NCBI GenBank assembly: GCA_043745805.1
Contig: JAYTSD010000029.1
Location: 16,835-80,834 of the forward strand
Reading direction: 5' to 3'
DNA length: 64,000 nt
Source of the DNA: Fibrobacteria bacterium
GTDB lineage: Bacteria; Fibrobacterota; Fibrobacteria; UBA11236
Shown: positions 1 to 64,000 of the stretch, in pieces
Numbering within the stretch: the stretch's first letter is position 1
How the letters are laid out: the number at the start of each line of letters is the position of its first letter
The notes under the pieces: generated by a model
What the model was told of the DNA's origin: nothing
The model's input: the letters and a program-made list of their open reading frames with translations, nothing else
The model's database searches: none
Translations under genes and position numbers: made by a program

Positions 1-1048
1 ATATCGATTCTTTTTGTTCGGTCACGACCATAGATAAATTGGGATGTTCCTTTTCCATAATCTGACGGAACATTTCTATGCGATGGGCAATCCAAGGCTG
101 TGCCTCCGATTGTAAATAAGGAAAGCCAATTTTTTTATGTCCTAATTGTTCCAGCGTATTGAGCATCATACGTACCGCAAAAGCTTCATCTTTATAACAG
201 CGATAAAAATGTTTACCGCCTTTAATGGCTTTGTAATCCACTTTTTTTCCAAAGCAATCAATATCTAACCATACGACGGGTTTTTGAAATTGCCCCAACC
301 AACTAATCCATTCCTTTAAGGGTTGGGTTTCAATTTTTTCAAATAAGCAAAGCGTTCCCATATAACGGCTGCCTAATTCCTGAATGGTTGTGCGTACATG
401 CTCGGCTTTTTGCGAAACAAATTCCGATTGCGTTGGACCGGTCATCACCAACTCGGTTTTAATTCCCATGCGCTCAATTTCCAAATAGAAGTTTTGTAAA
501 AATTTACTGGGATGATCTTCATGATAATCCTTGTACCACACTTTAAAATCAGGAACCAACATGAGAATAACGGGAGCAAGCCTTGGCGTTTGGGTAACCG
601 AGGAGGTACTGCCAGGTCCAACAATCCATGCTTTTCCACGCTTCCAAACCAATTTATCCTTCTCTAATTTTTTTAAAGCGCTACACACCGTCACGGGAGA
701 TAAATGTTCACTAATACTGTAATAATTTGTTTTAGGTAAAACTTGGCCGATACGATAAGTACCTTCCAAAATTCTTCCTTTAATTTTTTCGAAAAGTTTA
801 TTTACTGAATTGGGATAGGGATTGGATTCCCTTGGATTTTCGGCATTCAAAACGGAGGTGACTAAAATGCCTTTACCCGGAAAGCTTTGCAAAAGCCCTT
901 GATTCGAAAGTAGGCGTATTGCCTTACCCATGGTCACCTTAGAGACGCGATACTGTTCCGCTAAGTCCTGTAATGGGGGCAAACGTTGCCCCTCTAAGCC
1001 TTCAATTCGAATCTTAACTTTGTCAGCAATTTGTTCATGCAATTTCAC
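1..1048 (-). CDS. GntR-family regulator with two tandem wHTH domains and a C-terminal LacI/periplasmic-binding-like domain (3' partial, runs off the window)
   Basis: Not in the ORF track; translated by hand. GTG at 1048 after GGAGG. MKLHEQIADKVK...RLPPLQDLAEQYRVSKVTMGKAIRLLSNQGLLQSFPGKG, then a second wHTH KIKGRILEGTYRIGQVLP...SPVTVCSALKKL, then LEQLGHKKIGF. Open to position 2. Confidence 0.85.
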   Translation of the reverse strand, partial: MKLHEQIADKVKIRIEGLEGQRLPPLQDLAEQYRVSKVTMGKAIRLLSNQGLLQSFPGKGILVTSVLNAENPRESNPYPNSVNKLFEKIKGRILEGTYRIGQVLPKTNYYSISEHLSPVTVCSALKKLEKDKLVWKRGKAWIVGPGSTSSVTQTPRLAPVILMLVPDFKVWYKDYHEDHPSKFLQNFYLEIERMGIKTELVMTGPTQSEFVSQKAEHVRTTIQELGSRYMGTLCLFEKIETQPLKEWISWLGQFQKPVVWLDIDCFGKKVDYKAIKGGKHFYRCYKDEAFAVRMMLNTLEQLGHKKIGFPYLQSEAQPWIAHRIEMFRQIMEKEHPNLSMVVTEQKESI

Positions 1049-1182
1049 ATTAGCCTCCTGGACTACGCCTTTTCCCCTAGTTTCAGGGAAGGTGACACAA
1101 GTAGTCTAACTCCATAATGAATTTTGTAGTTGCGACCGTGGGCAAATTCCGTGGGCATTCATTTCCACACCTAAGGGTTTTC

Positions 1183-1242
1183 TTGACGTTTGGTGGAAAG
1201 TATTGTTAAATTAAAACCTATAATTTCAATAGGTTTAATAGG
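1183..1242 (+). promoter_or_regulatory. sigma70 promoter and palindromic operator of the sulfate operon
   Basis: TTGACG (1183-1188), TGnTAAATT (1204-1212), then AAACCTAT-N7-ATAGGTTT (1214-1236). Confidence 0.6.
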
Positions 1243-1280
1243 AATTAAAAACAAGGGTTAAAGTAGAGGCGTAAATCCTC

Positions 1281-2324
1281 TTGTATACTATGAAAAAAAT
1301 TATTGCTACAGGATTATTTTTAGGCCTGTTTATTTGGTTGACTTGGGGTATTCTAAATCAGCCCGCTTATTTATTACATGTTTCATTTGATCCCACGCGC
1401 GAACTTTTTCAAGATGTCAATCAAAGCTTTACACAAAATTATGCTTTATCTCATCATGAAAAAATCGAAATTCGGCAAAGTCATGCCGGCTCAGGTAAAC
1501 AAGCACGATCGGTAATAGAAGGTTTGCCTGCGGATATTGTGTCTTTGGCTTTGGCTGGTGATATTGATGCTATTGCTAAAAGTGGACGCTTGCCCAAGGA
1601 CTGGCAAAATCAGCTGCCGCATCATTCTTGCGCTTATACTTCGGTCATTGTATTTCTGGTGCGCAAAGGAAATCCTAAGCAAATTAAAACCTGGGATGAT
1701 TTAGGCAAAGCCAATGTAGAAGTAGTAACACCCAATCCCAAAACCTCGGGTGGAGCGCGTTGGAATTTTCTCGCAGCTTGGGGAGCCGAATTAGCCTCAG
1801 GAAAAAATGATATCGAAGCTAGAATTGCCGTAGAAAAAATTTATGGTAATGTACAAGTTCTGGATCCTGGAGCTCGCGCCGCCATCGCGACATTCATCAA
1901 AAGACGTGGTGATGCTTTAATTACTTGGGAAAGTGATGCCCGATTGGCCGCACAAGAAAACCCACAAGCCGGTTTAGAAATTATTTATCCGCCTATTACC
2001 ATTTTGGCAGAACCTAGTTTAGCCTTAGTTAATCAAAATGCTGAAAGACGACAGCATAAAAAATTAGCTGAAGATTATTTACAATATCTATACACACCTG
2101 AAGCACAAAGTCTTATTGCTAAACATAGCTTTCGCCCCGTGAACGATTCTATCGCTCGTCTTTTTAAAGAACAATTTCCGGTTATTAAAACATTTACCTT
2201 GGATCAATATTTCGGCAATTGGACTCTTGCGCAAAAAAGATTTTTTGCTGAAGGCGGAGTTTTCGATTCCATTCCTTTGGGTGTTAACCATTCTTCGTCA
2301 AAATCGCTGAATACCAAAATATGA
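1281..2324 (+). CDS. sbp: Sulfate ABC transporter substrate-binding protein
   Basis: VSFDPTRELF, QSHAGSGKQAR, TPNPKTSGGARWN motifs. Start could be ATG 1290. Confidence 0.95.
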   Translation: MYTMKKIIATGLFLGLFIWLTWGILNQPAYLLHVSFDPTRELFQDVNQSFTQNYALSHHEKIEIRQSHAGSGKQARSVIEGLPADIVSLALAGDIDAIAKSGRLPKDWQNQLPHHSCAYTSVIVFLVRKGNPKQIKTWDDLGKANVEVVTPNPKTSGGARWNFLAAWGAELASGKNDIEARIAVEKIYGNVQVLDPGARAAIATFIKRRGDALITWESDARLAAQENPQAGLEIIYPPITILAEPSLALVNQNAERRQHKKLAEDYLQYLYTPEAQSLIAKHSFRPVNDSIARLFKEQFPVIKTFTLDQYFGNWTLAQKRFFAEGGVFDSIPLGVNHSSSKSLNTKI

Positions 2325-3139
2325 AAAGCAGAACTTCCCTTATACCTGGCTTTAGACTTACTTTAGGATTTAATCTCTTTTATATTGGCTTACTTATTCT
2401 GTTACCCATTGCGGCCTTATTACTCAAAGCAACGCATATACCATGGGTTACCTTTTGGTCAACGGTTTCCAGCCCCCGAGCCTTGGCCGCTTATCGACTC
2501 ACCTTTACCACGTCCTTTGCCGCTGCAATCATTAGTGGGGTAACCGGTTTTTTAATTGCTTGGGTACTTATACGTTACCCCTTTCCTGGACGTAAGTTTT
2601 TGGATGCCATAATTGATTTTCCTTTTGCATTGCCAACGGCCGTGGCCGGATTAACCTTTGCCGATTTATACTCTCCACAAGGTTGGATGGGGAAAGGCTT
2701 AAGTCACTTAGGGATTACCGTAACTTATACGCCTCTAGGCATTATTTTGGTTTTGGTTTTTGTAGGCTTACCTTTTGTGGTTCGTAGTTTAGAGCCGGTA
2801 TTGATGGATATGGAAGCCGAGTTCGAAGAAGCTGCCGCTAGCTTAGGCGCAAATCGTTGGCAAGCCTTTAGATATATCATTTGGCCCACCCTTTTTCCCG
2901 CTTGGATTACTGGCCTGGCGTTAGCATTTGCACGTTCCGTGGGAGAATACGGATCCGTAGTGTTTATCGCTGGTAATTTACCGATGAAAACCGAAATTGC
3001 GCCCTTACTTATTATGGCGCGACTGGAACAATTCGACTATGCTGGCGCTACAGCCATAGCCACCGTGGTATTATTCGTTTCTTTCGCTTTATTATTTTTG
3101 TTGAACTCCTTAGAAAAATGGAGAACACGAAGTGCCTAA
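2321..3139 (+). CDS. cysT: Sulfate ABC permease CysT
   Basis: DFPFALPTAVAG, EEAAASLGA, GEYGSVVFIAGN; operon position. Confidence 0.95.
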   Translation: MKSRTSLIPGFRLTLGFNLFYIGLLILLPIAALLLKATHIPWVTFWSTVSSPRALAAYRLTFTTSFAAAIISGVTGFLIAWVLIRYPFPGRKFLDAIIDFPFALPTAVAGLTFADLYSPQGWMGKGLSHLGITVTYTPLGIILVLVFVGLPFVVRSLEPVLMDMEAEFEEAAASLGANRWQAFRYIIWPTLFPAWITGLALAFARSVGEYGSVVFIAGNLPMKTEIAPLLIMARLEQFDYAGATAIATVVLFVSFALLFLLNSLEKWRTRSA

Positions 3140-4046
3140 ATCTATCCCAGCCGTCTCAAAAAATGCAATGCCCAAGTCACTAAATGGGAATGCCTCTCAT
3201 GCAAGAGTGCAAAACGATTCGGTCCTCACTCGACGAATTGGTATTACTCTGGCATTACTGTTGATTATCAGCTTAATTCTGTTACCTCTTATTAATGTGC
3301 TTTTTCATGCCTTCTCCAAAGGCATAGGCTATTATTTCACGTCCTTACAACATCCCGATACTTGGTCAGCCATTCGCCTTACTTTATTTACGGCGATGAT
3401 TTCCGTAACCGCCAATATGTTGGCAGGTGTCAGCATTGCCTGGTGCACCACTAAATTTTCTTTTCGAGGCAAAGCTCTATTACTCACCGTTTTGGATTTA
3501 CCCTTTTCCATATCGCCCGTAGTAACGGGATTATTATTTGTGCTTTTATTTGGAGCGCATGGTTGGTTTGGACCCTTTTTCGATAGGCATAATTTGCAAA
3601 TAATCTTTGCCATACCCGGTATCGTACTGGTTACCACTTTTACCACCTTTCCCTTTGTGGCACGTGAACTCATTCCGGTAATGGAATCACAAGGCATAGA
3701 GCAAGAAGAAGCCGCATTAATACTCGGTGCCAATGGTTGGGAAACCTTTTGGTATGTTACCCTTCCGAATATACGCTGGGGGTTATTATATGGCGTTATT
3801 TTATGTAATGCCCGCGCCATGGGTGAATTTGGAGCAGTTTCGGTAGTGGCAGGAAGTATCACGGGAGTTACGGATACTTTGCCCTTACGGGTAGAAAAAC
3901 TTTATAATGAATATAATGAAGCGGGTGCCTTTGCGGTAGCTTCCATACTGGCTTTATTAGCCATTGTAACCTTGATTATAAAAACCATTTTAGAAAAGAA
4001 AACCCATAGCAATGCGGAGTTAAATCTAGCGCCCATGGAGGAATAA
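3132..4046 (+). CDS. cysW: Sulfate ABC permease CysW
   Basis: DLPFSISPVV, PFVARELIP, ARAMGEFGAVSVV. Confidence 0.95.
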   Translation: MPKSIPAVSKNAMPKSLNGNASHARVQNDSVLTRRIGITLALLLIISLILLPLINVLFHAFSKGIGYYFTSLQHPDTWSAIRLTLFTAMISVTANMLAGVSIAWCTTKFSFRGKALLLTVLDLPFSISPVVTGLLFVLLFGAHGWFGPFFDRHNLQIIFAIPGIVLVTTFTTFPFVARELIPVMESQGIEQEEAALILGANGWETFWYVTLPNIRWGLLYGVILCNARAMGEFGAVSVVAGSITGVTDTLPLRVEKLYNEYNEAGAFAVASILALLAIVTLIIKTILEKKTHSNAELNLAPMEE

Positions 4047-5102
4047 ATGAGCATTTCCATTCAACATATACATAAAAAATTTGGGCAATTCCAAGCCTTA
4101 AATGACGTACATTTTGATATTCCCGATGGTGAGCTTGTCGCTCTGTTAGGCCCTTCAGGTTGCGGCAAAACTACTTTGTTACGCATGATTTCGGGATTAG
4201 ATAACCCCGATTCGGGAGAAATTTTATTCAGTGGTCAAGATGCGATCAATGTATCTGTACAAAATCGACAAGTCGGCTTTGTATTCCAGCATTACGCCTT
4301 GTTTAAACATATGAATGTCCGGGAAAATATTGGTTTTTCATTAATGATTCAAAAACGTCCGAAAAAAGAAATTGCCCAACGTGTGGATGAACTTTTGGAA
4401 TTAATTCAATTGGGTGGCTTAGCGGATCGCTATCCTTCGCAACTCTCCGGTGGACAAAAACAGCGGGTCGCTTTGGCGCGTGCTTTAGCCGCTCGGCCTA
4501 AAGTACTTTTACTCGATGAACCCTTTGGAGCCTTGGATGCCAAGGTGCGCCAAGATTTACGTCGTTGGCTACGTAACCTGCATGATGAATTAAAAATGAC
4601 TAGTGTATTTGTAACTCACGATCAAGAAGAAGCTTTTGAAGTTTCGGATCGAGTGGTGATTATGAATAAAGGAAAGGTGGAACAAATTGGCACACCCGAT
4701 GATATTTTTCATAATCCGGTGAATGAATTTGTGATGAACTTTTTGGGAAATGTAAATATTTTTCATAGTCGCGTGGAACAAGGAAAAATTTATTTAGGAA
4801 GTTCCGAAATTTCGGTATCTGCAACCAATCCTTCCGCCATTCCTTCCACCAAGGCTTATGTACGTCCCCATGCTTTAAGTATTCATCGCGAATCTTCAGA
4901 CAACAATGCTTTGCAAGGCAAGGTCACGCATATGCGCCATGTCGGCTTAGCGGTAAAGGTGACGGTACTCAATACCGAAGGTCAAGAGATTCAAGTAGAA
5001 CTTAGCCAAGATGAATTTAAAGCCTTAGCTTTGAACAAAGGGGAAACTGTATTTGTTACCCCTAAGGAAATTAAAGTGTTTAGTAGTGACTACTCAATTT
5101 GA
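4047..5102 (+). CDS. cysA: Sulfate ABC ATP-binding protein with TOBE domain
   Basis: [29 protein letters not shown]-terminal DYSI. Confidence 0.95.
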
Positions 5103-5125
5103 TTTCGATTTAATAAATTAAAACT

Positions 5126-5686
5126 ATGTCAGAAAATATTTTAATTCTTCCGGGTATAGGTGGCTCAGGGCCTGATCATTGGCAAACGTATTGGGAACTT
5201 TCTCATCCTCAATTTAAAAGAGTGCAACAAAGAGACTGGGATAACCCTCTTTGCCAAGAGTGGAAAGAGCTTTTAGAAAAAACTATAAGCCAAAATCCAG
5301 GTAACATCCATAATACCGTATTGATAGCCCATAGCTTGGCTTGTTTATTAGTAGCACATTGGGCAGCAACCACTAAACATAAAATTCGTGGCGCTTTATT
5401 AGTGGCTCCACCGGATCCTCAAAGCGCTATCTTTCCTATGGAGGCGATTAGCTTCGCACCCACACCTTTACAGCGTTTGCCTTTTTCAAGTCGCCTGATT
5501 GCAAGCACTAATGATCCCTATGGAACATTGAATTATGCAAACAACTGCGCAGAGGCTTGGGGAAGCCATTTTGTGAATATCGGTGATTTAGGACATATTA
5601 ATTCAGCGAGTCATTTGGAAAATTGGGAAACGGGTTTAATACAATTAGCATCATTACTCCGCGATACGGAAAACCTTTCGTCATAA
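5126..5686 (+). CDS. RBBP9/YdeN-family alpha/beta hydrolase
   Basis: PGIGGSGPDHWQ, AHSLAC, ASTNDPY, GHIN. Confidence 0.9.
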   Translation: MSENILILPGIGGSGPDHWQTYWELSHPQFKRVQQRDWDNPLCQEWKELLEKTISQNPGNIHNTVLIAHSLACLLVAHWAATTKHKIRGALLVAPPDPQSAIFPMEAISFAPTPLQRLPFSSRLIASTNDPYGTLNYANNCAEAWGSHFVNIGDLGHINSASHLENWETGLIQLASLLRDTENLSS

Positions 5687-5713
5687 TCCGCTTCAACAAT
5701 TACATTTGTTTAC

Positions 5714-6007
5714 ATGTACGATAAACTCTCTTTAGTCTTATGCATTTTCTTTGGAATACTTTGGCTGCGTCAACGTGCGCGTCAAATTGATATGGCCGCT
5801 CGTAAAAATGAAATTTTATTTGGTGTGTATCCGCTGATACTTATTTTAGCCCTTGGCGAAAAATATATTTTCGATAATTATGTGCCTGAAACTTGGTGGA
5901 AAGTTCCCCTGCAATGCGTATTACTTTTAGCTTCCTTTGCCGCTATTGGCTTTGGCATTTTGCGAGACAAGCTCGCTTCCACCGAAGCCACAGGCTCGAA
6001 AGCTTAG
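5714..6007 (+). CDS. Small membrane protein, hypothetical (about 3 TM)
   Basis: Three hydrophobic segments; follows the hydrolase closely. Confidence 0.6.
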   Translation: MYDKLSLVLCIFFGILWLRQRARQIDMAARKNEILFGVYPLILILALGEKYIFDNYVPETWWKVPLQCVLLLASFAAIGFGILRDKLASTEATGSKA

Positions 6008-7110
6008 TTCACTTTACTTTTTCCCTTTGCTTTATTTAATTTAGTTGGAGATGATTTTTTCTTGCTACTGCTTAATGCTTTGTGCGCACGTAAAATCATT
6101 TGCTCCGTCAACTCCCAACCAATGCAATTGTCGGTAACCGAAACACCATAACGCAATTTCGATAAATCGGCAGGAATTTTTTGACTGCCTTCAAAAAGAT
6201 GGCTTTCTACCATCAACCCCATTAAGGATTTATTACCCGCTAGGCGCTGTTCAATAATACTGTCCCAAACAGCCTCTTGCAATTCATGTTTTTTTTGTGT
6301 GTTACCATGGCTGCAATCCACTACCAGTCTGCTTTCCAAGCCAGAGGCGGAAACTTGTTGAGTAGCTTCGGCAATACTATTCACATCGTAATTAGGATTA
6401 ACCCGTCCACCGCGTAATACCACATGGCCGTACGGATTTCCTTTGGTTTTCACAATGCAAGTTTGACCCTCGGCATCCAACCCTAAAAAGCTATGCGAGC
6501 TACGCGCCGATTGCATTGCATCTACAGCTACTTGCACATTGCCATCGGTACCATTTTTAAATCCGACCGGCATAGATAATCCACTGGCCATTTGACGATG
6601 CGTTTGAGATTCAGTCGTACGCGCTCCAATAGCTGCCCAAGTAATAAGATCGGCAATATATTGAGGAACTACCGGATCCAATAATTCCGTAGCCGCAGGT
6701 AAACCCAAATGATTAATTTTAATTAATAGATCGCGCGCTAATTGCAATCCCTTGGAAATATCGCACTTATCATTTAAATCGGGATCGCTGATAAATCCGC
6801 GCCAGCCCACCGTGGTGCGTGGCTTTTCAAAATATACGCGCATGAGCACTACTAATTTGTCTTGCACCTTATCGCTCAATGCTTTCAACTTTTGCGCATA
6901 TTCCCAAGCCGCAGTGGGCTCATGAATGGAGCAAGGTCCAATAATTAAAAGCAAGCGCGGGTCTTCACCACGTAGTATAGCTTGCACCGCTTCGCGGCCT
7001 TCTACCACGGTACGATTGGCTTTGGCGGTTACGGGAAATTTCGCCTTAAGTTGCTTAGGAGAGATTAGAGGCTGTAAGGCAGCGATATTTAAGTTTTCAG
7101 TTTTTTTCAT
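6004..7110 (-). CDS. aroG: DAHP synthase, type I-alpha (AroF/G/H family)
   Basis: IGPCSIH, RVYFEKPRT, IGARTTESQTHR, GFKNGTDG, DCSHGN. The paralogue name is arbitrary. Confidence 0.93.
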   Translation of the reverse strand: MKKTENLNIAALQPLISPKQLKAKFPVTAKANRTVVEGREAVQAILRGEDPRLLLIIGPCSIHEPTAAWEYAQKLKALSDKVQDKLVVLMRVYFEKPRTTVGWRGFISDPDLNDKCDISKGLQLARDLLIKINHLGLPAATELLDPVVPQYIADLITWAAIGARTTESQTHRQMASGLSMPVGFKNGTDGNVQVAVDAMQSARSSHSFLGLDAEGQTCIVKTKGNPYGHVVLRGGRVNPNYDVNSIAEATQQVSASGLESRLVVDCSHGNTQKKHELQEAVWDSIIEQRLAGNKSLMGLMVESHLFEGSQKIPADLSKLRYGVSVTDNCIGWELTEQMILRAHKALSSSKKKSSPTKLNKAKGKSKVN

Positions 7111-7189
7111 GGTGGGGAAAGGTAATTATATACCCATTTCTAAGCGCACAAACTGACGATAAAATATTAAATTGACCCCGATTCCTCGG

Positions 7190-7279
7190 GGAAGGGTGGC
7201 CGAGCGGTTGAAGGCGTCAGTCTCGAAAACTGATTTATGGGCAACTGTAACGTGGGTTCAAATCCCACCCCTTCCGCCA
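7190..7279 (+). tRNA. tRNA-Ser(CGA)
   Basis: Acceptor GGAAGGG/CCCTTCC, anticodon stem TCAGT/ACTGA with loop CTCGAAA, long variable arm, GGTTCAAATCC, encoded CCA. Confidence 0.97.
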
Positions 7280-7339
7280 GAGGAAAAAAGAATATCCATC
7301 TCCTAAAAACCGTTTCCGTATTAAATCAGACTATCCTTG

Positions 7340-7368
7340 GATTTTGTCTAAAAATTTTAGACAAAATC
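7340..7368. repeat. Perfect 14-bp inverted repeat
   Basis: GATTTTGTCTAAAA-A-TTTTAGACAAAATC. Confidence 0.85.
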
Positions 7369-7400
7369 TAGCCGAAAATACTAAAGTCCCATAATCCCAC

Positions 7401-7429
7401 TTGCCCACTTTCTTGCTTAATGATATACT
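7401..7429 (+). promoter_or_regulatory. sigma70 promoter of the TA pair
   Basis: TTGCCC-N17-TATACT with extended TG; overlapped by CCCA(T/C) direct repeats. Confidence 0.65.
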
Positions 7430-7461
7430 AGAAGTAGCTTGAAAATAAAGGATTAACACAA

Positions 7462-7743
7462 ATGGCATTATTACAAGTGGATACCAAAAATCGTATTGCT
7501 CTCGGAAAGCTATTGAGAGGTCGAGAAGTCAGTGCCTTCGATGCCACCGTAAAGCCCTCAGGACAAATTATTTTAACACCTATGGTTATTGTTCCCGAAC
7601 ACTGGATTTATAAGAACAAAACGGCGCTTGATTCATTACAACGCGGCTTAGCTGATGCCTCCGCAGGGAAAAGTCGCTCTCTCACTGAGATTCGCAAAAG
7701 ACTGAAGATTAAAGCTTCTAAACCTTCCAAGACAAAGGATTAA
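7462..7743 (+). CDS. AbrB/MazE-like antitoxin
   Basis: VDTKNRIALG...GQIILTP swapped-hairpin pattern; tail WIYKN...SLQRGLADASAGK. Confidence 0.7.
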   Translation: MALLQVDTKNRIALGKLLRGREVSAFDATVKPSGQIILTPMVIVPEHWIYKNKTALDSLQRGLADASAGKSRSLTEIRKRLKIKASKPSKTKD

Positions 7744-7749
7744 TACCCA

Positions 7750-8043
7750 TTGGAATTTGATATTCTTTTATCCCAAAAAGCGGAACGAAATTATGCTTCT
7801 TTACAATCACCTGTAAAGAAAAATATTTTAAAAGCAATTAATAAAACTCTGGATTTGATGTCATCCAATTTACGTTATAGTTCATTGCACACTCATGAAT
7901 TTCATGAATTAAAAGGACCTGATGGTGAAAAAATTTGGGAAAGCTATGCCCAAAACAATACGCCAGGCGCCTATCAAATGTTTTGGTATTATGGTCCAGA
8001 AAAAGGCAAAATCACCATTGCCACTATTATTCCTCGTCCATAA
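7750..8043 (+). CDS. RelE/ParE-superfamily toxin-like protein
   Basis: 97 aa, directly behind the antitoxin; SLHTHEF...GEKIWESYAQNNTPGAY.MFWYYGP. Confidence 0.65.
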   Translation: MEFDILLSQKAERNYASLQSPVKKNILKAINKTLDLMSSNLRYSSLHTHEFHELKGPDGEKIWESYAQNNTPGAYQMFWYYGPEKGKITIATIIPRP

Positions 8044-8095
8044 TGATTCCGTGCTGTTGCGAATGATGAGATAAAAGAAGCTAAATTTACTTCCC

Positions 8096-8287
8096 ATGGA
8101 CCTCCTAAAAACTCATTCCATTCAATGCCCCTATTGCTGGGAAAAAATTAAAATCGAAGTGGATTGCTCCGCCGAATCTCAAGAATATGTTGAAGATTGT
8201 CATGTTTGTTGTCAGCCTATAGCCATATCGGTAACGGTGAACGACGGTAAAATCTCTCGCATAAGCGCCGCGAGAGAAAATTATTAG
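8096..8287 (+). CDS. CPXCG-motif cysteine-rich zinc-ribbon protein
   Basis: CPYCWE...QEYVEDCHVCCQPI. Confidence 0.88.
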   Translation: MDLLKTHSIQCPYCWEKIKIEVDCSAESQEYVEDCHVCCQPIAISVTVNDGKISRISAARENY

Positions 8288-8311
8288 GTCTTCGCTTTCA
8301 ACCTAAAGATT

Positions 8312-8330
8312 AGGGAGAAAATCTTCCCTT
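8312..8330. terminator. Hairpin between convergent small genes
   Basis: AGGGAGA-AAA-TCTTCCCT. Confidence 0.4.
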
Positions 8331-8507
8331 TCATGCATTTTCAGGCCCATCGGCAAGCCCCTGAGAACTAGCATGGTTTTTAATTTCACTCAGCTCTTCT
8401 TTACGGCCGTCTAATTTTTCTTTTAAATGTTTTGCGGGATAATCATTTGGATGTAAAGGCTTAACATCATCTAAAGTCACTTCATTGGTTTTTTTGCTAT
8501 CACTCAT
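8331..8507 (-). CDS. Small hydrophilic hypothetical protein (58 aa)
   Basis: Below the track cutoff. AGGAG SD, then MSDSKKTNEVTLDDVKPLHPNDYPAKHLKEKLDGRKEELSEIKNHASSQGLADGPENA. Confidence 0.6.
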   Translation of the reverse strand: MSDSKKTNEVTLDDVKPLHPNDYPAKHLKEKLDGRKEELSEIKNHASSQGLADGPENA

Positions 8508-8714
8508 AAAAACTCCTAGGTTTGGACAGAAAGTTGCCCATGATTAAAAGAGGTTATTCGCGGTGAATCGCAACATTTATTTCTTCTCATTCAAGCCGCT
8601 ACAAATCGGACTGGAAATTTGACAATAAAACGCCGTTCTGAATTGGATTACCGCGAATTATTACTTATTTCCATAGAATGGGTTTTTGGAATACTAGTAA
8701 TTTGAAGATTAGGA

Positions 8715-11700
8715 ATGGCCGTGGGCCTTTGGGTTAAAAGAATTTTCCTAGCAGGAATGCTGCTTTTTGTGCTCGGTGGCCTTGCTTTTTATGCAGCTGG
8801 CCGCTTTGCCATAGCTCATTATTTACGCAAACCAATTGTAGTGGGCGAGGGTAACATTCATGTTATGGGTGCTACATTGGGCTGGTCCTTAGATTTTTCC
8901 GTCGACTCCATTGTTTATGAAAGCCCCACTTTCTTAGCGAGCAGCCAACAATGCGCCTTACATGCAGATCTTTTTAGAAGTTTTTTGCATTTCGCACCTG
9001 CTATTACGCTTAATGTTAATGCATTGCAAATTGATTTGCTTCCCGATACGCTTACGAAACCAAAAAAACCTTTTCCCGATTCAATCCCATTCCCCTCCTT
9101 TAAAATTCCGGTTGCGGCAAAGATAAGTGTGGAGAAATTTATTTTGCGGGATAGCTTGGGAGAAATGATTCGACTCTCCAAAGTTACGGTAACTAATCCA
9201 AATCCTAAAGCTGTGAATCTAGAAATCAAAGAAATTCAATCTCGATTTTCGAAAAGCCTGTTATTTTCCCTGCAAAGCGAAAACAATTGGATAAATGATT
9301 CGGTAATAGCTTCAATACGAATTCAACAAGGTTCCGATCAAATTCAACTGCAAGGTCATGCTCCCAAATCCAACTTACTTTTAGCCATAGCCGATTTACA
9401 AGTAAAAATTTTATCTTCACAACCATATAATGCAGTATTTTTACCAAACACAAAACTACCAATTTTAAAACATCTTGATTTCACCTTTTCCGGGCAACGT
9501 AACCTTGGATATATTTTTCATAGCAAGTTAAAAACGGAAATCGATCATCTGCCCTCTTCCTCCGGCTATCAGTTAAGTCCGCAAAAAGTTATGTTCACTT
9601 TACAATTCAATGAGAGGCTTGGAAATTGGCTGCTTAAAAGCCAGGGCAAGCAAGGCGAAGATCTGTTATTCAAAGGTCATTTTGATATTATGTCCAAAGA
9701 CTCTTTGCGCGATGTTGCTTATTTGAGTCGTTATATTCAAGCTACAGCCATAGGTCATGTGCATGGCGTCGCTTTAAAAGTGGGCGGACATGCCTTCACG
9801 GGCTCTATAGATTTTCAAGCGCCCTATCTCTCCTCTAAAGCCCTACAAGCCAATGTTATCACCGGCGATAGTTCAAGAATTACTGTCAACCTTAATAAAG
9901 CGTCTAGTGGTTGGAAAGGTGAATTTTCGGTTTTGATTTCGCCCCAAGAACGCTGGGCGCGCGCCTTCGTGGATAGTAACGTGGATTTTCAAAAAATCTT
10001 TGTTCAGGGGCATACGCAACAAAATCAAATTGACGCCTTTTCAGATATTTATGCTTTAAAAGCCTATGGTACTATGGCAGATTCCATTCACCTCGTTCAT
10101 CACTATCAAAAATCAAAGTATGAACTTTACCCATCGACTTGGACTTTAGGAAAGGTAACATGGAAGTTAAGTGGATTAATTCAACTCGATAAACGAAATA
10201 AGCCTATGCAACTCAAAATAGCAAATGCTGAATATGGTTCCATAGAAGCCTCCATCCCTGCACCGAATGAATTTGCTGTACATAGTCAAAATCTATCGCT
10301 TGAGCAATTACCTTATGGAATATTACAACATTTGGATTCTTTATTCTTAACTGATTCACGTTTAAATTTGGATTTTGCCTGGAATAAAAAAACCTCAGTG
10401 GGACATTTAGAAACTGATTTACAAGCCCAGTACAAAAAACAAAAGGTAGCCGCTTTAATCAGTGCAAATTGGGATAAAGAATTGCTGCATATCCCGCAAG
10501 TAAAAGCCGTCCTAGAAGGCATGGCCCTGCAAGGTGATGCGGATTTAGTCTTACATGAAAAACCTTTTTATGCACTATATAAAATTCATTACCCCAACGA
10601 TGTTCAACATATTAGCATTGCAGCGAATCATTTTAATATCGCTAAAGCGATGCAAGTGGCTATGGTCAAACCTCCTTTACGCAATGGTGAGGTGGATGGC
10701 AAGTTTACCTATAGTTATGAAAAGGGATTTGTGGGAGGTTATGAATTCAGCAATATCCAAATGGCCGATTCGCTTCCCGCGACTTTACGCAAATTATCCT
10801 TGCAAGGAGATGGCGACACCTTAAGTATCAATGCAGTTACCGTATCCGATAAGGAACCTCTATTACGCGATTCTCTGCAATTAGCGCTAACCGGTGTTTT
10901 GGCCGATTCGCAATCCTTGCAATTAAAAGCTATAGCGGGAGGAAGCTTGTTTTTAAACTTTCAGGGAGGCATGCATGCTTTCAAAGATTTACAAGGTCAT
11001 TTGCAAGTTACAGGAAAAATTCCCCTACCGGGAAATTCTGGAGAACTGCGCGACTTACAGATAAGCGCTTATGCGAGTTTACCCTTTAAAGCTGCCATGG
11101 TTAATTTATTACTGGATGCAGATATTTTGCAAACGCGATATCTATTGCCCGGCTTAGACACGCAATCGATTTCTGCTCCTCTACATATCCGGCAAGGTCA
11201 GCTAAATGTGCCCATTATAAGTGCTAAAGGCTTAGGTGGAGAATTAAAAGGAAATCTTAATTATCAATTAATTGGTAAGCATATTATGAGTGCACATGTG
11301 GAAGGCTCAAGCTTTAGCGCAAAAATTGGCGATCTTGAACGTATTCGTATTCGAGATTTTAAAGCGGATGCAAATTCCGATTCTAGCGAACTTACCTTTC
11401 AAAGTTATATAGGTTCCGGTTCGGCGGAACATGTAAAACCTCCCCTGCGCGTCGCTGGGGATTTTTCCCGAATGCAAATTTTTTATACTGCACCGCTGGG
11501 CAGCTCAGACAATAAAAGCAAAATCGATTATTCCGAAGCGCCTATTCCCTATTTGCAAGTGAGAGCAACACTCGATAGCTCCATTCTACATTATCGGTTA
11601 CGTAGTTTAGAAACTCTACAAAACTTATTTAAGCAAACACCCGAAGTTGCCACTTCTAAACGCCTGGTAAAAAGGGCTTCCAAACCCTTGCAGTTGGATC

Positions 11701-12707
11701 TCAATTTAGAAACTTCAGGAACGGGAAATCATGTAGAAACCGACGTGTTACGGTTTAATTATGTAGGTGATATCTCTATAGCCGGCATTTATCCTTATAC
11801 CTTGATGCAGGGCCGAATTACTGGGCTAAAAGGAGAATTAGGAACAAAGGATCAAGCATTTACCATCAAAAATTTTGAACTCAAATGGCTTAATGTACCC
11901 ATAGACGAAGGGGAATTGCAATTAGAAGCACAAAAATCTTTGGCAAAAACTTGCGAAGTCAGTATGCAAGATTCTTGTAAGGTCATTACTCGATTGACTG
12001 GAAATTTAAATGATTTAAAATTTGCCTATGATAGCGATTGCCAAGGTGCCTATGGCGCTGGTGCAGAAATCTCTGCTTTAATTTATTCCGTGAGACGTGG
12101 ATGTTACTCCCCTTTGTTTTCCAGCGGAGGCAGTGTATCGTATCAAGAAGCTGCCTATGGATTATTAGAACCCTTAGCCAGTTCTTATCTCACTAAAGCA
12201 GCCAATAAACTTTCGGGAAATTGGATTTCCAATGCGCAAGTCAGCGGCTTAGGAGCTTTGGCAACAGATAAAAAAATGATTAGCGATTCTACGCATAGTG
12301 GTTCATCCACTTCGGCAGCCTCAGCAGGTAATAGCGCGGTTGCCATTGAAATTTTAAGCAAGGAGTTTTGGCGTTTACGCATGCGTGCGCGTTATGCCTA
12401 TACCCCTGACAAAGCAGAAAATACTAATCCGGGTAATTATCGCTTGGCTTTAGAATGGCGTCCCCCACCACTATGGCTCATTAATGATCAAGAATGGAAA
12501 AAAAAGATCAAAAATAATATAAGCGTTGAAGCCGCTATATTTACTGATCCCGATCGGCTCCAGCAAGAAGCACAAAACAATTTGCGTAAGCGATTGAGTT
12601 TAAATTACAATTATAATTTTTGGGGCACGCATGGCTCCGTTCATGCTAAGAAGTCCTCTCAAATTAAATCACCAGCCATCGATAGCTCGTTAGAAAAAAA
12701 ACCATGA
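8715..12707 (+). CDS. tamB: TamB/AsmA-like translocation and assembly module protein
   Basis: 1330 aa, N-terminal TM anchor, beta-rich body, DUF490-like C-terminal region; coupled to an Omp85 gene. Confidence 0.7.
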   Translation: MAVGLWVKRIFLAGMLLFVLGGLAFYAAGRFAIAHYLRKPIVVGEGNIHVMGATLGWSLDFSVDSIVYESPTFLASSQQCALHADLFRSFLHFAPAITLNVNALQIDLLPDTLTKPKKPFPDSIPFPSFKIPVAAKISVEKFILRDSLGEMIRLSKVTVTNPNPKAVNLEIKEIQSRFSKSLLFSLQSENNWINDSVIASIRIQQGSDQIQLQGHAPKSNLLLAIADLQVKILSSQPYNAVFLPNTKLPILKHLDFTFSGQRNLGYIFHSKLKTEIDHLPSSSGYQLSPQKVMFTLQFNERLGNWLLKSQGKQGEDLLFKGHFDIMSKDSLRDVAYLSRYIQATAIGHVHGVALKVGGHAFTGSIDFQAPYLSSKALQANVITGDSSRITVNLNKASSGWKGEFSVLISPQERWARAFVDSNVDFQKIFVQGHTQQNQIDAFSDIYALKAYGTMADSIHLVHHYQKSKYELYPSTWTLGKVTWKLSGLIQLDKRNKPMQLKIANAEYGSIEASIPAPNEFAVHSQNLSLEQLPYGILQHLDSLFLTDSRLNLDFAWNKKTSVGHLETDLQAQYKKQKVAALISANWDKELLHIPQVKAVLEGMALQGDADLVLHEKPFYALYKIHYPNDVQHISIAANHFNIAKAMQVAMVKPPLRNGEVDGKFTYSYEKGFVGGYEFSNIQMADSLPATLRKLSLQGDGDTLSINAVTVSDKEPLLRDSLQLALTGVLADSQSLQLKAIAGGSLFLNFQGGMHAFKDLQGHLQVTGKIPLPGNSGELRDLQISAYASLPFKAAMVNLLLDADILQTRYLLPGLDTQSISAPLHIRQGQLNVPIISAKGLGGELKGNLNYQLIGKHIMSAHVEGSSFSAKIGDLERIRIRDFKADANSDSSELTFQSYIGSGSAEHVKPPLRVAGDFSRMQIFYTAPLGSSDNKSKIDYSEAPIPYLQVRATLDSSILHYRLRSLETLQNLFKQTPEVATSKRLVKRASKPLQLDLNLETSGTGNHVETDVLRFNYVGDISIAGIYPYTLMQGRITGLKGELGTKDQAFTIKNFELKWLNVPIDEGELQLEAQKSLAKTCEVSMQDSCKVITRLTGNLNDLKFAYDSDCQGAYGAGAEISALIYSVRRGCYSPLFSSGGSVSYQEAAYGLLEPLASSYLTKAANKLSGNWISNAQVSGLGALATDKKMISDSTHSGSSTSAASAGNSAVAIEILSKEFWRLRMRARYAYTPDKAENTNPGNYRLALEWRPPPLWLINDQEWKKKIKNNISVEAAIFTDPDRLQQEAQNNLRKRLSLNYNYNFWGTHGSVHAKKSSQIKSPAIDSSLEKKP

Positions 12708-14668
12708 AGGTGAATATCACAACAAAAAAATATTTATGCCCATTACGTGTGGCTTGGTATTTAGCCTTATTTTTTTGCTTAGTCCAATTTTCACGAGCCG
12801 AAGTCATTGTCACGTTTACGGGCAATCATTTTTATCGCAATACACAACTCTTAGAATTGTTATCTCCCGATCCCGAAACCTATACACCCGAAGGTCTGCA
12901 CACTTGGGAAGATGATGCGCATTTATATATCAATGATCTCTATCGCAAAAATGGTTTTTTCGATGTGGAGATCACGCTTAAACTTCAACCCACTAAAGAC
13001 AAGCCAAAAGATTGGGATGCCGCTATTAATATTAATGAGGGGGAACGTTATCATTTTGACAAAGTGCAAGTTTCTGAACGAGATAGTCTTAAAGTAAAAA
13101 GCGGCACACCCTCAACTAACTTGTCAGTCAACATCGATTTGCAAGACCTCAAAGTAAAAACGGGGAATATCTATTTTGATGAAAAAATATTCCAAGATAG
13201 GCGTTTTCTGATACGCGAATATGGGAATGCCGGATTTATCCGCGCTAAAGTTTATTACAAAACTACACTTAAACCTGAAACCCATGCTATAAAGGTTGAT
13301 TATTTCGTTGAACCGGCGTATCCCATTGTCTTTGATACGCTTTATGTACGTAACTTACGCGCTTCTCCTGATGATAACCTAAAAGGTTTGACCAAAAATT
13401 CTCTGCTGGCTTCACTTTTTCCTTATCACAGGGGAGACACAGTACGTATTGCTCAAAATGATAGGCTTATAGAAAAATTACAATATGCCGGAACCTTTAA
13501 TTATGTAAGGATCAAGGATAGTCTGCTTCCAGGACCCGAGCATCATAGCGCCATCTATCTTTTTGCCGAAGAACATACGCCAGGTAATATTCACTCCTCG
13601 GCTTTTTACGAAACACAATATGGACCGGGTGTATCTTTGGATTTGCGCCATAGTAACGTTGCAGGTACTCTAAAAGAATTGCGAGGCGGTTCCTCGGTAG
13701 CTGTGGACAAACAGAACTCATATCTAGGCTTTGGTTCCCCACTTACTTTGGGTTTATTGGTACGTTTCGACGAGGACTTAGATTTCAATTGGCTACAAGA
13801 CCAACCCGTGCATAAAAAAGAAGGTCTTTGGGGTGGCGATTTTGAAGCCACCAATAGTATGCGGCTTACTTGGCCTTGGTCTTATTGGTTGCGCCTAGTC
13901 ACCAATGCCGAATTAAAATCCCAAAGCCGTATGCTCAGTGAAAGCGATAGAGAACGATCCTTGGATTTAAACTTTATTCAAACGAGCTTCTTTACTTTTG
14001 TGAATCAATCCTTAGATCCAACCCGTGGCTTGCGCTATGCTTTAAGCTGGGGTAATGGCGGACATTTTATTGAAAATAGTCAATTTTATTTATCCAAGCA
14101 TCGCCACAATTGGTTAGAATTACAGTCCTCATATTATTACTACTTTCATTCACTTCCCCAAATAAAATTTGCCATGCGTTTAAATGGAGGACGTTTTTTT
14201 GGAGAAGGAGAAACTAATTCAGATCGATTTTATTTAGGCGGTGGCCGCAATGTACGCAGCTATGCTTATCAAGCTTTATGTCCCGATACCTTGCTCGTTC
14301 CCAGCCCTAATGATTCTACACAAAACGTAACCGTTTGCTCCGATAAAAACTTAACCGCCGCCTATTTTCTCAGCTCCTATGAGTTACGTTTTGCCCCCTT
14401 TGATTTCCGCTATATACGCGCACTTGGCCCCTTACGCTTTTTAAAGCCTTTGGAAATTGTCCCTTTTTATGATTTTGGAAAAGTATGGAATGTCGAGAAA
14501 GGTTTTTCTTGGTCTTCCCAACAACATGGCCAAGGCTATGCCTATGGCTGGGGATTACGTTATCCGTTACTGGGTGTTTTTAATTTACGTTTCGATTTGG
14601 CCTATGGTGCTCCGGGCAATGGCTACTGGCCGGATCAATGGGTAGTTGATTTGGCGCAGGCTTTTTGA
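12704..14668 (+). CDS. tamA: Omp85-family (TamA/BamA-like) outer membrane protein
   Basis: POTRA-like repeats (YRKNGFFDV, YGNAGFIRA), RFYLGGGRNVRSY, G.GLRY, terminal QAF. Confidence 0.82.
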   Translation: MKVNITTKKYLCPLRVAWYLALFFCLVQFSRAEVIVTFTGNHFYRNTQLLELLSPDPETYTPEGLHTWEDDAHLYINDLYRKNGFFDVEITLKLQPTKDKPKDWDAAININEGERYHFDKVQVSERDSLKVKSGTPSTNLSVNIDLQDLKVKTGNIYFDEKIFQDRRFLIREYGNAGFIRAKVYYKTTLKPETHAIKVDYFVEPAYPIVFDTLYVRNLRASPDDNLKGLTKNSLLASLFPYHRGDTVRIAQNDRLIEKLQYAGTFNYVRIKDSLLPGPEHHSAIYLFAEEHTPGNIHSSAFYETQYGPGVSLDLRHSNVAGTLKELRGGSSVAVDKQNSYLGFGSPLTLGLLVRFDEDLDFNWLQDQPVHKKEGLWGGDFEATNSMRLTWPWSYWLRLVTNAELKSQSRMLSESDRERSLDLNFIQTSFFTFVNQSLDPTRGLRYALSWGNGGHFIENSQFYLSKHRHNWLELQSSYYYYFHSLPQIKFAMRLNGGRFFGEGETNSDRFYLGGGRNVRSYAYQALCPDTLLVPSPNDSTQNVTVCSDKNLTAAYFLSSYELRFAPFDFRYIRALGPLRFLKPLEIVPFYDFGKVWNVEKGFSWSSQQHGQGYAYGWGLRYPLLGVFNLRFDLAYGAPGNGYWPDQWVVDLAQAF

Positions 14669-14671
14669 AGT

Positions 14672-15292
14672 TTATTCTTTCAAAGTAGTCATGTATAATT
14701 TATTGATGCGAATATAATCTATTACTTGGATGCATAAATCTTGCTTTACGATTTCAAAATTACCATTCATCAGAGCTTTACGAATTTCAGTTGAAGAACA
14801 TCCTGGAATATTATCCGCTTCCTTTAAATAAAGATGCGGTGGCTTTTTATACCATACATCATTTTGAACTAAGGGTTCCCCTTTGCGTGGAATGACAACT
14901 ACATTACATTCTGCTATTAATTTTTCGGATTGTTTCCATTTATGAAAGCTTTTTGCATTATCCTCGCCAATGATCAGGGAGAATTTAATGTTTAAAAACT
15001 CTGGATCAGATTGTAAACGCTGAATCAATTCATAAGTTGAACCTTGCATTTTATTTTTAATTTCATAATCGCATACCGTTATACCCTTTTCATCCTGTAC
15101 AGCTAAGCGACACATTTCCAAACGATCTTGTGTAGAAACCATTTCCTTTGCGTAAATATGTTTGTAACATGGAAGTAACCATACTTCATCAAACAAATTA
15201 GTTTCGTTCAACACCCAATGTGCCACCTGTACATGACCTTTATGAATAGGATTAAATGCCCCACCGTATAACGCCACTTTAGTGATTTTCAT
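14672..15292 (-). CDS. nadD: Nicotinate-nucleotide adenylyltransferase
   Basis: YGGAFNPIHKGH, IIGEDN, SSTEIR. Confidence 0.93.
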   Translation of the reverse strand: MKITKVALYGGAFNPIHKGHVQVAHWVLNETNLFDEVWLLPCYKHIYAKEMVSTQDRLEMCRLAVQDEKGITVCDYEIKNKMQGSTYELIQRLQSDPEFLNIKFSLIIGEDNAKSFHKWKQSEKLIAECNVVVIPRKGEPLVQNDVWYKKPPHLYLKEADNIPGCSSTEIRKALMNGNFEIVKQDLCIQVIDYIRINKLYMTTLKE

Positions 15293-15322
15293 TATTTTTT
15301 CGAATCCAAAGGTAAGATACCA

Positions 15323-16000
15323 CTACTTCCCTTTTTTCTTAAAAACCGCCTGCATAAGCTTACACATATTCCCTGGGAAATTTTTACAAATGTCCTCAAA
15401 GGGCTTACCCTTATCCTTCTGCCAGAGAGTACTGAATTTATCATCAATAGGCTGCAATAGTTTTATGCAAAGCTGAATATCGTCCACAGGAATATCCTGT
15501 AAGAGAATGTTACCCACTTTGGCGAATTGTTCATAACAGGCAAAAAGAACTTTTTCACCTTTGGGGGTTATACTTAATCTTTTTGAGCGCTTATCTTGCA
15601 CATCCTCTTTTTCTTTGACATAACCCATTTTTATGAGATCATCTAAAATCGCTAAACCGGTGGAAAGCTCTTGAATGTTACAGTAAATCACTTCCGTTTT
15701 ACGCGGATCTTTCATTTGAAAGATATAATTCAAAAAATAAAATTCTTCCAAACGCTTCGCACCTGTATCCTTCATGGCCGAATCCATATACACCGAACTT
15801 ATTTTCATAATTCGTCCCATTAGTTTTAGCAGGACTAAATCCGGACTGGGAGGAATCATTTGTCCTCCAAAGAGTTTGGAGTTATTTGATTGTTCTCGAT
15901 TTTGAAGCAGGTAGGCGCTACAGAAGTCCTCTAGGCTGGCTTTAGGGTTTTTGCCCTCAAATTCCGCCCAATGATTCAATAATTCGACTGTTTTATTCAT
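15323..16000 (-). CDS. MarR-family transcriptional regulator
   Basis: L..LIKMGYV...DKRSKRLSITPKG winged helix. Confidence 0.85.
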   Translation of the reverse strand: MNKTVELLNHWAEFEGKNPKASLEDFCSAYLLQNREQSNNSKLFGGQMIPPSPDLVLLKLMGRIMKISSVYMDSAMKDTGAKRLEEFYFLNYIFQMKDPRKTEVIYCNIQELSTGLAILDDLIKMGYVKEKEDVQDKRSKRLSITPKGEKVLFACYEQFAKVGNILLQDIPVDDIQLCIKLLQPIDDKFSTLWQKDKGKPFEDICKNFPGNMCKLMQAVFKKKGK

Positions 16001-16063
16001 TTATAGCCTTTGCATGCCTTTTTAACACCGTTGCAATATATAAAATGCCCGAATAGTTGCCAG

Positions 16064-16114
16064 TTACATCGGTTTAGATATAGTTTTATTATTATAACAT
16101 CAGAACAGATATAA
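16064..16114. promoter_or_regulatory. Pair of imperfect palindromic operators
   Basis: TTACATC-N6-GATATAG (16064-16083) and TAACATC-N6-GATATAA (16095-16114). Confidence 0.5.
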
Positions 16115-16159
16115 AAAACATGATTCTTTTAACCCCACAATTTAATCGGACGTTTTAAC

Positions 16160-16450
16160 ATGCCGTTGCTAATGCTTAAACTTTTATTTGTCATTACCTC
16201 CTTAAGCTTGCAAGCTAAGTATTCTCCATTATACACTACGCCAACTCCTATTGCAGAGGATTCACTCACTACACATAAATTGCACAGCGCCAATATTGCA
16301 AAAGAAGATTCAAACGCTAAATTAAATTTGGCAAATTTTTATTGCGCTTCCGATTCTGGACAGAAAAAATAATGCGAAAATATTTCTGTTACATTTCGAT
16401 ACAATCTATTGCGGCAATGTTTACAACCAGAAAGCATATTTTTTAAATGA
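16160..16450 (+). pseudogene. Possible secreted Sel1-like protein interrupted by TAA at 16370
   Basis: Signal-like N-terminus and DSNAKLNLANFY. The frame continues past the TAA to a TGA overlapping the next ATG. Confidence 0.3.
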
Positions 16451-17007
16451 ATTTATTCCCCGTCCATCCTGAAAAATTAAAGCAATTGATTTTGCATATT
16501 TGTCGTTTGTACAAAGCAAACTCGGCTTTTAACTTAGCGGATCTCGGGAATATTTTATTCTATGCCGATTTTAACCATTTCAAAAACTATGGGTTCCCAA
16601 TTACCGGACAAGCCTATATCAAACAGCTCGATGGCTTTGCACCCACTAGACTGCTGTCACTATGCCAACAAATGCATACGCAAAAAAAAATCAATTTAAG
16701 CTCCTTGCAAACGGCAAGTTTTTCGGCGGTTAAAATTAAGGCTTATACTAATGCAGCTTTAAATTTATTCGATGGACAAGAAATTGCTTTGGTAGATGAA
16801 ATCATTTTTCATTTTCACAAACAAAAATTTATTACGCCACTTTCGCCTCACTATATTGCAGGCACGGAGCTTATTCATCTGCAAGAAGACATCCCTTATT
16901 ATTTGGCTTTGATCGAAAACAAACGTTTTCACCCTAATGCCTATGAAGCCAAATACGCAGAACAATTAAAAACATTAGCGCATCAATCGAGGGTTTTAAC
17001 ATTATGA
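16447..17007 (+). CDS. Panacea (DUF4065/SocA)-domain antitoxin
   Basis: KLKQLILHI...LGNILFYADF...GFPITGQAYIK...G.AP, later LFDGQEIALVDEII and IPY. Confidence 0.8.
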   Translation: MNLFPVHPEKLKQLILHICRLYKANSAFNLADLGNILFYADFNHFKNYGFPITGQAYIKQLDGFAPTRLLSLCQQMHTQKKINLSSLQTASFSAVKIKAYTNAALNLFDGQEIALVDEIIFHFHKQKFITPLSPHYIAGTELIHLQEDIPYYLALIENKRFHPNAYEAKYAEQLKTLAHQSRVLTL

Positions 17008-17303
17008 AATGGAATGTATTAGCCTTACCCAAATTTAATGCGCAATTCGAATTGATAAAATCAAAAATCAGAAGGGCCGATGAGTTTATGGAAGGGGCGA
17101 AATGGATTTTGGAACGTGATGCTTTGCGAGGGGTAACCGTTTGTGAAAACCCGCCGGTATTTGCTTTGGGAATCAATGCCATGGCGGAAAAGACAGCAAT
17201 ATCCGTATACTATACGGTGTCCTTCCAAAATGTTTATTTACTCTCTATTGCTACGTCCTCGGTTAAAATGAATTCTAAAGGTCGTATACCGAGTGAGCTT
17301 TAG
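17004..17303 (+). CDS. Putative toxin (RelE/ParE-like pattern)
   Basis: ATGA-coupled to the antitoxin; beta-alpha-alpha start and SVYYTV...VYLLSI end. Confidence 0.55.
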   Translation: MKWNVLALPKFNAQFELIKSKIRRADEFMEGAKWILERDALRGVTVCENPPVFALGINAMAEKTAISVYYTVSFQNVYLLSIATSSVKMNSKGRIPSEL

Positions 17304-18502
17304 CCAAATTCGGCTTCACCTGAGGATTTTGTTTTGGATTCACTTTTTAGGCGCATAGGTAACAAATACGAAGCTCCAGGCAAACCTCTCCAATCAAAGG
17401 GTTTGTGAGGCAACGCTAAGCTATAACGCAAACGCGGAAAATCTGCGAGCAACCATTGTACAAACCAAGCCATGATATACGAACATCCCGTAACCATAAT
17501 GATGCGAAAAAACAAATCGAATAAAGACACTTCCCAAAAAGCAAACTCAACCCATCGTAAAAAATGCGTGTGAACTAAATATACAAAAAAGGTATACGGC
17601 GCTAAATGCGTAAAGATGAATTGAAAATTTTTATTCGCATAAATGGTTTGCTCTAACCATGGCTTGATTTTTAAAAAAACTAACAAAGATGCGGCACAAT
17701 AAAGCATAATAGACCAACGATTGCAATGATCAATATTCCAAAGCTCTTTACCATAAGCGAGATTAATTTGCACTTCCGCATTGATAAGCGCAAAACAAAA
17801 CAACCAAAAAAGCCAAGCTTGCTTAGGGCTATAACTCTCTACAATTTTTTCAATCCATTCTTGATTCCAAGCCACAAACATTCCTGCATAACAAAAGAAC
17901 CAATGTAAGATGAGCCAGTTAGGATGAAAGTGTAGAGGCGATATTCCTAGGGCATCAGCAAAGGTTTCGCTTGGAGCCATCAACAATAAATGCAAACCTA
18001 AAAATAAAACAAAACATGATTTGGATTTTGCTAAGCGATAAACCCAAGGGAAGATCATATACAACTGAAATAAGACTATGAGGAAATAATATTGATAATC
18101 AAAGCCTTCGAAAAAAACGAAACGTAACACATCGGTTAAGCTGCCAAGAGCATTATTTTTCCAAGGCAAGCCCAAGACATAATCTACATGACGAAAGCTG
18201 GTTATAGCCGTCCACATTAAGAAGGGAACAAATATTTTTAATAAGCGTTTTCGATAATACTGATTTACATCTAAAGGCTTGGAGCTACCGACATATTTAG
18301 CGGTTAATCCAAAACCTGAGAGAAATAGAAAAAGTGGGACCGTGAAACGTGAAAGTTGATCGAGATAAGTCGTGAAATAATTTAAACTCCAAAGTGTTTG
18401 ATTCTTGGCATATTGTTCCACCCAATAATGTACGCTATGCACAACGATCACCGCAATGCTTGCAATAACGCGTAAAAAATCTCCATCTTTTTTGGTGACC
18501 AT
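17300..18502 (-). CDS. Acyltransferase-3 (OafA-like) membrane O-acyltransferase
   Basis: DFLRVIASIAVIVVH, RFTVPLFLFLSGF, YYRKRL, FFVYLVH. Confidence 0.9.
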   Translation of the reverse strand: MVTKKDGDFLRVIASIAVIVVHSVHYWVEQYAKNQTLWSLNYFTTYLDQLSRFTVPLFLFLSGFGLTAKYVGSSKPLDVNQYYRKRLLKIFVPFLMWTAITSFRHVDYVLGLPWKNNALGSLTDVLRFVFFEGFDYQYYFLIVLFQLYMIFPWVYRLAKSKSCFVLFLGLHLLLMAPSETFADALGISPLHFHPNWLILHWFFCYAGMFVAWNQEWIEKIVESYSPKQAWLFWLFCFALINAEVQINLAYGKELWNIDHCNRWSIMLYCAASLLVFLKIKPWLEQTIYANKNFQFIFTHLAPYTFFVYLVHTHFLRWVEFAFWEVSLFDLFFRIIMVTGCSYIMAWFVQWLLADFPRLRYSLALPHKPFDWRGLPGASYLLPMRLKSESKTKSSGEAEFG

Positions 18503-18678
18503 TAATTCTCACTCCAAAGGTTCTTTATCCTAAGCGATAAATCCTTAGCACTATAATTTTGACCAAGGGAAGGAGAAATTTACCACTTCATGAAGAGTTT
18601 GTAAATCAAAGTTTGGCGTAAAAGTTTTTTAATTTCAGTCCAAGCATTGCCTTTGAAAGGAGGTGTTTTATGATTTTT

Positions 18679-21105
18679 TTAGTGTGGAGCGAGCGCTTTC
18701 CCGTTTATCCAAACACGATAGAATTGACCAGGTATAGTTGGTATGCTTTGATGTTTTAGCGACTCGAATTGGCCTGCATCCAATACAGACTCAAAAACCA
18801 CATTGGAGCGCCCCAAACCATCTAAACGAATCACTTTCACTGCTTTAGGTTGCGACCAATCATTTGGCAATAAAAACATTTGCTTTCCCATTTTCCAAAA
18901 ATTATTGCTAACCGTTGGTCTTACAGCAACCGGATGAGCTTCCGTAACAGTCATGTTAACGCGCGCGCGCAAGGTAGTTGTACCCAAAGCTTTAAATCGC
19001 AGATTAAAACTTCCACGCTGTGTATCTTTGGGTGTCCAAATTAATTTGCGACTGCTGGCATCAAAAGTCAAACCCTCCATTACCATGGGTGAGGCATAAA
19101 TATAATTCGCCGCAAGGGCAGGGTTACTCAATCCCACGTTGTATTCGATTTTTTCATCGGATTTCCAATTAATGTGAGTGGAGTCCTGAACCACCAAATT
19201 AGGAAGTGTTTGCAAATAAAAATCCAAACCTTTAGCCATATTCAAACGTCCACCGGTAATCGTTTTATTGGCATAAGCCGGAACTTGCGTGATACCTTCT
19301 AAAGCTTTAGCCCTTGTCCAAGTAATGCCCATTCTATCACAAGCTAATTTATGTAAAGCCACATAAGCTGTAACCAAAGGCGCAGCAACAGAAGTACCCG
19401 AGACAGTAACATAATTGACAGTAGAAGCCAAAGCCGGATCACTCACTTTAATACTAAGGCCATCTATTTTTAAAGCTCTGCCGGTTACCGAAATATTATT
19501 GTTCAACACGGTACGAAAACGAAGTAATATTTTACTTCCTTTATAAGCCTCCAAAGAATAGGAAAGCATGCGCGCAGGCATGATTTTACTGGTCAGCGCT
19601 GCAACCACTTGCCAAGTTGCATTGGGTACATCTTGGCTGGCTTCTACTACTACGTTATCATAAGTGTTGGCAGGCGTATATTCTACTTGGAAGTATAATG
19701 TCGTTCCTTCTTGATTCGTTAAATCAATACTCTTAGCCATGGTCATAGTGGTGTTTTTTCCCGACTTCCAAATAATACATTGAGGAGGATCGATAGGATT
19801 ATCCAAGCTCAATGCAAAGTCTCCGGGATTGGAAAAAACCCATTTGGATAAATCTTCATTGAACCAATCGGACCATAAAATTTTGCGGGCCGGAATATCC
19901 GCAGTGGCCACCATTTCGCCTGGAGCAGCTAAATGCACTACATTTTTTCCATAATTTGAAAAGCCACTTAAAGTGTCCGCAGGTGTGAAAGCCGCTACCA
20001 CTATGGTATTTTCATAGTTATAAGAAATTGGGGCGGGAGTATTGGTGTTAATGTCTAAGCCATTATTACCTGCGGCCACGATGATGGGAATATTTTTATT
20101 TCGCGCTGCGGCAAAGGCATTACGCATAGCAAGAATATCACCGTTACCTCCAATGCTAAAATTAATAGCCATAGCCCCATTATTCACCGCATATTGAATG
20201 CCTCGGGCAATGGCCGCTTGATCGCCATGCCCGCCCGCATCCAAAACCCTCACCGGCATAATTTTCACTTCCGCTAAAACCCCAGTCATTCCCTCTTCAT
20301 TATCAAAATTAGCGGCAATGACAGAGCTTACTACAGTGCCATGAGCCTGATAATCTTGGGGATTATTATCATTATCCACAAAATCCCAGCCTAAAGAATC
20401 ATCGATATATCCATTCCCATCATCATCAATACCAGGCTTTCCAAGCGATTCGGCTTTATTAATCCAATGATGACCTTTTAATTCCGGATGATTAAAATCG
20501 ATTCCTGCGTCGATAACCGCAATGACTAAAGTATCAGCACCAGAAAACTTATCCCATACTGGCTCCACATTAATATCCGCGCCTGCCACAGGTTTAAAGC
20601 CCATAAAAGCTCCGCCAGGAAACGTTTCTCCAGGGTTATGCAAGGCCCATTGCGGACTTTTCGCATACATCGAATCATTGGGAACATAACTGGCAAATGC
20701 GGTAGGAATAGCCTGTAAACTTAGGCCATGTTGTTTGTGAAAATAGTCCGCCAACAAGTTGGCTATGCTTTGACTGGGGGGATTTTTTTTTCCGCCTAAA
20801 ACGCGACGGGCAAAACTTGGAGAAACCACTATTCTAGAACCCTTTAGTGACCAATCCCCAACTTGGCCATTTTCTGCTTGCATGCTTTTTCTAAAAAGCG
20901 TTTTGTCTTGCGAAGCCAAAGCCTCGAATTGTAAAGGTAAGAAGCGAGCCGAATATTCGATATCAGGCTTTTGCAAAGCCTTCTGTGCCGCAGTAAGATT
21001 TACTTGCGAGGATTTGGCTTCACTGAGCTTTGAAGTAATAGTTAAGGTGTAAAAAAAACATACTACTGCGAATAAACTAGGCAAAAATTTACGATTAAAA
21101 GTCAT
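18679..21105 (-). CDS. Secreted S8 subtilase with inserted beta-domain and C-terminal Ig-like domain
   Basis: Triad IAVIDAG / HGTVVSS / GTSVAAP; oxyanion AAGN. Confidence 0.9.
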   Translation of the reverse strand: MTFNRKFLPSLFAVVCFFYTLTITSKLSEAKSSQVNLTAAQKALQKPDIEYSARFLPLQFEALASQDKTLFRKSMQAENGQVGDWSLKGSRIVVSPSFARRVLGGKKNPPSQSIANLLADYFHKQHGLSLQAIPTAFASYVPNDSMYAKSPQWALHNPGETFPGGAFMGFKPVAGADINVEPVWDKFSGADTLVIAVIDAGIDFNHPELKGHHWINKAESLGKPGIDDDGNGYIDDSLGWDFVDNDNNPQDYQAHGTVVSSVIAANFDNEEGMTGVLAEVKIMPVRVLDAGGHGDQAAIARGIQYAVNNGAMAINFSIGGNGDILAMRNAFAAARNKNIPIIVAAGNNGLDINTNTPAPISYNYENTIVVAAFTPADTLSGFSNYGKNVVHLAAPGEMVATADIPARKILWSDWFNEDLSKWVFSNPGDFALSLDNPIDPPQCIIWKSGKNTTMTMAKSIDLTNQEGTTLYFQVEYTPANTYDNVVVEASQDVPNATWQVVAALTSKIMPARMLSYSLEAYKGSKILLRFRTVLNNNISVTGRALKIDGLSIKVSDPALASTVNYVTVSGTSVAAPLVTAYVALHKLACDRMGITWTRAKALEGITQVPAYANKTITGGRLNMAKGLDFYLQTLPNLVVQDSTHINWKSDEKIEYNVGLSNPALAANYIYASPMVMEGLTFDASSRKLIWTPKDTQRGSFNLRFKALGTTTLRARVNMTVTEAHPVAVRPTVSNNFWKMGKQMFLLPNDWSQPKAVKVIRLDGLGRSNVVFESVLDAGQFESLKHQSIPTIPGQFYRVWINGKALAPH

Positions 21106-21340
21106 GCACTAAGTATAAGGGATAAGCCTCAAATAAGCTTTTTGTTTATCCGTCATTTTTATAGAAAATAGGGGAAAACTTTATTTTTTTCGCTTAAGTT
21201 GTACCCAATAAGGCAAGTCATTTCCATTTAATATCTTTTGAATAAAATAATTCGCCTGAAAAACCTTAAATTTGTACAAATTCGACACTTATGACCTCAT
21301 ATTTTCGATTACATTAATTGCAAACTTAAGGGGGTAGTAA

Positions 21341-22060
21341 ATGATAAAAGCGAATTTTCTTCGTTATGGATTAATAGCCGTGATAAGTATCGCAATAGGT
21401 TGTTCTTCGACTAGTCAAATTCACCCTAAAATCCCGAAAACAGATGATTTATTGGAGCTACTAACTGGCTTTGGAGAATCGCTGTCAAAAAAGAATTTCA
21501 CTTTAGCGGCTGAGTATTTGACTCCTGAAGATCGAAATTTATTGATGGATTCGGAAGGCAATGTTCCCGAAGATAAACAAAAACTTTTATTGGCCTTGCC
21601 CTTACAAAAACTTATTCGTCATCCTTCGGTTCATGTGGAGAATGGGCACATTGCCGGCATCTATGCTTTATTGCCTAATACTAAAAGCACTGGCACAAGC
21701 GATGCCGCTGCAGCACCTACCGAAGATTATTCCGGAATAAGTGAAGCCGCAGTTACACCTACTCCTGAAGTCGCCGCAGAAACTTCCGAAGAAACCCCAC
21801 AAGAAGGCAACAATATTGGGAGCAATGCCGAGCTACAGGCAGCCACGAAAAAGTTCTTTTCCGCCTTGCAAAAGAAAAGCTGGACTTCAGCCTTAGCACT
21901 TTTAAATGAAGATGAGAGAAAGTTTTTAACCGATGATAAAGGTCGTATTAAAGAAAGCTCCAAGCAAAGATTATCCCAACTTGATCCCAAGAAAAGTGAG
22001 GGCTTAACTTTGCAAGACGGAAAAATCACCGGCATAACCTTGCTGTTACCTGCGGATTAA
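21341..22060 (+). CDS. Lipoprotein with two copies of an unrecognised ~75-aa domain
   Basis: Lipobox IAIG-C; internal duplication separated by an acidic Ala/Pro/Thr linker. Confidence 0.75.
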   Translation: MIKANFLRYGLIAVISIAIGCSSTSQIHPKIPKTDDLLELLTGFGESLSKKNFTLAAEYLTPEDRNLLMDSEGNVPEDKQKLLLALPLQKLIRHPSVHVENGHIAGIYALLPNTKSTGTSDAAAAPTEDYSGISEAAVTPTPEVAAETSEETPQEGNNIGSNAELQAATKKFFSALQKKSWTSALALLNEDERKFLTDDKGRIKESSKQRLSQLDPKKSEGLTLQDGKITGITLLLPAD

Positions 22061-22079
22061 AAAATATTTTTATTTATGG

Positions 22080-22104
22080 AGGAATGATTTGAAATATCAT
22101 TCCT
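22080..22104. terminator. Hairpin between convergent genes
   Basis: AGGAATGAT-N7-ATCATTCCT. Confidence 0.55.
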
Positions 22105-22820
22105 TATAGATTTTCACTTGCGTTTATCACCAAATTAGCTCCGTTCACATGAGGTGATGCCTCCAATAAATAGGCCACCGCGTCGGCAACTTCTTCTGGC
22201 ATTAGGAGTTTTTTCAAGGGATGTTTTTCAATTAGCATTTCCATCACTCGCTCGTCAATCTCTTCCGTCAAGGCTGTTTTCATTAGTGAAGGGGAAACCG
22301 TATTGGCAGTAATTCCCAAAGCTGCATTTTCAAACGCCCAGGATTTGCTCAAAGATTGCAAATAGGCTTTGGCTGCTACATACTCAGATAATCCCAAGGG
22401 CGGCTGATTAATTAAATAAGATGTTAGTATTGTAACAATTCTTCCAAATTTGGCTGCTCGAAATTGTTTAATGACCGCTTGAGTGATTTGAATTACTGGC
22501 AGAACATTATGAGTAAATCCAGAAGTAAATACTTCCCTATCAAATTTATGAAAAGGCTTTCGAGTTAATCCAGTAAAAGCATTATGAATCAGGCCTTGTA
22601 ATTCGAAGGAGGGGATTTCCGCACATAAAGCCGCTACGGATTTCGCATCAGTGAAGTCACAATATACAGTGCTTAAATTGGAAAATTCATTCTGCAAGAG
22701 CAGAGCAGTATGTTCAGAACCATGATAAGTTAAAATGATTCGATGAGTGGGATCTTGCAGCAGTTTTCTAGTTAATGCCAAACCCAATCCAGAAGCGCCA
22801 CCCGTCAAAAGTATATTCAT
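22104..22820 (-). CDS. SDR-family (FabG-like) oxidoreductase
   Basis: TGGASGLG, HNA, YVAAK, NTVSP. Confidence 0.9.
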   Translation of the reverse strand: MNILLTGGASGLGLALTRKLLQDPTHRIILTYHGSEHTALLLQNEFSNLSTVYCDFTDAKSVAALCAEIPSFELQGLIHNAFTGLTRKPFHKFDREVFTSGFTHNVLPVIQITQAVIKQFRAAKFGRIVTILTSYLINQPPLGLSEYVAAKAYLQSLSKSWAFENAALGITANTVSPSLMKTALTEEIDERVMEMLIEKHPLKKLLMPEEVADAVAYLLEASPHVNGANLVINASENL

Positions 22821-23209
22821 GGCAATAACCCCACACTGACTTTGCCTTTAGCTAAACGCTTCCCATGCGAATCCTTGAATTCAAATAAAAATTCCCAAAC
22901 ACCAACAGATTCAAAAAAACCATCCACTACGGCATTCAGAATTATTGGTTCCGCCAAATAAACGGGTTTAAGATATTTTATCTCCTGTGAATGAATAATC
23001 ACATTTTTAATTGGCAAGCCTTCGCCTACAAAATAGGACAAGAATCCACCAAGAATATTTCCATGCATCACCTTTCCAGCGAAGCCTTTGGATCTAGCAT
23101 AATCGTCGTCCACATGTAGCGGATTTCGATCGGCAAAAGTATCGATGAATTTTTTGTGTAAGTTGGCATCCACTAAAAACTCTTGGATAAAAGAATCACC
23201 TTGCTTCAT
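22817..23209 (-). CDS. MaoC-like hot-dog dehydratase
   Basis: DRNPLHVD...VMHG hydratase motif. Confidence 0.9.
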   Translation of the reverse strand: MKQGDSFIQEFLVDANLHKKFIDTFADRNPLHVDDDYARSKGFAGKVMHGNILGGFLSYFVGEGLPIKNVIIHSQEIKYLKPVYLAEPIILNAVVDGFFESVGVWEFLFEFKDSHGKRLAKGKVSVGLLP

Positions 23210-23451
23210 ACCGGAATTTTCATCGCAATAATTTTACACATGTCACCCACATTTTTGAATCCTTGAATTTCGCTTGCCATAAATCGGATTTTGAAATGTT
23301 TTTCGATTTCTACCACTAGTTGAATATGTGCTAGAGAGTCCCATTCTTCATAATCCGCGGCAGTTGTACCGCTATGCAAAACAATATCCTTACGATCCAA
23401 TACATCAATAAAAATATCTTTAACCTGTAGCATAATTTCGGGAATGCCCAT
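23206..23451 (-). CDS. Acyl carrier protein
   Basis: WDSLAHI phosphopantetheine site. Confidence 0.93.
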   Translation of the reverse strand: MGIPEIMLQVKDIFIDVLDRKDIVLHSGTTAADYEEWDSLAHIQLVVEIEKHFKIRFMASEIQGFKNVGDMCKIIAMKIPV

Positions 23452-23452
23452 T

Positions 23453-25165
23453 TTATACCTCTTTGATAAAATTTATTTTAGGAATAAAGTCGCTTAACTG
23501 AAGTGTCCAAAGTAGCTTGTCTTTAACAAAACCAAGATCGGCATAAAAATCTTTTACCATTCCATTCTTCGCTGTAGGAATGTATTCTCCGGATAGATGC
23601 GTGCAGCCGGCTGCTTGAGCAAGGTTAGCCAAATGATTCAGTACAAAAGTTTCCATTCCGCGTTTGAGAACACGACAACTCATAAACCAACTATGAATAA
23701 AAGCCTCATTTTTATCGATTCGCAAAATACCTACGCTAACTAATCCATAATCTCCAAACTTATCTTTAAGCGTGAAGGCGGCAGTTCGGTAGTCTAATGA
23801 TTCTGCCAAATTTTTTGCTTCCTCTTCCGTAAAGCGAATAGTGCGAAGATTAAATTGATTCGACCGTTGACTCAACTGTGCAATACGGGGAAGATTAAAA
23901 ACGCGGAAAGTTTCAACAGTAGCCTCCAAATTTAGACCTTGCAAATAATCTTCTTCCGTAATCGCAGTAACCTGCAAATTCTTTCGCGAGATTTCTTCCT
24001 GATAGAATTGCGTACGAGACCGGTCTTCAGCGGTAAACGATGAGGACTCAAACAAATTTAAATTCTCTAAGTAACTTATGTATTCAGACGGGTCCTCTGG
24101 CAATTCCGGAACGGTAACTTCGGGAAGAAGTTGACGCACTAGATTTCGTTCAAATGGACTATCATCCAAAAATACCATCGAGTCAAAACTCAAATTTAAA
24201 TTCTCTTGAATACGACGAATATTCTCTGCCTTATTCTCCCAGTTAGCCACAAAAACGGCTATGTCTTCTAACTTTAGGAGCATGTCAGGGTGGTGTAAGA
24301 ATGGCTCTCTCGCAACGATCTCATCATTTTTGCTGCATATGGCTAGGATTATTCCCCGAGCCCGCAAATCGCAAACCCAAGCTTGAAATTGCGTAAAAGC
24401 TTTTCCAACCCCTAAGTTACCCATCTGAATTTTTTCCAATCCATCTTCCCCGATAATGCCGCCCCACAGTGTATTATCTAAATCAAGAATCAGAACCTTT
24501 TTCGCTCCTCCCTCCATCGCCATAATAATTGAAACTAAGTTACGTGCTAAATCGGGGAGAAAATCTGGAGCGAAAGCCATATCTGCATGAATATAATATC
24601 GCGGAGATTGACAAAACAAGCTTCCCTTAGATCCTTGCAAAGAAGCCACGTCATTGACATAAATGCCTTCGGTATTCCGTGCGGCATCCATAATTCCCAG
24701 GTTTATTTTTCGGAGCTGATAGAGAAAAGAGAGATCTGTTTTATTTGCAAAATTTCCAAAAACAGAATCCCCACTTTCGGGAAAATTACTTTGTAGGATA
24801 CGCGCTTGGGTATGCAGAGTCAAAGCCTGCCATAAGGTCTGCATGAAATCTAAATAGGTTTCAGCAAAGCCACTGCGTGCTTCTTGGGGCGTTGCCATAA
24901 ATCTAGCTTTCAATTTTTGAATGCAAGGAAGTAATACGGCATAGTCGGCGGCAAATTGATGAAAGTCTGATCGCGAATCCAAAATTTGCATTTGGGTTTG
25001 ATCGTAAGCTTCGAATATTTCGAAAGAGAATCCCAATCCATGGCCATAACCACGAAGGGCTTTTCCCAGCAACTGAGTAGAGCTATCGGCCAACAGAGCG
25101 ACCTTTCGAATCCGGAGACCGGAAAAATCCTTCTTAAGATTTTTAACCAATAAGTTCAGTTCCAA
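23453..25165 (-). CDS. fkbH: FkbH-like HAD-IIIC glyceryl transferase/phosphatase
   Basis: LDLDNTLWGG, CSKND, FLDDSPFER, RSNQFNL, MSCRV. Likely TTG start at 25165 after GGAG (the track starts at 25258). Confidence 0.92.
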   Translation of the reverse strand: MELNLLVKNLKKDFSGLRIRKVALLADSSTQLLGKALRGYGHGLGFSFEIFEAYDQTQMQILDSRSDFHQFAADYAVLLPCIQKLKARFMATPQEARSGFAETYLDFMQTLWQALTLHTQARILQSNFPESGDSVFGNFANKTDLSFLYQLRKINLGIMDAARNTEGIYVNDVASLQGSKGSLFCQSPRYYIHADMAFAPDFLPDLARNLVSIIMAMEGGAKKVLILDLDNTLWGGIIGEDGLEKIQMGNLGVGKAFTQFQAWVCDLRARGIILAICSKNDEIVAREPFLHHPDMLLKLEDIAVFVANWENKAENIRRIQENLNLSFDSMVFLDDSPFERNLVRQLLPEVTVPELPEDPSEYISYLENLNLFESSSFTAEDRSRTQFYQEEISRKNLQVTAITEEDYLQGLNLEATVETFRVFNLPRIAQLSQRSNQFNLRTIRFTEEEAKNLAESLDYRTAAFTLKDKFGDYGLVSVGILRIDKNEAFIHSWFMSCRVLKRGMETFVLNHLANLAQAAGCTHLSGEYIPTAKNGMVKDFYADLGFVKDKLLWTLQLSDFIPKINFIKEV

Positions 25166-25357
25166 AACGGCTCCAAGAGGCGGGGAGAAACGGTAACTCG
25201 CAAACTCCCATGGAATGCTGATGGATTCTAACATTTCCGCGTTTCCATTTCTACACATTCCTGCTATTCAGGAATTTTTTCCAAGTCTTTTCGAATTAGG
25301 TTGCTCATAGGATTTTCAATTGATAGAATGTGAAGCAATGCCTAAGATGGAAAGTCC

Positions 25358-26644
25358 ATGAGAATACCCCACACGCCCATTGGAAACGCCAAGGTTACCT
25401 CAAAAAATACTCGCGTTCTCTCTAAAACTATTGTCATGAATCAAGGCGATCCAGTCTTAAATCAGGAATCCATGGAGCTCTTAATTCAGTCCATTTTAAA
25501 TATTCCTAACCTTACCTCTTCTGAAATACCCTTGATTGAATTCTTGCAAACAAATACTCAATTCCTAGCCTCGCATCAATCCGTCTCTATGGGAATTGCC
25601 GAGTACGTCATGAAAAAATCGAGCGCTAACGTCGATAGCCAAAACCAATTGAGAGTTCTTGAAACCATACGTCAGCATGATCAAGAGACTTCCGAAAATT
25701 TCATGGCATACTATCCAACAGGAAAAGAAAATACCCAAGGAGTTTTTTGGCCCGATCCAACCTTAAAACGCGGGGCCCGAAATATCTTTAATGAAATTCC
25801 CGCAGCGAAAAAATTTAAGATCATCGATAAGCAAACACCTATCGGATCTGGCGGCTGCTGTTATCAAATGTGGATTGCCTATAATCTCCAAGCAGAAAAT
25901 TTCAATTATGTTGTTACAGAACCTGATCCGAATGCCCAAAATGGCCTAAGTCCAGCCTCCGCACGCTGGGGCATACTTTTCAATTCAGCCACCTACAAAC
26001 AATTGTTGGAAAAAACCTTTGAAAACTTAATGTTACCTAGACTCCTCTGGAGTACCCAAAGCAAGGGTAAAACACTTTATTGTGATCCATTCCGTGAGGA
26101 TGTGAACTTCGAATCCATCGAAGAATATGAAGAAAATTATTATCGACACACTGAACTTGCTCGAAAAGCCATGATGAAAATGAAAGTATTCGTTATGACC
26201 TTGGGGATGAATGAAGTGTGGTATTTGCGTGCAGGAGGAGCCGCTTTATCGCGATGCCCATGGGGCCTTTCTTCCTCTCTGCTAGAAAAACGCACTTTAA
26301 CCGTTGAGGAAAATATTGCCAATCTTCAGGGTATGTTAAACGTGTGGCGCAAGTATAATCCCGATATCAAAATTATCGTAGCGGTATCACCTGTTCCCGA
26401 ACATGCAACCTTTCTAGCGGAAACTCAACATGTGATTTGCGCTAATTCTTTAGGTAAATCTATTCTCCGAATTGCCGCGCAAGAGTTTTGTGATCATAAT
26501 GAAGGTGTTTATTATTATCCGGTCTATGAATCGGTAATGCACTGTACCGAAAAACCTTGGGATGATGATCAAAGACATGTTTCCACCGAAGGAAAAGATA
26601 AAGGTGCGGCATTATTCCACCATATGTTTGTAAAAGAAGAGTAG
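25358..26644 (+). CDS. GSCFA-domain (SGNH-like) protein, Ser-to-Cys variant
   Basis: PIGSGGCCYQ (for GSCFA), VFVMTLGMNEVW, VSPVP, AN..GKSILR, YYPVYE, DQRHVS. Confidence 0.8.
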   Translation: MRIPHTPIGNAKVTSKNTRVLSKTIVMNQGDPVLNQESMELLIQSILNIPNLTSSEIPLIEFLQTNTQFLASHQSVSMGIAEYVMKKSSANVDSQNQLRVLETIRQHDQETSENFMAYYPTGKENTQGVFWPDPTLKRGARNIFNEIPAAKKFKIIDKQTPIGSGGCCYQMWIAYNLQAENFNYVVTEPDPNAQNGLSPASARWGILFNSATYKQLLEKTFENLMLPRLLWSTQSKGKTLYCDPFREDVNFESIEEYEENYYRHTELARKAMMKMKVFVMTLGMNEVWYLRAGGAALSRCPWGLSSSLLEKRTLTVEENIANLQGMLNVWRKYNPDIKIIVAVSPVPEHATFLAETQHVICANSLGKSILRIAAQEFCDHNEGVYYYPVYESVMHCTEKPWDDDQRHVSTEGKDKGAALFHHMFVKEE

Positions 26645-26671
26645 TGGTTTTACTCTTATCGACTTGATAAC

Positions 26672-27823
26672 CTATTTCGAACTAAATAAAACAATCAACA
26701 ATAAAGCTGCACCAGCCATGCCTCCAACGGTCCACCACAAAAATTGATTGGCTTTTTTGGAAACGGGTTCTTCTTCATTGCCTTCTTCATCAAAATTGGT
26801 TTTGGGTGCGGGTTCAGCGGCTTTGGAGCCGCCGAGTAATGGTAAAGTCATGGCATACGTTAAAGCGTCATTTTTTTTCACGACAAATGATTTGCAAAGG
26901 TTTTGATAACCAGGGCTTGATCCGCAAACTTCATGCTTGCCCGGATTTAAAGGGAAGCGAGGCGTATTACTTCCCATGGTCGTGCCATCGATAGTGATAA
27001 GGGCGCCGGTAGGAATTAGGGAAAGATTAAGCCAAGCGGCTTCTTGCTCTTGCAGAGCGCGTGCGAAATCACCTAAACCGGGACTCAATAATTTATCATA
27101 GGCTTTAGCGAATACTTTTTTAAGATTAGTGCTGGTGCCGCTTTCTAAATCGTATAAAGTAGCGGTTAAAGTAAAATTCGTATCAATTTGATCTAAGCTT
27201 ACGGTTAAAATTTTATCGGTTGTTAACCGCGAGGCTACGTCCAAAATGCATTCTTTATTTTCACATTTTTCCGAAGTAACGCGCTTCTTTTCCAAAGTTT
27301 CCTCAACTGCATTTCTGTCTAAGGTGTGAAAAATGGGTAAAGATTGTAGTTCGGCAATTAGTTGTCGAGTGAGTCCTGCCTGATCTTCGGGGCGCAATGC
27401 CTTACCATAAATATCCATTACGGCTAAACTTGGGATTAAAGCTTTGCCTCCCTTTTGGGCTTGTACTTCTTTTTTGATTTTTTTGAAATGTACTAATTGA
27501 CTATTACTCGCATAGGTATCATGAATAGAGGCAAAAGGATCTAATTCGAAAAGACGGAAAAATAATTTGTCTGCTTCAGCAATTTTCTTGGGATTTGACG
27601 AACAAATCACACCTAAATTTTTAAAGATGTAGACACTGTCTTGAAAGGTTAAATCCTTTTGTTTCTTTAAATAACTACGCAGAATCTTTTCTGCTTTACC
27701 GACCTCCCCTTCGGATAAATTATTATCAACTAATTTACGATCCACCACCTGTGCAGAAACCAAACAGGCAGAGCCAAGCAAACAAAGTAAAGCGAGCGAA
27801 GAAAGCCAAAGTAGTTTTTTCAT
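26672..27823 (-). CDS. Exported PEGA-domain protein
   Basis: Signal peptide, TPR-like helices, CsgG/TolB-N-like middle with C..KEC, PEGA (PTGALITIDG...G.H...PGY), C-terminal TM. Confidence 0.7.
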   Translation of the reverse strand: MKKLLWLSSLALLCLLGSACLVSAQVVDRKLVDNNLSEGEVGKAEKILRSYLKKQKDLTFQDSVYIFKNLGVICSSNPKKIAEADKLFFRLFELDPFASIHDTYASNSQLVHFKKIKKEVQAQKGGKALIPSLAVMDIYGKALRPEDQAGLTRQLIAELQSLPIFHTLDRNAVEETLEKKRVTSEKCENKECILDVASRLTTDKILTVSLDQIDTNFTLTATLYDLESGTSTNLKKVFAKAYDKLLSPGLGDFARALQEQEAAWLNLSLIPTGALITIDGTTMGSNTPRFPLNPGKHEVCGSSPGYQNLCKSFVVKKNDALTYAMTLPLLGGSKAAEPAPKTNFDEEGNEEEPVSKKANQFLWWTVGGMAGAALLLIVLFSSK

Positions 27824-27937
27824 AATTTATTTCTCCCGAAACAAAAATCGTCTCAAAATGTCGAGGTATATAGTAATTTTTCACTCTGAGAATGTCCAAC
27901 ACTCAGGTTGAGAAACTCTTTAAAAAAACGAGTCTTT

Positions 27938-28870
27938 ATGCTAAAAATGCTTATTTCATTTTCAATCCTTGTGCTTTCCTTTACGCTTGCTTTTTCTGCG
28001 CCCATGACCATAAAACCCAGCAATGCTTTTCTCGATTATTGGAAAAGTGGGTTAGCTGAAATCTCCTCATATCAAGTTAAAACTGAAAGGTATGGAGAAA
28101 TGCGGGAGGGGCAGGAAGTCATGATTTTTGTGTACGAAGAAATCAATGCGGATACACGCATTAAAGTGGAAAGCGACAAAACGCCTGTGAGCAAGCAGGT
28201 TCCGGTATTAAAACTCAATCATGTTTTAAAATTTAATACTGGCATTTATGATTATTCAGTATTAACTTCGGTGTTTACCGGACTCGCTGGCCAAAGTGTA
28301 AAACGTCCCTTTGATCCCCAAAAAATTTCGCTGACGGCACAAGAATGGTGTGGTCATGTTTATCATAGTGTAGAGCCGCATAAAAGTGGAATCGTCTCGG
28401 AAATACATTCTTATTTCGAAAAAGAAGGTAACACGAAAATAACTCTGCCTTTTCCAGTGGGAACACTTTATTATGAAGATGAATTTCCCATTTTATTTCG
28501 TGAACTCGATGGGGAGTTTTTAAAAACTGGAGAAAATCTTAAGTCTACAGTATTGCCAAGTTTATGGCTGACGCGTAAAAGACATCAACCCTTAACTTTG
28601 GCCAAAGCAGAAATTCACAAAGAAAAAACAACTTTACCGCTCCAAAACAAAAATTGGGAATGCTTCAAATGGACAGTGGAATTATCGGGAATTAAAACGG
28701 AGTATTGGATAGAAAAAGATTTTCCGCACAAGGTTTTAGCTTGGAAAAATTCAGTGGGTGAAAGTGGTGAGTTGATTAATAGTCTGCGTAAAACCTATTG
28801 GGCATTAAATCACAATAAAGATTTAGGGTTGCGCAAAGAGCTGGGCTTGCATTATGGTTTAGGTGACTAA
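27938..28870 (+). CDS. Conserved exported hypothetical protein
   Basis: Signal peptide; YW..G.AEISSY, RYGE.R.G, KFNTGIYDYS, QEWCGH, SYFE.EG. The track starts at 27908. Confidence 0.7.
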   Translation: MLKMLISFSILVLSFTLAFSAPMTIKPSNAFLDYWKSGLAEISSYQVKTERYGEMREGQEVMIFVYEEINADTRIKVESDKTPVSKQVPVLKLNHVLKFNTGIYDYSVLTSVFTGLAGQSVKRPFDPQKISLTAQEWCGHVYHSVEPHKSGIVSEIHSYFEKEGNTKITLPFPVGTLYYEDEFPILFRELDGEFLKTGENLKSTVLPSLWLTRKRHQPLTLAKAEIHKEKTTLPLQNKNWECFKWTVELSGIKTEYWIEKDFPHKVLAWKNSVGESGELINSLRKTYWALNHNKDLGLRKELGLHYGLGD

Positions 28871-28903
28871 GCGCCACCGTTTTTTTTTGTAAAAGCTTCT
28901 GCC

Positions 28904-29764
28904 CTATACTATATCCATGAGCACAGGATCCGCAATAATCGATGTCACTGCCGCTGTGCTTTTGGCCTTGACATGACTGCGAATTTTTTCGGGCGAAAGA
29001 TCGAATAATTCAAAACATAGGGCATACAAATCTAAAGCGCCAATCGAAGCCGGCGCATATTCAAAAATACTCAGGCCTTCTTTTGCCGCTTCCGCCAGTT
29101 GAATGGTTAACCTTACTTTTTGATCCGCTACGCGACCTGGATAGGCTTGTAAAATTTCTTTGCAAATAGTTTGATGTAATTGCGTATTCGCACGGAACAT
29201 ATTGATCACTATTTTATAAAGCTGCGAGGTAGTGGTCATTTTATCTAGCATGGGGATTAAGTCTTGTAATCCTTGCAAAGCATAGGGTTCCGCTTGAATA
29301 GGTACAATCACCGCTGTGGTCGCATACAGTGCCATGCGCGTTAACCAGTTCACCGCCGGAGGGCAATCAATTAATATAAAATCATACTCTTCGCCCATAC
29401 CTTCCATTTCAGCTAATAATGCTTTCAATCGGCTAGGCTCACGAATCGCTTTGCCATCGAGAATGGGTAAATCTTCTAGGCCAGTACTACCGGGAATAAG
29501 ATCGAGATTTTCATAGCCAGTGGAAATAATTGCTTCCGCCATGGGAATGCGGCGCATCAATACTTTAGAAATATCGGGAAAGGGGTTACCCTCCGCATCC
29601 TTATCCACATTACCCAATAAATGCTTGGTTAAATTAGCCTGTCCATCCAAATCAATTAATAAAGTTTTGTATTGGGAAAAGGCCAGAGCATGCGCGCAGT
29701 TTAAGGTGAAAGTGGTTTTTCCTACTCCACCCTTTTTGGACAAAAAAGCAAATGATTTAGTCAT
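28904..29764 (-). CDS. ParA/Soj-family ATPase (orphan)
   Basis: KKGGVGKTT, DLDGQANLT, IDCPP. Likely ATG at 29764. Confidence 0.9.
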   Translation of the reverse strand: MTKSFAFLSKKGGVGKTTFTLNCAHALAFSQYKTLLIDLDGQANLTKHLLGNVDKDAEGNPFPDISKVLMRRIPMAEAIISTGYENLDLIPGSTGLEDLPILDGKAIREPSRLKALLAEMEGMGEEYDFILIDCPPAVNWLTRMALYATTAVIVPIQAEPYALQGLQDLIPMLDKMTTTSQLYKIVINMFRANTQLHQTICKEILQAYPGRVADQKVRLTIQLAEAAKEGLSIFEYAPASIGALDLYALCFELFDLSPEKIRSHVKAKSTAAVTSIIADPVLMDIV

Positions 29765-29942
29765 TGAATAAGAATAAAATTTCATACGCTGGAAAACAAG
29801 CAAAAGTCAATTTGCAGAATGCTCCAAAATAGAAGCGAAGCATGCAAGCCATTGATACAATTAGTATTAGCTGTGCTAAACTATTTTTTACTCGAAAAGG
29901 ATTTTTTTTATTCGTCGGCTTTGATTTAAGGTATCCCCATAG

Positions 29943-31256
29943 TTACGTGTCAATCACGTCAATGGGAGCGCCTAAACTCCGGAATTTCTCCACAATTCTA
30001 TCATAGCCACGCTCTATATAACGCACATTGGTCAATTCCGTAACACCCTCAGCAAGTACTGCCGCCACCAAATAAGAAAAGCCTGCACGTAAATCGGGAA
30101 TATCAATTTTAGCTCCGCGTAAGGGTGTAGGCCCCATAATGACGGCAGAATGCTTATGACCCAAATGGCGGAAACGACAGGGTTCCCCACCCAAACATTC
30201 ATTGAACAATTGAATACGCGCACCCATCGCATTCAATGCATCGGTATAACCAAAACGATTTTCATATACGGTTTCATGAATAACGGAAATGCCTTCGGCC
30301 TGCGTTAATAAAATCACCAAAGGTTGCTGCCAATCGGTCATTAAACCCGGATGCACATTGGTTTCAGCGGCAATGGGTTTAAGTTTGGAATGTTGGCCAT
30401 GAAAACGAATGCCATTTTCTTCAATATCAAATTCACCGCCGGCGCGGCGTAACCAATTCAAAAAAGTGAGCAGATGTTTTTGATCCGCTCCTTTAATTAA
30501 AACATTGCCTTTAGTCGCAATGGCTGATACGGCAAAGGAAGCGGCTTCAATGCGATCATTAATCACCGTATGCTGCGCAGGACGTAAGCATTCAACCCCT
30601 TGAATGACCCAAGTTCTATCGGTTTCCTGCGTGATAATAGCACCCATGCTTTGTAAAAATAAAGCGAGATCTACTATCTCCGGTTCAATCGCCGCATTTT
30701 TAATCACAGTAGTGCCTTGCGCCACAGTAGCGGCCATCATAATATTTTCCGTAGCACCTACGCTGGGAAAGGGCAAAGTGATTTTAGTACCCGTTAAATG
30801 CTTGGCCTTAAAATGAAACGCATTATCGCGATATTCCGCTTTAGCCCCTAAGGCTTCTAAGCCTTGCAAATGAAAGTCAATCGGACGAGGCCCAATATCA
30901 CAGCCTCCCATTACCGGAATCACTGCATGCCCAAATCGATGGAGTAACACGCCTGCTAACAGGATTGGAATTCGGTTCAATCCCGAATATTCAGTGGGAA
31001 CTTCGGGGGTTTGTAAATGCGTGGCATCAATTTCTAGTATGCCTTCATCCGTCTTATGCACTATAGAACAACCCAAGGAACAAAGAATTTGCCTGGTTAT
31101 ATCAACGTCGCCAATATCGGGAACATTTTTTAAAATGGATTTACCTGGAGCCATTAAACTAGCTACCATTTGCTTGGTTACAGCATTTTTAGCGCCGCGA
31201 ATTTGTACTTCACCTTGGAGGCATTTGCCTCCTTCAATTCTAAATTTTCTTGTCAT
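29943..31256 (-). CDS. murA: UDP-N-acetylglucosamine 1-carboxyvinyltransferase
   Basis: GAKNA, GGCDIG.RPIDFH, SVGATEN, DRIEA, DLRAG, RGY. Confidence 0.96.
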   Translation of the reverse strand: MTRKFRIEGGKCLQGEVQIRGAKNAVTKQMVASLMAPGKSILKNVPDIGDVDITRQILCSLGCSIVHKTDEGILEIDATHLQTPEVPTEYSGLNRIPILLAGVLLHRFGHAVIPVMGGCDIGPRPIDFHLQGLEALGAKAEYRDNAFHFKAKHLTGTKITLPFPSVGATENIMMAATVAQGTTVIKNAAIEPEIVDLALFLQSMGAIITQETDRTWVIQGVECLRPAQHTVINDRIEAASFAVSAIATKGNVLIKGADQKHLLTFLNWLRRAGGEFDIEENGIRFHGQHSKLKPIAAETNVHPGLMTDWQQPLVILLTQAEGISVIHETVYENRFGYTDALNAMGARIQLFNECLGGEPCRFRHLGHKHSAVIMGPTPLRGAKIDIPDLRAGFSYLVAAVLAEGVTELTNVRYIERGYDRIVEKFRSLGAPIDVIDT

Positions 31257-31386
31257 GGCAATAATTTACTTAAACTCCTCTTTTCTGTTTTCAAGTTCTT
31301 CAAGAGAAACAAAACAAGCTCAAAAAAAATGCCCAAAATTTTTAGTTATTTTTTGCTGCCACCTGCATAATTAAGCAGGAGGTATT

Positions 31387-31566
31387 ATGAGCAGTATAGC
31401 AAGCATTCCCAATTTACCCGAAAACGCCCCCAATCAGGACGTGGCATTAATCATGTTGAAAAAATCACAAGACAGTGCAAAAGACACCGGTAACGCTTTG
31501 ATTGCGGCCTTGCCGAAGCCACCATCCCCTCGGGGTATGGGCCAAAATCTTGATCTGTCCGCCTAA
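31387..31566 (+). CDS. yjfB: YjfB-family putative motility protein (59 aa)
   Basis: Below the track cutoff. AGGAGG SD; VALIMLKKSQD...ALIAALP...GMGQNLDLSA. Confidence 0.8.
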   Translation: MSSIASIPNLPENAPNQDVALIMLKKSQDSAKDTGNALIAALPKPPSPRGMGQNLDLSA

Positions 31567-31578
31567 ACTCTTGACCAA

Positions 31579-32823
31579 TTAATCCGTGGAAATTGGTACA
31601 GGCCCAAGTTTTTCCCAAACATAAACTAGACCCAATGCTAGAATGGGAACTAGAGGGAAAACTTGCCTTGGAATAGCGCTCAAGAGGGATAAGCCCGTTA
31701 AGCTAATTCCTGCAAAAAAGGTCAAAGCCATCATTTCTGCGGATACTTTATGGCGGGCAATAATTACGCGGCAAACGCCAAAAAACCACATGAAAAATAT
31801 AGCAGCGTAGATTAAACTACGATTTCCAGTTGTGAGATCGGTATCCGCATTTGGATAGTTTGAAATGGGATATCCAAACACCATGCGATTAATATTTGCT
31901 CTCCAATTTTGGAAATATTTTTGCGGGTGATTCTTTATATTTTTTTTTGCCACCTGTTTAAAGCGGGCATCTCTCTCTAAACAATTCATAGTGGATAATT
32001 CCTTAAATAAGGGCTGTAACTCGCAAAAAAAATCTGGGTAACCGATAACGGCATCAAAGTTTAACCAGTCTCCTAAATATTTTTTTTCAGGTAACGTCAT
32101 GCAATACACTTGCTGTCCTCCTGAATTTCCCCAATAAAATATTTTGCCAGTTAATTTGTAAGTGTATCCAAGATAAGGAAGACAGATCAGTAAACCAAGT
32201 AATTGCGCGATAGCAAAACGCCGAAAGGCTATCCTCTTTAACACCATTCCTATAAACCCCATAAGCAGGAATCCGAATAATAAAGTATAGCCGAAAAAAA
32301 CTTTGGTTAAGGCTAAATAACCTAGGTAAAAAGATAAGGTCAAAAAATGTTGAATCCAATTTGGAGAGGCTGATAAATCTTTTTTACAAACTTTTATCCC
32401 ATGAAAACAAATGCCGGAAACTAAAAATACCGATAAACACTCCGGCATTATAAATTCCATTAAGGAACCATGAAGGCATAAATATATTCCTAGAACAAAA
32501 GCAAAAATCAAAGCTTTTCGTGGGGTAACATAAATAGCCGATGCCAAGCCAAAATAATATGCTGCTCCATAAAGCAAAAATGCATTTAAGATTTTTGCCC
32601 AAAACCAAGGAATATGCAACAATGCAAAGGGATATAATAAAAATGGATAACCCGGCCCATTCCACAAATACAAACTTTCGGTGGAAGCATAAAAACCATG
32701 AGTTAAATTTTGGGCACAAATTATATAAGTTCCCTCATCCCATTGAAAACCAGTTTTCGAGTGCCAGCAAACAAAAATGAGATAAATCACTAAAAGAGGT
32801 AAAAGCTTAAATGCCATTTTCAT
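31579..32823 (-). CDS. GT-C fold (PMT/ArnT-like) membrane glycosyltransferase
   Basis: WDEGTY after TM1, PGYP, many TM helices. Confidence 0.7.
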   Translation of the reverse strand: MKMAFKLLPLLVIYLIFVCWHSKTGFQWDEGTYIICAQNLTHGFYASTESLYLWNGPGYPFLLYPFALLHIPWFWAKILNAFLLYGAAYYFGLASAIYVTPRKALIFAFVLGIYLCLHGSLMEFIMPECLSVFLVSGICFHGIKVCKKDLSASPNWIQHFLTLSFYLGYLALTKVFFGYTLLFGFLLMGFIGMVLKRIAFRRFAIAQLLGLLICLPYLGYTYKLTGKIFYWGNSGGQQVYCMTLPEKKYLGDWLNFDAVIGYPDFFCELQPLFKELSTMNCLERDARFKQVAKKNIKNHPQKYFQNWRANINRMVFGYPISNYPNADTDLTTGNRSLIYAAIFFMWFFGVCRVIIARHKVSAEMMALTFFAGISLTGLSLLSAIPRQVFPLVPILALGLVYVWEKLGPVPISTD

Positions 32824-32965
32824 ATTTCTTCATTTTACTTTACAGAGCTGTCTAATTTGTAGACAAATTTTTTGCAAGCAGTCCATTTTACGTCAAAAAC
32901 CACATTTCATTTCGGTAAACTCTTGGCCCAATATTTGATTAATACTAACCCAAAAGGAGTGCTGT

Positions 32966-33754
32966 ATGTTTAAAGCCTTTCTCATTCGTGGATTATTAGT
33001 TTGCTTAGCTTTGGAACTCAGTGCCTGTATGGTTCTCGTAGAGGCTCCCGAAAACCCCATTATAATTATCACCGAATCACGACATGTGGGAGCCTTTTCC
33101 AGCATTGAAATGCATAGTGACTTACCCTTAGAAATTCAAAAAGGTAATGAATACGCTATTTACTTAACCTCCGATGAGAGTCTGTTGGCTTATTTTTCCA
33201 CCCGTAACGTATATGGTACGCTTATTTTAAATGAACCAGCTGGCTATAATATTCCTGCCTCCTCGCATTGGGTGGTTGTCACTCCCGATTTACAAAAGGT
33301 AACGCAACAAGGCTGGGGCCTCATTACCCTGCCTAGCCAAGTCGATTTTCCCAATCTTTCCTTGGAAATGAATGGGGCAGGAAAAATTCGTTTTGAGGGA
33401 ACCGCAGGCCGATTGGCCGCAGAAATTAATGGTTCAGGGAATATTGAATTGTCAGGCTATTGTGATTTCTTTCAAGGCGATGCGAATGGATCGGGGCATG
33501 TGTTGGGGGCTAATTTATTAACGCCCGAAGCCGATTTACAATCCAGAGGTTCGGGAGATATTCTTATTGGGTTAGATCATCAAGCTCATTTAAAATTGCA
33601 GCTGTCGGGTTCGGGACAAGTAGAATGGTGGGGTGACCCAGCGGTGGTAAAATACGCGGTATCGGGTTCTGGCAAAATAGTTGAACATAGAGAAACCTTG
33701 TTCAAAAAATCCGCCATGAACAATTCACCTAAGTTAACGCATCGGTTACTGTAA
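32966..33754 (+). CDS. DUF2807/GIN-domain lipoprotein
   Basis: Lipobox LSA-C; repeated NGSG.I/SGSG beta-helix units. Confidence 0.85.
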   Translation: MFKAFLIRGLLVCLALELSACMVLVEAPENPIIIITESRHVGAFSSIEMHSDLPLEIQKGNEYAIYLTSDESLLAYFSTRNVYGTLILNEPAGYNIPASSHWVVVTPDLQKVTQQGWGLITLPSQVDFPNLSLEMNGAGKIRFEGTAGRLAAEINGSGNIELSGYCDFFQGDANGSGHVLGANLLTPEADLQSRGSGDILIGLDHQAHLKLQLSGSGQVEWWGDPAVVKYAVSGSGKIVEHRETLFKKSAMNNSPKLTHRLL

Positions 33755-33773
33755 AGTAATATTCTTGACCACA

Positions 33774-33804
33774 AAAAAAGCTCGAGCTATGCTCGAGCTT
33801 TTTT
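33774..33804. terminator. Bidirectional rho-independent terminator
   Basis: AAAAAAGCTCGAGC-TAT-GCTCGAGCTTTTTT between convergent genes. Confidence 0.9.
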
Positions 33805-33826
33805 GGATAATAAATAGAGTTAATGC

Positions 33827-34261
33827 TTATTTGTCTGCTTTTTCGATTTTATCGCGCTTTTCTTGTTTGTCTTTTTTTAATTCCTTTTTATCGGAACGTT
33901 CATCCTTCTCATCTTTTTTTAAATCTGCGCGATCCACTTTCAAATTGCGTTCATCTTCCTTAACTTCTTTTTTTTCATTTTTGATTTCTGCTTTGTCGGC
34001 AGCAATTTCATTTTTGTTTTCGGACTTATCATCCTTAAGCTCTTTTTCGGCCTTCTTCAAATCCATACGGTTTTTTTTATGGCTTTTTTTGTCCTTTTTA
34101 ATTTCCGCTTTATCCGCGTTTACTTGCTGCTTATCGGCTTTGACCTCAGACTTATCTGCACTGACTTCAGCATTCTCGAGAATTGGTTTGTTACCCTGTG
34201 CAAAGCTCAAGTTCATAGCGATCGCCACTGCGGCAGTTGAAAGTAATAGCTTGTATTTCAT
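33827..34261 (-). CDS. Exported K/D/E-rich heptad-repeat protein
   Basis: Signal peptide, AAGGAG SD, 7-aa repeats (ADKSEVK, ADKQQVN, ADKAEIK). Confidence 0.8.
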   Translation of the reverse strand: MKYKLLLSTAAVAIAMNLSFAQGNKPILENAEVSADKSEVKADKQQVNADKAEIKKDKKSHKKNRMDLKKAEKELKDDKSENKNEIAADKAEIKNEKKEVKEDERNLKVDRADLKKDEKDERSDKKELKKDKQEKRDKIEKADK

Positions 34262-34425
34262 ATAGTCTCCTTCAAGTCGAGATGATCCCCGACTTTTAGT
34301 TTTAATTACTATTTAAAGAAGCAATTAAGAAAGAAGAATCGATTAAAAATGAAAATTAATCTCTCTCCTTTCTTCCGACCACCGCTAAACCAATTATGAG
34401 CGGTCCCCATTTCAAGTATTTGCTT

Positions 34426-34929
34426 TTAAGCTGATTTTGGCTTCGTATCGACTCCGTGCCAGTTATTCGAAGTACCAATATGCGATACACCCGAAGCTTT
34501 GACTTGCAAAAATAATTGCATGCGATAACCCACCAACCATTTCAATGGCGAGTTCAAAAGGGCCATCGCTTTATTGTCCACTTTGCCCCAAGGAAAGGTT
34601 ACATCTTCCTTGCTTAAGACCGCTTCATCGGCAATAGCAAAATCAGCTTTTAAGCCTTCCATCTGGGCATTGATAATGTCAATAAAATCTTCGCTTTGCA
34701 TAGTTTTGGCTCTTTCCGAACCGATTTGAAAAAGGGAAAAGTCATTGGTAATAATTCCATGGACAGCAGCCTGAGGCGTGTAGGAGAGATAACGCAATAG
34801 ATCTAAAATGGAACGTTGTTCCGTGGTAAATTTAAAATCCAACCCACCTTCAGGAATTTTAGCGTACAAGTGTTTGATGACTTCATATTCATGTAACATG
34901 GAGTTTAAAATGGCGTTTTTATTTAACAT
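34426..34929 (-). CDS. DinB-like protein
   Basis: LDFKFTTEQRSILDLLRYL, YRMQLFLQVK..G. Confidence 0.7.
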   Translation of the reverse strand: MLNKNAILNSMLHEYEVIKHLYAKIPEGGLDFKFTTEQRSILDLLRYLSYTPQAAVHGIITNDFSLFQIGSERAKTMQSEDFIDIINAQMEGLKADFAIADEAVLSKEDVTFPWGKVDNKAMALLNSPLKWLVGYRMQLFLQVKASGVSHIGTSNNWHGVDTKPKSA

Positions 34930-34952
34930 GGAATGACCTTTTTAAGAGTGAA

Positions 34953-35540
34953 TTATTTTTTGGAAGGTAAAATTTTTGATGCCAAAGAATCAACTTTGGG
35001 AGTTGTTATTTCTGGCTTTGCCAGTCCTATTATGCCACAAGCTATACGTGCTCCCGAGGCTCCAGCAGGTTGGGAAGTATAATCGTCCGCTTTTTCATGG
35101 ACTACAATACTCCGCCCTGCAATATTTATTGCGCCTAAAATAGCAAAGCTATTGCTGGTAAAAGCTATTTTTGCATTTCCTTGTGCATCCGCAGTAATAT
35201 TAGGCAAATCCCCAGCATGATGCATTTCGTGTCCTTCGGGATGGCCATGTTTTTTGGTTTCTTTCGGATCGAAATGAGGGCCGGGTGCATCAGGATCAAT
35301 ACAATCTCCAAAGGTATGCACATGCATGGCATAGACAGCGCTTGGTTTTAAGCCATGCATTTCACCAGATATAATAACCGAGGAATCTTTCTGTAGGAAA
35401 TCGATTTGACCCACTATTGCGGGGTCCTTAAATCCTTTTAGGGATGATTTTGCTTTAACTGTAATATCTGCCCAAGTTGATTGAGAAAAAATCAATGAGG
35501 TAACGGCCATAATACGTAAGATTTTAATTTGCTTAAACAT
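34953..35540 (-). CDS. sodC: Periplasmic Cu/Zn superoxide dismutase
   Basis: HVH, GPHFDP, HGHP, HAGDLPN, VVHE, GARIACG; metal ligands present. Confidence 0.95.
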   Translation of the reverse strand: MFKQIKILRIMAVTSLIFSQSTWADITVKAKSSLKGFKDPAIVGQIDFLQKDSSVIISGEMHGLKPSAVYAMHVHTFGDCIDPDAPGPHFDPKETKKHGHPEGHEMHHAGDLPNITADAQGNAKIAFTSNSFAILGAINIAGRSIVVHEKADDYTSQPAGASGARIACGIIGLAKPEITTPKVDSLASKILPSKK

Positions 35541-35608
35541 ATTTAACTCCTAAAAAAAATGGAGGTCATAATATAACCCTTTTTTAACTGAGCCCAAAAA
35601 CTTTTTCA

Positions 35609-36850
35609 CTAGAGTGAAGTTCTAGGCTTTTTGAAGCCTAATTTGACTGCAAAAAATAAACTTAAAAGTAATGACAATACGGATATGACTCCGACCATCC
35701 CATAATGCAATAAAGGCCCTTGCGAAGTTTTAACTAAAATCAATCCCGAAAAATAAGCGGCAAAACCTGAGGCAAATTGTTGCAAAGAAGAATTCATACT
35801 CATAAATCCTCCACGCGCCTTGGCTTCTACGGCACTCGCAGCCATTGCCATGCCAGGAACAAAACGCCCTGAAACTAAAACCATAAAAAAGGTGGTTACC
35901 GTAATCGCCACGAACAAAGGCACTTGCGGCAATAGTGTAAGTAATAACATGGGAAATGCAGAAAATAAAGTTACCCAAGTAAATACTTTCAAGAGTCCAA
36001 ATTTATCACTTAATTTTCCAATCCAAGGCATGGAGAAAAAGGTAAAGAATCCTCCGCAGGTATAAATCCAAGGGAGCTGATGTTCTGTTAAACCCACATT
36101 GGCGACCATATAGGGACTGATATAAGGAATGATGGAGAATCCAGCATAAGTCATGGTTATAGTTAATCCAAAAGCCATCCAGTGACGTGGTTGCGACAAT
36201 AAATATTTCATTTCCGCAACGGGATTTTTTTCGACCTTATTCAAATGCTCAATCATAGGAGGTAAGTAACATGCCGTAATTATTAATACAACCACACTTA
36301 CGGCCGCGAGAACAAAAAAAGGCATGTGCCAACCATAATGATTAGCTAACAATAAACCGAGTGGCACACCTAAAATAGAAGCAATTGAAAAAGCCATCAT
36401 CACCAAACCCATCGCTTTACCGCGCCTTTCAAAAGGAATGGCATCGCCCACCATCGCTAAAACTGTGGATCCCGTTACCCCTCCAAATCCACCCGCAATA
36501 ATTCTTGCTAAAGTTAAGGTGCCATAAGTAGGCGCTAAGGCGCAAGCTAAAGTTCCCAATCCAAATCCGGTATATAATATCAGTAATACTTTTTTACGAT
36601 CAAAGCGATCCAAAAAAAAGGCCGCCAACAAGCCACAAGCACCCGCACTAAAAGTATAAGCGGAGACCATTAAGCCAAATTGTTTGGTAGAAATATTAAA
36701 TAAGCGAATAAATTGTGGGCCCAAAGGCATCATGATCATAAAATCCACAATATGTGTGAATTGAATGAAGGCCAATAAAAACAAGAAGAACATTTCTCTT
36801 TTAGGCGAAAGAGGGAAACTCGAAGTAGTTGATTTATTAATAGAAAGCAT
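35609..36850 (-). CDS. MFS transporter
   Basis: DRFDRKK motif A, about 12 TM. Confidence 0.9.
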   Translation of the reverse strand: MLSINKSTTSSFPLSPKREMFFLFLLAFIQFTHIVDFMIMMPLGPQFIRLFNISTKQFGLMVSAYTFSAGACGLLAAFFLDRFDRKKVLLILYTGFGLGTLACALAPTYGTLTLARIIAGGFGGVTGSTVLAMVGDAIPFERRGKAMGLVMMAFSIASILGVPLGLLLANHYGWHMPFFVLAAVSVVVLIITACYLPPMIEHLNKVEKNPVAEMKYLLSQPRHWMAFGLTITMTYAGFSIIPYISPYMVANVGLTEHQLPWIYTCGGFFTFFSMPWIGKLSDKFGLLKVFTWVTLFSAFPMLLLTLLPQVPLFVAITVTTFFMVLVSGRFVPGMAMAASAVEAKARGGFMSMNSSLQQFASGFAAYFSGLILVKTSQGPLLHYGMVGVISVLSLLLSLFFAVKLGFKKPRTSL

Positions 36851-36963
36851 ATAAGTTTCTCGAACTCAGTTTTGTTAAATCATTAATTATGTGGAAAAAA
36901 GTATGCAAAAAAAGACGACCAAGCGATCGTCCTTTGAGCCTCTCAAAAATTTGAGAATTAGTT

Positions 36964-37578
36964 TTATTTTTTCTTCTCAGGCGCTTTATATACACCTTCA
37001 AAAGAAAGTACGACATCCACCATGTCACCTACTACTAATCCGCCATTATCCATTATTTTACCAAAATTCAAACCGAAATCTTTGCGATTTAATTTTCCAC
37101 TCGCGGAAAAAGCAGCTCTTTCATTCCCCCAACCATCATTAGCTAATATTCCGCCACCTTTTACCGTGAGGATTATTTCTTTGGTGACTCCATGCATAGT
37201 GAGGTCGCCTACCAATTCGCAAGTGCTGTCTTTATCGGATACTTTACGAACCTCTTTGCTCGCATACTTGAGTTCAGGAAATTTTGCAACTTCAAAAAAA
37301 TCTGGACCTTTTAAATGTTCATCGCGTTTATCGTTTCCGCTGTTAATACTTGCAGCATCAATAACAGCCGAACCTTTAGTGGCTTTTACATTTTTAGCAT
37401 CGACAATAAATGATCCGGAGAATTTCAAGAAATGTCCGGTTACCGTGCTGATTCCTAAATGTTTAACTTTGAAAATAATTTCACTATGTGCCGCATCGAT
37501 AGTGAATTCAGAAGCGGAAGCAGAAGTCCAAATGGAAAGCGCTAAGCCCAATGATATGCCGTATTTTAATAAACGCAT
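36964..37578 (-). CDS. yceI: YceI-family lipid/polyisoprenoid-binding protein
   Basis: IDAAHS.I.FKVKHLG, RDEHL...DFF, GDLTMHGVTK, LNRKDFG. Confidence 0.93.
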   Translation of the reverse strand: MRLLKYGISLGLALSIWTSASASEFTIDAAHSEIIFKVKHLGISTVTGHFLKFSGSFIVDAKNVKATKGSAVIDAASINSGNDKRDEHLKGPDFFEVAKFPELKYASKEVRKVSDKDSTCELVGDLTMHGVTKEIILTVKGGGILANDGWGNERAAFSASGKLNRKDFGLNFGKIMDNGGLVVGDMVDVVLSFEGVYKAPEKKK

Positions 37579-37617
37579 GTATTTCTCCTTAGAAATGAGT
37601 AAAATAGATCTGCACTT

Positions 37618-37646
37618 AATATATTCGTTTTAACGAATATTGTCAA
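37618..37646 (-). promoter_or_regulatory. sigma70 promoter of yceI with a palindromic operator in the spacer
   Basis: TTGACA-N17-TATATT; ATATTCGTT-NN-AACGAATAT at 37621-37640. Confidence 0.8.
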
Positions 37647-37698
37647 GTTGAAGTATTATGGTTCTGAGGTTTATGGACTAAAAATGCCAATTTAAGGA

Positions 37699-38466
37699 TT
37701 AAAATTCCAATTCGATCCCAACCGGACAGTGATCCGAGCCCTGCACATCTGGCATAATAAAAGCATTCTTCACATTACTTTTAAGATTTTCGCTCACTAA
37801 GAAATAATCGATACGCCAACCAATATTTCTTGCCCTAGCGCCAGTTTTCATGTCCCACCAGGAATAATTTCCACCTTCTGAATTAAACAAACGAAAAGTA
37901 TCCAAAAATCCTTGTCCTAAAAATGACCCCACCCATTCTCTTTCCATAGGCATGAATCCCGAGGTTTTTGCATTTTCTTTAGGACGAGCCAAATCAATTT
38001 CCATATGCGCCGTGTTCACATCGCCACAAATCACAATTTTTTTACCCTTATTTTTTAATTCCATAACGTAACTTGTAAAATACGCATAAAAATCCATCTT
38101 ATATTGCAGGCGCTCGGGACCAGAGCCTCCATTGGGATAATAAATATTAAAAAGGATAAAATCTTTATACTCCACAATTAAAGTACGACCTTCATTATCA
38201 AATTGCGGATCCCCCATGCCATAAGAGACATTCATAGGTTTCTCTTTGCTGAAAACGGCCACTCCACTATAACCTTTACGTTGAGCAGAACAAAAATAAT
38301 GGTGGTATCCCGAAACCGTAGCGAGCTCTTTCGTGATTTGATCGAGTTGGGCTTTGGTTTCTTGTAAACAAAGAATATCTGGACTTTCTTTATGTAACCA
38401 ATCCGCAAAACCTTTTTTAAATACCGCACGTATTCCGTTTACATTCCATGAAAGCACTCTTAACAT
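37699..38466 (-). CDS. xth: Exodeoxyribonuclease III / AP endonuclease
   Basis: SWNVNGIRA, LQETK, GDVNTAH, WRIDY, SDHCP. Confidence 0.96.
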   Translation of the reverse strand: MLRVLSWNVNGIRAVFKKGFADWLHKESPDILCLQETKAQLDQITKELATVSGYHHYFCSAQRKGYSGVAVFSKEKPMNVSYGMGDPQFDNEGRTLIVEYKDFILFNIYYPNGGSGPERLQYKMDFYAYFTSYVMELKNKGKKIVICGDVNTAHMEIDLARPKENAKTSGFMPMEREWVGSFLGQGFLDTFRLFNSEGGNYSWWDMKTGARARNIGWRIDYFLVSENLKSNVKNAFIMPDVQGSDHCPVGIELEF

Positions 38467-38496
38467 TTATAACTCCCTGATTTCTTACGTAAATAA

Positions 38497-38540
38497 TTTA
38501 CCTAAGAATTAACCTAAGATTAACCTAAGATTAACCTAAA
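38497..38540. repeat. Four-copy 11-bp tandem repeat
   Basis: TTTACCTAAGA-A-TTAACCTAAGA-TTAACCTAAGA-TTAACCTAAA upstream of xth. Confidence 0.85.
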
Positions 38541-38609
38541 GCAGAAAAAATAATAAGAAGCAGCGCGGATAGGATGAAAAGGGATTGCGGATATTATTTA
38601 GGGAGAAAT

Positions 38610-40586
38610 TTAACCCACTAACATATTGTCATTTAAGCCGGCATCGGCAAATTTTAACAATTGAATAATAAAGGTAGTACCAACATTTTCACGACTTTCC
38701 ACCGTAATAAGGCCTTTATGGTCCTGAATAATGCCATAACTAATTGAAAGCCCTAAACCGGTACCCATGCTTTTGGTGCTAAAAAAAGGTTCGAAAATTT
38801 TTTCCAAATTTTCAGAAGAAATTCCAATGCCAGTGTCGCTTATGCGAATTTCTACGCCGTTACCGGTTTGCTGAATACGTAAATCTAAAACGCGTTTACT
38901 TCTGTCGGTCCCTTCCATCGCATGCATCGCATTAATAAAAAGATTAATTAATACTTGTTTTAATTGGTTTTTATTGCCTAAAACCCGTGACTCCAAATTA
39001 TCAAAACGTAATTGCACATCAATATGGCCAGAAATAATTTGATGGTGTAATAAAGCCACCACATCTTTAATAATTTCCGAAAGGGAAACCGGAGACATGG
39101 GGCTTTCAGTTTTACCTTGTCGAGAAAAATCCAAAAGATTTTTAACAATATCCCGTATACGCAAAATCTCTTCGAGAATTAAATTCAATTCTCCTTTTAA
39201 TTTATTGTCCTCCGTCATCATCAAGCCCATTTGGAGTCGACCTAGCATGATTTGCAAAGGATTATTTATTTCATGTGCTACACCACCCGCCAACTGTCCT
39301 AGGGCTGCCATTTTTCCAGAATGCACCAGTTGCCATTGCATATGGGTAAGATTTTGATTGGCACTTAATAAGGAATCATACAGGTTAATATTTTCAGCTA
39401 CCATTTTTGCTTGTGATAAAATAGCCTGTAATAAATTTTGTAATATGGGAACTCGTTCAATATCTTCAGCAGAAAGCCCTATCCATAGGGAAAGTTTTTG
39501 CGAATCTTCCCAGGCAAGGGAGTGAATCCATAAACCCTCACATCCAAAAAAAGCTTGGGTATGCGGATAATGGTTTTTAAGATCTTCACCCATCAGAAAA
39601 AAACTAGGCTGAGCTTCATTGATGAGTTTTTGTGTTTCATCTAGGCGTATAAAAGCTTCCGAAGATACCGTTACATCTAGAGTCACTACTTCGGATTTAT
39701 TGACACCTTGAAAAAGAATTAATAACGGTGAAAGCTTTAATTCATTTTTTAGGACCAATAAAAATTCATGAAAAAAATTGAGGCGATGAGTTTCGCGTAA
39801 TGATTTAGCTTCATCAGGCTTAAATGCATTTAGGAGTACATCTTCCTTTAATTTATTTACGGAAGTAAAAAGTTTTAATTCATTTATCTTTTCTTGCATT
39901 TGTCGACGATGTAAACAATTAAGCAAAGCTATGGATGCATGACTGGATAATACCCAAATCAAATTCATCATTTCAGGAGTAATATTTTCTTCTTTTACTG
40001 TGCTGGCAATCCAAATAAACCCATGGGAACTTTCCTGATTGGGTAAAGGCACAATGGCAAAATCTCCGGCTTCCATTTCATCAAAACTGGGAATTAAGCA
40101 AACGCGCTTTTCTTGTAAAGCCCAATCAATAATGCCCTCCTCCCAATGCTGGTCGAATATCTTTTGCAAAGCAGGAGTAAAATGACTGGATAATAAGGGA
40201 TGCCGAGAAATACTTTTTCCTTCTAATAAAAAAATGGCGCAGCCACGTGTAGGTAGTACTTCACTCAATAAAAAAAGTAAATGGTGAAGGATATCCTTTA
40301 AATCGGAAGAGGAAGAAATAACCCGACACAATTCTAATACCTTTTGTAACTCACTTAAAGAACTTTTAAACTGTTCCTTTTCCAACTTAACGGAAGAGAG
40401 CGATACATTAGTATTTTGTATTAATTGATCTTGATCCTGACGAATAATATTCCATTGCGAATAGCGCGACGAAAGCTCTCGCACTAAAGCCGCTACCTCC
40501 CCGGTTTGAATGCGCAAGGTACTGACATTACAATCCTTCGCAATGCCTAAACGTAAAGTTTCTAAGTCCGCTAATAACTTATTCAT
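38610..40586 (-). CDS. Cytoplasmic GAF-domain sensor histidine kinase (NtrB-like)
   Basis: AHEINNPL, QVLINLFINA, DTGIG, FEPFFSTK, GTGLGL; no TM. Likely ATG at 40586 overlapping the HDOD stop. Confidence 0.9.
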   Translation of the reverse strand: MNKLLADLETLRLGIAKDCNVSTLRIQTGEVAALVRELSSRYSQWNIIRQDQDQLIQNTNVSLSSVKLEKEQFKSSLSELQKVLELCRVISSSSDLKDILHHLLFLLSEVLPTRGCAIFLLEGKSISRHPLLSSHFTPALQKIFDQHWEEGIIDWALQEKRVCLIPSFDEMEAGDFAIVPLPNQESSHGFIWIASTVKEENITPEMMNLIWVLSSHASIALLNCLHRRQMQEKINELKLFTSVNKLKEDVLLNAFKPDEAKSLRETHRLNFFHEFLLVLKNELKLSPLLILFQGVNKSEVVTLDVTVSSEAFIRLDETQKLINEAQPSFFLMGEDLKNHYPHTQAFFGCEGLWIHSLAWEDSQKLSLWIGLSAEDIERVPILQNLLQAILSQAKMVAENINLYDSLLSANQNLTHMQWQLVHSGKMAALGQLAGGVAHEINNPLQIMLGRLQMGLMMTEDNKLKGELNLILEEILRIRDIVKNLLDFSRQGKTESPMSPVSLSEIIKDVVALLHHQIISGHIDVQLRFDNLESRVLGNKNQLKQVLINLFINAMHAMEGTDRSKRVLDLRIQQTGNGVEIRISDTGIGISSENLEKIFEPFFSTKSMGTGLGLSISYGIIQDHKGLITVESRENVGTTFIIQLLKFADAGLNDNMLVG

Positions 40587-41493
40587 GCGTACCCGAAAAA
40601 ATGCTATTCGCTTTAGCGTATTCATTTTCTACTTGTGGTAAATATTGCAATAAGGATTCGGGCGTTAACCCAAAAGCGCCATAGGCTAATTCATAAATAG
40701 ATGCAGGAATTTCACCCATTTCTTTGCTTCCACTTTTTCCTAAATTCGCTCTATGTGCTAGAAAATTACCAAGATAAACGAGCAAAGGTAACTCCATATG
40801 CTTGGGACAAAATTCAGGATGTTCATGAAATTTTATCGCTTCTACTAAATGCAAGGGTAAATTCCAACGCTCCGCCAACCAAGCACCAACTTCGGCATGA
40901 TCCACGCCTAAAATTTTTCGTTCAGCTTCCGCTAATGAGTGATTTTTTTCATGTACTAAACTTTGTATTTCAGCAAATTCTTTAGCCAAATATTGATTCA
41001 AAATGATTTTGCCTAAATCATGTAATAAGCCCGCTACAAAAGCTTCTCCAGCTAAACGATAACAAGTTTCGCGCGCCAATACACGCGTTGCAGCTCCTAC
41101 TGCTATTGCATGTTGCCAAAACAAACTAATATCAAAATATTTACTACTTCCATCGGCTCGAAACAAAGTCAGCACTGAAAGACTGAGTCCCATTTCTTTT
41201 ACTTTTTCAAAGCCTAATACCACAATGGCTAATTTCACGGTAGAAATTTCTCTGGGAAATCCATAAAATGCAGAATTGGCCATTTTCAAAATTTTAGCAG
41301 TTAGAACTTGATCCTGCATAATCGCCGAAGACAATTGCCCCGCCGAAGTTTTAGGGTTGTCTACGAGTTCTAAAATCTTGGAGGTTACGGTAGGTAAAGT
41401 CGGCAAGGAAATTAAAGAATCTGTTATTTTTTTAACGCGTTGCGCAGATTGAACGGCATCTACCCGATCCATTGAAATGTCCTGACGTGACAT
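40579..41493 (-). CDS. HDOD-domain protein
   Basis: LPTLP, DQVLTAKILKMANSAFYG, AGLLHDLGK, DHAEVGAWLAERWNLP. Confidence 0.93.
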   Translation of the reverse strand: MSRQDISMDRVDAVQSAQRVKKITDSLISLPTLPTVTSKILELVDNPKTSAGQLSSAIMQDQVLTAKILKMANSAFYGFPREISTVKLAIVVLGFEKVKEMGLSLSVLTLFRADGSSKYFDISLFWQHAIAVGAATRVLARETCYRLAGEAFVAGLLHDLGKIILNQYLAKEFAEIQSLVHEKNHSLAEAERKILGVDHAEVGAWLAERWNLPLHLVEAIKFHEHPEFCPKHMELPLLVYLGNFLAHRANLGKSGSKEMGEIPASIYELAYGAFGLTPESLLQYLPQVENEYAKANSIFSGTHE

Positions 41494-41512
41494 ATGTGTT
41501 ACCTAAAACGAG

Positions 41513-42277
41513 TTATGCGTTAATTTTTTGTACTAGCTTGCCCTTAAGCTTAAGCATAGCTTTACTATGAATTTGGGAAACTCTCGACTCAGTTAAGTTC
41601 AAAACTTCCCCAATTTCCTTCAATGTCAATTCTTCATAATGATAAAGAGCCACCACCAAGCGTTCTTTTTCAGGTAACTGAGAAATAGTTTCCTTAAGAA
41701 TTCTTTTTACTTCCTTGAAACCCAATTCCTTCAAAGGATTCACCCCTTGCGGATCTTCAATGGTATCGATAAGCATTAGTGATTTATTTTCATCGCCTCT
41801 ATCCGGCATGGCTTCTTCCAATGACAAAATAGCCGCCGGAGCCACATCGCTTAACATTTCTTCGAACTCCTCCGAAGTAATATTTAGATGCTGCGCCACT
41901 TCATCATCATAGGGCATACGCCCTAATTCATTTTCCAATTTCGCATAGGCTTTTTGTAATACTCTTGATTTTTGCCGAACCGAACGTGGCACCCAATCTA
42001 AAGCGCGTAATTCATCGAGTATAGCTCCTCGCACTTTATGCGAAGCAAAGGTTTCAAATTTTAATCCCCGCTCAGGTTCAAAACTTTCCACCGCTTTTAC
42101 TAATCCTAAAATTCCTGAACTAATTAAATCATCTAGCTCCACCGAGCTGGGGAGATTTGAAGCGATACGTTGTGCAATGAATTTAACCATGCCTGCATAC
42201 TCAACTAGTAATTTATCTTTGCAAACTTTATTACCGGTTTCACGATATTGAGTCCACAGGTCAATCAAATCAATCAT
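41513..42277 (-). CDS. fliA: Flagellar sigma factor sigma28 (FliA/WhiG)
   Basis: DDLISSG, GAILDELRALDWVPRSVR, TLKEIG, ESRVSQIH. Confidence 0.95.
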   Translation of the reverse strand: MIDLIDLWTQYRETGNKVCKDKLLVEYAGMVKFIAQRIASNLPSSVELDDLISSGILGLVKAVESFEPERGLKFETFASHKVRGAILDELRALDWVPRSVRQKSRVLQKAYAKLENELGRMPYDDEVAQHLNITSEEFEEMLSDVAPAAILSLEEAMPDRGDENKSLMLIDTIEDPQGVNPLKELGFKEVKRILKETISQLPEKERLVVALYHYEELTLKEIGEVLNLTESRVSQIHSKAMLKLKGKLVQKINA

Positions 42278-42451
42278 GAACTTTTATCCCATGACTAAAG
42301 CCAAGATTTGATCTGGCATGGATATTAAAATAAATCTTGAGCAAGTTGTCACACACCTTTTCATTATCTCCTTTTTTATTGACTAACACCACTATTTTCC
42401 CCATTTCAGTGATGAAATAAACCACAAAAGCAGCCTCATTTAGGGCTAGAT

Positions 42452-42781
42452 TTAGGTTTTTGCATTATTCTTTTTGGAATTCTCTTTGGATTCAGGAATT
42501 TCATTTTCGCTAGGTTCAATGAAATGATAAAGAAATCCCCCTTCTTCACGTGTGGCTTTAGATTCTAAAGCCGAAGCAACGATAGACTTTACTAAAGTGT
42601 CGCTTAAAATGATGAAAAAAATCCAGCCAAGGGCTGAAGCAATGCAGCCTTTAACTAAAGCCACTAATAGGGATTCGAAATTCCATGTTTCGGAAAACAA
42701 AATCGACATAAAAAACACTAAGAAAAAAAGTAATAGTAATACTACTTTAGTAATTGATTTGCTGATTTTTTGAGTTTGCAT
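42452..42781 (-). CDS. Small 2-TM hypothetical protein in the flagellar operon
   Basis: Two hydrophobic helices and a charged tail; lies between flhF and fliA. Confidence 0.7.
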   Translation of the reverse strand: MQTQKISKSITKVVLLLLFFLVFFMSILFSETWNFESLLVALVKGCIASALGWIFFIILSDTLVKSIVASALESKATREEGGFLYHFIEPSENEIPESKENSKKNNAKT

Positions 42782-42797
42782 ACAACTTACTTCACTC

Positions 42798-44171
42798 TCA
42801 ATTTATGGTGGAGGTTGCCCATTGTGTAGCGACCATATTTTCCATAAATAACACCGAGGAAAATGTTTCAGGCTCGGCCTTTTTTAAATGCGCCGAAAGA
42901 TCTTGGCCATTGCAAACATAAGAGACCGGGATTTTTGAATGCACGGTAAGATTATATAAGTTACCTAAACTGATACATTCATCCAGTTTAGTAAAAATCA
43001 AACGCGAAGTTCCTAAAGGTCTAAAGTCTTCAATGGTTCGAGCTAATTCCTTTCCACGAGTATGCGCGCAAAGCGTGAGATGAATTTCATGCGGCTGAGT
43101 TTTTTGAATCAAATTTTGTAAATCTTGCAAAAGATCTTTATGTGCAGGACCACGTCCCCCGGTATCAATAAGAATGTATTCACAATCTTTTAATTTTCTC
43201 AAGCCTTGTATAATATCTTCATCATTAAATAAGGTTAACATCGGTATCCCTGCGGAATGGGCAAAAACTTTTAACTGTTCTGCCGCACCCATGCGATAAG
43301 CATCCGCTGATAAAATTCCAACTTTTTTTCCTTTTTCAAAACGCAACTGCACTGCGAGCTTAATTAAAGTGGTCGTTTTACCTACACCCGTAGGCCCCAC
43401 TAACATTATTTTATATGGCGTTTTTAAATTGTGCTTGGATAAATTCGACGCCCCATTTAATGCCGTTCCATCCTGAGCACCTGTATAGGCATTTAAAGGC
43501 AATACGGGAATTTGTTGCGCCATAAATTTAATTAAAAGCTCGTGACATTTTTCCAAATTCTTTCCCTGCCAAGGAGGTAACACAGAAGCTAACTTGTCAA
43601 TTAATGCGAGGGCTAAATCTTTATCAATATCCATTTCCAACAAACTATCCAATACCGTTTGAAAAGCACCGAGTGACTCTGGCGCAATGACGGAAGCGCT
43701 TTCACGAGCAGGGCGTAATAAATCCACTGCAGTAACCATGTTTTTAATCTCATCGCGCAACATTTTTAGTTCTCGTGTAGGTAACTCCACACTTTGTCGA
43801 ACTTCTTTAAATTCAGTTTTCATAGTCTCTAACCATTTTGCCATTTCTGTATCTGGCTTCACGTTATTGGCCTTGGTATTTAAAATCGGTTCGATTTTTT
43901 TATCCATAGGTTGTCCATTACTGTCGAAGCGACGAAGGCTTCCTCTCCAATCATAAGTGCTAGGAGGTGTTTGCGGTTTTTCGGGCATTGGTGGCTTCGC
44001 ATAGAGTGACTCTTCTAAACCTGCAGTAACCTCTATCATCTCCCAAATTTTGCCTAAATTTTTCTTTTGCACTTTTTTCGATTTTAAAATAATCGCTTCG
44101 GGACCTAATTCTTCCTTAATGCGCTGCAGCACTTCCTGCATGGTGTCAGCCTGATATGTTTTCATTTTCAT
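42798..44171 (-). CDS. flhF: Flagellar SRP-type GTPase FlhF
   Basis: MKTYQADTMQE, GPTGVGKTT, DAYR, DTGGR, TKLDE, GQD. Confidence 0.93.
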   Translation of the reverse strand: MKMKTYQADTMQEVLQRIKEELGPEAIILKSKKVQKKNLGKIWEMIEVTAGLEESLYAKPPMPEKPQTPPSTYDWRGSLRRFDSNGQPMDKKIEPILNTKANNVKPDTEMAKWLETMKTEFKEVRQSVELPTRELKMLRDEIKNMVTAVDLLRPARESASVIAPESLGAFQTVLDSLLEMDIDKDLALALIDKLASVLPPWQGKNLEKCHELLIKFMAQQIPVLPLNAYTGAQDGTALNGASNLSKHNLKTPYKIMLVGPTGVGKTTTLIKLAVQLRFEKGKKVGILSADAYRMGAAEQLKVFAHSAGIPMLTLFNDEDIIQGLRKLKDCEYILIDTGGRGPAHKDLLQDLQNLIQKTQPHEIHLTLCAHTRGKELARTIEDFRPLGTSRLIFTKLDECISLGNLYNLTVHSKIPVSYVCNGQDLSAHLKKAEPETFSSVLFMENMVATQWATSTIN

Positions 44172-46248
44172 AAATCACTACCGTTCCTATTGCTTTTACA
44201 TTGATTCCTGATACAATTTCACTATATGAGATAATCGCTAAATTTGGGAAAGATCCCTCTAAAATTCTTCTCAATTGAAAACGAATTCCTGGCGAACAAA
44301 TCAAAACCGGAGGTTGATTATTCGCTACCATTTTCTCCACAATGGGCGCTAAACGTCCCACCATTTTGCCTACCATTTCAGGTCGAATCACTAAACGAGG
44401 TCCCCTATCTGTATTTTGCAAGGACGCTTCTAAAGTCTGTTCTAACTTGGGTTCAAGGCTTATCACTTGAATTTGTCCTGTACTATCTTTATACATTTTA
44501 CAAATTTGGCGAGCTAATCCTTGACGACATTGTTCCGTTAAATAGGATTCCGATTTATTAATTTTTGCCCCATTAGACATGGCTTCTAATAAGGATCCTA
44601 AATCGCGAATGGAAACTTTTTCGCCCAATAAATTAAAGAGTACTTTTTGTACTTCTCCAATATTGAGTAATCCCGGAATCAATTCCTCCACCACCGCAGA
44701 ATTTACTGACTTCACATTATCGACCAGTGCTTTCACATCTTGGCGAGTTAAAATTTCACCGGCATGGGTGCGAATGACTTCAGTTAAATGTGTGGCTATT
44801 ACCGCTGGCAATTCCACAACTGTGTAACCTGCAATATCTGCCGCTTCTTTTTGACTCGGTGTAATCCATAGTGCAGGTAACCCAAATGCAGGCTCCAACG
44901 TAGGTATAGCGGCAATCTTTTGGCTGGTTCCCCCAGGGTCCATAGCTAAAAAGCAACCTGGCATTAATTCCCCATGCCCAACATCCACACTTTTAATTTT
45001 TATCACATATTGATTGGCTCTTAATTGAATATTATCGCGAATGCGAATAGGCGGTACTATGATTCCAATTTCCGTAGCACATTGTCGACGTAACATGGTA
45101 ATACGTTCTAATAAATCACCACCTTGATTAATATCCACTAAGGAAATTAAACCATAACCGATTTCCAATTCCATTTGATCCACTTGCAAATAGGATTCAA
45201 TTTTATCAGTATCTTGATTTTCATCTTTTTCAACTTTTTGTTTCGCTTGTTTACTCTCTTCTAAAACCTTGTTTGCTTTTTGACGCTTAGACATTAAACC
45301 AAGTCCACCCACTGCCGCCGACAAGAGAATAAAAGGTAAAGTTGGCATGCCCGGAATAAGTCCTAGGAAGCCCAAGAAACCGGCTGCGGTATAAAGTGAT
45401 TTTACACTTTGTCCTAATTGCCCAATCACTTCATTGCCTAAATTTTGTTTGGATGCCGCACGCGCCACAATAATACCCGATGCGGTGGAAATCATCAGTG
45501 CCGGCATTTGGGTAACCAATCCGTCACCGATGGTTAATTGAGTATAATTCACTAAAGCTTGTTTAAAACTCATATCCTTCATGGTCATGCCGACAATAAA
45601 ACCACCCACTACATTCACTACGGTAATTACAATACTCGCTACTGCATCACCGCGCACAAATTTACTCGCACCATCCATGGCGCCATAAAAATCAGCTTCT
45701 CTACCGATATTCTTACGGCGCTCTTTGGCTTCGGATTCAGTAATAATTCCGGCATTGAGATCGGAATCCACCGCCATTTGTTTACCTGGCATGGCATCCA
45801 ACGTAAAGCGTGCTGCCACTTCAGCAATTCGACCCGCACCTTTGGTAATCACTACAAATTGAATAATCACGAGAATAATAAATATGATAGTTCCGACTAC
45901 CATATTACCGCTGGTTACAAAAGTACCGAAGGCGTGAATCACCGCGCCGGCTTCCCCATCCGCTAGGATTAAACGGGTCGTGGCAATATTTAAACCAATG
46001 CGAAATAAAGTGAGTATGAGTAATAATCCAGGGAATACCGATAAATCCAAAACATTTTCAATATAAAGTGAGATCAACATAATGAGTACTGCAATGGCAA
46101 TCATCACCGTGAGTAAAATATCGAGTAAAATTGTAGGTAAGGGAATAATCATCATGCACATAATGCCGATAAGCAAAAGTGCTATAAGCAAATCTTTTTG
46201 ATGCAGGAATTGTGTTTTAAAAGTTAAAGTACCACCTTTAGTATTCAC
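44146..46248 (-). CDS. flhA: Flagellar export protein FlhA
   Basis: RIAEVAARFTLDAMPGKQMA, FYGAMDGASKFVRGDA. Confidence 0.97.
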   Translation of the reverse strand: MNTKGGTLTFKTQFLHQKDLLIALLLIGIMCMMIIPLPTILLDILLTVMIAIAVLIMLISLYIENVLDLSVFPGLLLILTLFRIGLNIATTRLILADGEAGAVIHAFGTFVTSGNMVVGTIIFIILVIIQFVVITKGAGRIAEVAARFTLDAMPGKQMAVDSDLNAGIITESEAKERRKNIGREADFYGAMDGASKFVRGDAVASIVITVVNVVGGFIVGMTMKDMSFKQALVNYTQLTIGDGLVTQMPALMISTASGIIVARAASKQNLGNEVIGQLGQSVKSLYTAAGFLGFLGLIPGMPTLPFILLSAAVGGLGLMSKRQKANKVLEESKQAKQKVEKDENQDTDKIESYLQVDQMELEIGYGLISLVDINQGGDLLERITMLRRQCATEIGIIVPPIRIRDNIQLRANQYVIKIKSVDVGHGELMPGCFLAMDPGGTSQKIAAIPTLEPAFGLPALWITPSQKEAADIAGYTVVELPAVIATHLTEVIRTHAGEILTRQDVKALVDNVKSVNSAVVEELIPGLLNIGEVQKVLFNLLGEKVSIRDLGSLLEAMSNGAKINKSESYLTEQCRQGLARQICKMYKDSTGQIQVISLEPKLEQTLEASLQNTDRGPRLVIRPEMVGKMVGRLAPIVEKMVANNQPPVLICSPGIRFQLRRILEGSFPNLAIISYSEIVSGINVKAIGTVVIYENENISG

Positions 46249-46327
46249 GAAATTAATTTGCCCTTACGCTAAAGTTTTCCAAAAATCTTCCGATAAATAG
46301 AAGGGAAGATTTCAACTTATGCAATAC

Positions 46328-46343
46328 AGCAAATCACGGGCCT
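46328..46343 (-). promoter_or_regulatory. sigma54 promoter upstream of flhA
   Basis: Minus strand AGGCCCGTGATTTGCT (GG-N10-GC). Confidence 0.6.
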
Positions 46344-46389
46344 GCTGTAAAGTTATGGCAACAGTTCAATTTTTAGCTTAAATGTGAAC

Positions 46390-47445
46390 TTATTTTTGGT
46401 TTTTAAGGCCATAGACATAGGCCAAAATTTCCGCCATTGCGGCAAAGAATTCCGCAGGAATGTCCTCACCTACTTCGGCAAAATCATACAGGCTTCGTGC
46501 TAAAGGCTTATCTTCTACAATCGGAATATCATTCTCACGCGCGACATTACGAATACGTTCCGCAATTAAACGCTTTCCCTTAGCAAGCACTCTGGGAGCA
46601 GTGTCCACACCTTGTTCATAACGAATGGCTAAAGCAATAAATGTAGGATTAGTAATAATTACGGTGGCGCGCGGTACTTCTTTCATCATCATGTTTTTAA
46701 ACATCTGTTGGCGCAAAGCACGGATTTTTCCCTTTATCGCGGGATCGCCGTCGGAAGAACGCGCCTCGTCTTTAACTTCTTGTTTAGACATACGCAAGTC
46801 TTTCATAAACTTCTTTTTTAAATAAATAATATCCGCTATACCTATCACTAATAAAGTTAAAGTGGATTTCCAGATAATTTCATAACTCACATCGAATAAC
46901 ATTTTAATGATTTGCGATAAACTTTGATCCGCTAAAATTAAGTATTCATGAAAATGACTCATCATTACGGAATAAGCCACAAAGCCTACCACAAACATTT
47001 TTAAAACACTTTTTAATAATTCCACTAAGGTTTGCGGAGAAAACATTTTTTTTAAACCACTAAATCCAAAGATCCTTCCAAAATGTGGCCCTAAAGATTC
47101 CAAGCTCCACATGAATCCTACTTGGGCAAAATTGGAAATCATTCCCACTATCAGTAAAGTGCCCACTATAGGCATTAAGATTCTTAACAAGAAGAAATAG
47201 GACTGCCAGGATCGTTTGTATAAATCTTCGGGAATAGTTGCATAACTAGAAATGCCCATTAAACACTCACGCATTATTGAAAGCATTTCTTGCGATAGCT
47301 TAGGTCCTAAAAAGCGTAGTATAAACGCCGCAGATAAAAGCATTATTGCCGAATTTAAATCCGTGCTACGGGCCACCATGCCCTTATTTCTAGCGTCGCC
47401 TAACTTTTTTCCTGTCGGGGCTTCGGTTTTTTCTTCATCAGCCAT
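46390..47445 (-). CDS. flhB: Flagellar export protein FlhB
   Basis: EKTEAPT..K..DAR..G, MSKQEVKDE, GDP, NPTF, LARSLY. Confidence 0.96.
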   Translation of the reverse strand: MADEEKTEAPTGKKLGDARNKGMVARSTDLNSAIMLLSAAFILRFLGPKLSQEMLSIMRECLMGISSYATIPEDLYKRSWQSYFFLLRILMPIVGTLLIVGMISNFAQVGFMWSLESLGPHFGRIFGFSGLKKMFSPQTLVELLKSVLKMFVVGFVAYSVMMSHFHEYLILADQSLSQIIKMLFDVSYEIIWKSTLTLLVIGIADIIYLKKKFMKDLRMSKQEVKDEARSSDGDPAIKGKIRALRQQMFKNMMMKEVPRATVIITNPTFIALAIRYEQGVDTAPRVLAKGKRLIAERIRNVARENDIPIVEDKPLARSLYDFAEVGEDIPAEFFAAMAEILAYVYGLKNQK

Positions 47446-47472
47446 TCAAAACTCTTTAATAATTTAGGAGGT

Positions 47473-48282
47473 TTATCCATGTCCTAAAATTTTAAGTAAC
47501 GCAATATCCAACCATTGTAAACGCTCTTGTTCTTTTAAGAATACTTGCCAAATTAAAGGTAATGCAAATATAGTAGTCAATATGCCTACTGCTATTTTTA
47601 AAGGCATGCCCAACATCCAAACATTCATTTGTGGCATCATTCGGGAAACTACCGCTAGGGCTATGCTTGACATAAAAAGTGTTACCACCACTGGTGCAGC
47701 GGCACGAATACCAAAACTAAAAGCTTGCGCCGACATTTCCGTAAAAACTTTTAGGACTTCAGCAAAATGAAATTGAGCCGAAGTCAATGGAATTTGCTGA
47801 AAGGATTCTCCAATGACTTGCAGATAAAAGCGATATCCTCCCGTGGAAAGTAATATCAAGGTGAAAATAATAAAGATTAAATGCCCTAAAGCCGAATCTT
47901 CTTCTTCCACTAAGGGATTATATAATTGGATCATCGTAAATCCCGTTTCTTGATCAATCCAATTGCCCGCTACCTGCATGCCGGTAAATACAAAGGTCCC
48001 TGCAAATCCCATCACACCGCCTACATAAATTTCCCTCATGGCTAGAGCCATAAAACCCATAAGACTATCGGGTATGGAAATGGTTTGTGGCGGTAAAGAG
48101 GGAAACAAAATAATGCTAATGAAAAAACTAATCCCCGCTTTTAAGGTATTGGGTAATTCTCCTGCCATTAGAATAGGTAGCATAAATATCATCATGCTGA
48201 CTCGAATTAAAACTAATAACCATAGTTCAAATTGCCCTACGGTCCAATCCCCTATGGTGGGTATGCTTTGTAGAGCAAGCAT
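47473..48282 (-). CDS. fliR: Flagellar export protein FliR
   Basis: AGNWID...GF, R.MPQMNV...G.PLK. Confidence 0.92.
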   Translation of the reverse strand: MLALQSIPTIGDWTVGQFELWLLVLIRVSMMIFMLPILMAGELPNTLKAGISFFISIILFPSLPPQTISIPDSLMGFMALAMREIYVGGVMGFAGTFVFTGMQVAGNWIDQETGFTMIQLYNPLVEEEDSALGHLIFIIFTLILLSTGGYRFYLQVIGESFQQIPLTSAQFHFAEVLKVFTEMSAQAFSFGIRAAAPVVVTLFMSSIALAVVSRMMPQMNVWMLGMPLKIAVGILTTIFALPLIWQVFLKEQERLQWLDIALLKILGHG

Positions 48283-48289
48283 TTAATAA

Positions 48290-48565
48290 TTATCGAAGCA
48301 GAGTAGGGATTAGATTAAATAATTCATTACAAAAACTTTTAAACAGTTGTAGCATCCAAGGCAAGAAAAAAAGCAAAGCTACACCCATAGTCACCAATTT
48401 GGGAATAAAAGTTAAAGTGGTTTCATTTATTTGCGTCGCAGCTTGAAAAACACTGATCACCAAACCCACGACAAGGGACAAAAGTAACATGGGGCCGCTT
48501 AATACCAAAACAATAAATAAAGTTTTTCTTCCAATATCAATAATCATTAATTCATTCATAATCAC
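48290..48565 (-). CDS. fliQ: Flagellar export protein FliQ
   Basis: FQAATQINETTLTFIPK. Confidence 0.96.
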   Translation of the reverse strand: MIMNELMIIDIGRKTLFIVLVLSGPMLLLSLVVGLVISVFQAATQINETTLTFIPKLVTMGVALLFFLPWMLQLFKSFCNELFNLIPTLLR

Positions 48566-48592
48566 TCCCTTGGCTTTTAAATCCTTGCACTT

Positions 48593-49366
48593 TTAGCGAA
48601 AACTTAAAACCAATTGCTGTATCACCAAATTCCAACCATCTACCAAAACAAAAAGAATCAATTTAAAGGGCATGGAAATCATCACCGGAGGAAGCATCAT
48701 CATACCCATGGACATCAGCACGGAAGACACAACCATATCTATTACTAAAAATGGAATGTAAATCAAAAAGCCTATAATAAAAGCAGAGCGTAATTCGCTG
48801 ATACAGAAGGCAGGTATAATGGTGGTGATTTTTAAATCATCGATATTTTTAGGTGCCGGTGCGCGACTTATTTTAACCATTAAAGCCAAATCCTTTTCTT
48901 GAACTTGCCTTAACATAAATTCACGCATTGGCCCCATAGCTTTATCAATAGCGATACGATAATCAATTTCTTTTTTCAAATACGGCTGTAAAGCTTGATC
49001 GTTGATTTTGGTAAAGGTTGGCTCCATAATAAAAAAAGTAAGGAATAAGGCTAACCCCATTACCATTTGATTGGGAGGTGTATTGGGACTTCCTAGAGCT
49101 TGTTTAAGAAAACCTAATACCACCACAATGCGCGTAAAACAAGTCATCATAATTAAAATAGATGGCGCTAAGCTTAATATGGTAAGCATAGCGACTAACT
49201 CTAAGGTAACCGCTACATCTTGGGGATTCTGCGCCTTGTCGAAGCTTAGATTTAATTTGGGTAATACCTGCGCCTGCGTAGATTGAGTAGTCAAAAATAT
49301 CAAAAGCAGTATGAAAAAAAATCCTAAAGTTCTCCAGAACTTGACCGACATATTGGATAGGAGCAA
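48593..49366 (-). CDS. fliP: Flagellar export protein FliP
   Basis: TCFTRIVVV, PPNQ, MGMMMLPP, FVLVDGW. Start may be ATG 49351. Confidence 0.97.
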   Translation of the reverse strand: MLLSNMSVKFWRTLGFFFILLLIFLTTQSTQAQVLPKLNLSFDKAQNPQDVAVTLELVAMLTILSLAPSILIMMTCFTRIVVVLGFLKQALGSPNTPPNQMVMGLALFLTFFIMEPTFTKINDQALQPYLKKEIDYRIAIDKAMGPMREFMLRQVQEKDLALMVKISRAPAPKNIDDLKITTIIPAFCISELRSAFIIGFLIYIPFLVIDMVVSSVLMSMGMMMLPPVMISMPFKLILFVLVDGWNLVIQQLVLSFR

Positions 49367-49368
49367 GA

Positions 49369-49935
49369 TTATCCTTCTTTCAAATAATCAGCCACTTTTT
49401 TAGGCTTCTTAAAGCGATCCAATAATTTATTCAAATTATCTGCAAACTCTGCGGTATTTCCATTTTTACTTTGCTGCTGCAAAATAGTTGTGGCTTGACC
49501 CTCTAATGTTTGTAATAGCGTGATTGCACTCGTGGTAACGCCAATAATTCCCACATCATTTTGCATGCGTAGGGCAATTATTTTTTGTTGTGTTCCAATA
49601 TGGCAAGTTTCCAATACTTCAAAAAATTGTCCGTTAACGGCTAAGGCCTTGCGCCCTAAACCCGATTGCGCTTTTTTAAGTAACCTTAAGGTTACTATCA
49701 TTAAAAACAAAACAAATAATAGCCCGCAAAATATTTGTGTACCAATAACCCAAATACTTTTACCTTCCGGAATTTCTTCTTGATTTGCAACTACAGAAAT
49801 AGGCGTGGGTGAACTCGATCCTTGCGCTATGTCTTTTTGCAATCGTTCAAATTTTTTATTCAGTTGTGCATCGTTGGATTGTCCAAAACCCAAAATCATT
49901 TGTAATAAAAATGCTATCCAAAAAATTCGCTTCAT
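49369..49935 (-). CDS. fliO: Flagellar protein FliO/FliZ
   Basis: Signal plus TM and a C-terminal beta domain (EVLET..IG...IIGVT...ITLL); lies between fliN/Y and fliP. Confidence 0.75.
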   Translation of the reverse strand: MKRIFWIAFLLQMILGFGQSNDAQLNKKFERLQKDIAQGSSSPTPISVVANQEEIPEGKSIWVIGTQIFCGLLFVLFLMIVTLRLLKKAQSGLGRKALAVNGQFFEVLETCHIGTQQKIIALRMQNDVGIIGVTTSAITLLQTLEGQATTILQQQSKNGNTAEFADNLNKLLDRFKKPKKVADYLKEG

Positions 49936-50921
49936 CGTAATTGCCGAATTCTTTCCTCTGGTGAAACCATTGTCAAAATTCTGATCCCAAAATATTCATC
50001 TACCACCACCACTTCACCCGTAGCCACAATTTTTTCATTCACAAGTAAATCAACAGGCTCGCCTGCCAAGCGATCCAATTCTATAATGGATCCAGGCCCT
50101 AATTCTAGAATTTTTCGAATACTTAATCGCGTGCGCCCTAACTCAATAGTCACATTGAGCGGTATATCTAAAAGCATTTTTACATTAGCCGGAGTATTCA
50201 CTAAACTATTTTCATAGGTATCAACTGCGCGTGAAGTTGTAGCGGGTTCTTCGGATGTCTCGTGATCATATTCATTTGCAACGGCTGAACTCCCCATGGA
50301 GACTTCACTATTTTTTTCTTGGCCAGTAAATCCATTGACTAAACCTTCATCAACAAGAATTTTTACTTCTTCATCAGGAAAGCCTTCAACACTTAAAGTC
50401 AAATCTAATTGCGCCCAACCATTCCCTTCAAATGGTGGTGGCTCACCTGGAAATATTATTGATTGTGTAGGCAAGCCAGTTATAGACATACCATATTTTG
50501 AACCTAAAGCCGTACAAAATGATCCTATCATTTGATTGCCTAATTCATTTAAGGCATCAAAATGATCTTCACAAAAAGGAGTTTTTCCATCTCCCATAAT
50601 CATGAGATCCGCTAAAATAGCACCTGTAGATTGCTTGATTAAAAAATCTAATTCGCCAGGTAATCCTTTTTCAATTCCTGAACGTAACAATAAGCCTTCG
50701 CTGGCAAAAATTTTACCTAGCGATTCCTTATCAATAGCCTTAATCCCATTAAGTACCAAATCCACAGAGCGACCGAGTACCGATTTAAGTACGGAAATAA
50801 ACTGCTCTCGCAGTACTTCTGTTGCAGGACGTATGGCATCTAAATTATCAACTTGCCCACCGAGTAAACCCATAGTGAGCGCATCGATATCAGCTTGACT
50901 CATCAATCCATCTTCAGTCAT
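49932..50921 (-). CDS. fliY: Flagellar switch protein FliY/FliN (CheC-like + SpoA)
   Basis: MSQADIDAL, DALNELGNQMIGS, LLDIPLNVTIELGRT...GEVVVVDEYFGIRI. Likely ATG at 50921. Confidence 0.85.
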   Translation of the reverse strand: MTEDGLMSQADIDALTMGLLGGQVDNLDAIRPATEVLREQFISVLKSVLGRSVDLVLNGIKAIDKESLGKIFASEGLLLRSGIEKGLPGELDFLIKQSTGAILADLMIMGDGKTPFCEDHFDALNELGNQMIGSFCTALGSKYGMSITGLPTQSIIFPGEPPPFEGNGWAQLDLTLSVEGFPDEEVKILVDEGLVNGFTGQEKNSEVSMGSSAVANEYDHETSEEPATTSRAVDTYENSLVNTPANVKMLLDIPLNVTIELGRTRLSIRKILELGPGSIIELDRLAGEPVDLLVNEKIVATGEVVVVDEYFGIRILTMVSPEERIRQLR

Positions 50922-51945
50922 CTTCGCCAATCTCCCGTTCGAGTAGAGAGGTGATTTGCACGCATTTGTTACGTCCAACCATGCCTATCTTCGCTAAAAA
51001 TTTGCTCTTTTCTTCTATTTTTACAACCAATTCACTTTCGGCAAGTTTATCTAATACTAATACATCGCCACGTCTTAATTGTAAAAAATCCCGTACATTT
51101 AATTGCGTATCCCCTATTACTGCCGTAGTAATTAATTCTGTAGAAGCGATTTCACTTTCAATTAAGCGACGTGTTTCTTGGGTAGAAGTTCTTTGGCCCG
51201 AAATCCACGACTCTCCGCTAAGCTTAGAAATTACTGGTTCTAGGAGCATAAATGGGAAACATAAACTGATTAAACCGGATCCATGTTTTAAACGTACTTC
51301 TAAAGAAATCAAAATAACCGTTTCATTAGGAGGCGCGATTTGTACAAATTGCGAATTGGTTTCGAAGCTATCTATTTTAGGTGTAAAAATACCTACATGC
51401 TCCCAAGATTCTTTCAAATTGATCAGCGCTCTTTCCACAATGGTACTCATGACATTTTTTTCAATGTCAGTCAATTCGCGACTGTGATCTATAGGCTTAC
51501 CTTCGCCTCCAAATAATCTATCTACTACTAAAAATACTAGATTCGGATTTACTTCGAATATGGCCGCACCTTCTAAAGGTTCCATTTGGAAAATGTATAT
51601 GCAACTCGGATTGGCCACCGACATTACAAATTCGGTATAAGTTAATTGATCGACAGAAACAATTTCCACTTCCACTAAACTGCGCAAATAAGAGCTCAAA
51701 GTGGTGGAAAGTGCGCGGGCATAGCCATCATGCAAATTTTGTAAAGCACGCATTTGATCTTTGGAAACTCTATCCGGTCTCCTAAAATCATAAATCATTA
51801 CGGGCTTAGAACTCGCGGGCTTATCTCCGCTGTCATTGCTATCAAAGCTTTGTGAAATGGAGCTCACTTCTTCAGTGGGCATTGTCCCAGCGGATACTGC
51901 GTTTAGGAGTGCGTCCACTTCCTCTTGAGAAAGAATATCACTCAT
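50914..51945 (-). CDS. fliM: Flagellar switch protein FliM
   Basis: LSQEEVDALL, YDFRRPDRVSKDQ, DRLFGGEG. Confidence 0.96.
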   Translation of the reverse strand: MSDILSQEEVDALLNAVSAGTMPTEEVSSISQSFDSNDSGDKPASSKPVMIYDFRRPDRVSKDQMRALQNLHDGYARALSTTLSSYLRSLVEVEIVSVDQLTYTEFVMSVANPSCIYIFQMEPLEGAAIFEVNPNLVFLVVDRLFGGEGKPIDHSRELTDIEKNVMSTIVERALINLKESWEHVGIFTPKIDSFETNSQFVQIAPPNETVILISLEVRLKHGSGLISLCFPFMLLEPVISKLSGESWISGQRTSTQETRRLIESEIASTELITTAVIGDTQLNVRDFLQLRRGDVLVLDKLAESELVVKIEEKSKFLAKIGMVGRNKCVQITSLLEREIGEDD

Positions 51946-51954
51946 ACCAAATCC

Positions 51955-52527
51955 TTATTGCACCAAAAATTCAGTAAAAAAAGCACTGCGAATTTTACCT
52001 TCTTCTTCTGGTAAAATTCCATTCACTTCGGTCACTATAGATTCGCGAATTCTTTGTTTCCCCGAGGCCTTAAGTAAATCGGCATACGATTGAGAACTCA
52101 ATATATTTATAATGATATCGGTTATTTTTGCAAGGCGATGCGACATGCCTTCAGCCATTTTAGGATATTTTTTTTCATCCCATTCCATTTGTACGGCACA
52201 TTTTAAATAATGCGATTCACTACCATTACTTACAATGTTTACCGTAAGCGCTAAGGGCTTTTCTAAAACATGGCCCATTTCCGTGGCTTCTTCATGTTTT
52301 TTCTTTTCTTCTTCCGCATTTTCTTTTGCTGCATCGGCTGTAGGATCTTTGGTTTTTAATTTGTTAACTATAAAAAAGGCCATGCCACCCATAATGGCTA
52401 AATCAGCAACAAGTATCGCGGCAATAATAATGATTTTTTTCTTGGCCGGATCAGCCGGTGGTTTATCGGCAGCCTTATCGCCCTTTTCGCCTTTTTCCGC
52501 AGAGGCTTCCTTTTTTTCTTCAGACAT
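51955..52527 (-). CDS. fliL: Flagellar basal-body protein FliL
   Basis: Single TM, VN..., FFTEFLVQ end. Likely ATG at 52527 after GGAG. Confidence 0.9.
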   Translation of the reverse strand: MSEEKKEASAEKGEKGDKAADKPPADPAKKKIIIIAAILVADLAIMGGMAFFIVNKLKTKDPTADAAKENAEEEKKKHEEATEMGHVLEKPLALTVNIVSNGSESHYLKCAVQMEWDEKKYPKMAEGMSHRLAKITDIIINILSSQSYADLLKASGKQRIRESIVTEVNGILPEEEGKIRSAFFTEFLVQ

Positions 52528-52783
52528 GATTAATTGCTCCATCAGTTGGCCAATGAGGAATGCCACCATCCCCATTTTCTTCACGGAAATTTTTAATGAT
52601 AGAAGGATAAATCATGCGTTTAAATTCTATCACTTTTTGAATGACTTGATCAACCGATTCACGTACTACATAACGTTTGCCATTTAAAAGTGTAATTCCC
52701 GTATCGGGAGTCGCATCGATAGACTCAATGAGTTCGGCATTCAACACTAATTCTTCTTTATTAAATTTGGTCACCTTAATCAT
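52520..52783 (-). CDS. flbD: FlbD-family flagellar protein
   Basis: MIKVTKFN...LNAELIESIDATPDT.ITL.NG. Likely ATG at 52783. Confidence 0.92.
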   Translation of the reverse strand: MIKVTKFNKEELVLNAELIESIDATPDTGITLLNGKRYVVRESVDQVIQKVIEFKRMIYPSIIKNFREENGDGGIPHWPTDGAINHV

Positions 52784-52887
52784 TGCGGCCTTTCCGCCTC
52801 CATTGTACTCATTCCTTTTACCCAGTTGCAAGTCACAGATTAATTAAACAATTAATCATCCGGATTAACTGCTTAAATTATTTCAGA

Positions 52888-55035
52888 TTATCGTTTTAAA
52901 GCGATTAATTCTTCTAATAAACTATCGCTTACAGTAATTACACGCGCATTGGCTTGATAGCCTCTTTGTGTAGTTATCATATCGGTAAATTCTTGGGCTA
53001 ATTCGACATTCGACAATTCCAATGAGCCAGGTTTAACAACGCTAGCACTTTGCGTACCGGGTATTCCAAGAATGGCATCGCCACTATTAGCACTAACCGT
53101 GTAAACACCATCTTTGATTTTTTGTAAACCACCGGGATTGGTAAAGTCTGCTATCATTATTTGTGCTAAAGCTTTATTTGTTCCGTTGGTAAACGCACCG
53201 GTTACCACACCATCTTCACCAATAGATACTTGTCTTAAGCGTCCCATGCCATAACCATCTTGATTAACCGCGCTAGCTGTGGTTGGCGAACGAAACTGCG
53301 TTAAGCCGGTGAAATCTTTTGGTCCGCCAACTTTCAATGTGGTTTTAACATTACCCGAACCATTTTTGGGATCAAAACTGAATTGCGAGGACCCATCATC
53401 AAATGTAAAGGAGGAAAGCGAACCATCTAATCCAAAATTTAATTTTCCTTTTTGTCCACTTAATATTTCCTCCTGTCCCGCCATTTTCATTTCCCAAAGC
53501 CAAGCATTAGCCGTTGCAGTGGGAATAAATTTCATAATAGCTGTATGCTCTTTACCCAAACCATCAAAAACTGAAATAGACGTTTCCGCAACACCAGTAT
53601 CTTGCGCGGCACGCAAGGAGGTAACATTGGTATTCGCATTAAAAGCATTTGGTGAGGGCTTGGTATTATTATTGTCATTCGATACTATAGCAATATCTTT
53701 TAAATCAAAAGATTTTTCGGGCATACCCCGAATCACAATGGCTCCATCAGGAATATTATCATCTGATCCGCCAGAATTTAAACTGACAGAAAAATTATTT
53801 TCTGCGGTGCCATCACGATCAGGCAATTTAAAATTGTCTTTAATCTTTGCTACCAAATCCGCCATCGTCGTTCCACCAGCGCCCGTAGCATAAACTAGTG
53901 CCGTCACATTATTTGCAGGTTTATCGCCAATACTTCCAGTGATATTAATCGCATCTCCCGCTTCCAGTCCTAAACTCAAACCCGTAGCATCAAAAACTTC
54001 GGACATTAAATCCGTACTTTTAGCCCCACTACGCAAAGTATCCGAAACAATAGCCAATGGCGCTGACCCAGCAGGAATGGTAGTAGGAACCGAAAAAGCA
54101 TTAGTAACCTTGGGGCTACTGATTGGACGATTACTGGTAACTTGAAAGCCTTTAATTATATTGGCATTACCGGAAATAGTAAGCGCACCGCGTAAATTGG
54201 CACTTTGTGCCATGGTAACGGAGGATACACTAGTCCCTAAGCCACCTAAATTTGCGGCCGATAAAAAAGCCGTCATAGCCGTGGTAACATTTGCCATCGT
54301 GGTATTCGCAGCCACAGTGAAGTTTTGTGTAACAGCGGTATTCGTAGCCGTGTCGGTAGCAGTAAAGGTTAATATATCCCCAGCCTTCATACCAAGATCA
54401 TCGCCTTTACCATTCATTAAACCTATTACACTGTCACCCGTTACAGCATGATGTAAAAATTTTTGCGTGTACGATACCGATCCTTTAGCCGCAGAGTCCG
54501 CATCCAAATTACGTGAATAAGCAATATTTTCAGTAGGTTTAGCAGGCGCTTCATCATTAAAAGGGACTTTGATATCCCCCACTAAAGCACCCGTAGGAAA
54601 TTTACCTTGGCTATCTGCCAATTTACCTTGTAATACATAACCATTGGTAGGTAACACTAATTTACCTTGCGAATCAAATTGAAAAGCGCCATTGCGCGTA
54701 TAATAAGTACCCTCTCCATTGGAGACTGCAAAATAAGCATTTCCTTCGATGGACAAATCGGTGATTTGTCCGGTACTTTCTAAGTTACCTTGCCCCAAAC
54801 GTGTATCAATAGATCCAATATGCATACCCAATCCTACCTGCATGGGATTAGTTCCGCCTTTACTTTCGGTGGATCGGTTTGCGCCAGATAATAATTGTGA
54901 TAAGGATTCCGTAAAGGTAACACGTGAGCTTTTGTAACCTACCGTATTTACATTGGCAATGTTATTACCAATTGTATCCATGCGTACCTGATGATTTCTT
55001 AAACCCGAAATGGATGCGTATAGTGACCTTAACAT
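52888..55035 (-). CDS. flgE: Flagellar hook protein FlgE (large, 715 aa)
   Basis: GNNIANVNTVGYK, YTRNG.F, LELSNVELAQEFTDMITTQRGYQANAR. Confidence 0.96.
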   Translation of the reverse strand: MLRSLYASISGLRNHQVRMDTIGNNIANVNTVGYKSSRVTFTESLSQLLSGANRSTESKGGTNPMQVGLGMHIGSIDTRLGQGNLESTGQITDLSIEGNAYFAVSNGEGTYYTRNGAFQFDSQGKLVLPTNGYVLQGKLADSQGKFPTGALVGDIKVPFNDEAPAKPTENIAYSRNLDADSAAKGSVSYTQKFLHHAVTGDSVIGLMNGKGDDLGMKAGDILTFTATDTATNTAVTQNFTVAANTTMANVTTAMTAFLSAANLGGLGTSVSSVTMAQSANLRGALTISGNANIIKGFQVTSNRPISSPKVTNAFSVPTTIPAGSAPLAIVSDTLRSGAKSTDLMSEVFDATGLSLGLEAGDAINITGSIGDKPANNVTALVYATGAGGTTMADLVAKIKDNFKLPDRDGTAENNFSVSLNSGGSDDNIPDGAIVIRGMPEKSFDLKDIAIVSNDNNNTKPSPNAFNANTNVTSLRAAQDTGVAETSISVFDGLGKEHTAIMKFIPTATANAWLWEMKMAGQEEILSGQKGKLNFGLDGSLSSFTFDDGSSQFSFDPKNGSGNVKTTLKVGGPKDFTGLTQFRSPTTASAVNQDGYGMGRLRQVSIGEDGVVTGAFTNGTNKALAQIMIADFTNPGGLQKIKDGVYTVSANSGDAILGIPGTQSASVVKPGSLELSNVELAQEFTDMITTQRGYQANARVITVSDSLLEELIALKR

Positions 55036-55090
55036 ATGACCTCCTCTAAACGATTAATTAATATTTATTTTACAGTTTTCTATTAAATTT

Positions 55091-55897
55091 TTAAGGATTA
55101 GCTTTAGCATTTTCCATGTGTACAATATCTTCCATGGCAACAAGTTGCCCTGCCACTTCTAGGCGCATGCCACTAGTAGTGTTGGTTATCCCTGTGACAG
55201 CCGAATCTAAAAACGCATATCCTGTATCCGCTGTGCCATCGGGAGTGGTAACCATCACCGAATATCTACCTGAAGGAGCATCGGTTCCATCGGATTTTTT
55301 GCCGTTCCAAGAAACACTACTTTCCCCATCTTTTTCGACATGCAAAATATTTACCGCTAAACCATCTTTGTCTACAATGGATACTACCGATTTGGATCCT
55401 GAATTAGTATGCACATTAAATTTGAGGGGCTCCTTGGAACCTTTTGTCCAAGCTAAGTTCGGAACTTGCACACGAACTTTTTTACCTATCATGGAAACTA
55501 AAGAGGCATCGCTTATGGTATTGGAACTCGTTTTTTGATCCTTCACTAAGCTTTCGATATTTTTGTTCAATGACTCCATCGAAGAACTAATATTTTGAGT
55601 TCCTTCTAGGGATGAAAACTGGGCGAGTTGAGCCACAAATTGTGTATTGTCCTGAGGATTGAGCGGATCTTGATATTTAAGTTGTGTCACTAAGAGATTG
55701 AGGAAATCTTGCTTTCCCATTTTATCCGAATTCGACCCAAATAAATTTTTCGTGTTTACTTTAGAAGTCCCATCCTTCGCAGTGGGAGCATCCGATGTTA
55801 CCGTTGTCCCATTAATCGTAGCCGTTACTACGGTTGGCTTTTTTTTAAGCGCATTAACTTCAGCGGTTTTTACGTTATCTACTGTTCCAGTACTCAT
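55091..55897 (-). CDS. flgD: Hook-capping protein FlgD
   Basis: DFLNLLVTQLKYQDPLNP, QLAQFSSLE, WNGK..DG..AP.G.Y. Confidence 0.96.
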   Translation of the reverse strand: MSTGTVDNVKTAEVNALKKKPTVVTATINGTTVTSDAPTAKDGTSKVNTKNLFGSNSDKMGKQDFLNLLVTQLKYQDPLNPQDNTQFVAQLAQFSSLEGTQNISSSMESLNKNIESLVKDQKTSSNTISDASLVSMIGKKVRVQVPNLAWTKGSKEPLKFNVHTNSGSKSVVSIVDKDGLAVNILHVEKDGESSVSWNGKKSDGTDAPSGRYSVMVTTPDGTADTGYAFLDSAVTGITNTTSGMRLEVAGQLVAMEDIVHMENAKANP

Positions 55898-55915
55898 AAT
55901 ATTTCCTTATAGTGC

Positions 55916-57958
55916 TTAGGCAATAAATTCTAAAGTGTTATAACCTAAACGTCGGCCAGTATCACCTTCAGATATGGATTCAGGCCCATTCCATAATGGT
56001 GTGTTTTGATTTGGGTGATTTTGTGAATGAGAATGCGGTAGGTTTTGATCTTGCGATCTATTTTCTTGTCCCCCATTATCTTCGCGAGGTAATAAATTCA
56101 CTGACACTTCTAAGTTTTGCATTGTAACACCTTGGTTACTCAAACTGTCTTTCAACTGTGAAAGATTTGCTTCCACTATTTTTTTAACATTTTCATTTTC
56201 AACACTAATTTTCGCATGCATTTGATCGTTTTGTTTTTCAATGGCTACATGTACTCGCCCCAACTGTTCAGGTCGTAATTGAATATGCACCTCATGTTGG
56301 GACTTCATCACCGCACCCAACATTTTACGCGCTATTTCTTGTACTATGGCGGTATCAGCTGTGTGCAAATGCGGCTGAACCAATTTTTCGAGCGATCCAG
56401 TTGCTGATTTATCTACACCACGAGCGCCGTCAAAAATTTGATTAAACTGAGATGTAATTTCTTCTTTATTATTTTTTACAATATTATTCAATACGTTATT
56501 ATTCGAAGCGGAAGCGCCATCGCGCGCCGAATTTTTTTCTTCTTGACCCGTTGATTTTTCTCGAACGAATTCCGCACGATTATTTGTATGGCGTTCAATA
56601 TTCATAGATAATGGCGTCACTTCATTTTTTTCATTATGCTTTACAAAATCGGTTTTAGCTCCCGTCTGTTTTATGCCTTGGGACATCAGAGCCATGGTCA
56701 TTTGAATCGCGTCTTGTTGGGATTGATCTGATTTTGGCAATGGCATGTCATTTTTTGGGGAATTATTTCTCATCGCCAATATTTGTGCTTGCGAAAGAGT
56801 ATTCGGCAAATTACCAGTTAAATTCGTTTCGTCTTTTTTGTTCCCAACATTTGCTAAAGTGTCTTTTTTATTTTTTTGATCTTCGATCACGGATTGCAAT
56901 AATTTTTGCAAATCTGGATCACTATTTAATTGTAAATCTTTATCATTTGACAAAAGTTTTTCTAAAACTTCGGGAATTTTTTTAATACCCATTTCTTTTT
57001 CAATTTTTTGTAACATCGCCTGCAAGGTATTTAGTTTTAAAGTAGGAGATAAAGCAATATCCTCTGAGGCGGGAATATTTTCGACAGAGATTTTTTTATT
57101 ATCTGGATTTAAGGGCAAATCCGAAATAGTCTTATTTAATTTTTCTGCATTTTTATCTTCGGGACTTAAACTTGGAGCAGGCATATCGACTTGGCTTTTA
57201 TCCAATCCGCCCTCTAAACTGTTTTTTAAATCAGCGCCATCATTAACCGTAACAACGAGTTTCAGTTTTTCATCCACATTCATAGCTTGCGACTTAACCT
57301 CATCCATACTGGCTTGCGGAGAACGATTTTGCATCCATGAATTCAACATAGTCAAAAAATCATTATAGGCTTTAGTCTCAATAGTTTTGAGCTTATTCGT
57401 TTCATCATCTTGGGAAATTTCTTTACCCGAAATATCATCATTTGGAGATTTAATTTTATCATGCTGTACATGCAAAAGTTTATTTTGAATGGATGCATCC
57501 GAAGGTGAATTAGGCAGACCATCATTTAAATTTTCTTTTGCATTTGTATCTTTATTTTGCAGTGCTAACTGATTTGCATCGCTGGTTTTTTCAAAATCAA
57601 AATCTTTAGTCTTGTCTTCACGATCTTGTTTGCTCGGTTCCTTAATTTTGACCGAGGTTAAATTTTTATTATTTATTCCCTCTTGATGCTCCAAATGATC
57701 CGTATTTTTATTGTTTACTCGGCTTTGATGCCTATCCAATTCTTTGGCTTTATGCAAAAATTGATTGAACTTTACAGCCTTTTCGGAATGACTTTGCGAG
57801 GACGTTTTAGCGAAAGATGCGGTTAACATATTTTCATTACTTTTACTTCTTTCGACATCTCCTTCACTATGTTGCAATTCATGTTTTTTATTTTGTGGTG
57901 CAGTTTTTTTCTCAGAAGAAGTTTTTTTTAATTCAATGATATCAGTAACTTGTGGCAT
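55916..57958 (-). CDS. fliK: Hook-length control protein FliK (680 aa)
   Basis: Long low-complexity N-terminus; IQLRPEQLGRVHV...LKDSLSNQG domain; position before flgD. Confidence 0.9.
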   Translation of the reverse strand: MPQVTDIIELKKTSSEKKTAPQNKKHELQHSEGDVERSKSNENMLTASFAKTSSQSHSEKAVKFNQFLHKAKELDRHQSRVNNKNTDHLEHQEGINNKNLTSVKIKEPSKQDREDKTKDFDFEKTSDANQLALQNKDTNAKENLNDGLPNSPSDASIQNKLLHVQHDKIKSPNDDISGKEISQDDETNKLKTIETKAYNDFLTMLNSWMQNRSPQASMDEVKSQAMNVDEKLKLVVTVNDGADLKNSLEGGLDKSQVDMPAPSLSPEDKNAEKLNKTISDLPLNPDNKKISVENIPASEDIALSPTLKLNTLQAMLQKIEKEMGIKKIPEVLEKLLSNDKDLQLNSDPDLQKLLQSVIEDQKNKKDTLANVGNKKDETNLTGNLPNTLSQAQILAMRNNSPKNDMPLPKSDQSQQDAIQMTMALMSQGIKQTGAKTDFVKHNEKNEVTPLSMNIERHTNNRAEFVREKSTGQEEKNSARDGASASNNNVLNNIVKNNKEEITSQFNQIFDGARGVDKSATGSLEKLVQPHLHTADTAIVQEIARKMLGAVMKSQHEVHIQLRPEQLGRVHVAIEKQNDQMHAKISVENENVKKIVEANLSQLKDSLSNQGVTMQNLEVSVNLLPREDNGGQENRSQDQNLPHSHSQNHPNQNTPLWNGPESISEGDTGRRLGYNTLEFIA

Positions 57959-57969
57959 ACATGTTCCTT

Positions 57970-58587
57970 CTAAGTTTTTTTCTTTTTCTCAGAAACCGAG
58001 GCGGTAGGATTATTACCTAAAAGTTCGGTAATTCGCGCAGCTCGCTTAACATTCAATGCGGAAATGGCTGCTAACATTTTTGAAGCGGCCCGCGTTTCGG
58101 GAACCTTACGTAAAATCTTTACCACTAGCTCATCGTCTAAACTCAATAAAATTGGTGCGGCTTCATCGGGCTTCATGCCACCGTATACTTCAGCTAAGGA
58201 AGCTATTTGCTTATCTTGTAAATCTCCACTCTTAGCCACCATTTCTTCAATTTTTGCACGTTGCTTAAGAATTTCTTCCTTATCGCGCATGGTTTCCATT
58301 TTAAGATTATCTAAGCGTTCTATTTCGCGATTTACTTCCGCGGCTTTATCCTTTAGTTCAAGCTCTTTAATTTCTAAGGCCTTATAAGCCTTCATTTGTT
58401 TTTCTTCCGCCGCATCTTGTTGTTCATTATGCGCAGGTCCCACATCTTTAGGAATAAAACTTTCCATTTCTTTGGGTGGACCAAATTCCAAACGCACCAC
58501 ACCGGTAGCCAACATGATACCCAAAAGCACCACCGGAAAAAGGCAAAGTGATATGAGGGATATTCCAATTAAATCTTTAAATTTCAT
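57970..58587 (-). CDS. motE: MotE/YlxF (MgtE-N-like) flagellar protein
   Basis: TM, coiled coil, LAEVYGGMKPDEAAPIL. ATG at 58587; the track start lies inside the sigma54 promoter. Confidence 0.75.
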   Translation of the reverse strand: MKFKDLIGISLISLCLFPVVLLGIMLATGVVRLEFGPPKEMESFIPKDVGPAHNEQQDAAEEKQMKAYKALEIKELELKDKAAEVNREIERLDNLKMETMRDKEEILKQRAKIEEMVAKSGDLQDKQIASLAEVYGGMKPDEAAPILLSLDDELVVKILRKVPETRAASKMLAAISALNVKRAARITELLGNNPTASVSEKKKKT

Positions 58588-58615
58588 AATATATTCATCC
58601 GAATAATGATGATAC

Positions 58616-58632
58616 TGCAATGGGCGTGCCAA
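58616..58632 (-). promoter_or_regulatory. sigma54 promoter of the flagellar operon
   Basis: Minus strand TTGGCACGCCCATTGCA, near-consensus -24/-12. Confidence 0.85.
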
Positions 58633-58766
58633 ATGAATAAAAGCATTAGTTCGCGTAATTCTTTAAAGATTAAGGTTCGACTCCAATAGCCTGGGGCAGA
58701 ACTTGCAGTCTTATAAAATGAGGAAGGGCAAAAAATACCGAGTTAAGAAATTACTTTAACTTTAAA

Positions 58767-59432
58767 TTAACCCGCTTTAATCCGCTTAAACCATAGAGAG
58801 CTTTGTAATAAACCCTGATAATAAAAGGTTTGCGATTTTAAGGTATATCCCACATTTTCTAAATAGGGTTGAGCATCGACAAGTTTGCGCACAGGTAACT
58901 TAGCGGTTAATCCAAAAAAAGCATATAAGCCTTTAATGCATAATTGAGCATATAAACGTTTCCAGCTCCGTGCCGGAATATGAAAATCCGCATAGAGCCA
59001 TAGACAGTCAGATGCAGAGGCCTTAGCTAAAATCGGCATTAATTTTTGCAGTCCCACTTTATCCAAACAATCCAAAAAGAAATGCGTGACCAGTAAATCG
59101 TATTTTTCATTTTCAAAAACATAATCTTCGACACGTTTAGTTATGAAATTAACCCGCGCCTGCAATGCGGCAGGTAAAAGCTTCAAACGTCTTTGCGCTA
59201 ACTCCAGCATTTTTGGGCTGGCATCCAAACAATCCACGGAAGCCTCAGGATAACGATTCAATAAAGCCGCTAAAAAACGGCCATCTCCTTCGCCGATAAT
59301 TAACACCTGTCGAGGAGAATTTAAATCCGGTAAATATTTAAAGCGGCATTTTTCCAGTGTTTCACCAAAAGCCAAATATTCGAGCTTAGCATAATAAGGT
59401 GCAATGAAATCGAAATTCACATCCGATTCCAA
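58767..59432 (-). CDS. Class I SAM-dependent methyltransferase
   Basis: NFDFIAPYY, VLIIGEGDGRF, LDASPKML, THFFLDC. Confidence 0.88.
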   Translation of the reverse strand: MESDVNFDFIAPYYAKLEYLAFGETLEKCRFKYLPDLNSPRQVLIIGEGDGRFLAALLNRYPEASVDCLDASPKMLELAQRRLKLLPAALQARVNFITKRVEDYVFENEKYDLLVTHFFLDCLDKVGLQKLMPILAKASASDCLWLYADFHIPARSWKRLYAQLCIKGLYAFFGLTAKLPVRKLVDAQPYLENVGYTLKSQTFYYQGLLQSSLWFKRIKAG

Positions 59433-60280
59433 AAAGGAAAGAACAATAGAGGTGTTAATAAAACCAAATCCGCCAAAGCTGTTTTATAATGGGTAGCTAA
59501 ACGGTTACCTAAGGAATCCAATAAAACCAATAATAAAGCGCTCAAAGAAATGGCTTGGAAAAGCGGAATAACATGCTGAAGGCGCATCAAGTCGGCGCTC
59601 ACATAACCCGCAAAAGCCATGGAGGCAAAAGGGAAAATCGTATTTGCTTGCGGTAAACAAGTCGCTAACGATATTTGCCCTTGCTTCTCATCCCAGGTTT
59701 TTTCCCATTTGGCTATGGCCCAACAATTCAAAAAGCATAAAGCGGCGAATCCAATTACCGGCAATAATTTATAAGGGCCGCCGATTAATGGCTGTGAAAG
59801 CGCGAAAAGCACGGTTCCCCAAGCAAAAAGTATGGCAACAGCAATTTCTTTAATCGGTAAACGAATCGACCATTTTGCCAAAGCTTGTGACAGTAACAAA
59901 TAAGTTACTACGACTAACATCAAAGGCAAACCTGCACGCCATTGTGCCAGAGATAAATAGCGATACGCCAAATAAACTGTAAAGGGTAAAGTGAAACCGA
60001 TAAGCAATGGCGTTAACCAAGGACGTCTTTTTTGAAAACGATGCCGTAAAGAACAATCCAAGGATGATTTTATTTCCCGCGCATCCATCCAACGATCTGC
60101 GCAATAAGCCATCCATACCGAAAGCCCCAATATAGCGCGCTCAAACCAGGGCAAATGAATGCCATGGCAACGCGCTAAAGCTTCCTGCCATGCTAAAGCT
60201 ACGGCAGGAGCATCTAAACAGAGAATATTGGGAAGCAAAAAAAGTAAAGGGAAAGAAAAATTTTGCTTAGATTTTTGCAA
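59417..60280 (-). CDS. UbiA-like integral membrane protein
   Basis: LDAP.VA..WQ, Y.ADR..D, KE, WE...DEKQG; multiple TM. Confidence 0.55.
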   Translation of the reverse strand: MQKSKQNFSFPLLFLLPNILCLDAPAVALAWQEALARCHGIHLPWFERAILGLSVWMAYCADRWMDAREIKSSLDCSLRHRFQKRRPWLTPLLIGFTLPFTVYLAYRYLSLAQWRAGLPLMLVVVTYLLLSQALAKWSIRLPIKEIAVAILFAWGTVLFALSQPLIGGPYKLLPVIGFAALCFLNCWAIAKWEKTWDEKQGQISLATCLPQANTIFPFASMAFAGYVSADLMRLQHVIPLFQAISLSALLLVLLDSLGNRLATHYKTALADLVLLTPLLFFPFWNRM

Positions 60281-60312
60281 AATTAATTCCTTCCCGCATG
60301 CACATTTAGGAT

Positions 60313-61464
60313 TTATTTCTGATGCTTATAAAGCATGATTCCCGAAAGAATTTTCGGGGCGAAGAAAGTGGATTTTTCCGGCATTACAATTTCCGGATTT
60401 TTCAAACCCGCATTGGCAACCGCCATCAATTCGTCAATCCATACCGGATTCAAAGCGACAGCCAAATCGTATTCGCCTTTATCTACAAGCTCTTGCATAG
60501 TCGCTAAATCGGATTCGGGATAATAATCGAAATATTGCTTTTGCAAAATCATACTATGTTCCACGCCTAAGAGCGGATACACTTCTTTTTCCAAAATGGA
60601 GCAATCTAATTTACCCACTACATCTTCAGGAATTTTATCGGCGCGCATAAGGTAACATCCCTGTTTAGTATAAAAACAAAAATGGTGCTTACCTGGAGTT
60701 TGGAAAGATTCGCAAGGCATTAAACGTAATTTGGATTGAATATCCGCAAATTTTACTTTGCCATTAATCACCCGATTATAAGCTTGAATGGCCGCATTCT
60801 GCACAATGTACGCCATCGCATGGGTTTGCTTATTGAGCAAGGCCGCATGATAGCGATGATGACCATCGGCTATATACAAAGCATTTTGAGCCGCGGCCGC
60901 TTTAAGTGCGAGACCTTCGTCAGATTTTTCGGGTACACGAAATACTCGACTATGAATGCCATCCAAGTCATTATAGCCACCAAAATCACTTTTGAAATCA
61001 TATTCCGGCGTATATTTTTCTTTAACTTTTTTAAAAGTTTCTTCCAGCGGTGAACGCGTCAATAAAAATATTGGCTCTAAAGTATAGCCCGTATCATTGG
61101 TAACTTTTAATCGTCCCTTTACTTTTTCATCAAAAGTTTTTTCATGACGAATAATATTGCCTTCAGCATATTCACTCACGGCTACTGCTGCAAAAAATCC
61201 TGTGCGATGACGACCATTCCAATTCTGTTCATACACATAAAAGCAAGGATCATTATCCTTCAACAAAATATTGCGCTTTTGCAAATCGAATAAAGCCTCA
61301 ACGGGATGTTCGCCTAATGTCACATGGAAAAACGAATCGGGATTTTTATTTAAAATCGCTTCTAGCGGTGAACCTTCTTTAATCACATCATAGGGAGGTG
61401 TGGTTAAAGCTTGAATTTTGTCTTTCGCCGCGCGTAAGCCCGTCAATCCCTTGATATCGGCCAT
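60313..61464 (-). CDS. DUF1015-family protein (ParB/Srx-like)
   Basis: PPYDVI, RHEKT, YIADGHHRY, MPEKSTFF.PK..SG. Confidence 0.9.
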   Translation of the reverse strand: MADIKGLTGLRAAKDKIQALTTPPYDVIKEGSPLEAILNKNPDSFFHVTLGEHPVEALFDLQKRNILLKDNDPCFYVYEQNWNGRHRTGFFAAVAVSEYAEGNIIRHEKTFDEKVKGRLKVTNDTGYTLEPIFLLTRSPLEETFKKVKEKYTPEYDFKSDFGGYNDLDGIHSRVFRVPEKSDEGLALKAAAAQNALYIADGHHRYHAALLNKQTHAMAYIVQNAAIQAYNRVINGKVKFADIQSKLRLMPCESFQTPGKHHFCFYTKQGCYLMRADKIPEDVVGKLDCSILEKEVYPLLGVEHSMILQKQYFDYYPESDLATMQELVDKGEYDLAVALNPVWIDELMAVANAGLKNPEIVMPEKSTFFAPKILSGIMLYKHQK

Positions 61465-61622
61465 GATTTACCCTTTTCAAAAGTTAAAACCGTAAAATTA
61501 ACATATTCCGCCCAAGATGGTCTTATTTGAGGACAGATTTGCTTTTCAAAATCGGGATATACCAAACTAGGGGGTGAAAAAGGGTTGTTTTCTACAGAAT
61601 TATGGCTAATTTTCCGCACCTT

Positions 61623-61695
61623 GCCGCTTTAGCTCAGTTGGTAGAGCGACTCATTCGTAATGAGTAGGTCATCGGTTCAATTCCGGTAAGCGGCT
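61623..61695 (+). tRNA. tRNA-Thr(CGT)
   Basis: Acceptor GCCGCTT/AAGCGGC, D-arm AGCTCAGTTGGTAGAGC, anticodon loop TTCGTAA, GGTTCAATTCC; CCA not encoded. Confidence 0.96.
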
Positions 61696-61760
61696 TATTT
61701 ACTCCCAATAAAATCAATGATACTGGTATAGGTAACTTTAAGGTTAATCTATTTCTAATA

Positions 61761-62084
61761 GGGGAAAGTCTCCCCCTTCGACACTTCGATTTTACTCAGT
61801 TCGGCGCAATACTCAGGGGTCATCTAGCTGTGAATTTCAATTTTCAACAGGACATTGAGCTTGTCGAAATGACCTGTTGAAATACCCCAATGAAAATTTG
61901 GCGATCCTCCGCTACCCTCTCGAAGTAAAAATGCACATTCATCATTTAGCGACAACCAATACTCCTACTCCACATTAAAATCTCACCTGCCTATTCTTCC
62001 CTTCACTGAACGGGCAATTTCAAACATGGGTGGAAGAACATTACAATGCCGACAGCTTGATACTAATCCAGAGCCTACCGAAGG
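61761..62084. repeat. Degenerate REP-like palindromic elements (CTTCGACAAGCTCAG type)
   Basis: Nested CCCTTCGACACTTCGA..ACTCAGT...ACTCAGGGG; stem TTTCAACAGG-ACATTGAGCTTGTCGAAATGA-CCTGTTGAAA; CCAGAGCCTACCGAAGG. Confidence 0.55.
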
Positions 62085-62261
62085 CATTCAAACGAATTTT
62101 GAAAAAAAATATCGTCTTGCTGATATATCTATATATCGGATGGTTTTTGAAATTGAACCGGAGTGGTGAATAGTTAACGAAAACTTTAATCCAATTCATG
62201 ACTGTGAAAAGGATATTGGTTTACCTATAATCCAATCATCTGTTTTCAATGTTAGGCTACT

Positions 62262-63767
62262 ATGTCGATAATAAATTCATTAAGAAAAATGAATGTCCGT
62301 CCCCAAAGCGATTCGTTACTCACCAAAAGTGAGAGGTTAAAATCAAGCGTCTTAAAAACATCCATCTTAGCAATAATTGCAATTGGCCTATTAATACGGA
62401 TTATCCAATACCTAGTCAATCGCTCCATTTGGTTAGACGAAGCAATGCTCGCCTTAAATATTATGGAAAAAAATGTTTTCCAACTTTTTGGTCCTTTGGA
62501 CAGAGATCAAGCAGCCCCCTATTTATTTCTTTTAGTAGAAAAAATATTATCCATTTTATTTGGTTCTTCCGAATTTGTACTCCGGTTTTTTCCTTTGCTA
62601 TCCTCAATTACTGCTTTAATAACATTTGTTTTTATTGCTAATAGGCTTTTTGAAGCCAAGTACAGCTTAATTCCCATATTACTATTTTGCTTTTCCTCGA
62701 AATTGATTTACTATGCACAGGAAGTAAAACCATACTCTTCCGATGTGGCGACGGCGTTAATTTTATTTGTCGCTTACCTTCGATTTGGTTCGGAAATAAA
62801 TATCAAAAAGAAAAATATTTTTATTTTAAGTGTATTAGGAGTTTTTGCACTTTGGTTTTCATACCCAGCTATGTTTGTCTTAGGAGGCATTGGAGGAGCC
62901 ATGCTCATAGAGCAGTTCATTACTTCCGACAAAAAAAATATAAAGCCCCTTTTGATCATTTTATTTGTCTGGACTATTAACATTATCGTTCTTTATTTTT
63001 TGCAGTTTAAATCCGTTTCAAATAATGAACGTCTTTCTAAGTTTTGGGATGAAGGCTTTTTACACTTTCCTTTAAATTTAGATAACCTGCTTATTCGATT
63101 CTTTCAATATTCCGATTTTGGATATCCAATTGTTTGGCTAGTCGGATTTTTTGTTTTGATTGGAATTGCAGATATTTTCTTAAAAAAACATTTTCAATAT
63201 TTGCCTTTGATTTTTACATTCTGCTTACTTTTATTTTTTGCCGCTTTACATAAATATCCCTTTTCCGATCGCTGCATTCTTTTCGCCATGCCCTTTTTAT
63301 ATCTATTAATTGGAATTGGAATAGTAGCTACCGTAACAAATAAACATTACATTTATTTAATAATCCTTGCGCCCATCATCTGCTTTCCCTTCTTACAAAA
63401 CGCATATGCAGGAGTGAGGGAGCCTATTTTAAGAGAGGAGATTAGGCCTCTAATCTATACCCTAAATAAAGAAAAGAAAAAAGATGATATTACTTATGTT
63501 TACTATGGAGCCTATTGGGCATTTAAATATTATCAAGAATTATTAAATCTGGATGATAAAGGTTTGCTTCGTGGTTTAGAGCGACGAGGCGACACAGCTT
63601 CACTGAAGCTCACAGCTCAAAAAATTTCCGAACATCCCAGAGCTTGGCTGCTCTTTACCCATACAATGCCAGGCGAGGATATTTTTATTCTTCAACATCT
63701 TAAAGGAAAATGCGAACAACATTTCACTACAAATGGGGCGGATTTGTATTTATGCGTTTCGCAGTGA
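62262..63767 (+). CDS. GT-C (PMT_2/GT39-like) membrane glycosyltransferase
   Basis: RSIWLDEA, G.SEFVLRF, IYYAQEVKPYS, YPF..R. Confidence 0.85.
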   Translation: MSIINSLRKMNVRPQSDSLLTKSERLKSSVLKTSILAIIAIGLLIRIIQYLVNRSIWLDEAMLALNIMEKNVFQLFGPLDRDQAAPYLFLLVEKILSILFGSSEFVLRFFPLLSSITALITFVFIANRLFEAKYSLIPILLFCFSSKLIYYAQEVKPYSSDVATALILFVAYLRFGSEINIKKKNIFILSVLGVFALWFSYPAMFVLGGIGGAMLIEQFITSDKKNIKPLLIILFVWTINIIVLYFLQFKSVSNNERLSKFWDEGFLHFPLNLDNLLIRFFQYSDFGYPIVWLVGFFVLIGIADIFLKKHFQYLPLIFTFCLLLFFAALHKYPFSDRCILFAMPFLYLLIGIGIVATVTNKHYIYLIILAPIICFPFLQNAYAGVREPILREEIRPLIYTLNKEKKKDDITYVYYGAYWAFKYYQELLNLDDKGLLRGLERRGDTASLKLTAQKISEHPRAWLLFTHTMPGEDIFILQHLKGKCEQHFTTNGADLYLCVSQ

Positions 63768-64000
63768 TCTTACTTTCACGCTAGTTCGAGTTAACATCTA
63801 TGAACAGCCCTTACTTGCCATGGCTAGCTGTCCCCAGCCGCATTGTGGTCATACGGGCGGGGTTTTCACACCGAATTAGCTCTGTATATTCCCCCATCCT
63901 TCCGACGCAGCATTTCGGCACAATTTACCTTTACCGCCCATGTTATTCATTCCTCTCCTTCAATGGCCATTTATCCTTGCCCGTCTCAAAATCCGTTCTT

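Follow-up and report, generated by a model that had tools for sequence, protein, structure and literature searches.

FkbH-type proteins load glyceryl units onto acyl carrier proteins (ACPs), and in trans-AT polyketide synthases (PKSs) such as those for bryostatin (BryA) and FR901464 the combination of dehydratase, ketoreductase, FkbH and ACP provides a lactate starter. FkbH is described as a glycerate loader in the available part of PMC10143770. A second kind of system, which we call ACP-fed MBOAT cassettes (FkbH-ACP-MaoC-(SDR)-MBOAT-partner), occurs in glycan loci (L043, L049, L050, L075, L078, L079 and L015 in our survey) and resembles the Dlt D-alanylation pathway; a literature search found no paper on such cassettes with FkbH. 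A 2022 review (PMC9487903, available part) covers the carbohydrate-active SGNH acyl esterases and transferases, with the CE3 acetyl esterases, Axe2, PatB, OatA and Ape1, and lists GSCFA as a family without known activity or structure. One GSCFA protein, PipG, belongs to the PipDFG acetylation complex of the pseudotetraivprolide cluster of Pseudomonas entomophila; according to the available part of PMC12828459, it is required for a final O-acetylation that follows hydroxylation by a dioxygenase, and Cys47 of its motif is important in vivo.

The window analysed here is a stretch of 64,000 nucleotides from a Fibrobacteria bacterium. Within it, a single lineage-specific insert of 4.54 kb occupies positions 22104-26644; it consists of two divergently transcribed units and lies between convergent backbone genes. 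Four minus-strand genes, encoding FkbH, ACP, MaoC and SDR proteins, span 22104-25258, and a GSCFA gene on the plus strand occupies 25358-26644. The SDR/MaoC and MaoC/ACP reading frames each overlap by 4 nt and a 1-nt gap separates ACP from FkbH; the four genes are therefore translationally coupled. The ORF coordinates leave a 99-bp intergenic region (25259-25357) common to the operon and GSCFA, bearing out the tightly coupled operon and divergent GSCFA gene of a preliminary description of this DNA. Promoter-like hexamers are present on both strands of this region, yet are not commoner there than in shuffled sequence.

Both flanks are conserved backbone and lie outside the module: a lipoprotein gene on the left (21341-22060, plus strand) and, on the right, a gene for a PEGA-domain protein (26672-27823, minus strand; Pfam PEGA, 8.3e-06) whose orthologues are 44-53% identical within the family. 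Orthologues of these two genes are direct convergent neighbours, with gaps of ~40-450 bp, in 8/8 relatives examined that have both, and the backbone order is conserved as AT3-S8-lipoprotein on one side of the junction and PEGA-320aa-ParA-MurA on the other. Only this genome, compared with those eight relatives, carries the five genes in between, which therefore constitute one lineage-specific insert. The insert is barely atypical in composition (GC 0.405 versus 0.40 for the genome; dinucleotide signature at the 91st percentile), so acquisition of all five genes in one event is not established. A permissive site may have taken up two insertions instead, the genus being represented by this single genome. 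The stretch adjoining the lipoprotein gene varies among relatives, with an extra 2.2-2.4 kb in L236 and L238.

The FkbH-like loader (601 aa; 23453-25258) comprises an FkbH_N domain (Pfam, 2e-49), a HAD-IIIC phosphatase and a C-terminal Cys domain. It matches NCBIfam TIGR01686 with 295.3 bits (cut-off 146.65), and residues 39-409 match PDB 3slr (BF1531; 6.8e-108); the gene is single copy in the genome. The DLDNT and MSCRV motifs noted previously are present at residues 259-263 and 526-530, and at least 95% of 62 aligned homologues retain D259/D261/T263 and C528. The dedicated ACP (81 aa; 23206-23451; PP-binding, 1e-06 in Pfam) carries W37-D38-S39-L40-x-H42, invariant across 16 aligned FkbH-linked ACPs. 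The MaoC-type single hot-dog dehydratase (130 aa; 22817-23209; PF01575 MaoC_dehydratas, 6.7e-07) scores 29.4 bits in Pfam against a cut-off of 27 and carries D-R-N-P-L-H, which we take to be a hydratase-2-type motif. The operon's last gene encodes an SDR, a FabG-like ketoreductase (238 aa; 22104-22820; Pfam adh_short_C2, 7.6e-30, and KR, 1.8e-09), with TGGASGLG near its N-terminus plus Y-V-A-A-K. Judged from these intact catalytic motifs in all four proteins, FkbH-ACP-MaoC-SDR chemistry is plausible.

No ketosynthase, condensation, adenylation or MBOAT domain and no KAS III gene was found among the 53 window ORFs scanned, in agreement with the earlier statement that the window holds no PKS, NRPS or MBOAT gene. 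The flagellar cluster reported nearby is present (42798-57958), but the GT-C genes reported with it could not be substantiated, no glycosyltransferase family having a match among the same 53 ORFs; an eight-segment membrane protein is encoded at 31579-32823, with no family assigned by match. The acyltransferase-3 (AT3) gene at 17300-18502 (Pfam, 1.2e-29) is also real, but it is a conserved backbone gene that cassette-free relatives also have, and so is not a dedicated acylation partner, the role proposed for it as an alternative to GSCFA.

Pattern-based scans, which are samples rather than exhaustive surveys, provided 80 FkbH loci, 73 GSCFA genome loci and 54 GSCFA metagenome loci among the matches listed; the window's own proteins served as co-occurrence queries, and a neighbourhood distance of 8 kb was used for MBOAT, nonulosonic-acid genes and PhyH. 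ACP homologues occur in 52, MaoC homologues in 22 and SDR homologues in 12 of the 80 FkbH loci listed, and this co-occurrence in related loci exceeds chance. MBOAT genes, which typically come directly after the ACP gene, lie within 8 kb in 44/80 FkbH loci listed and in 15/22 of those also having MaoC, consistent with the earlier generalization that stand-alone FkbH/ACP sets usually go with an MBOAT. The best same-order relative (50% FkbH identity) has MBOAT-x-rSAM-FkbH-ACP within a glycosyltransferase locus.

These frequencies favour an explanation in which the cassette feeds an MBOAT encoded elsewhere, esterifying an extracytoplasmic polymer in a Dlt-like manner, and GSCFA, next to it but unrelated, uses a different donor, e.g. 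acetyl-CoA. The preliminary description had named an MBOAT partner elsewhere as a point against its own reading; the genome has five MBOAT genes, all on contigs other than the window's. Four are followed by a gene for a 308-372-aa partner, and these four MBOATs share 38-44% identity with MBOATs that accompany FkbH in other loci, a similarity that need not place any of them in an FkbH-linked clade. However, none of the five is near the cassette. One lies in a complete ACP-MBOAT-SGNH-ligase set (C45:148-4554) that, with an AMP-binding loader of its own, appears to need no outside supply. No carrier protein is encoded near the other four, which look like typical AlgI/PatA-type pairs. An MBOAT outlet would also leave the arrival of GSCFA in the same insert unexplained, and we consider it somewhat unlikely.

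The same loci bear on whether a glycan is decorated at all. The cassette might instead serve to build a starter unit, a lipid head group or some small metabolite, or be a decaying remnant; its position beside GSCFA would then reflect separate, independent insertions of the two at a permissive site. The closest FkbH homologues among the loci listed (45-49% identity) do occur in mixed contexts, L004 and L010 standing alone beside housekeeping genes and L011 lying in a PKS cluster, and the variable lipoprotein side of the insert would fit a permissive site. Nevertheless, the four operon genes are intact, the window ORFs scanned offer no synthase to take up a starter, and glycosyltransferases, flippases or deacetylases mark most FkbH-related loci as glycan loci; we regard this explanation as very unlikely.

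The GSCFA-family protein (428 aa; PF08885, 7.8e-36), also encoded by a single-copy gene, is predicted to consist of an extra helical N-domain (residues 22-120) and an SGNH-fold domain. The structure model (pLDDT 79.8) gives VIA-align Z scores of 12.6-13.4 over 181-183 aligned residues, 13.4 being to GDSL esterases. Across 22 sequences, S164, G166, C168, D404 and H407 do not vary, and aligned-range offsets equate C168 with the catalytic serines of 5b5l (Ser10) and Axe2 (Ser15), and D404 with Asp191 of Axe2. In the model, C168, D404 and H407 occupy the SGNH triad positions and the invariant Cys168 replaces the usual catalytic serine; the structural alignment here agrees with the earlier placement of a Cys at the nucleophile position. 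A sequence scan detected no signal peptide and no membrane or hydrophobic segment, so that the protein, predicted to be cytoplasmic, could encounter an ACP.

The linkage of FkbH and GSCFA, which had been expected to be conserved, is not. GSCFA was found in 0/80 FkbH loci listed (blastp and subfamily HMM, E up to 10), and FkbH or an FkbH-type ACP in 0/73 genome and 0/54 metagenome GSCFA loci listed. The two occur together in 0/40 relatives, six of which have FkbH-like genes and two GSCFA. Since this GSCFA subfamily has no private ACP in the other loci, its usual donor is something else.

Nevertheless, the FkbH cassette and GSCFA each connect independently to nonulosonic-acid sugar loci. The usual home of the GSCFA subfamily is in such loci (sialic/pseudaminic/legionaminic-type), with a PhyH-like dioxygenase: 33/73 genome and 8/54 metagenome loci listed have a NeuB, PseB or CMP-transferase homologue within 8 kb, and 16/73 and 22/54 have a PhyH homologue within that distance, versus 0/80 FkbH loci listed for PhyH; five of nine longer GSCFA homologues are GSCFA-PhyH fusions. 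This genome's own nonulosonic-acid island is on another contig (C8:230240-248369) and encodes a 662-aa protein with a PhyH-like domain (homologues in 47/127 GSCFA loci listed), a large protein (homologues in 17/127) and a GNAT. Around FkbH, homologues of NeuB, PseB or the CMP-transferase are rare (3/80 loci listed). In the same-family relative G012, a cassette of hexapeptide acyltransferase, ACP, MaoC-SDR fusion, FkbH-like gene and ABC transporter directly adjoins PhyH-like, GNAT, NeuB, CMP-transferase and PseB genes in the orthologous island, whose NeuB is 79% identical to that of this genome; the FkbH-like protein is only ~30% identical to the window's. The glycan target suggested earlier, possibly flagellar, is reasonable in the light of the island and the context of the GSCFA subfamily.

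Even on a shared glycan, the ACP need not donate directly to GSCFA. Another soluble transferase, e.g. the C8 island's GNAT or an enzyme encoded in the C6 glycan locus, could draw on the lactyl- or glyceroyl-ACP, with GSCFA separately O-acetylating a hydroxyl made by the PhyH-like dioxygenase. The lack of a private ACP for GSCFA in 127 listed loci fits such a division of labour, as does the G012 cassette, whose partners are a GNAT and a hexapeptide acyltransferase rather than GSCFA. PipG-type proteins are tied to acetylation (PMC12828459, available part), and a DUF4910 protein of the C6 locus is 41-42% identical to DUF4910 proteins beside FkbH cassettes in L012 and L033. Against this, GSCFA is the only transferase that arrived with the insert, and the C8 GNAT, of a kind also found beside NeuB in G012, looks like an ordinary pathway N-acetyltransferase. 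We think this arrangement unlikely.

Alongside the observed genes, motifs, insert and neighbourhood statistics we set, tentatively and with somewhat less than even confidence, a reading in which lactyl-ACP is the product of the cassette and a nonulosonic-acid glycan receives the acyl group through GSCFA. By analogy with the FkbH mechanism and lactate-starter logic, FkbH would draw on 1,3-bisphosphoglycerate for a glyceryl unit, with the phosphate removed by its HAD domain and the acyl group carried on Cys528, and would load this unit onto Ser39 of the ACP. The MaoC dehydratase would remove the 3-hydroxyl to give pyruvoyl-ACP, which the SDR would reduce to lactyl-ACP. Cys168 of GSCFA may then accept the three-carbon acyl group for transfer to a hydroxyl on the sugar or on its side chain, possibly one introduced by the PhyH-like enzyme, so that both units would decorate the glycan made by the C8 island. 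The insert, unlike those 44 of the 80 related loci listed, has no MBOAT in cis, and GSCFA sits where a transferase would be expected; on the other side stand the usual MBOAT outlet and the genome's five MBOATs. Of the acyl-transfer system first proposed, the cassette chemistry is plausible, the Cys-SGNH protein is upheld and the glycan target is reasonable, but the linkage is not conserved and MBOATs exist elsewhere in the genome. The joining of a three-carbon acyl pathway to a member of a poorly understood enzyme family suggests, though it does not prove, a novel mode of surface-sugar decoration.

Like the trans-AT PKS lactate starter, the locus has an FkbH with a HAD-IIIC DxDxT and a C-terminal Cys, a dedicated carrier protein, and a dehydratase and ketoreductase encoded with the loader. 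In contrast, its proteins are discrete rather than PKS domains, its dehydratase is a 130-aa MaoC hot-dog and not a PKS DH, its FkbH has the extra FkbH_N domain also present in 3slr, and, with no ketosynthase in the window ORFs scanned, its product would go to a transferase and not a synthase. It shares four gene families with the ACP-fed MBOAT cassettes, in an order identical to that in L012 and L011, but has no MBOAT or partner in cis and has GSCFA at the expected transferase position; its FkbH belongs to a strong FkbH_N branch, whereas MaoC-linked Firmicute cassettes score ~1e-13. PipG, as described in the available part of PMC12828459, is likewise a GSCFA protein with a functionally important motif Cys that acts after a dioxygenase, as the pairing with PhyH-like enzymes parallels here; however, its substrate is a peptide natural product and not a sugar, its acyl donor is not an FkbH-loaded ACP, and it needs PipD and the Ser-SGNH protein PipF, nothing similar to which flanks the window GSCFA gene. 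Finally, the protein modelled here shares with the carbohydrate-active SGNH enzymes their esterase/transferase fold (Z 11-13.4) and nucleophile, Asp and His positions, but differs in its Cys nucleophile, its extra helical N-domain and its predicted cytoplasmic location.

The insert at 22104–26644 consists of five genes, all intact and assigned from Pfam and NCBIfam, that form two divergent units. The minus-strand unit comprises SDR (22104–22820), MaoC (22817–23209), ACP (23206–23451) and FkbH (23453–25258) genes, whose successive junctions are a 4-nt overlap, a second 4-nt overlap and a 1-nt gap, so that they are translationally coupled. The plus-strand unit is a single GSCFA gene (25358–26644), separated from the start of FkbH by 99 bp. 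A promoter and terminator scan of 20900–28000 showed no excess of promoter-like sites (19, as compared with 16.3 ± 4.3 in shuffled sequence).

FkbH belongs to TIGR01686 (295.3 bits, cut-off 146.65) and contains an FkbH_N domain (PF21211; 168.6 bits, cut-off 27). Its HAD motif I, D259-L-D261-N-T263, and the C-terminal M-S-C528-R-V are both intact, each being present in at least 95% of 62 aligned homologues; residues 39–409 match PDB 3slr, the uncharacterised Bacteroides fragilis protein BF1531 (6.8e-108). The possibility that FkbH_N is a built-in SGNH transferase was ruled out, because no Ser or His in the domain reaches 80% conservation among the 62 homologues. The ACP gene adjoins FkbH and encodes a W-D-S39-L motif that is invariant across 16 FkbH-linked ACPs, while the MaoC motif D-R-N-P-L-H and the SDR motifs TGxxxGxG and YxxxK are intact. 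The genes for a lactyl-ACP pathway are therefore all present: a dehydratase and a ketoreductase with intact catalytic residues, coupled to FkbH and an ACP.

FkbH enzymes load glyceryl from 1,3-bisphosphoglycerate onto a dedicated ACP, and the lactate starter of polyketide synthases (PKS) provides the precedent for further processing. FkbH would accordingly transfer glyceryl from 1,3-bisphosphoglycerate to the cassette ACP, and glyceryl-ACP would be converted by the dehydratase to pyruvoyl-ACP and then by the ketoreductase to lactyl-ACP. Because the motifs are intact, the module is recurrent and both the chemistry and the PKS precedent are known, we think it probable that the cassette yields a three-carbon hydroxyacyl-ACP, most likely lactyl-ACP.

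The GSCFA protein is a clear member of PF08885 (124.4 bits, cut-off 25), with no signal peptide or membrane segment. An AlphaFold model built on a 22-sequence alignment (mean pLDDT 79.8) comprises a helical N-domain and an alpha/beta domain, the latter having the SGNH fold (Foldseek, VIA-align); the best match was 8ik1_A (Z 13.4, rmsd 3.6, 181 aligned residues), followed by CE3 esterases, Axe2, PatB, OatA and Ape1. A search of solved structures with a GSCFA-alignment profile returned nothing but designed helical proteins, none better than E 0.025. C168, D404 and H407, which provide the motif Cys and the D-x-x-H block of the family, are invariant in the 22 sequences. Judged from the starts and ends of aligned ranges rather than residue by residue, C168 would fall on Ser10 of 5b5l and Ser15 of Axe2, and D404 on Asp191 of Axe2. 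Where the family has G-S-C-F-A, the window protein has G166-C167-C168-Y-Q, so that a Cys–Cys pair (residues 167–168, at 25856–25861) replaces the Ser–Cys of its 21 aligned relatives and the consensus S167 is Cys. Prediction of a complex between GSCFA residues 140–428 and the cassette ACP scored 0.01 against a mark of 0.32; the run had no controls and counts neither way on binding.

A 2022 review of SGNH proteins lists GSCFA as a large family of 1242 members, for which it gives neither an activity nor a structure (PMC9487903). Within the literature searched, functional data on the family come from 2025 PipDFG genetics alone. In that system hydroxylation by a dioxygenase comes first, and the final O-acetylation depends on three proteins, PipF, PipD and the GSCFA protein PipG, whose motif Cys47 matters in vivo (PMC12828459).

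The boundaries of the insert are defined by its flanks. Orthologues of the PEGA gene (26672–27823) occur across the family, and in eight relatives (G009, G015, G002, G013, G019, G041, G017 and G005) the PEGA orthologue directly adjoins that of the lipoprotein gene (21341–22060), the two being convergent with gaps of ∼40–450 bp. The wider order, AT3-S8-lipoprotein on one side and PEGA-320aa-ParA-MurA on the other, is also kept in relatives. The 4.54 kb between the lipoprotein and PEGA genes, exactly 22104–26644, is found only in the window's genome, which indicates that the FkbH operon and GSCFA together are a self-contained divergent unit, new to the lineage. Its composition is mildly atypical (GC 0.405 as compared with 0.40; dinucleotide signature at the 91st percentile), too weakly so to date the insertion or to tell one event from two; a single acquisition of five genes would be the simpler reading.

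The same comparison bears on AT3. The preliminary description had proposed that the cassette makes lactyl- or glyceryl-ACP and that either GSCFA or AT3 then acylates a sugar or glycan. The AT3 gene is real (17300–18502), but it is present in relatives without the cassette, and is thus conserved backbone and not a dedicated partner; an AT3 homologue was present in none of the 80 FkbH loci listed. Just upstream of AT3, 16447–17303 holds a SocA/Panacea-domain antitoxin-like gene (186 aa) that overlaps a family-less 99-aa ORF by 4 nt. These may be a toxin–antitoxin pair; in the relatives examined, the syntenic regions held no match to either.

A scan of 53 window ORFs bore out the earlier statement that no PKS, NRPS or MBOAT gene is present, and the flagellar cluster is likewise real (42798–57958). 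‘GT-C genes’ had also been described, and these were not confirmed, because no glycosyltransferase domain was found in the 53 ORFs. The gene so named is probably that at 31579–32823, whose product (414 aa) has eight predicted membrane segments but matches no family; in the relative G013, an orthologue (37% identity) holds the same position.

Conserved linkage between the two units was sought in both directions. GSCFA was absent from all 80 FkbH loci listed, even when searched for with a subfamily HMM allowing E values up to 10, and neither FkbH nor an FkbH-type ACP was detected by blastp and FkbH HMM in 127 GSCFA loci (73 genome, 54 metagenome). A single-protein search with the window GSCFA had returned no relative; the GSCFA loci came from an alignment-based scan. 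Among 40 relatives, six (a tally that takes in the unpublished genome G021) have FkbH-like genes and two have GSCFA, with no overlap. The pairing is thus not conserved (0/207 loci; no co-occurrence in 40 relatives). The window's own genome, moreover, has five MBOAT genes, on contigs C24, C47, C39, C21 and C45, so that ‘MBOAT-less’ holds for the window and not for the genome. Both findings that had been set beforehand as counting against the initial proposal, an unconserved linkage and an MBOAT elsewhere, were therefore obtained.

FkbH loci themselves were collected by a scan of genomes, with 80 matches listed and up to 8 kb taken on each side; neighbours were counted with the window proteins or a seed HMM as queries. 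An ACP was near FkbH in 52 of the 80 loci listed, MaoC in 22, SDR in 12 and MBOAT in 44, including 15 of the 22 MaoC loci. This bears out the view that an MBOAT is the usual outlet of FkbH/ACP sets that stand alone. In 12 loci scanned with Pfam, the typical gene order was FkbH-ACP-MaoC-MBOAT followed by a ∼370-aa protein, within glycan loci. The best relative from the same taxonomic order (FkbH 50% identity) has, with FkbH, genes for GT2, GT4, MBOAT, a protein of 316 aa, a B12-radical SAM enzyme, ACP and methyltransferases. The FkbH cassette is widely recurrent in glycan loci; the literature searched on such cassettes yielded natural-product papers and none on the cassettes themselves.

Two variants were observed among these loci. 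In L043, L078 and L079, FkbH-ACP-MaoC-MBOAT-partner cassettes lack SDR and have, by Pfam, an aldo/keto reductase directly downstream in all three, which may replace the ketoreductase. In L004, L010 and L006, from Ruminococcus/Oscillospiraceae MAGs, the FkbH proteins are the closest to the window's among the matches listed (45–49% identity), yet are solitary, beside amidase and tRNA-modification genes, and the 8 kb on either side hold no ACP, MaoC or MBOAT gene; in this branch, FkbH-like proteins may have a role that requires no private carrier protein.

Since MBOAT delivery is usual, an MBOAT of the same genome could serve the cassette in trans. Four of the five MBOAT genes are followed by a gene for a 308–372-aa partner. 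None lies on the window's contig, however, and the partners of the four MBOATs other than that on C45 have no homologue in the FkbH loci listed (at 1e-5). We regard action in trans as possible but rather doubtful. The fifth MBOAT belongs to a complete Dlt-like set at the very start of C45 (148–4554; L170 and beyond), with an 85-aa ACP, an SGNH/DUF1574-like protein and an AMP-binding ligase. This ACP is of the same type as FkbH-linked ACPs (39% identical to the window ACP); the set is not needed as a missing half of the cassette, because it has its own AMP-binding loader.

The GSCFA loci point to a particular class of sugar. A NeuB, PseB or CMP-transferase homologue lay within 8 kb in 33 of 73 genome loci (NeuB alone in 28) and 8 of 54 metagenome loci, as compared with 3 of 80 FkbH loci listed; a PhyH-type dioxygenase homologue lay within 8 kb in 16/73, 22/54 and 0/80, respectively, and five of nine longer homologues were GSCFA–PhyH fusions. 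Pfam scans of 24 loci also showed DegT aminotransferases, methyltransferases, sulfotransferases, GT2, GT41-TPR proteins and, once, FleQ. On the basis of the NeuB/PseB/CMP-transferase and PhyH neighbours, the window's GSCFA subfamily is an accessory of nonulosonic-acid glycosylation loci.

The window GSCFA is itself neither adjacent nor fused to any of these; the PhyH-like gene and NeuB of its genome are on C8. There, an island at 230240–248369 (L243, L244) encodes PseB-like, RmlD-like, NeuB, GNAT, two oxidoreductases, SDR, CMP-transferase, a 418-aa protein, a 662-aa protein and three large glycosyltransferase proteins (878, 731 and 784 aa), two with TPR repeats and one with homologues in 17/127 GSCFA loci. 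The C-terminal half of the 662-aa protein is 31–38% identical to PhyH proteins that adjoin GSCFA, or are fused to it, in other loci, and its PhyH-like part has homologues in 47/127 GSCFA loci and in 0/80 FkbH loci listed; its N-terminal 330 aa match no family. It was found by tblastn with a GSCFA-linked PhyH; a PF05721 search of the genome gave nothing, its controls being also unmatched. PhyH-like homologues occur in 7 of 40 relatives, G021 included. Given this island, the window GSCFA is a detached member of the nonulosonic-acid set, by homology and not by position.

A second link comes from G012, a genome of the same family, in which a PhyH-like gene lies ∼2 kb from an FkbH-like gene. The locus (L245; C1:441000–460900) consists of two convergent operons, one with DUF4910, formyltransferase-like, hexapeptide acyltransferase, ACP, MaoC-SDR fusion, FkbH-like and ABC transporter genes, the other with PhyH-like, GNAT, NeuB, RmlD-like, CMP-transferase and PseB genes. 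Its ACP matches the FkbH-type ACP profile (E 7e-14) and its NeuB is 79% identical to that of the window's genome. In this family, then, an FkbH-type cassette sits inside the orthologous sugar island, where it is accompanied by a soluble transferase but by no MBOAT. The FkbH-like protein is only ∼30% identical to the window's, and hence this is analogy of arrangement, not orthology. Nearby are a transposase fragment and a gene for a sulfotransferase.

DUF4910 may regularly accompany FkbH cassettes. In the window's genome, a long minus-strand glycan-type cluster (C6:36317–53088) has an AMP-binding enzyme, two AsnB-like amidotransferases, an ACP (FkbH-type profile, E 2.4e-08) and a DUF4910 protein that is 41–42% identical to those beside FkbH cassettes in L012 and L033 and 39% to that of G012.

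Co-insertion, and the independent link of both halves to sugar loci, give about an even chance that the two units serve one glycan-decoration process. That they instead make a non-glycan product, or adjoin by chance, we consider very unlikely. The best single reading, which we hold tentatively, is direct hand-off from ACP to GSCFA Cys168 and on to a nonulosonic-acid glycan. This is the simplest completion because the cassette arrived with no other transferase. It is also in keeping with a Cys-SGNH enzyme in the cytoplasm and with G012, where the equivalent role falls to a soluble acyltransferase, although the 0/207 loci lend it no support from conservation. G012 would also suit another soluble transferase acting on the same glycan; as none came with the cassette, we think this unlikely. 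More specific than direct hand-off, and correspondingly more speculative, is the proposal that GSCFA proteins are cytoplasmic Cys-nucleophile SGNH acyltransferases and that here a private FkbH-ACP-MaoC-SDR set feeds lactyl or glyceroyl via Cys168 to a PhyH-made hydroxyl of a nonulosonic-acid sugar. If true, glycan O-acylation would here follow a soluble route that is fed by a carrier protein and independent of MBOAT, and the GSCFA family would have its first donor–acceptor assignment.

In conclusion, the gene families are known; what is new is that here they form a discrete, MBOAT-free insert together with a GSCFA gene, that the GSCFA subfamily is tied statistically to PhyH-like dioxygenases and to nonulosonic-acid loci, and that FkbH-type cassettes are linked at family level to the same sugar island. 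The insert is small and could be deleted or moved as a unit, providing a compact test bed for both the GSCFA and the FkbH-cassette questions, and the tie to nonulosonic acids and PhyH yields a testable model in which sialic-acid-like sugars are first hydroxylated and then acylated; such sugars are important in flagellar assembly and surface recognition.

The arrangement differs from each of the systems it resembles. In a Dlt-like system an MBOAT and an extracytoplasmic partner are encoded with the loader and ACP; no MBOAT is present on the window's contig, C29. The MaoC and SDR proteins are other enzyme types than the DH and KR domains of the PKS lactate-starter system. PipG is encoded with PipF, a Ser-SGNH partner, and PipD, whereas the window GSCFA is flanked by FkbH and the PEGA protein; nevertheless, the order of hydroxylation then acylation described for PipDFG (PMC12828459) is echoed by the pairing of the GSCFA subfamily with PhyH-like dioxygenases.
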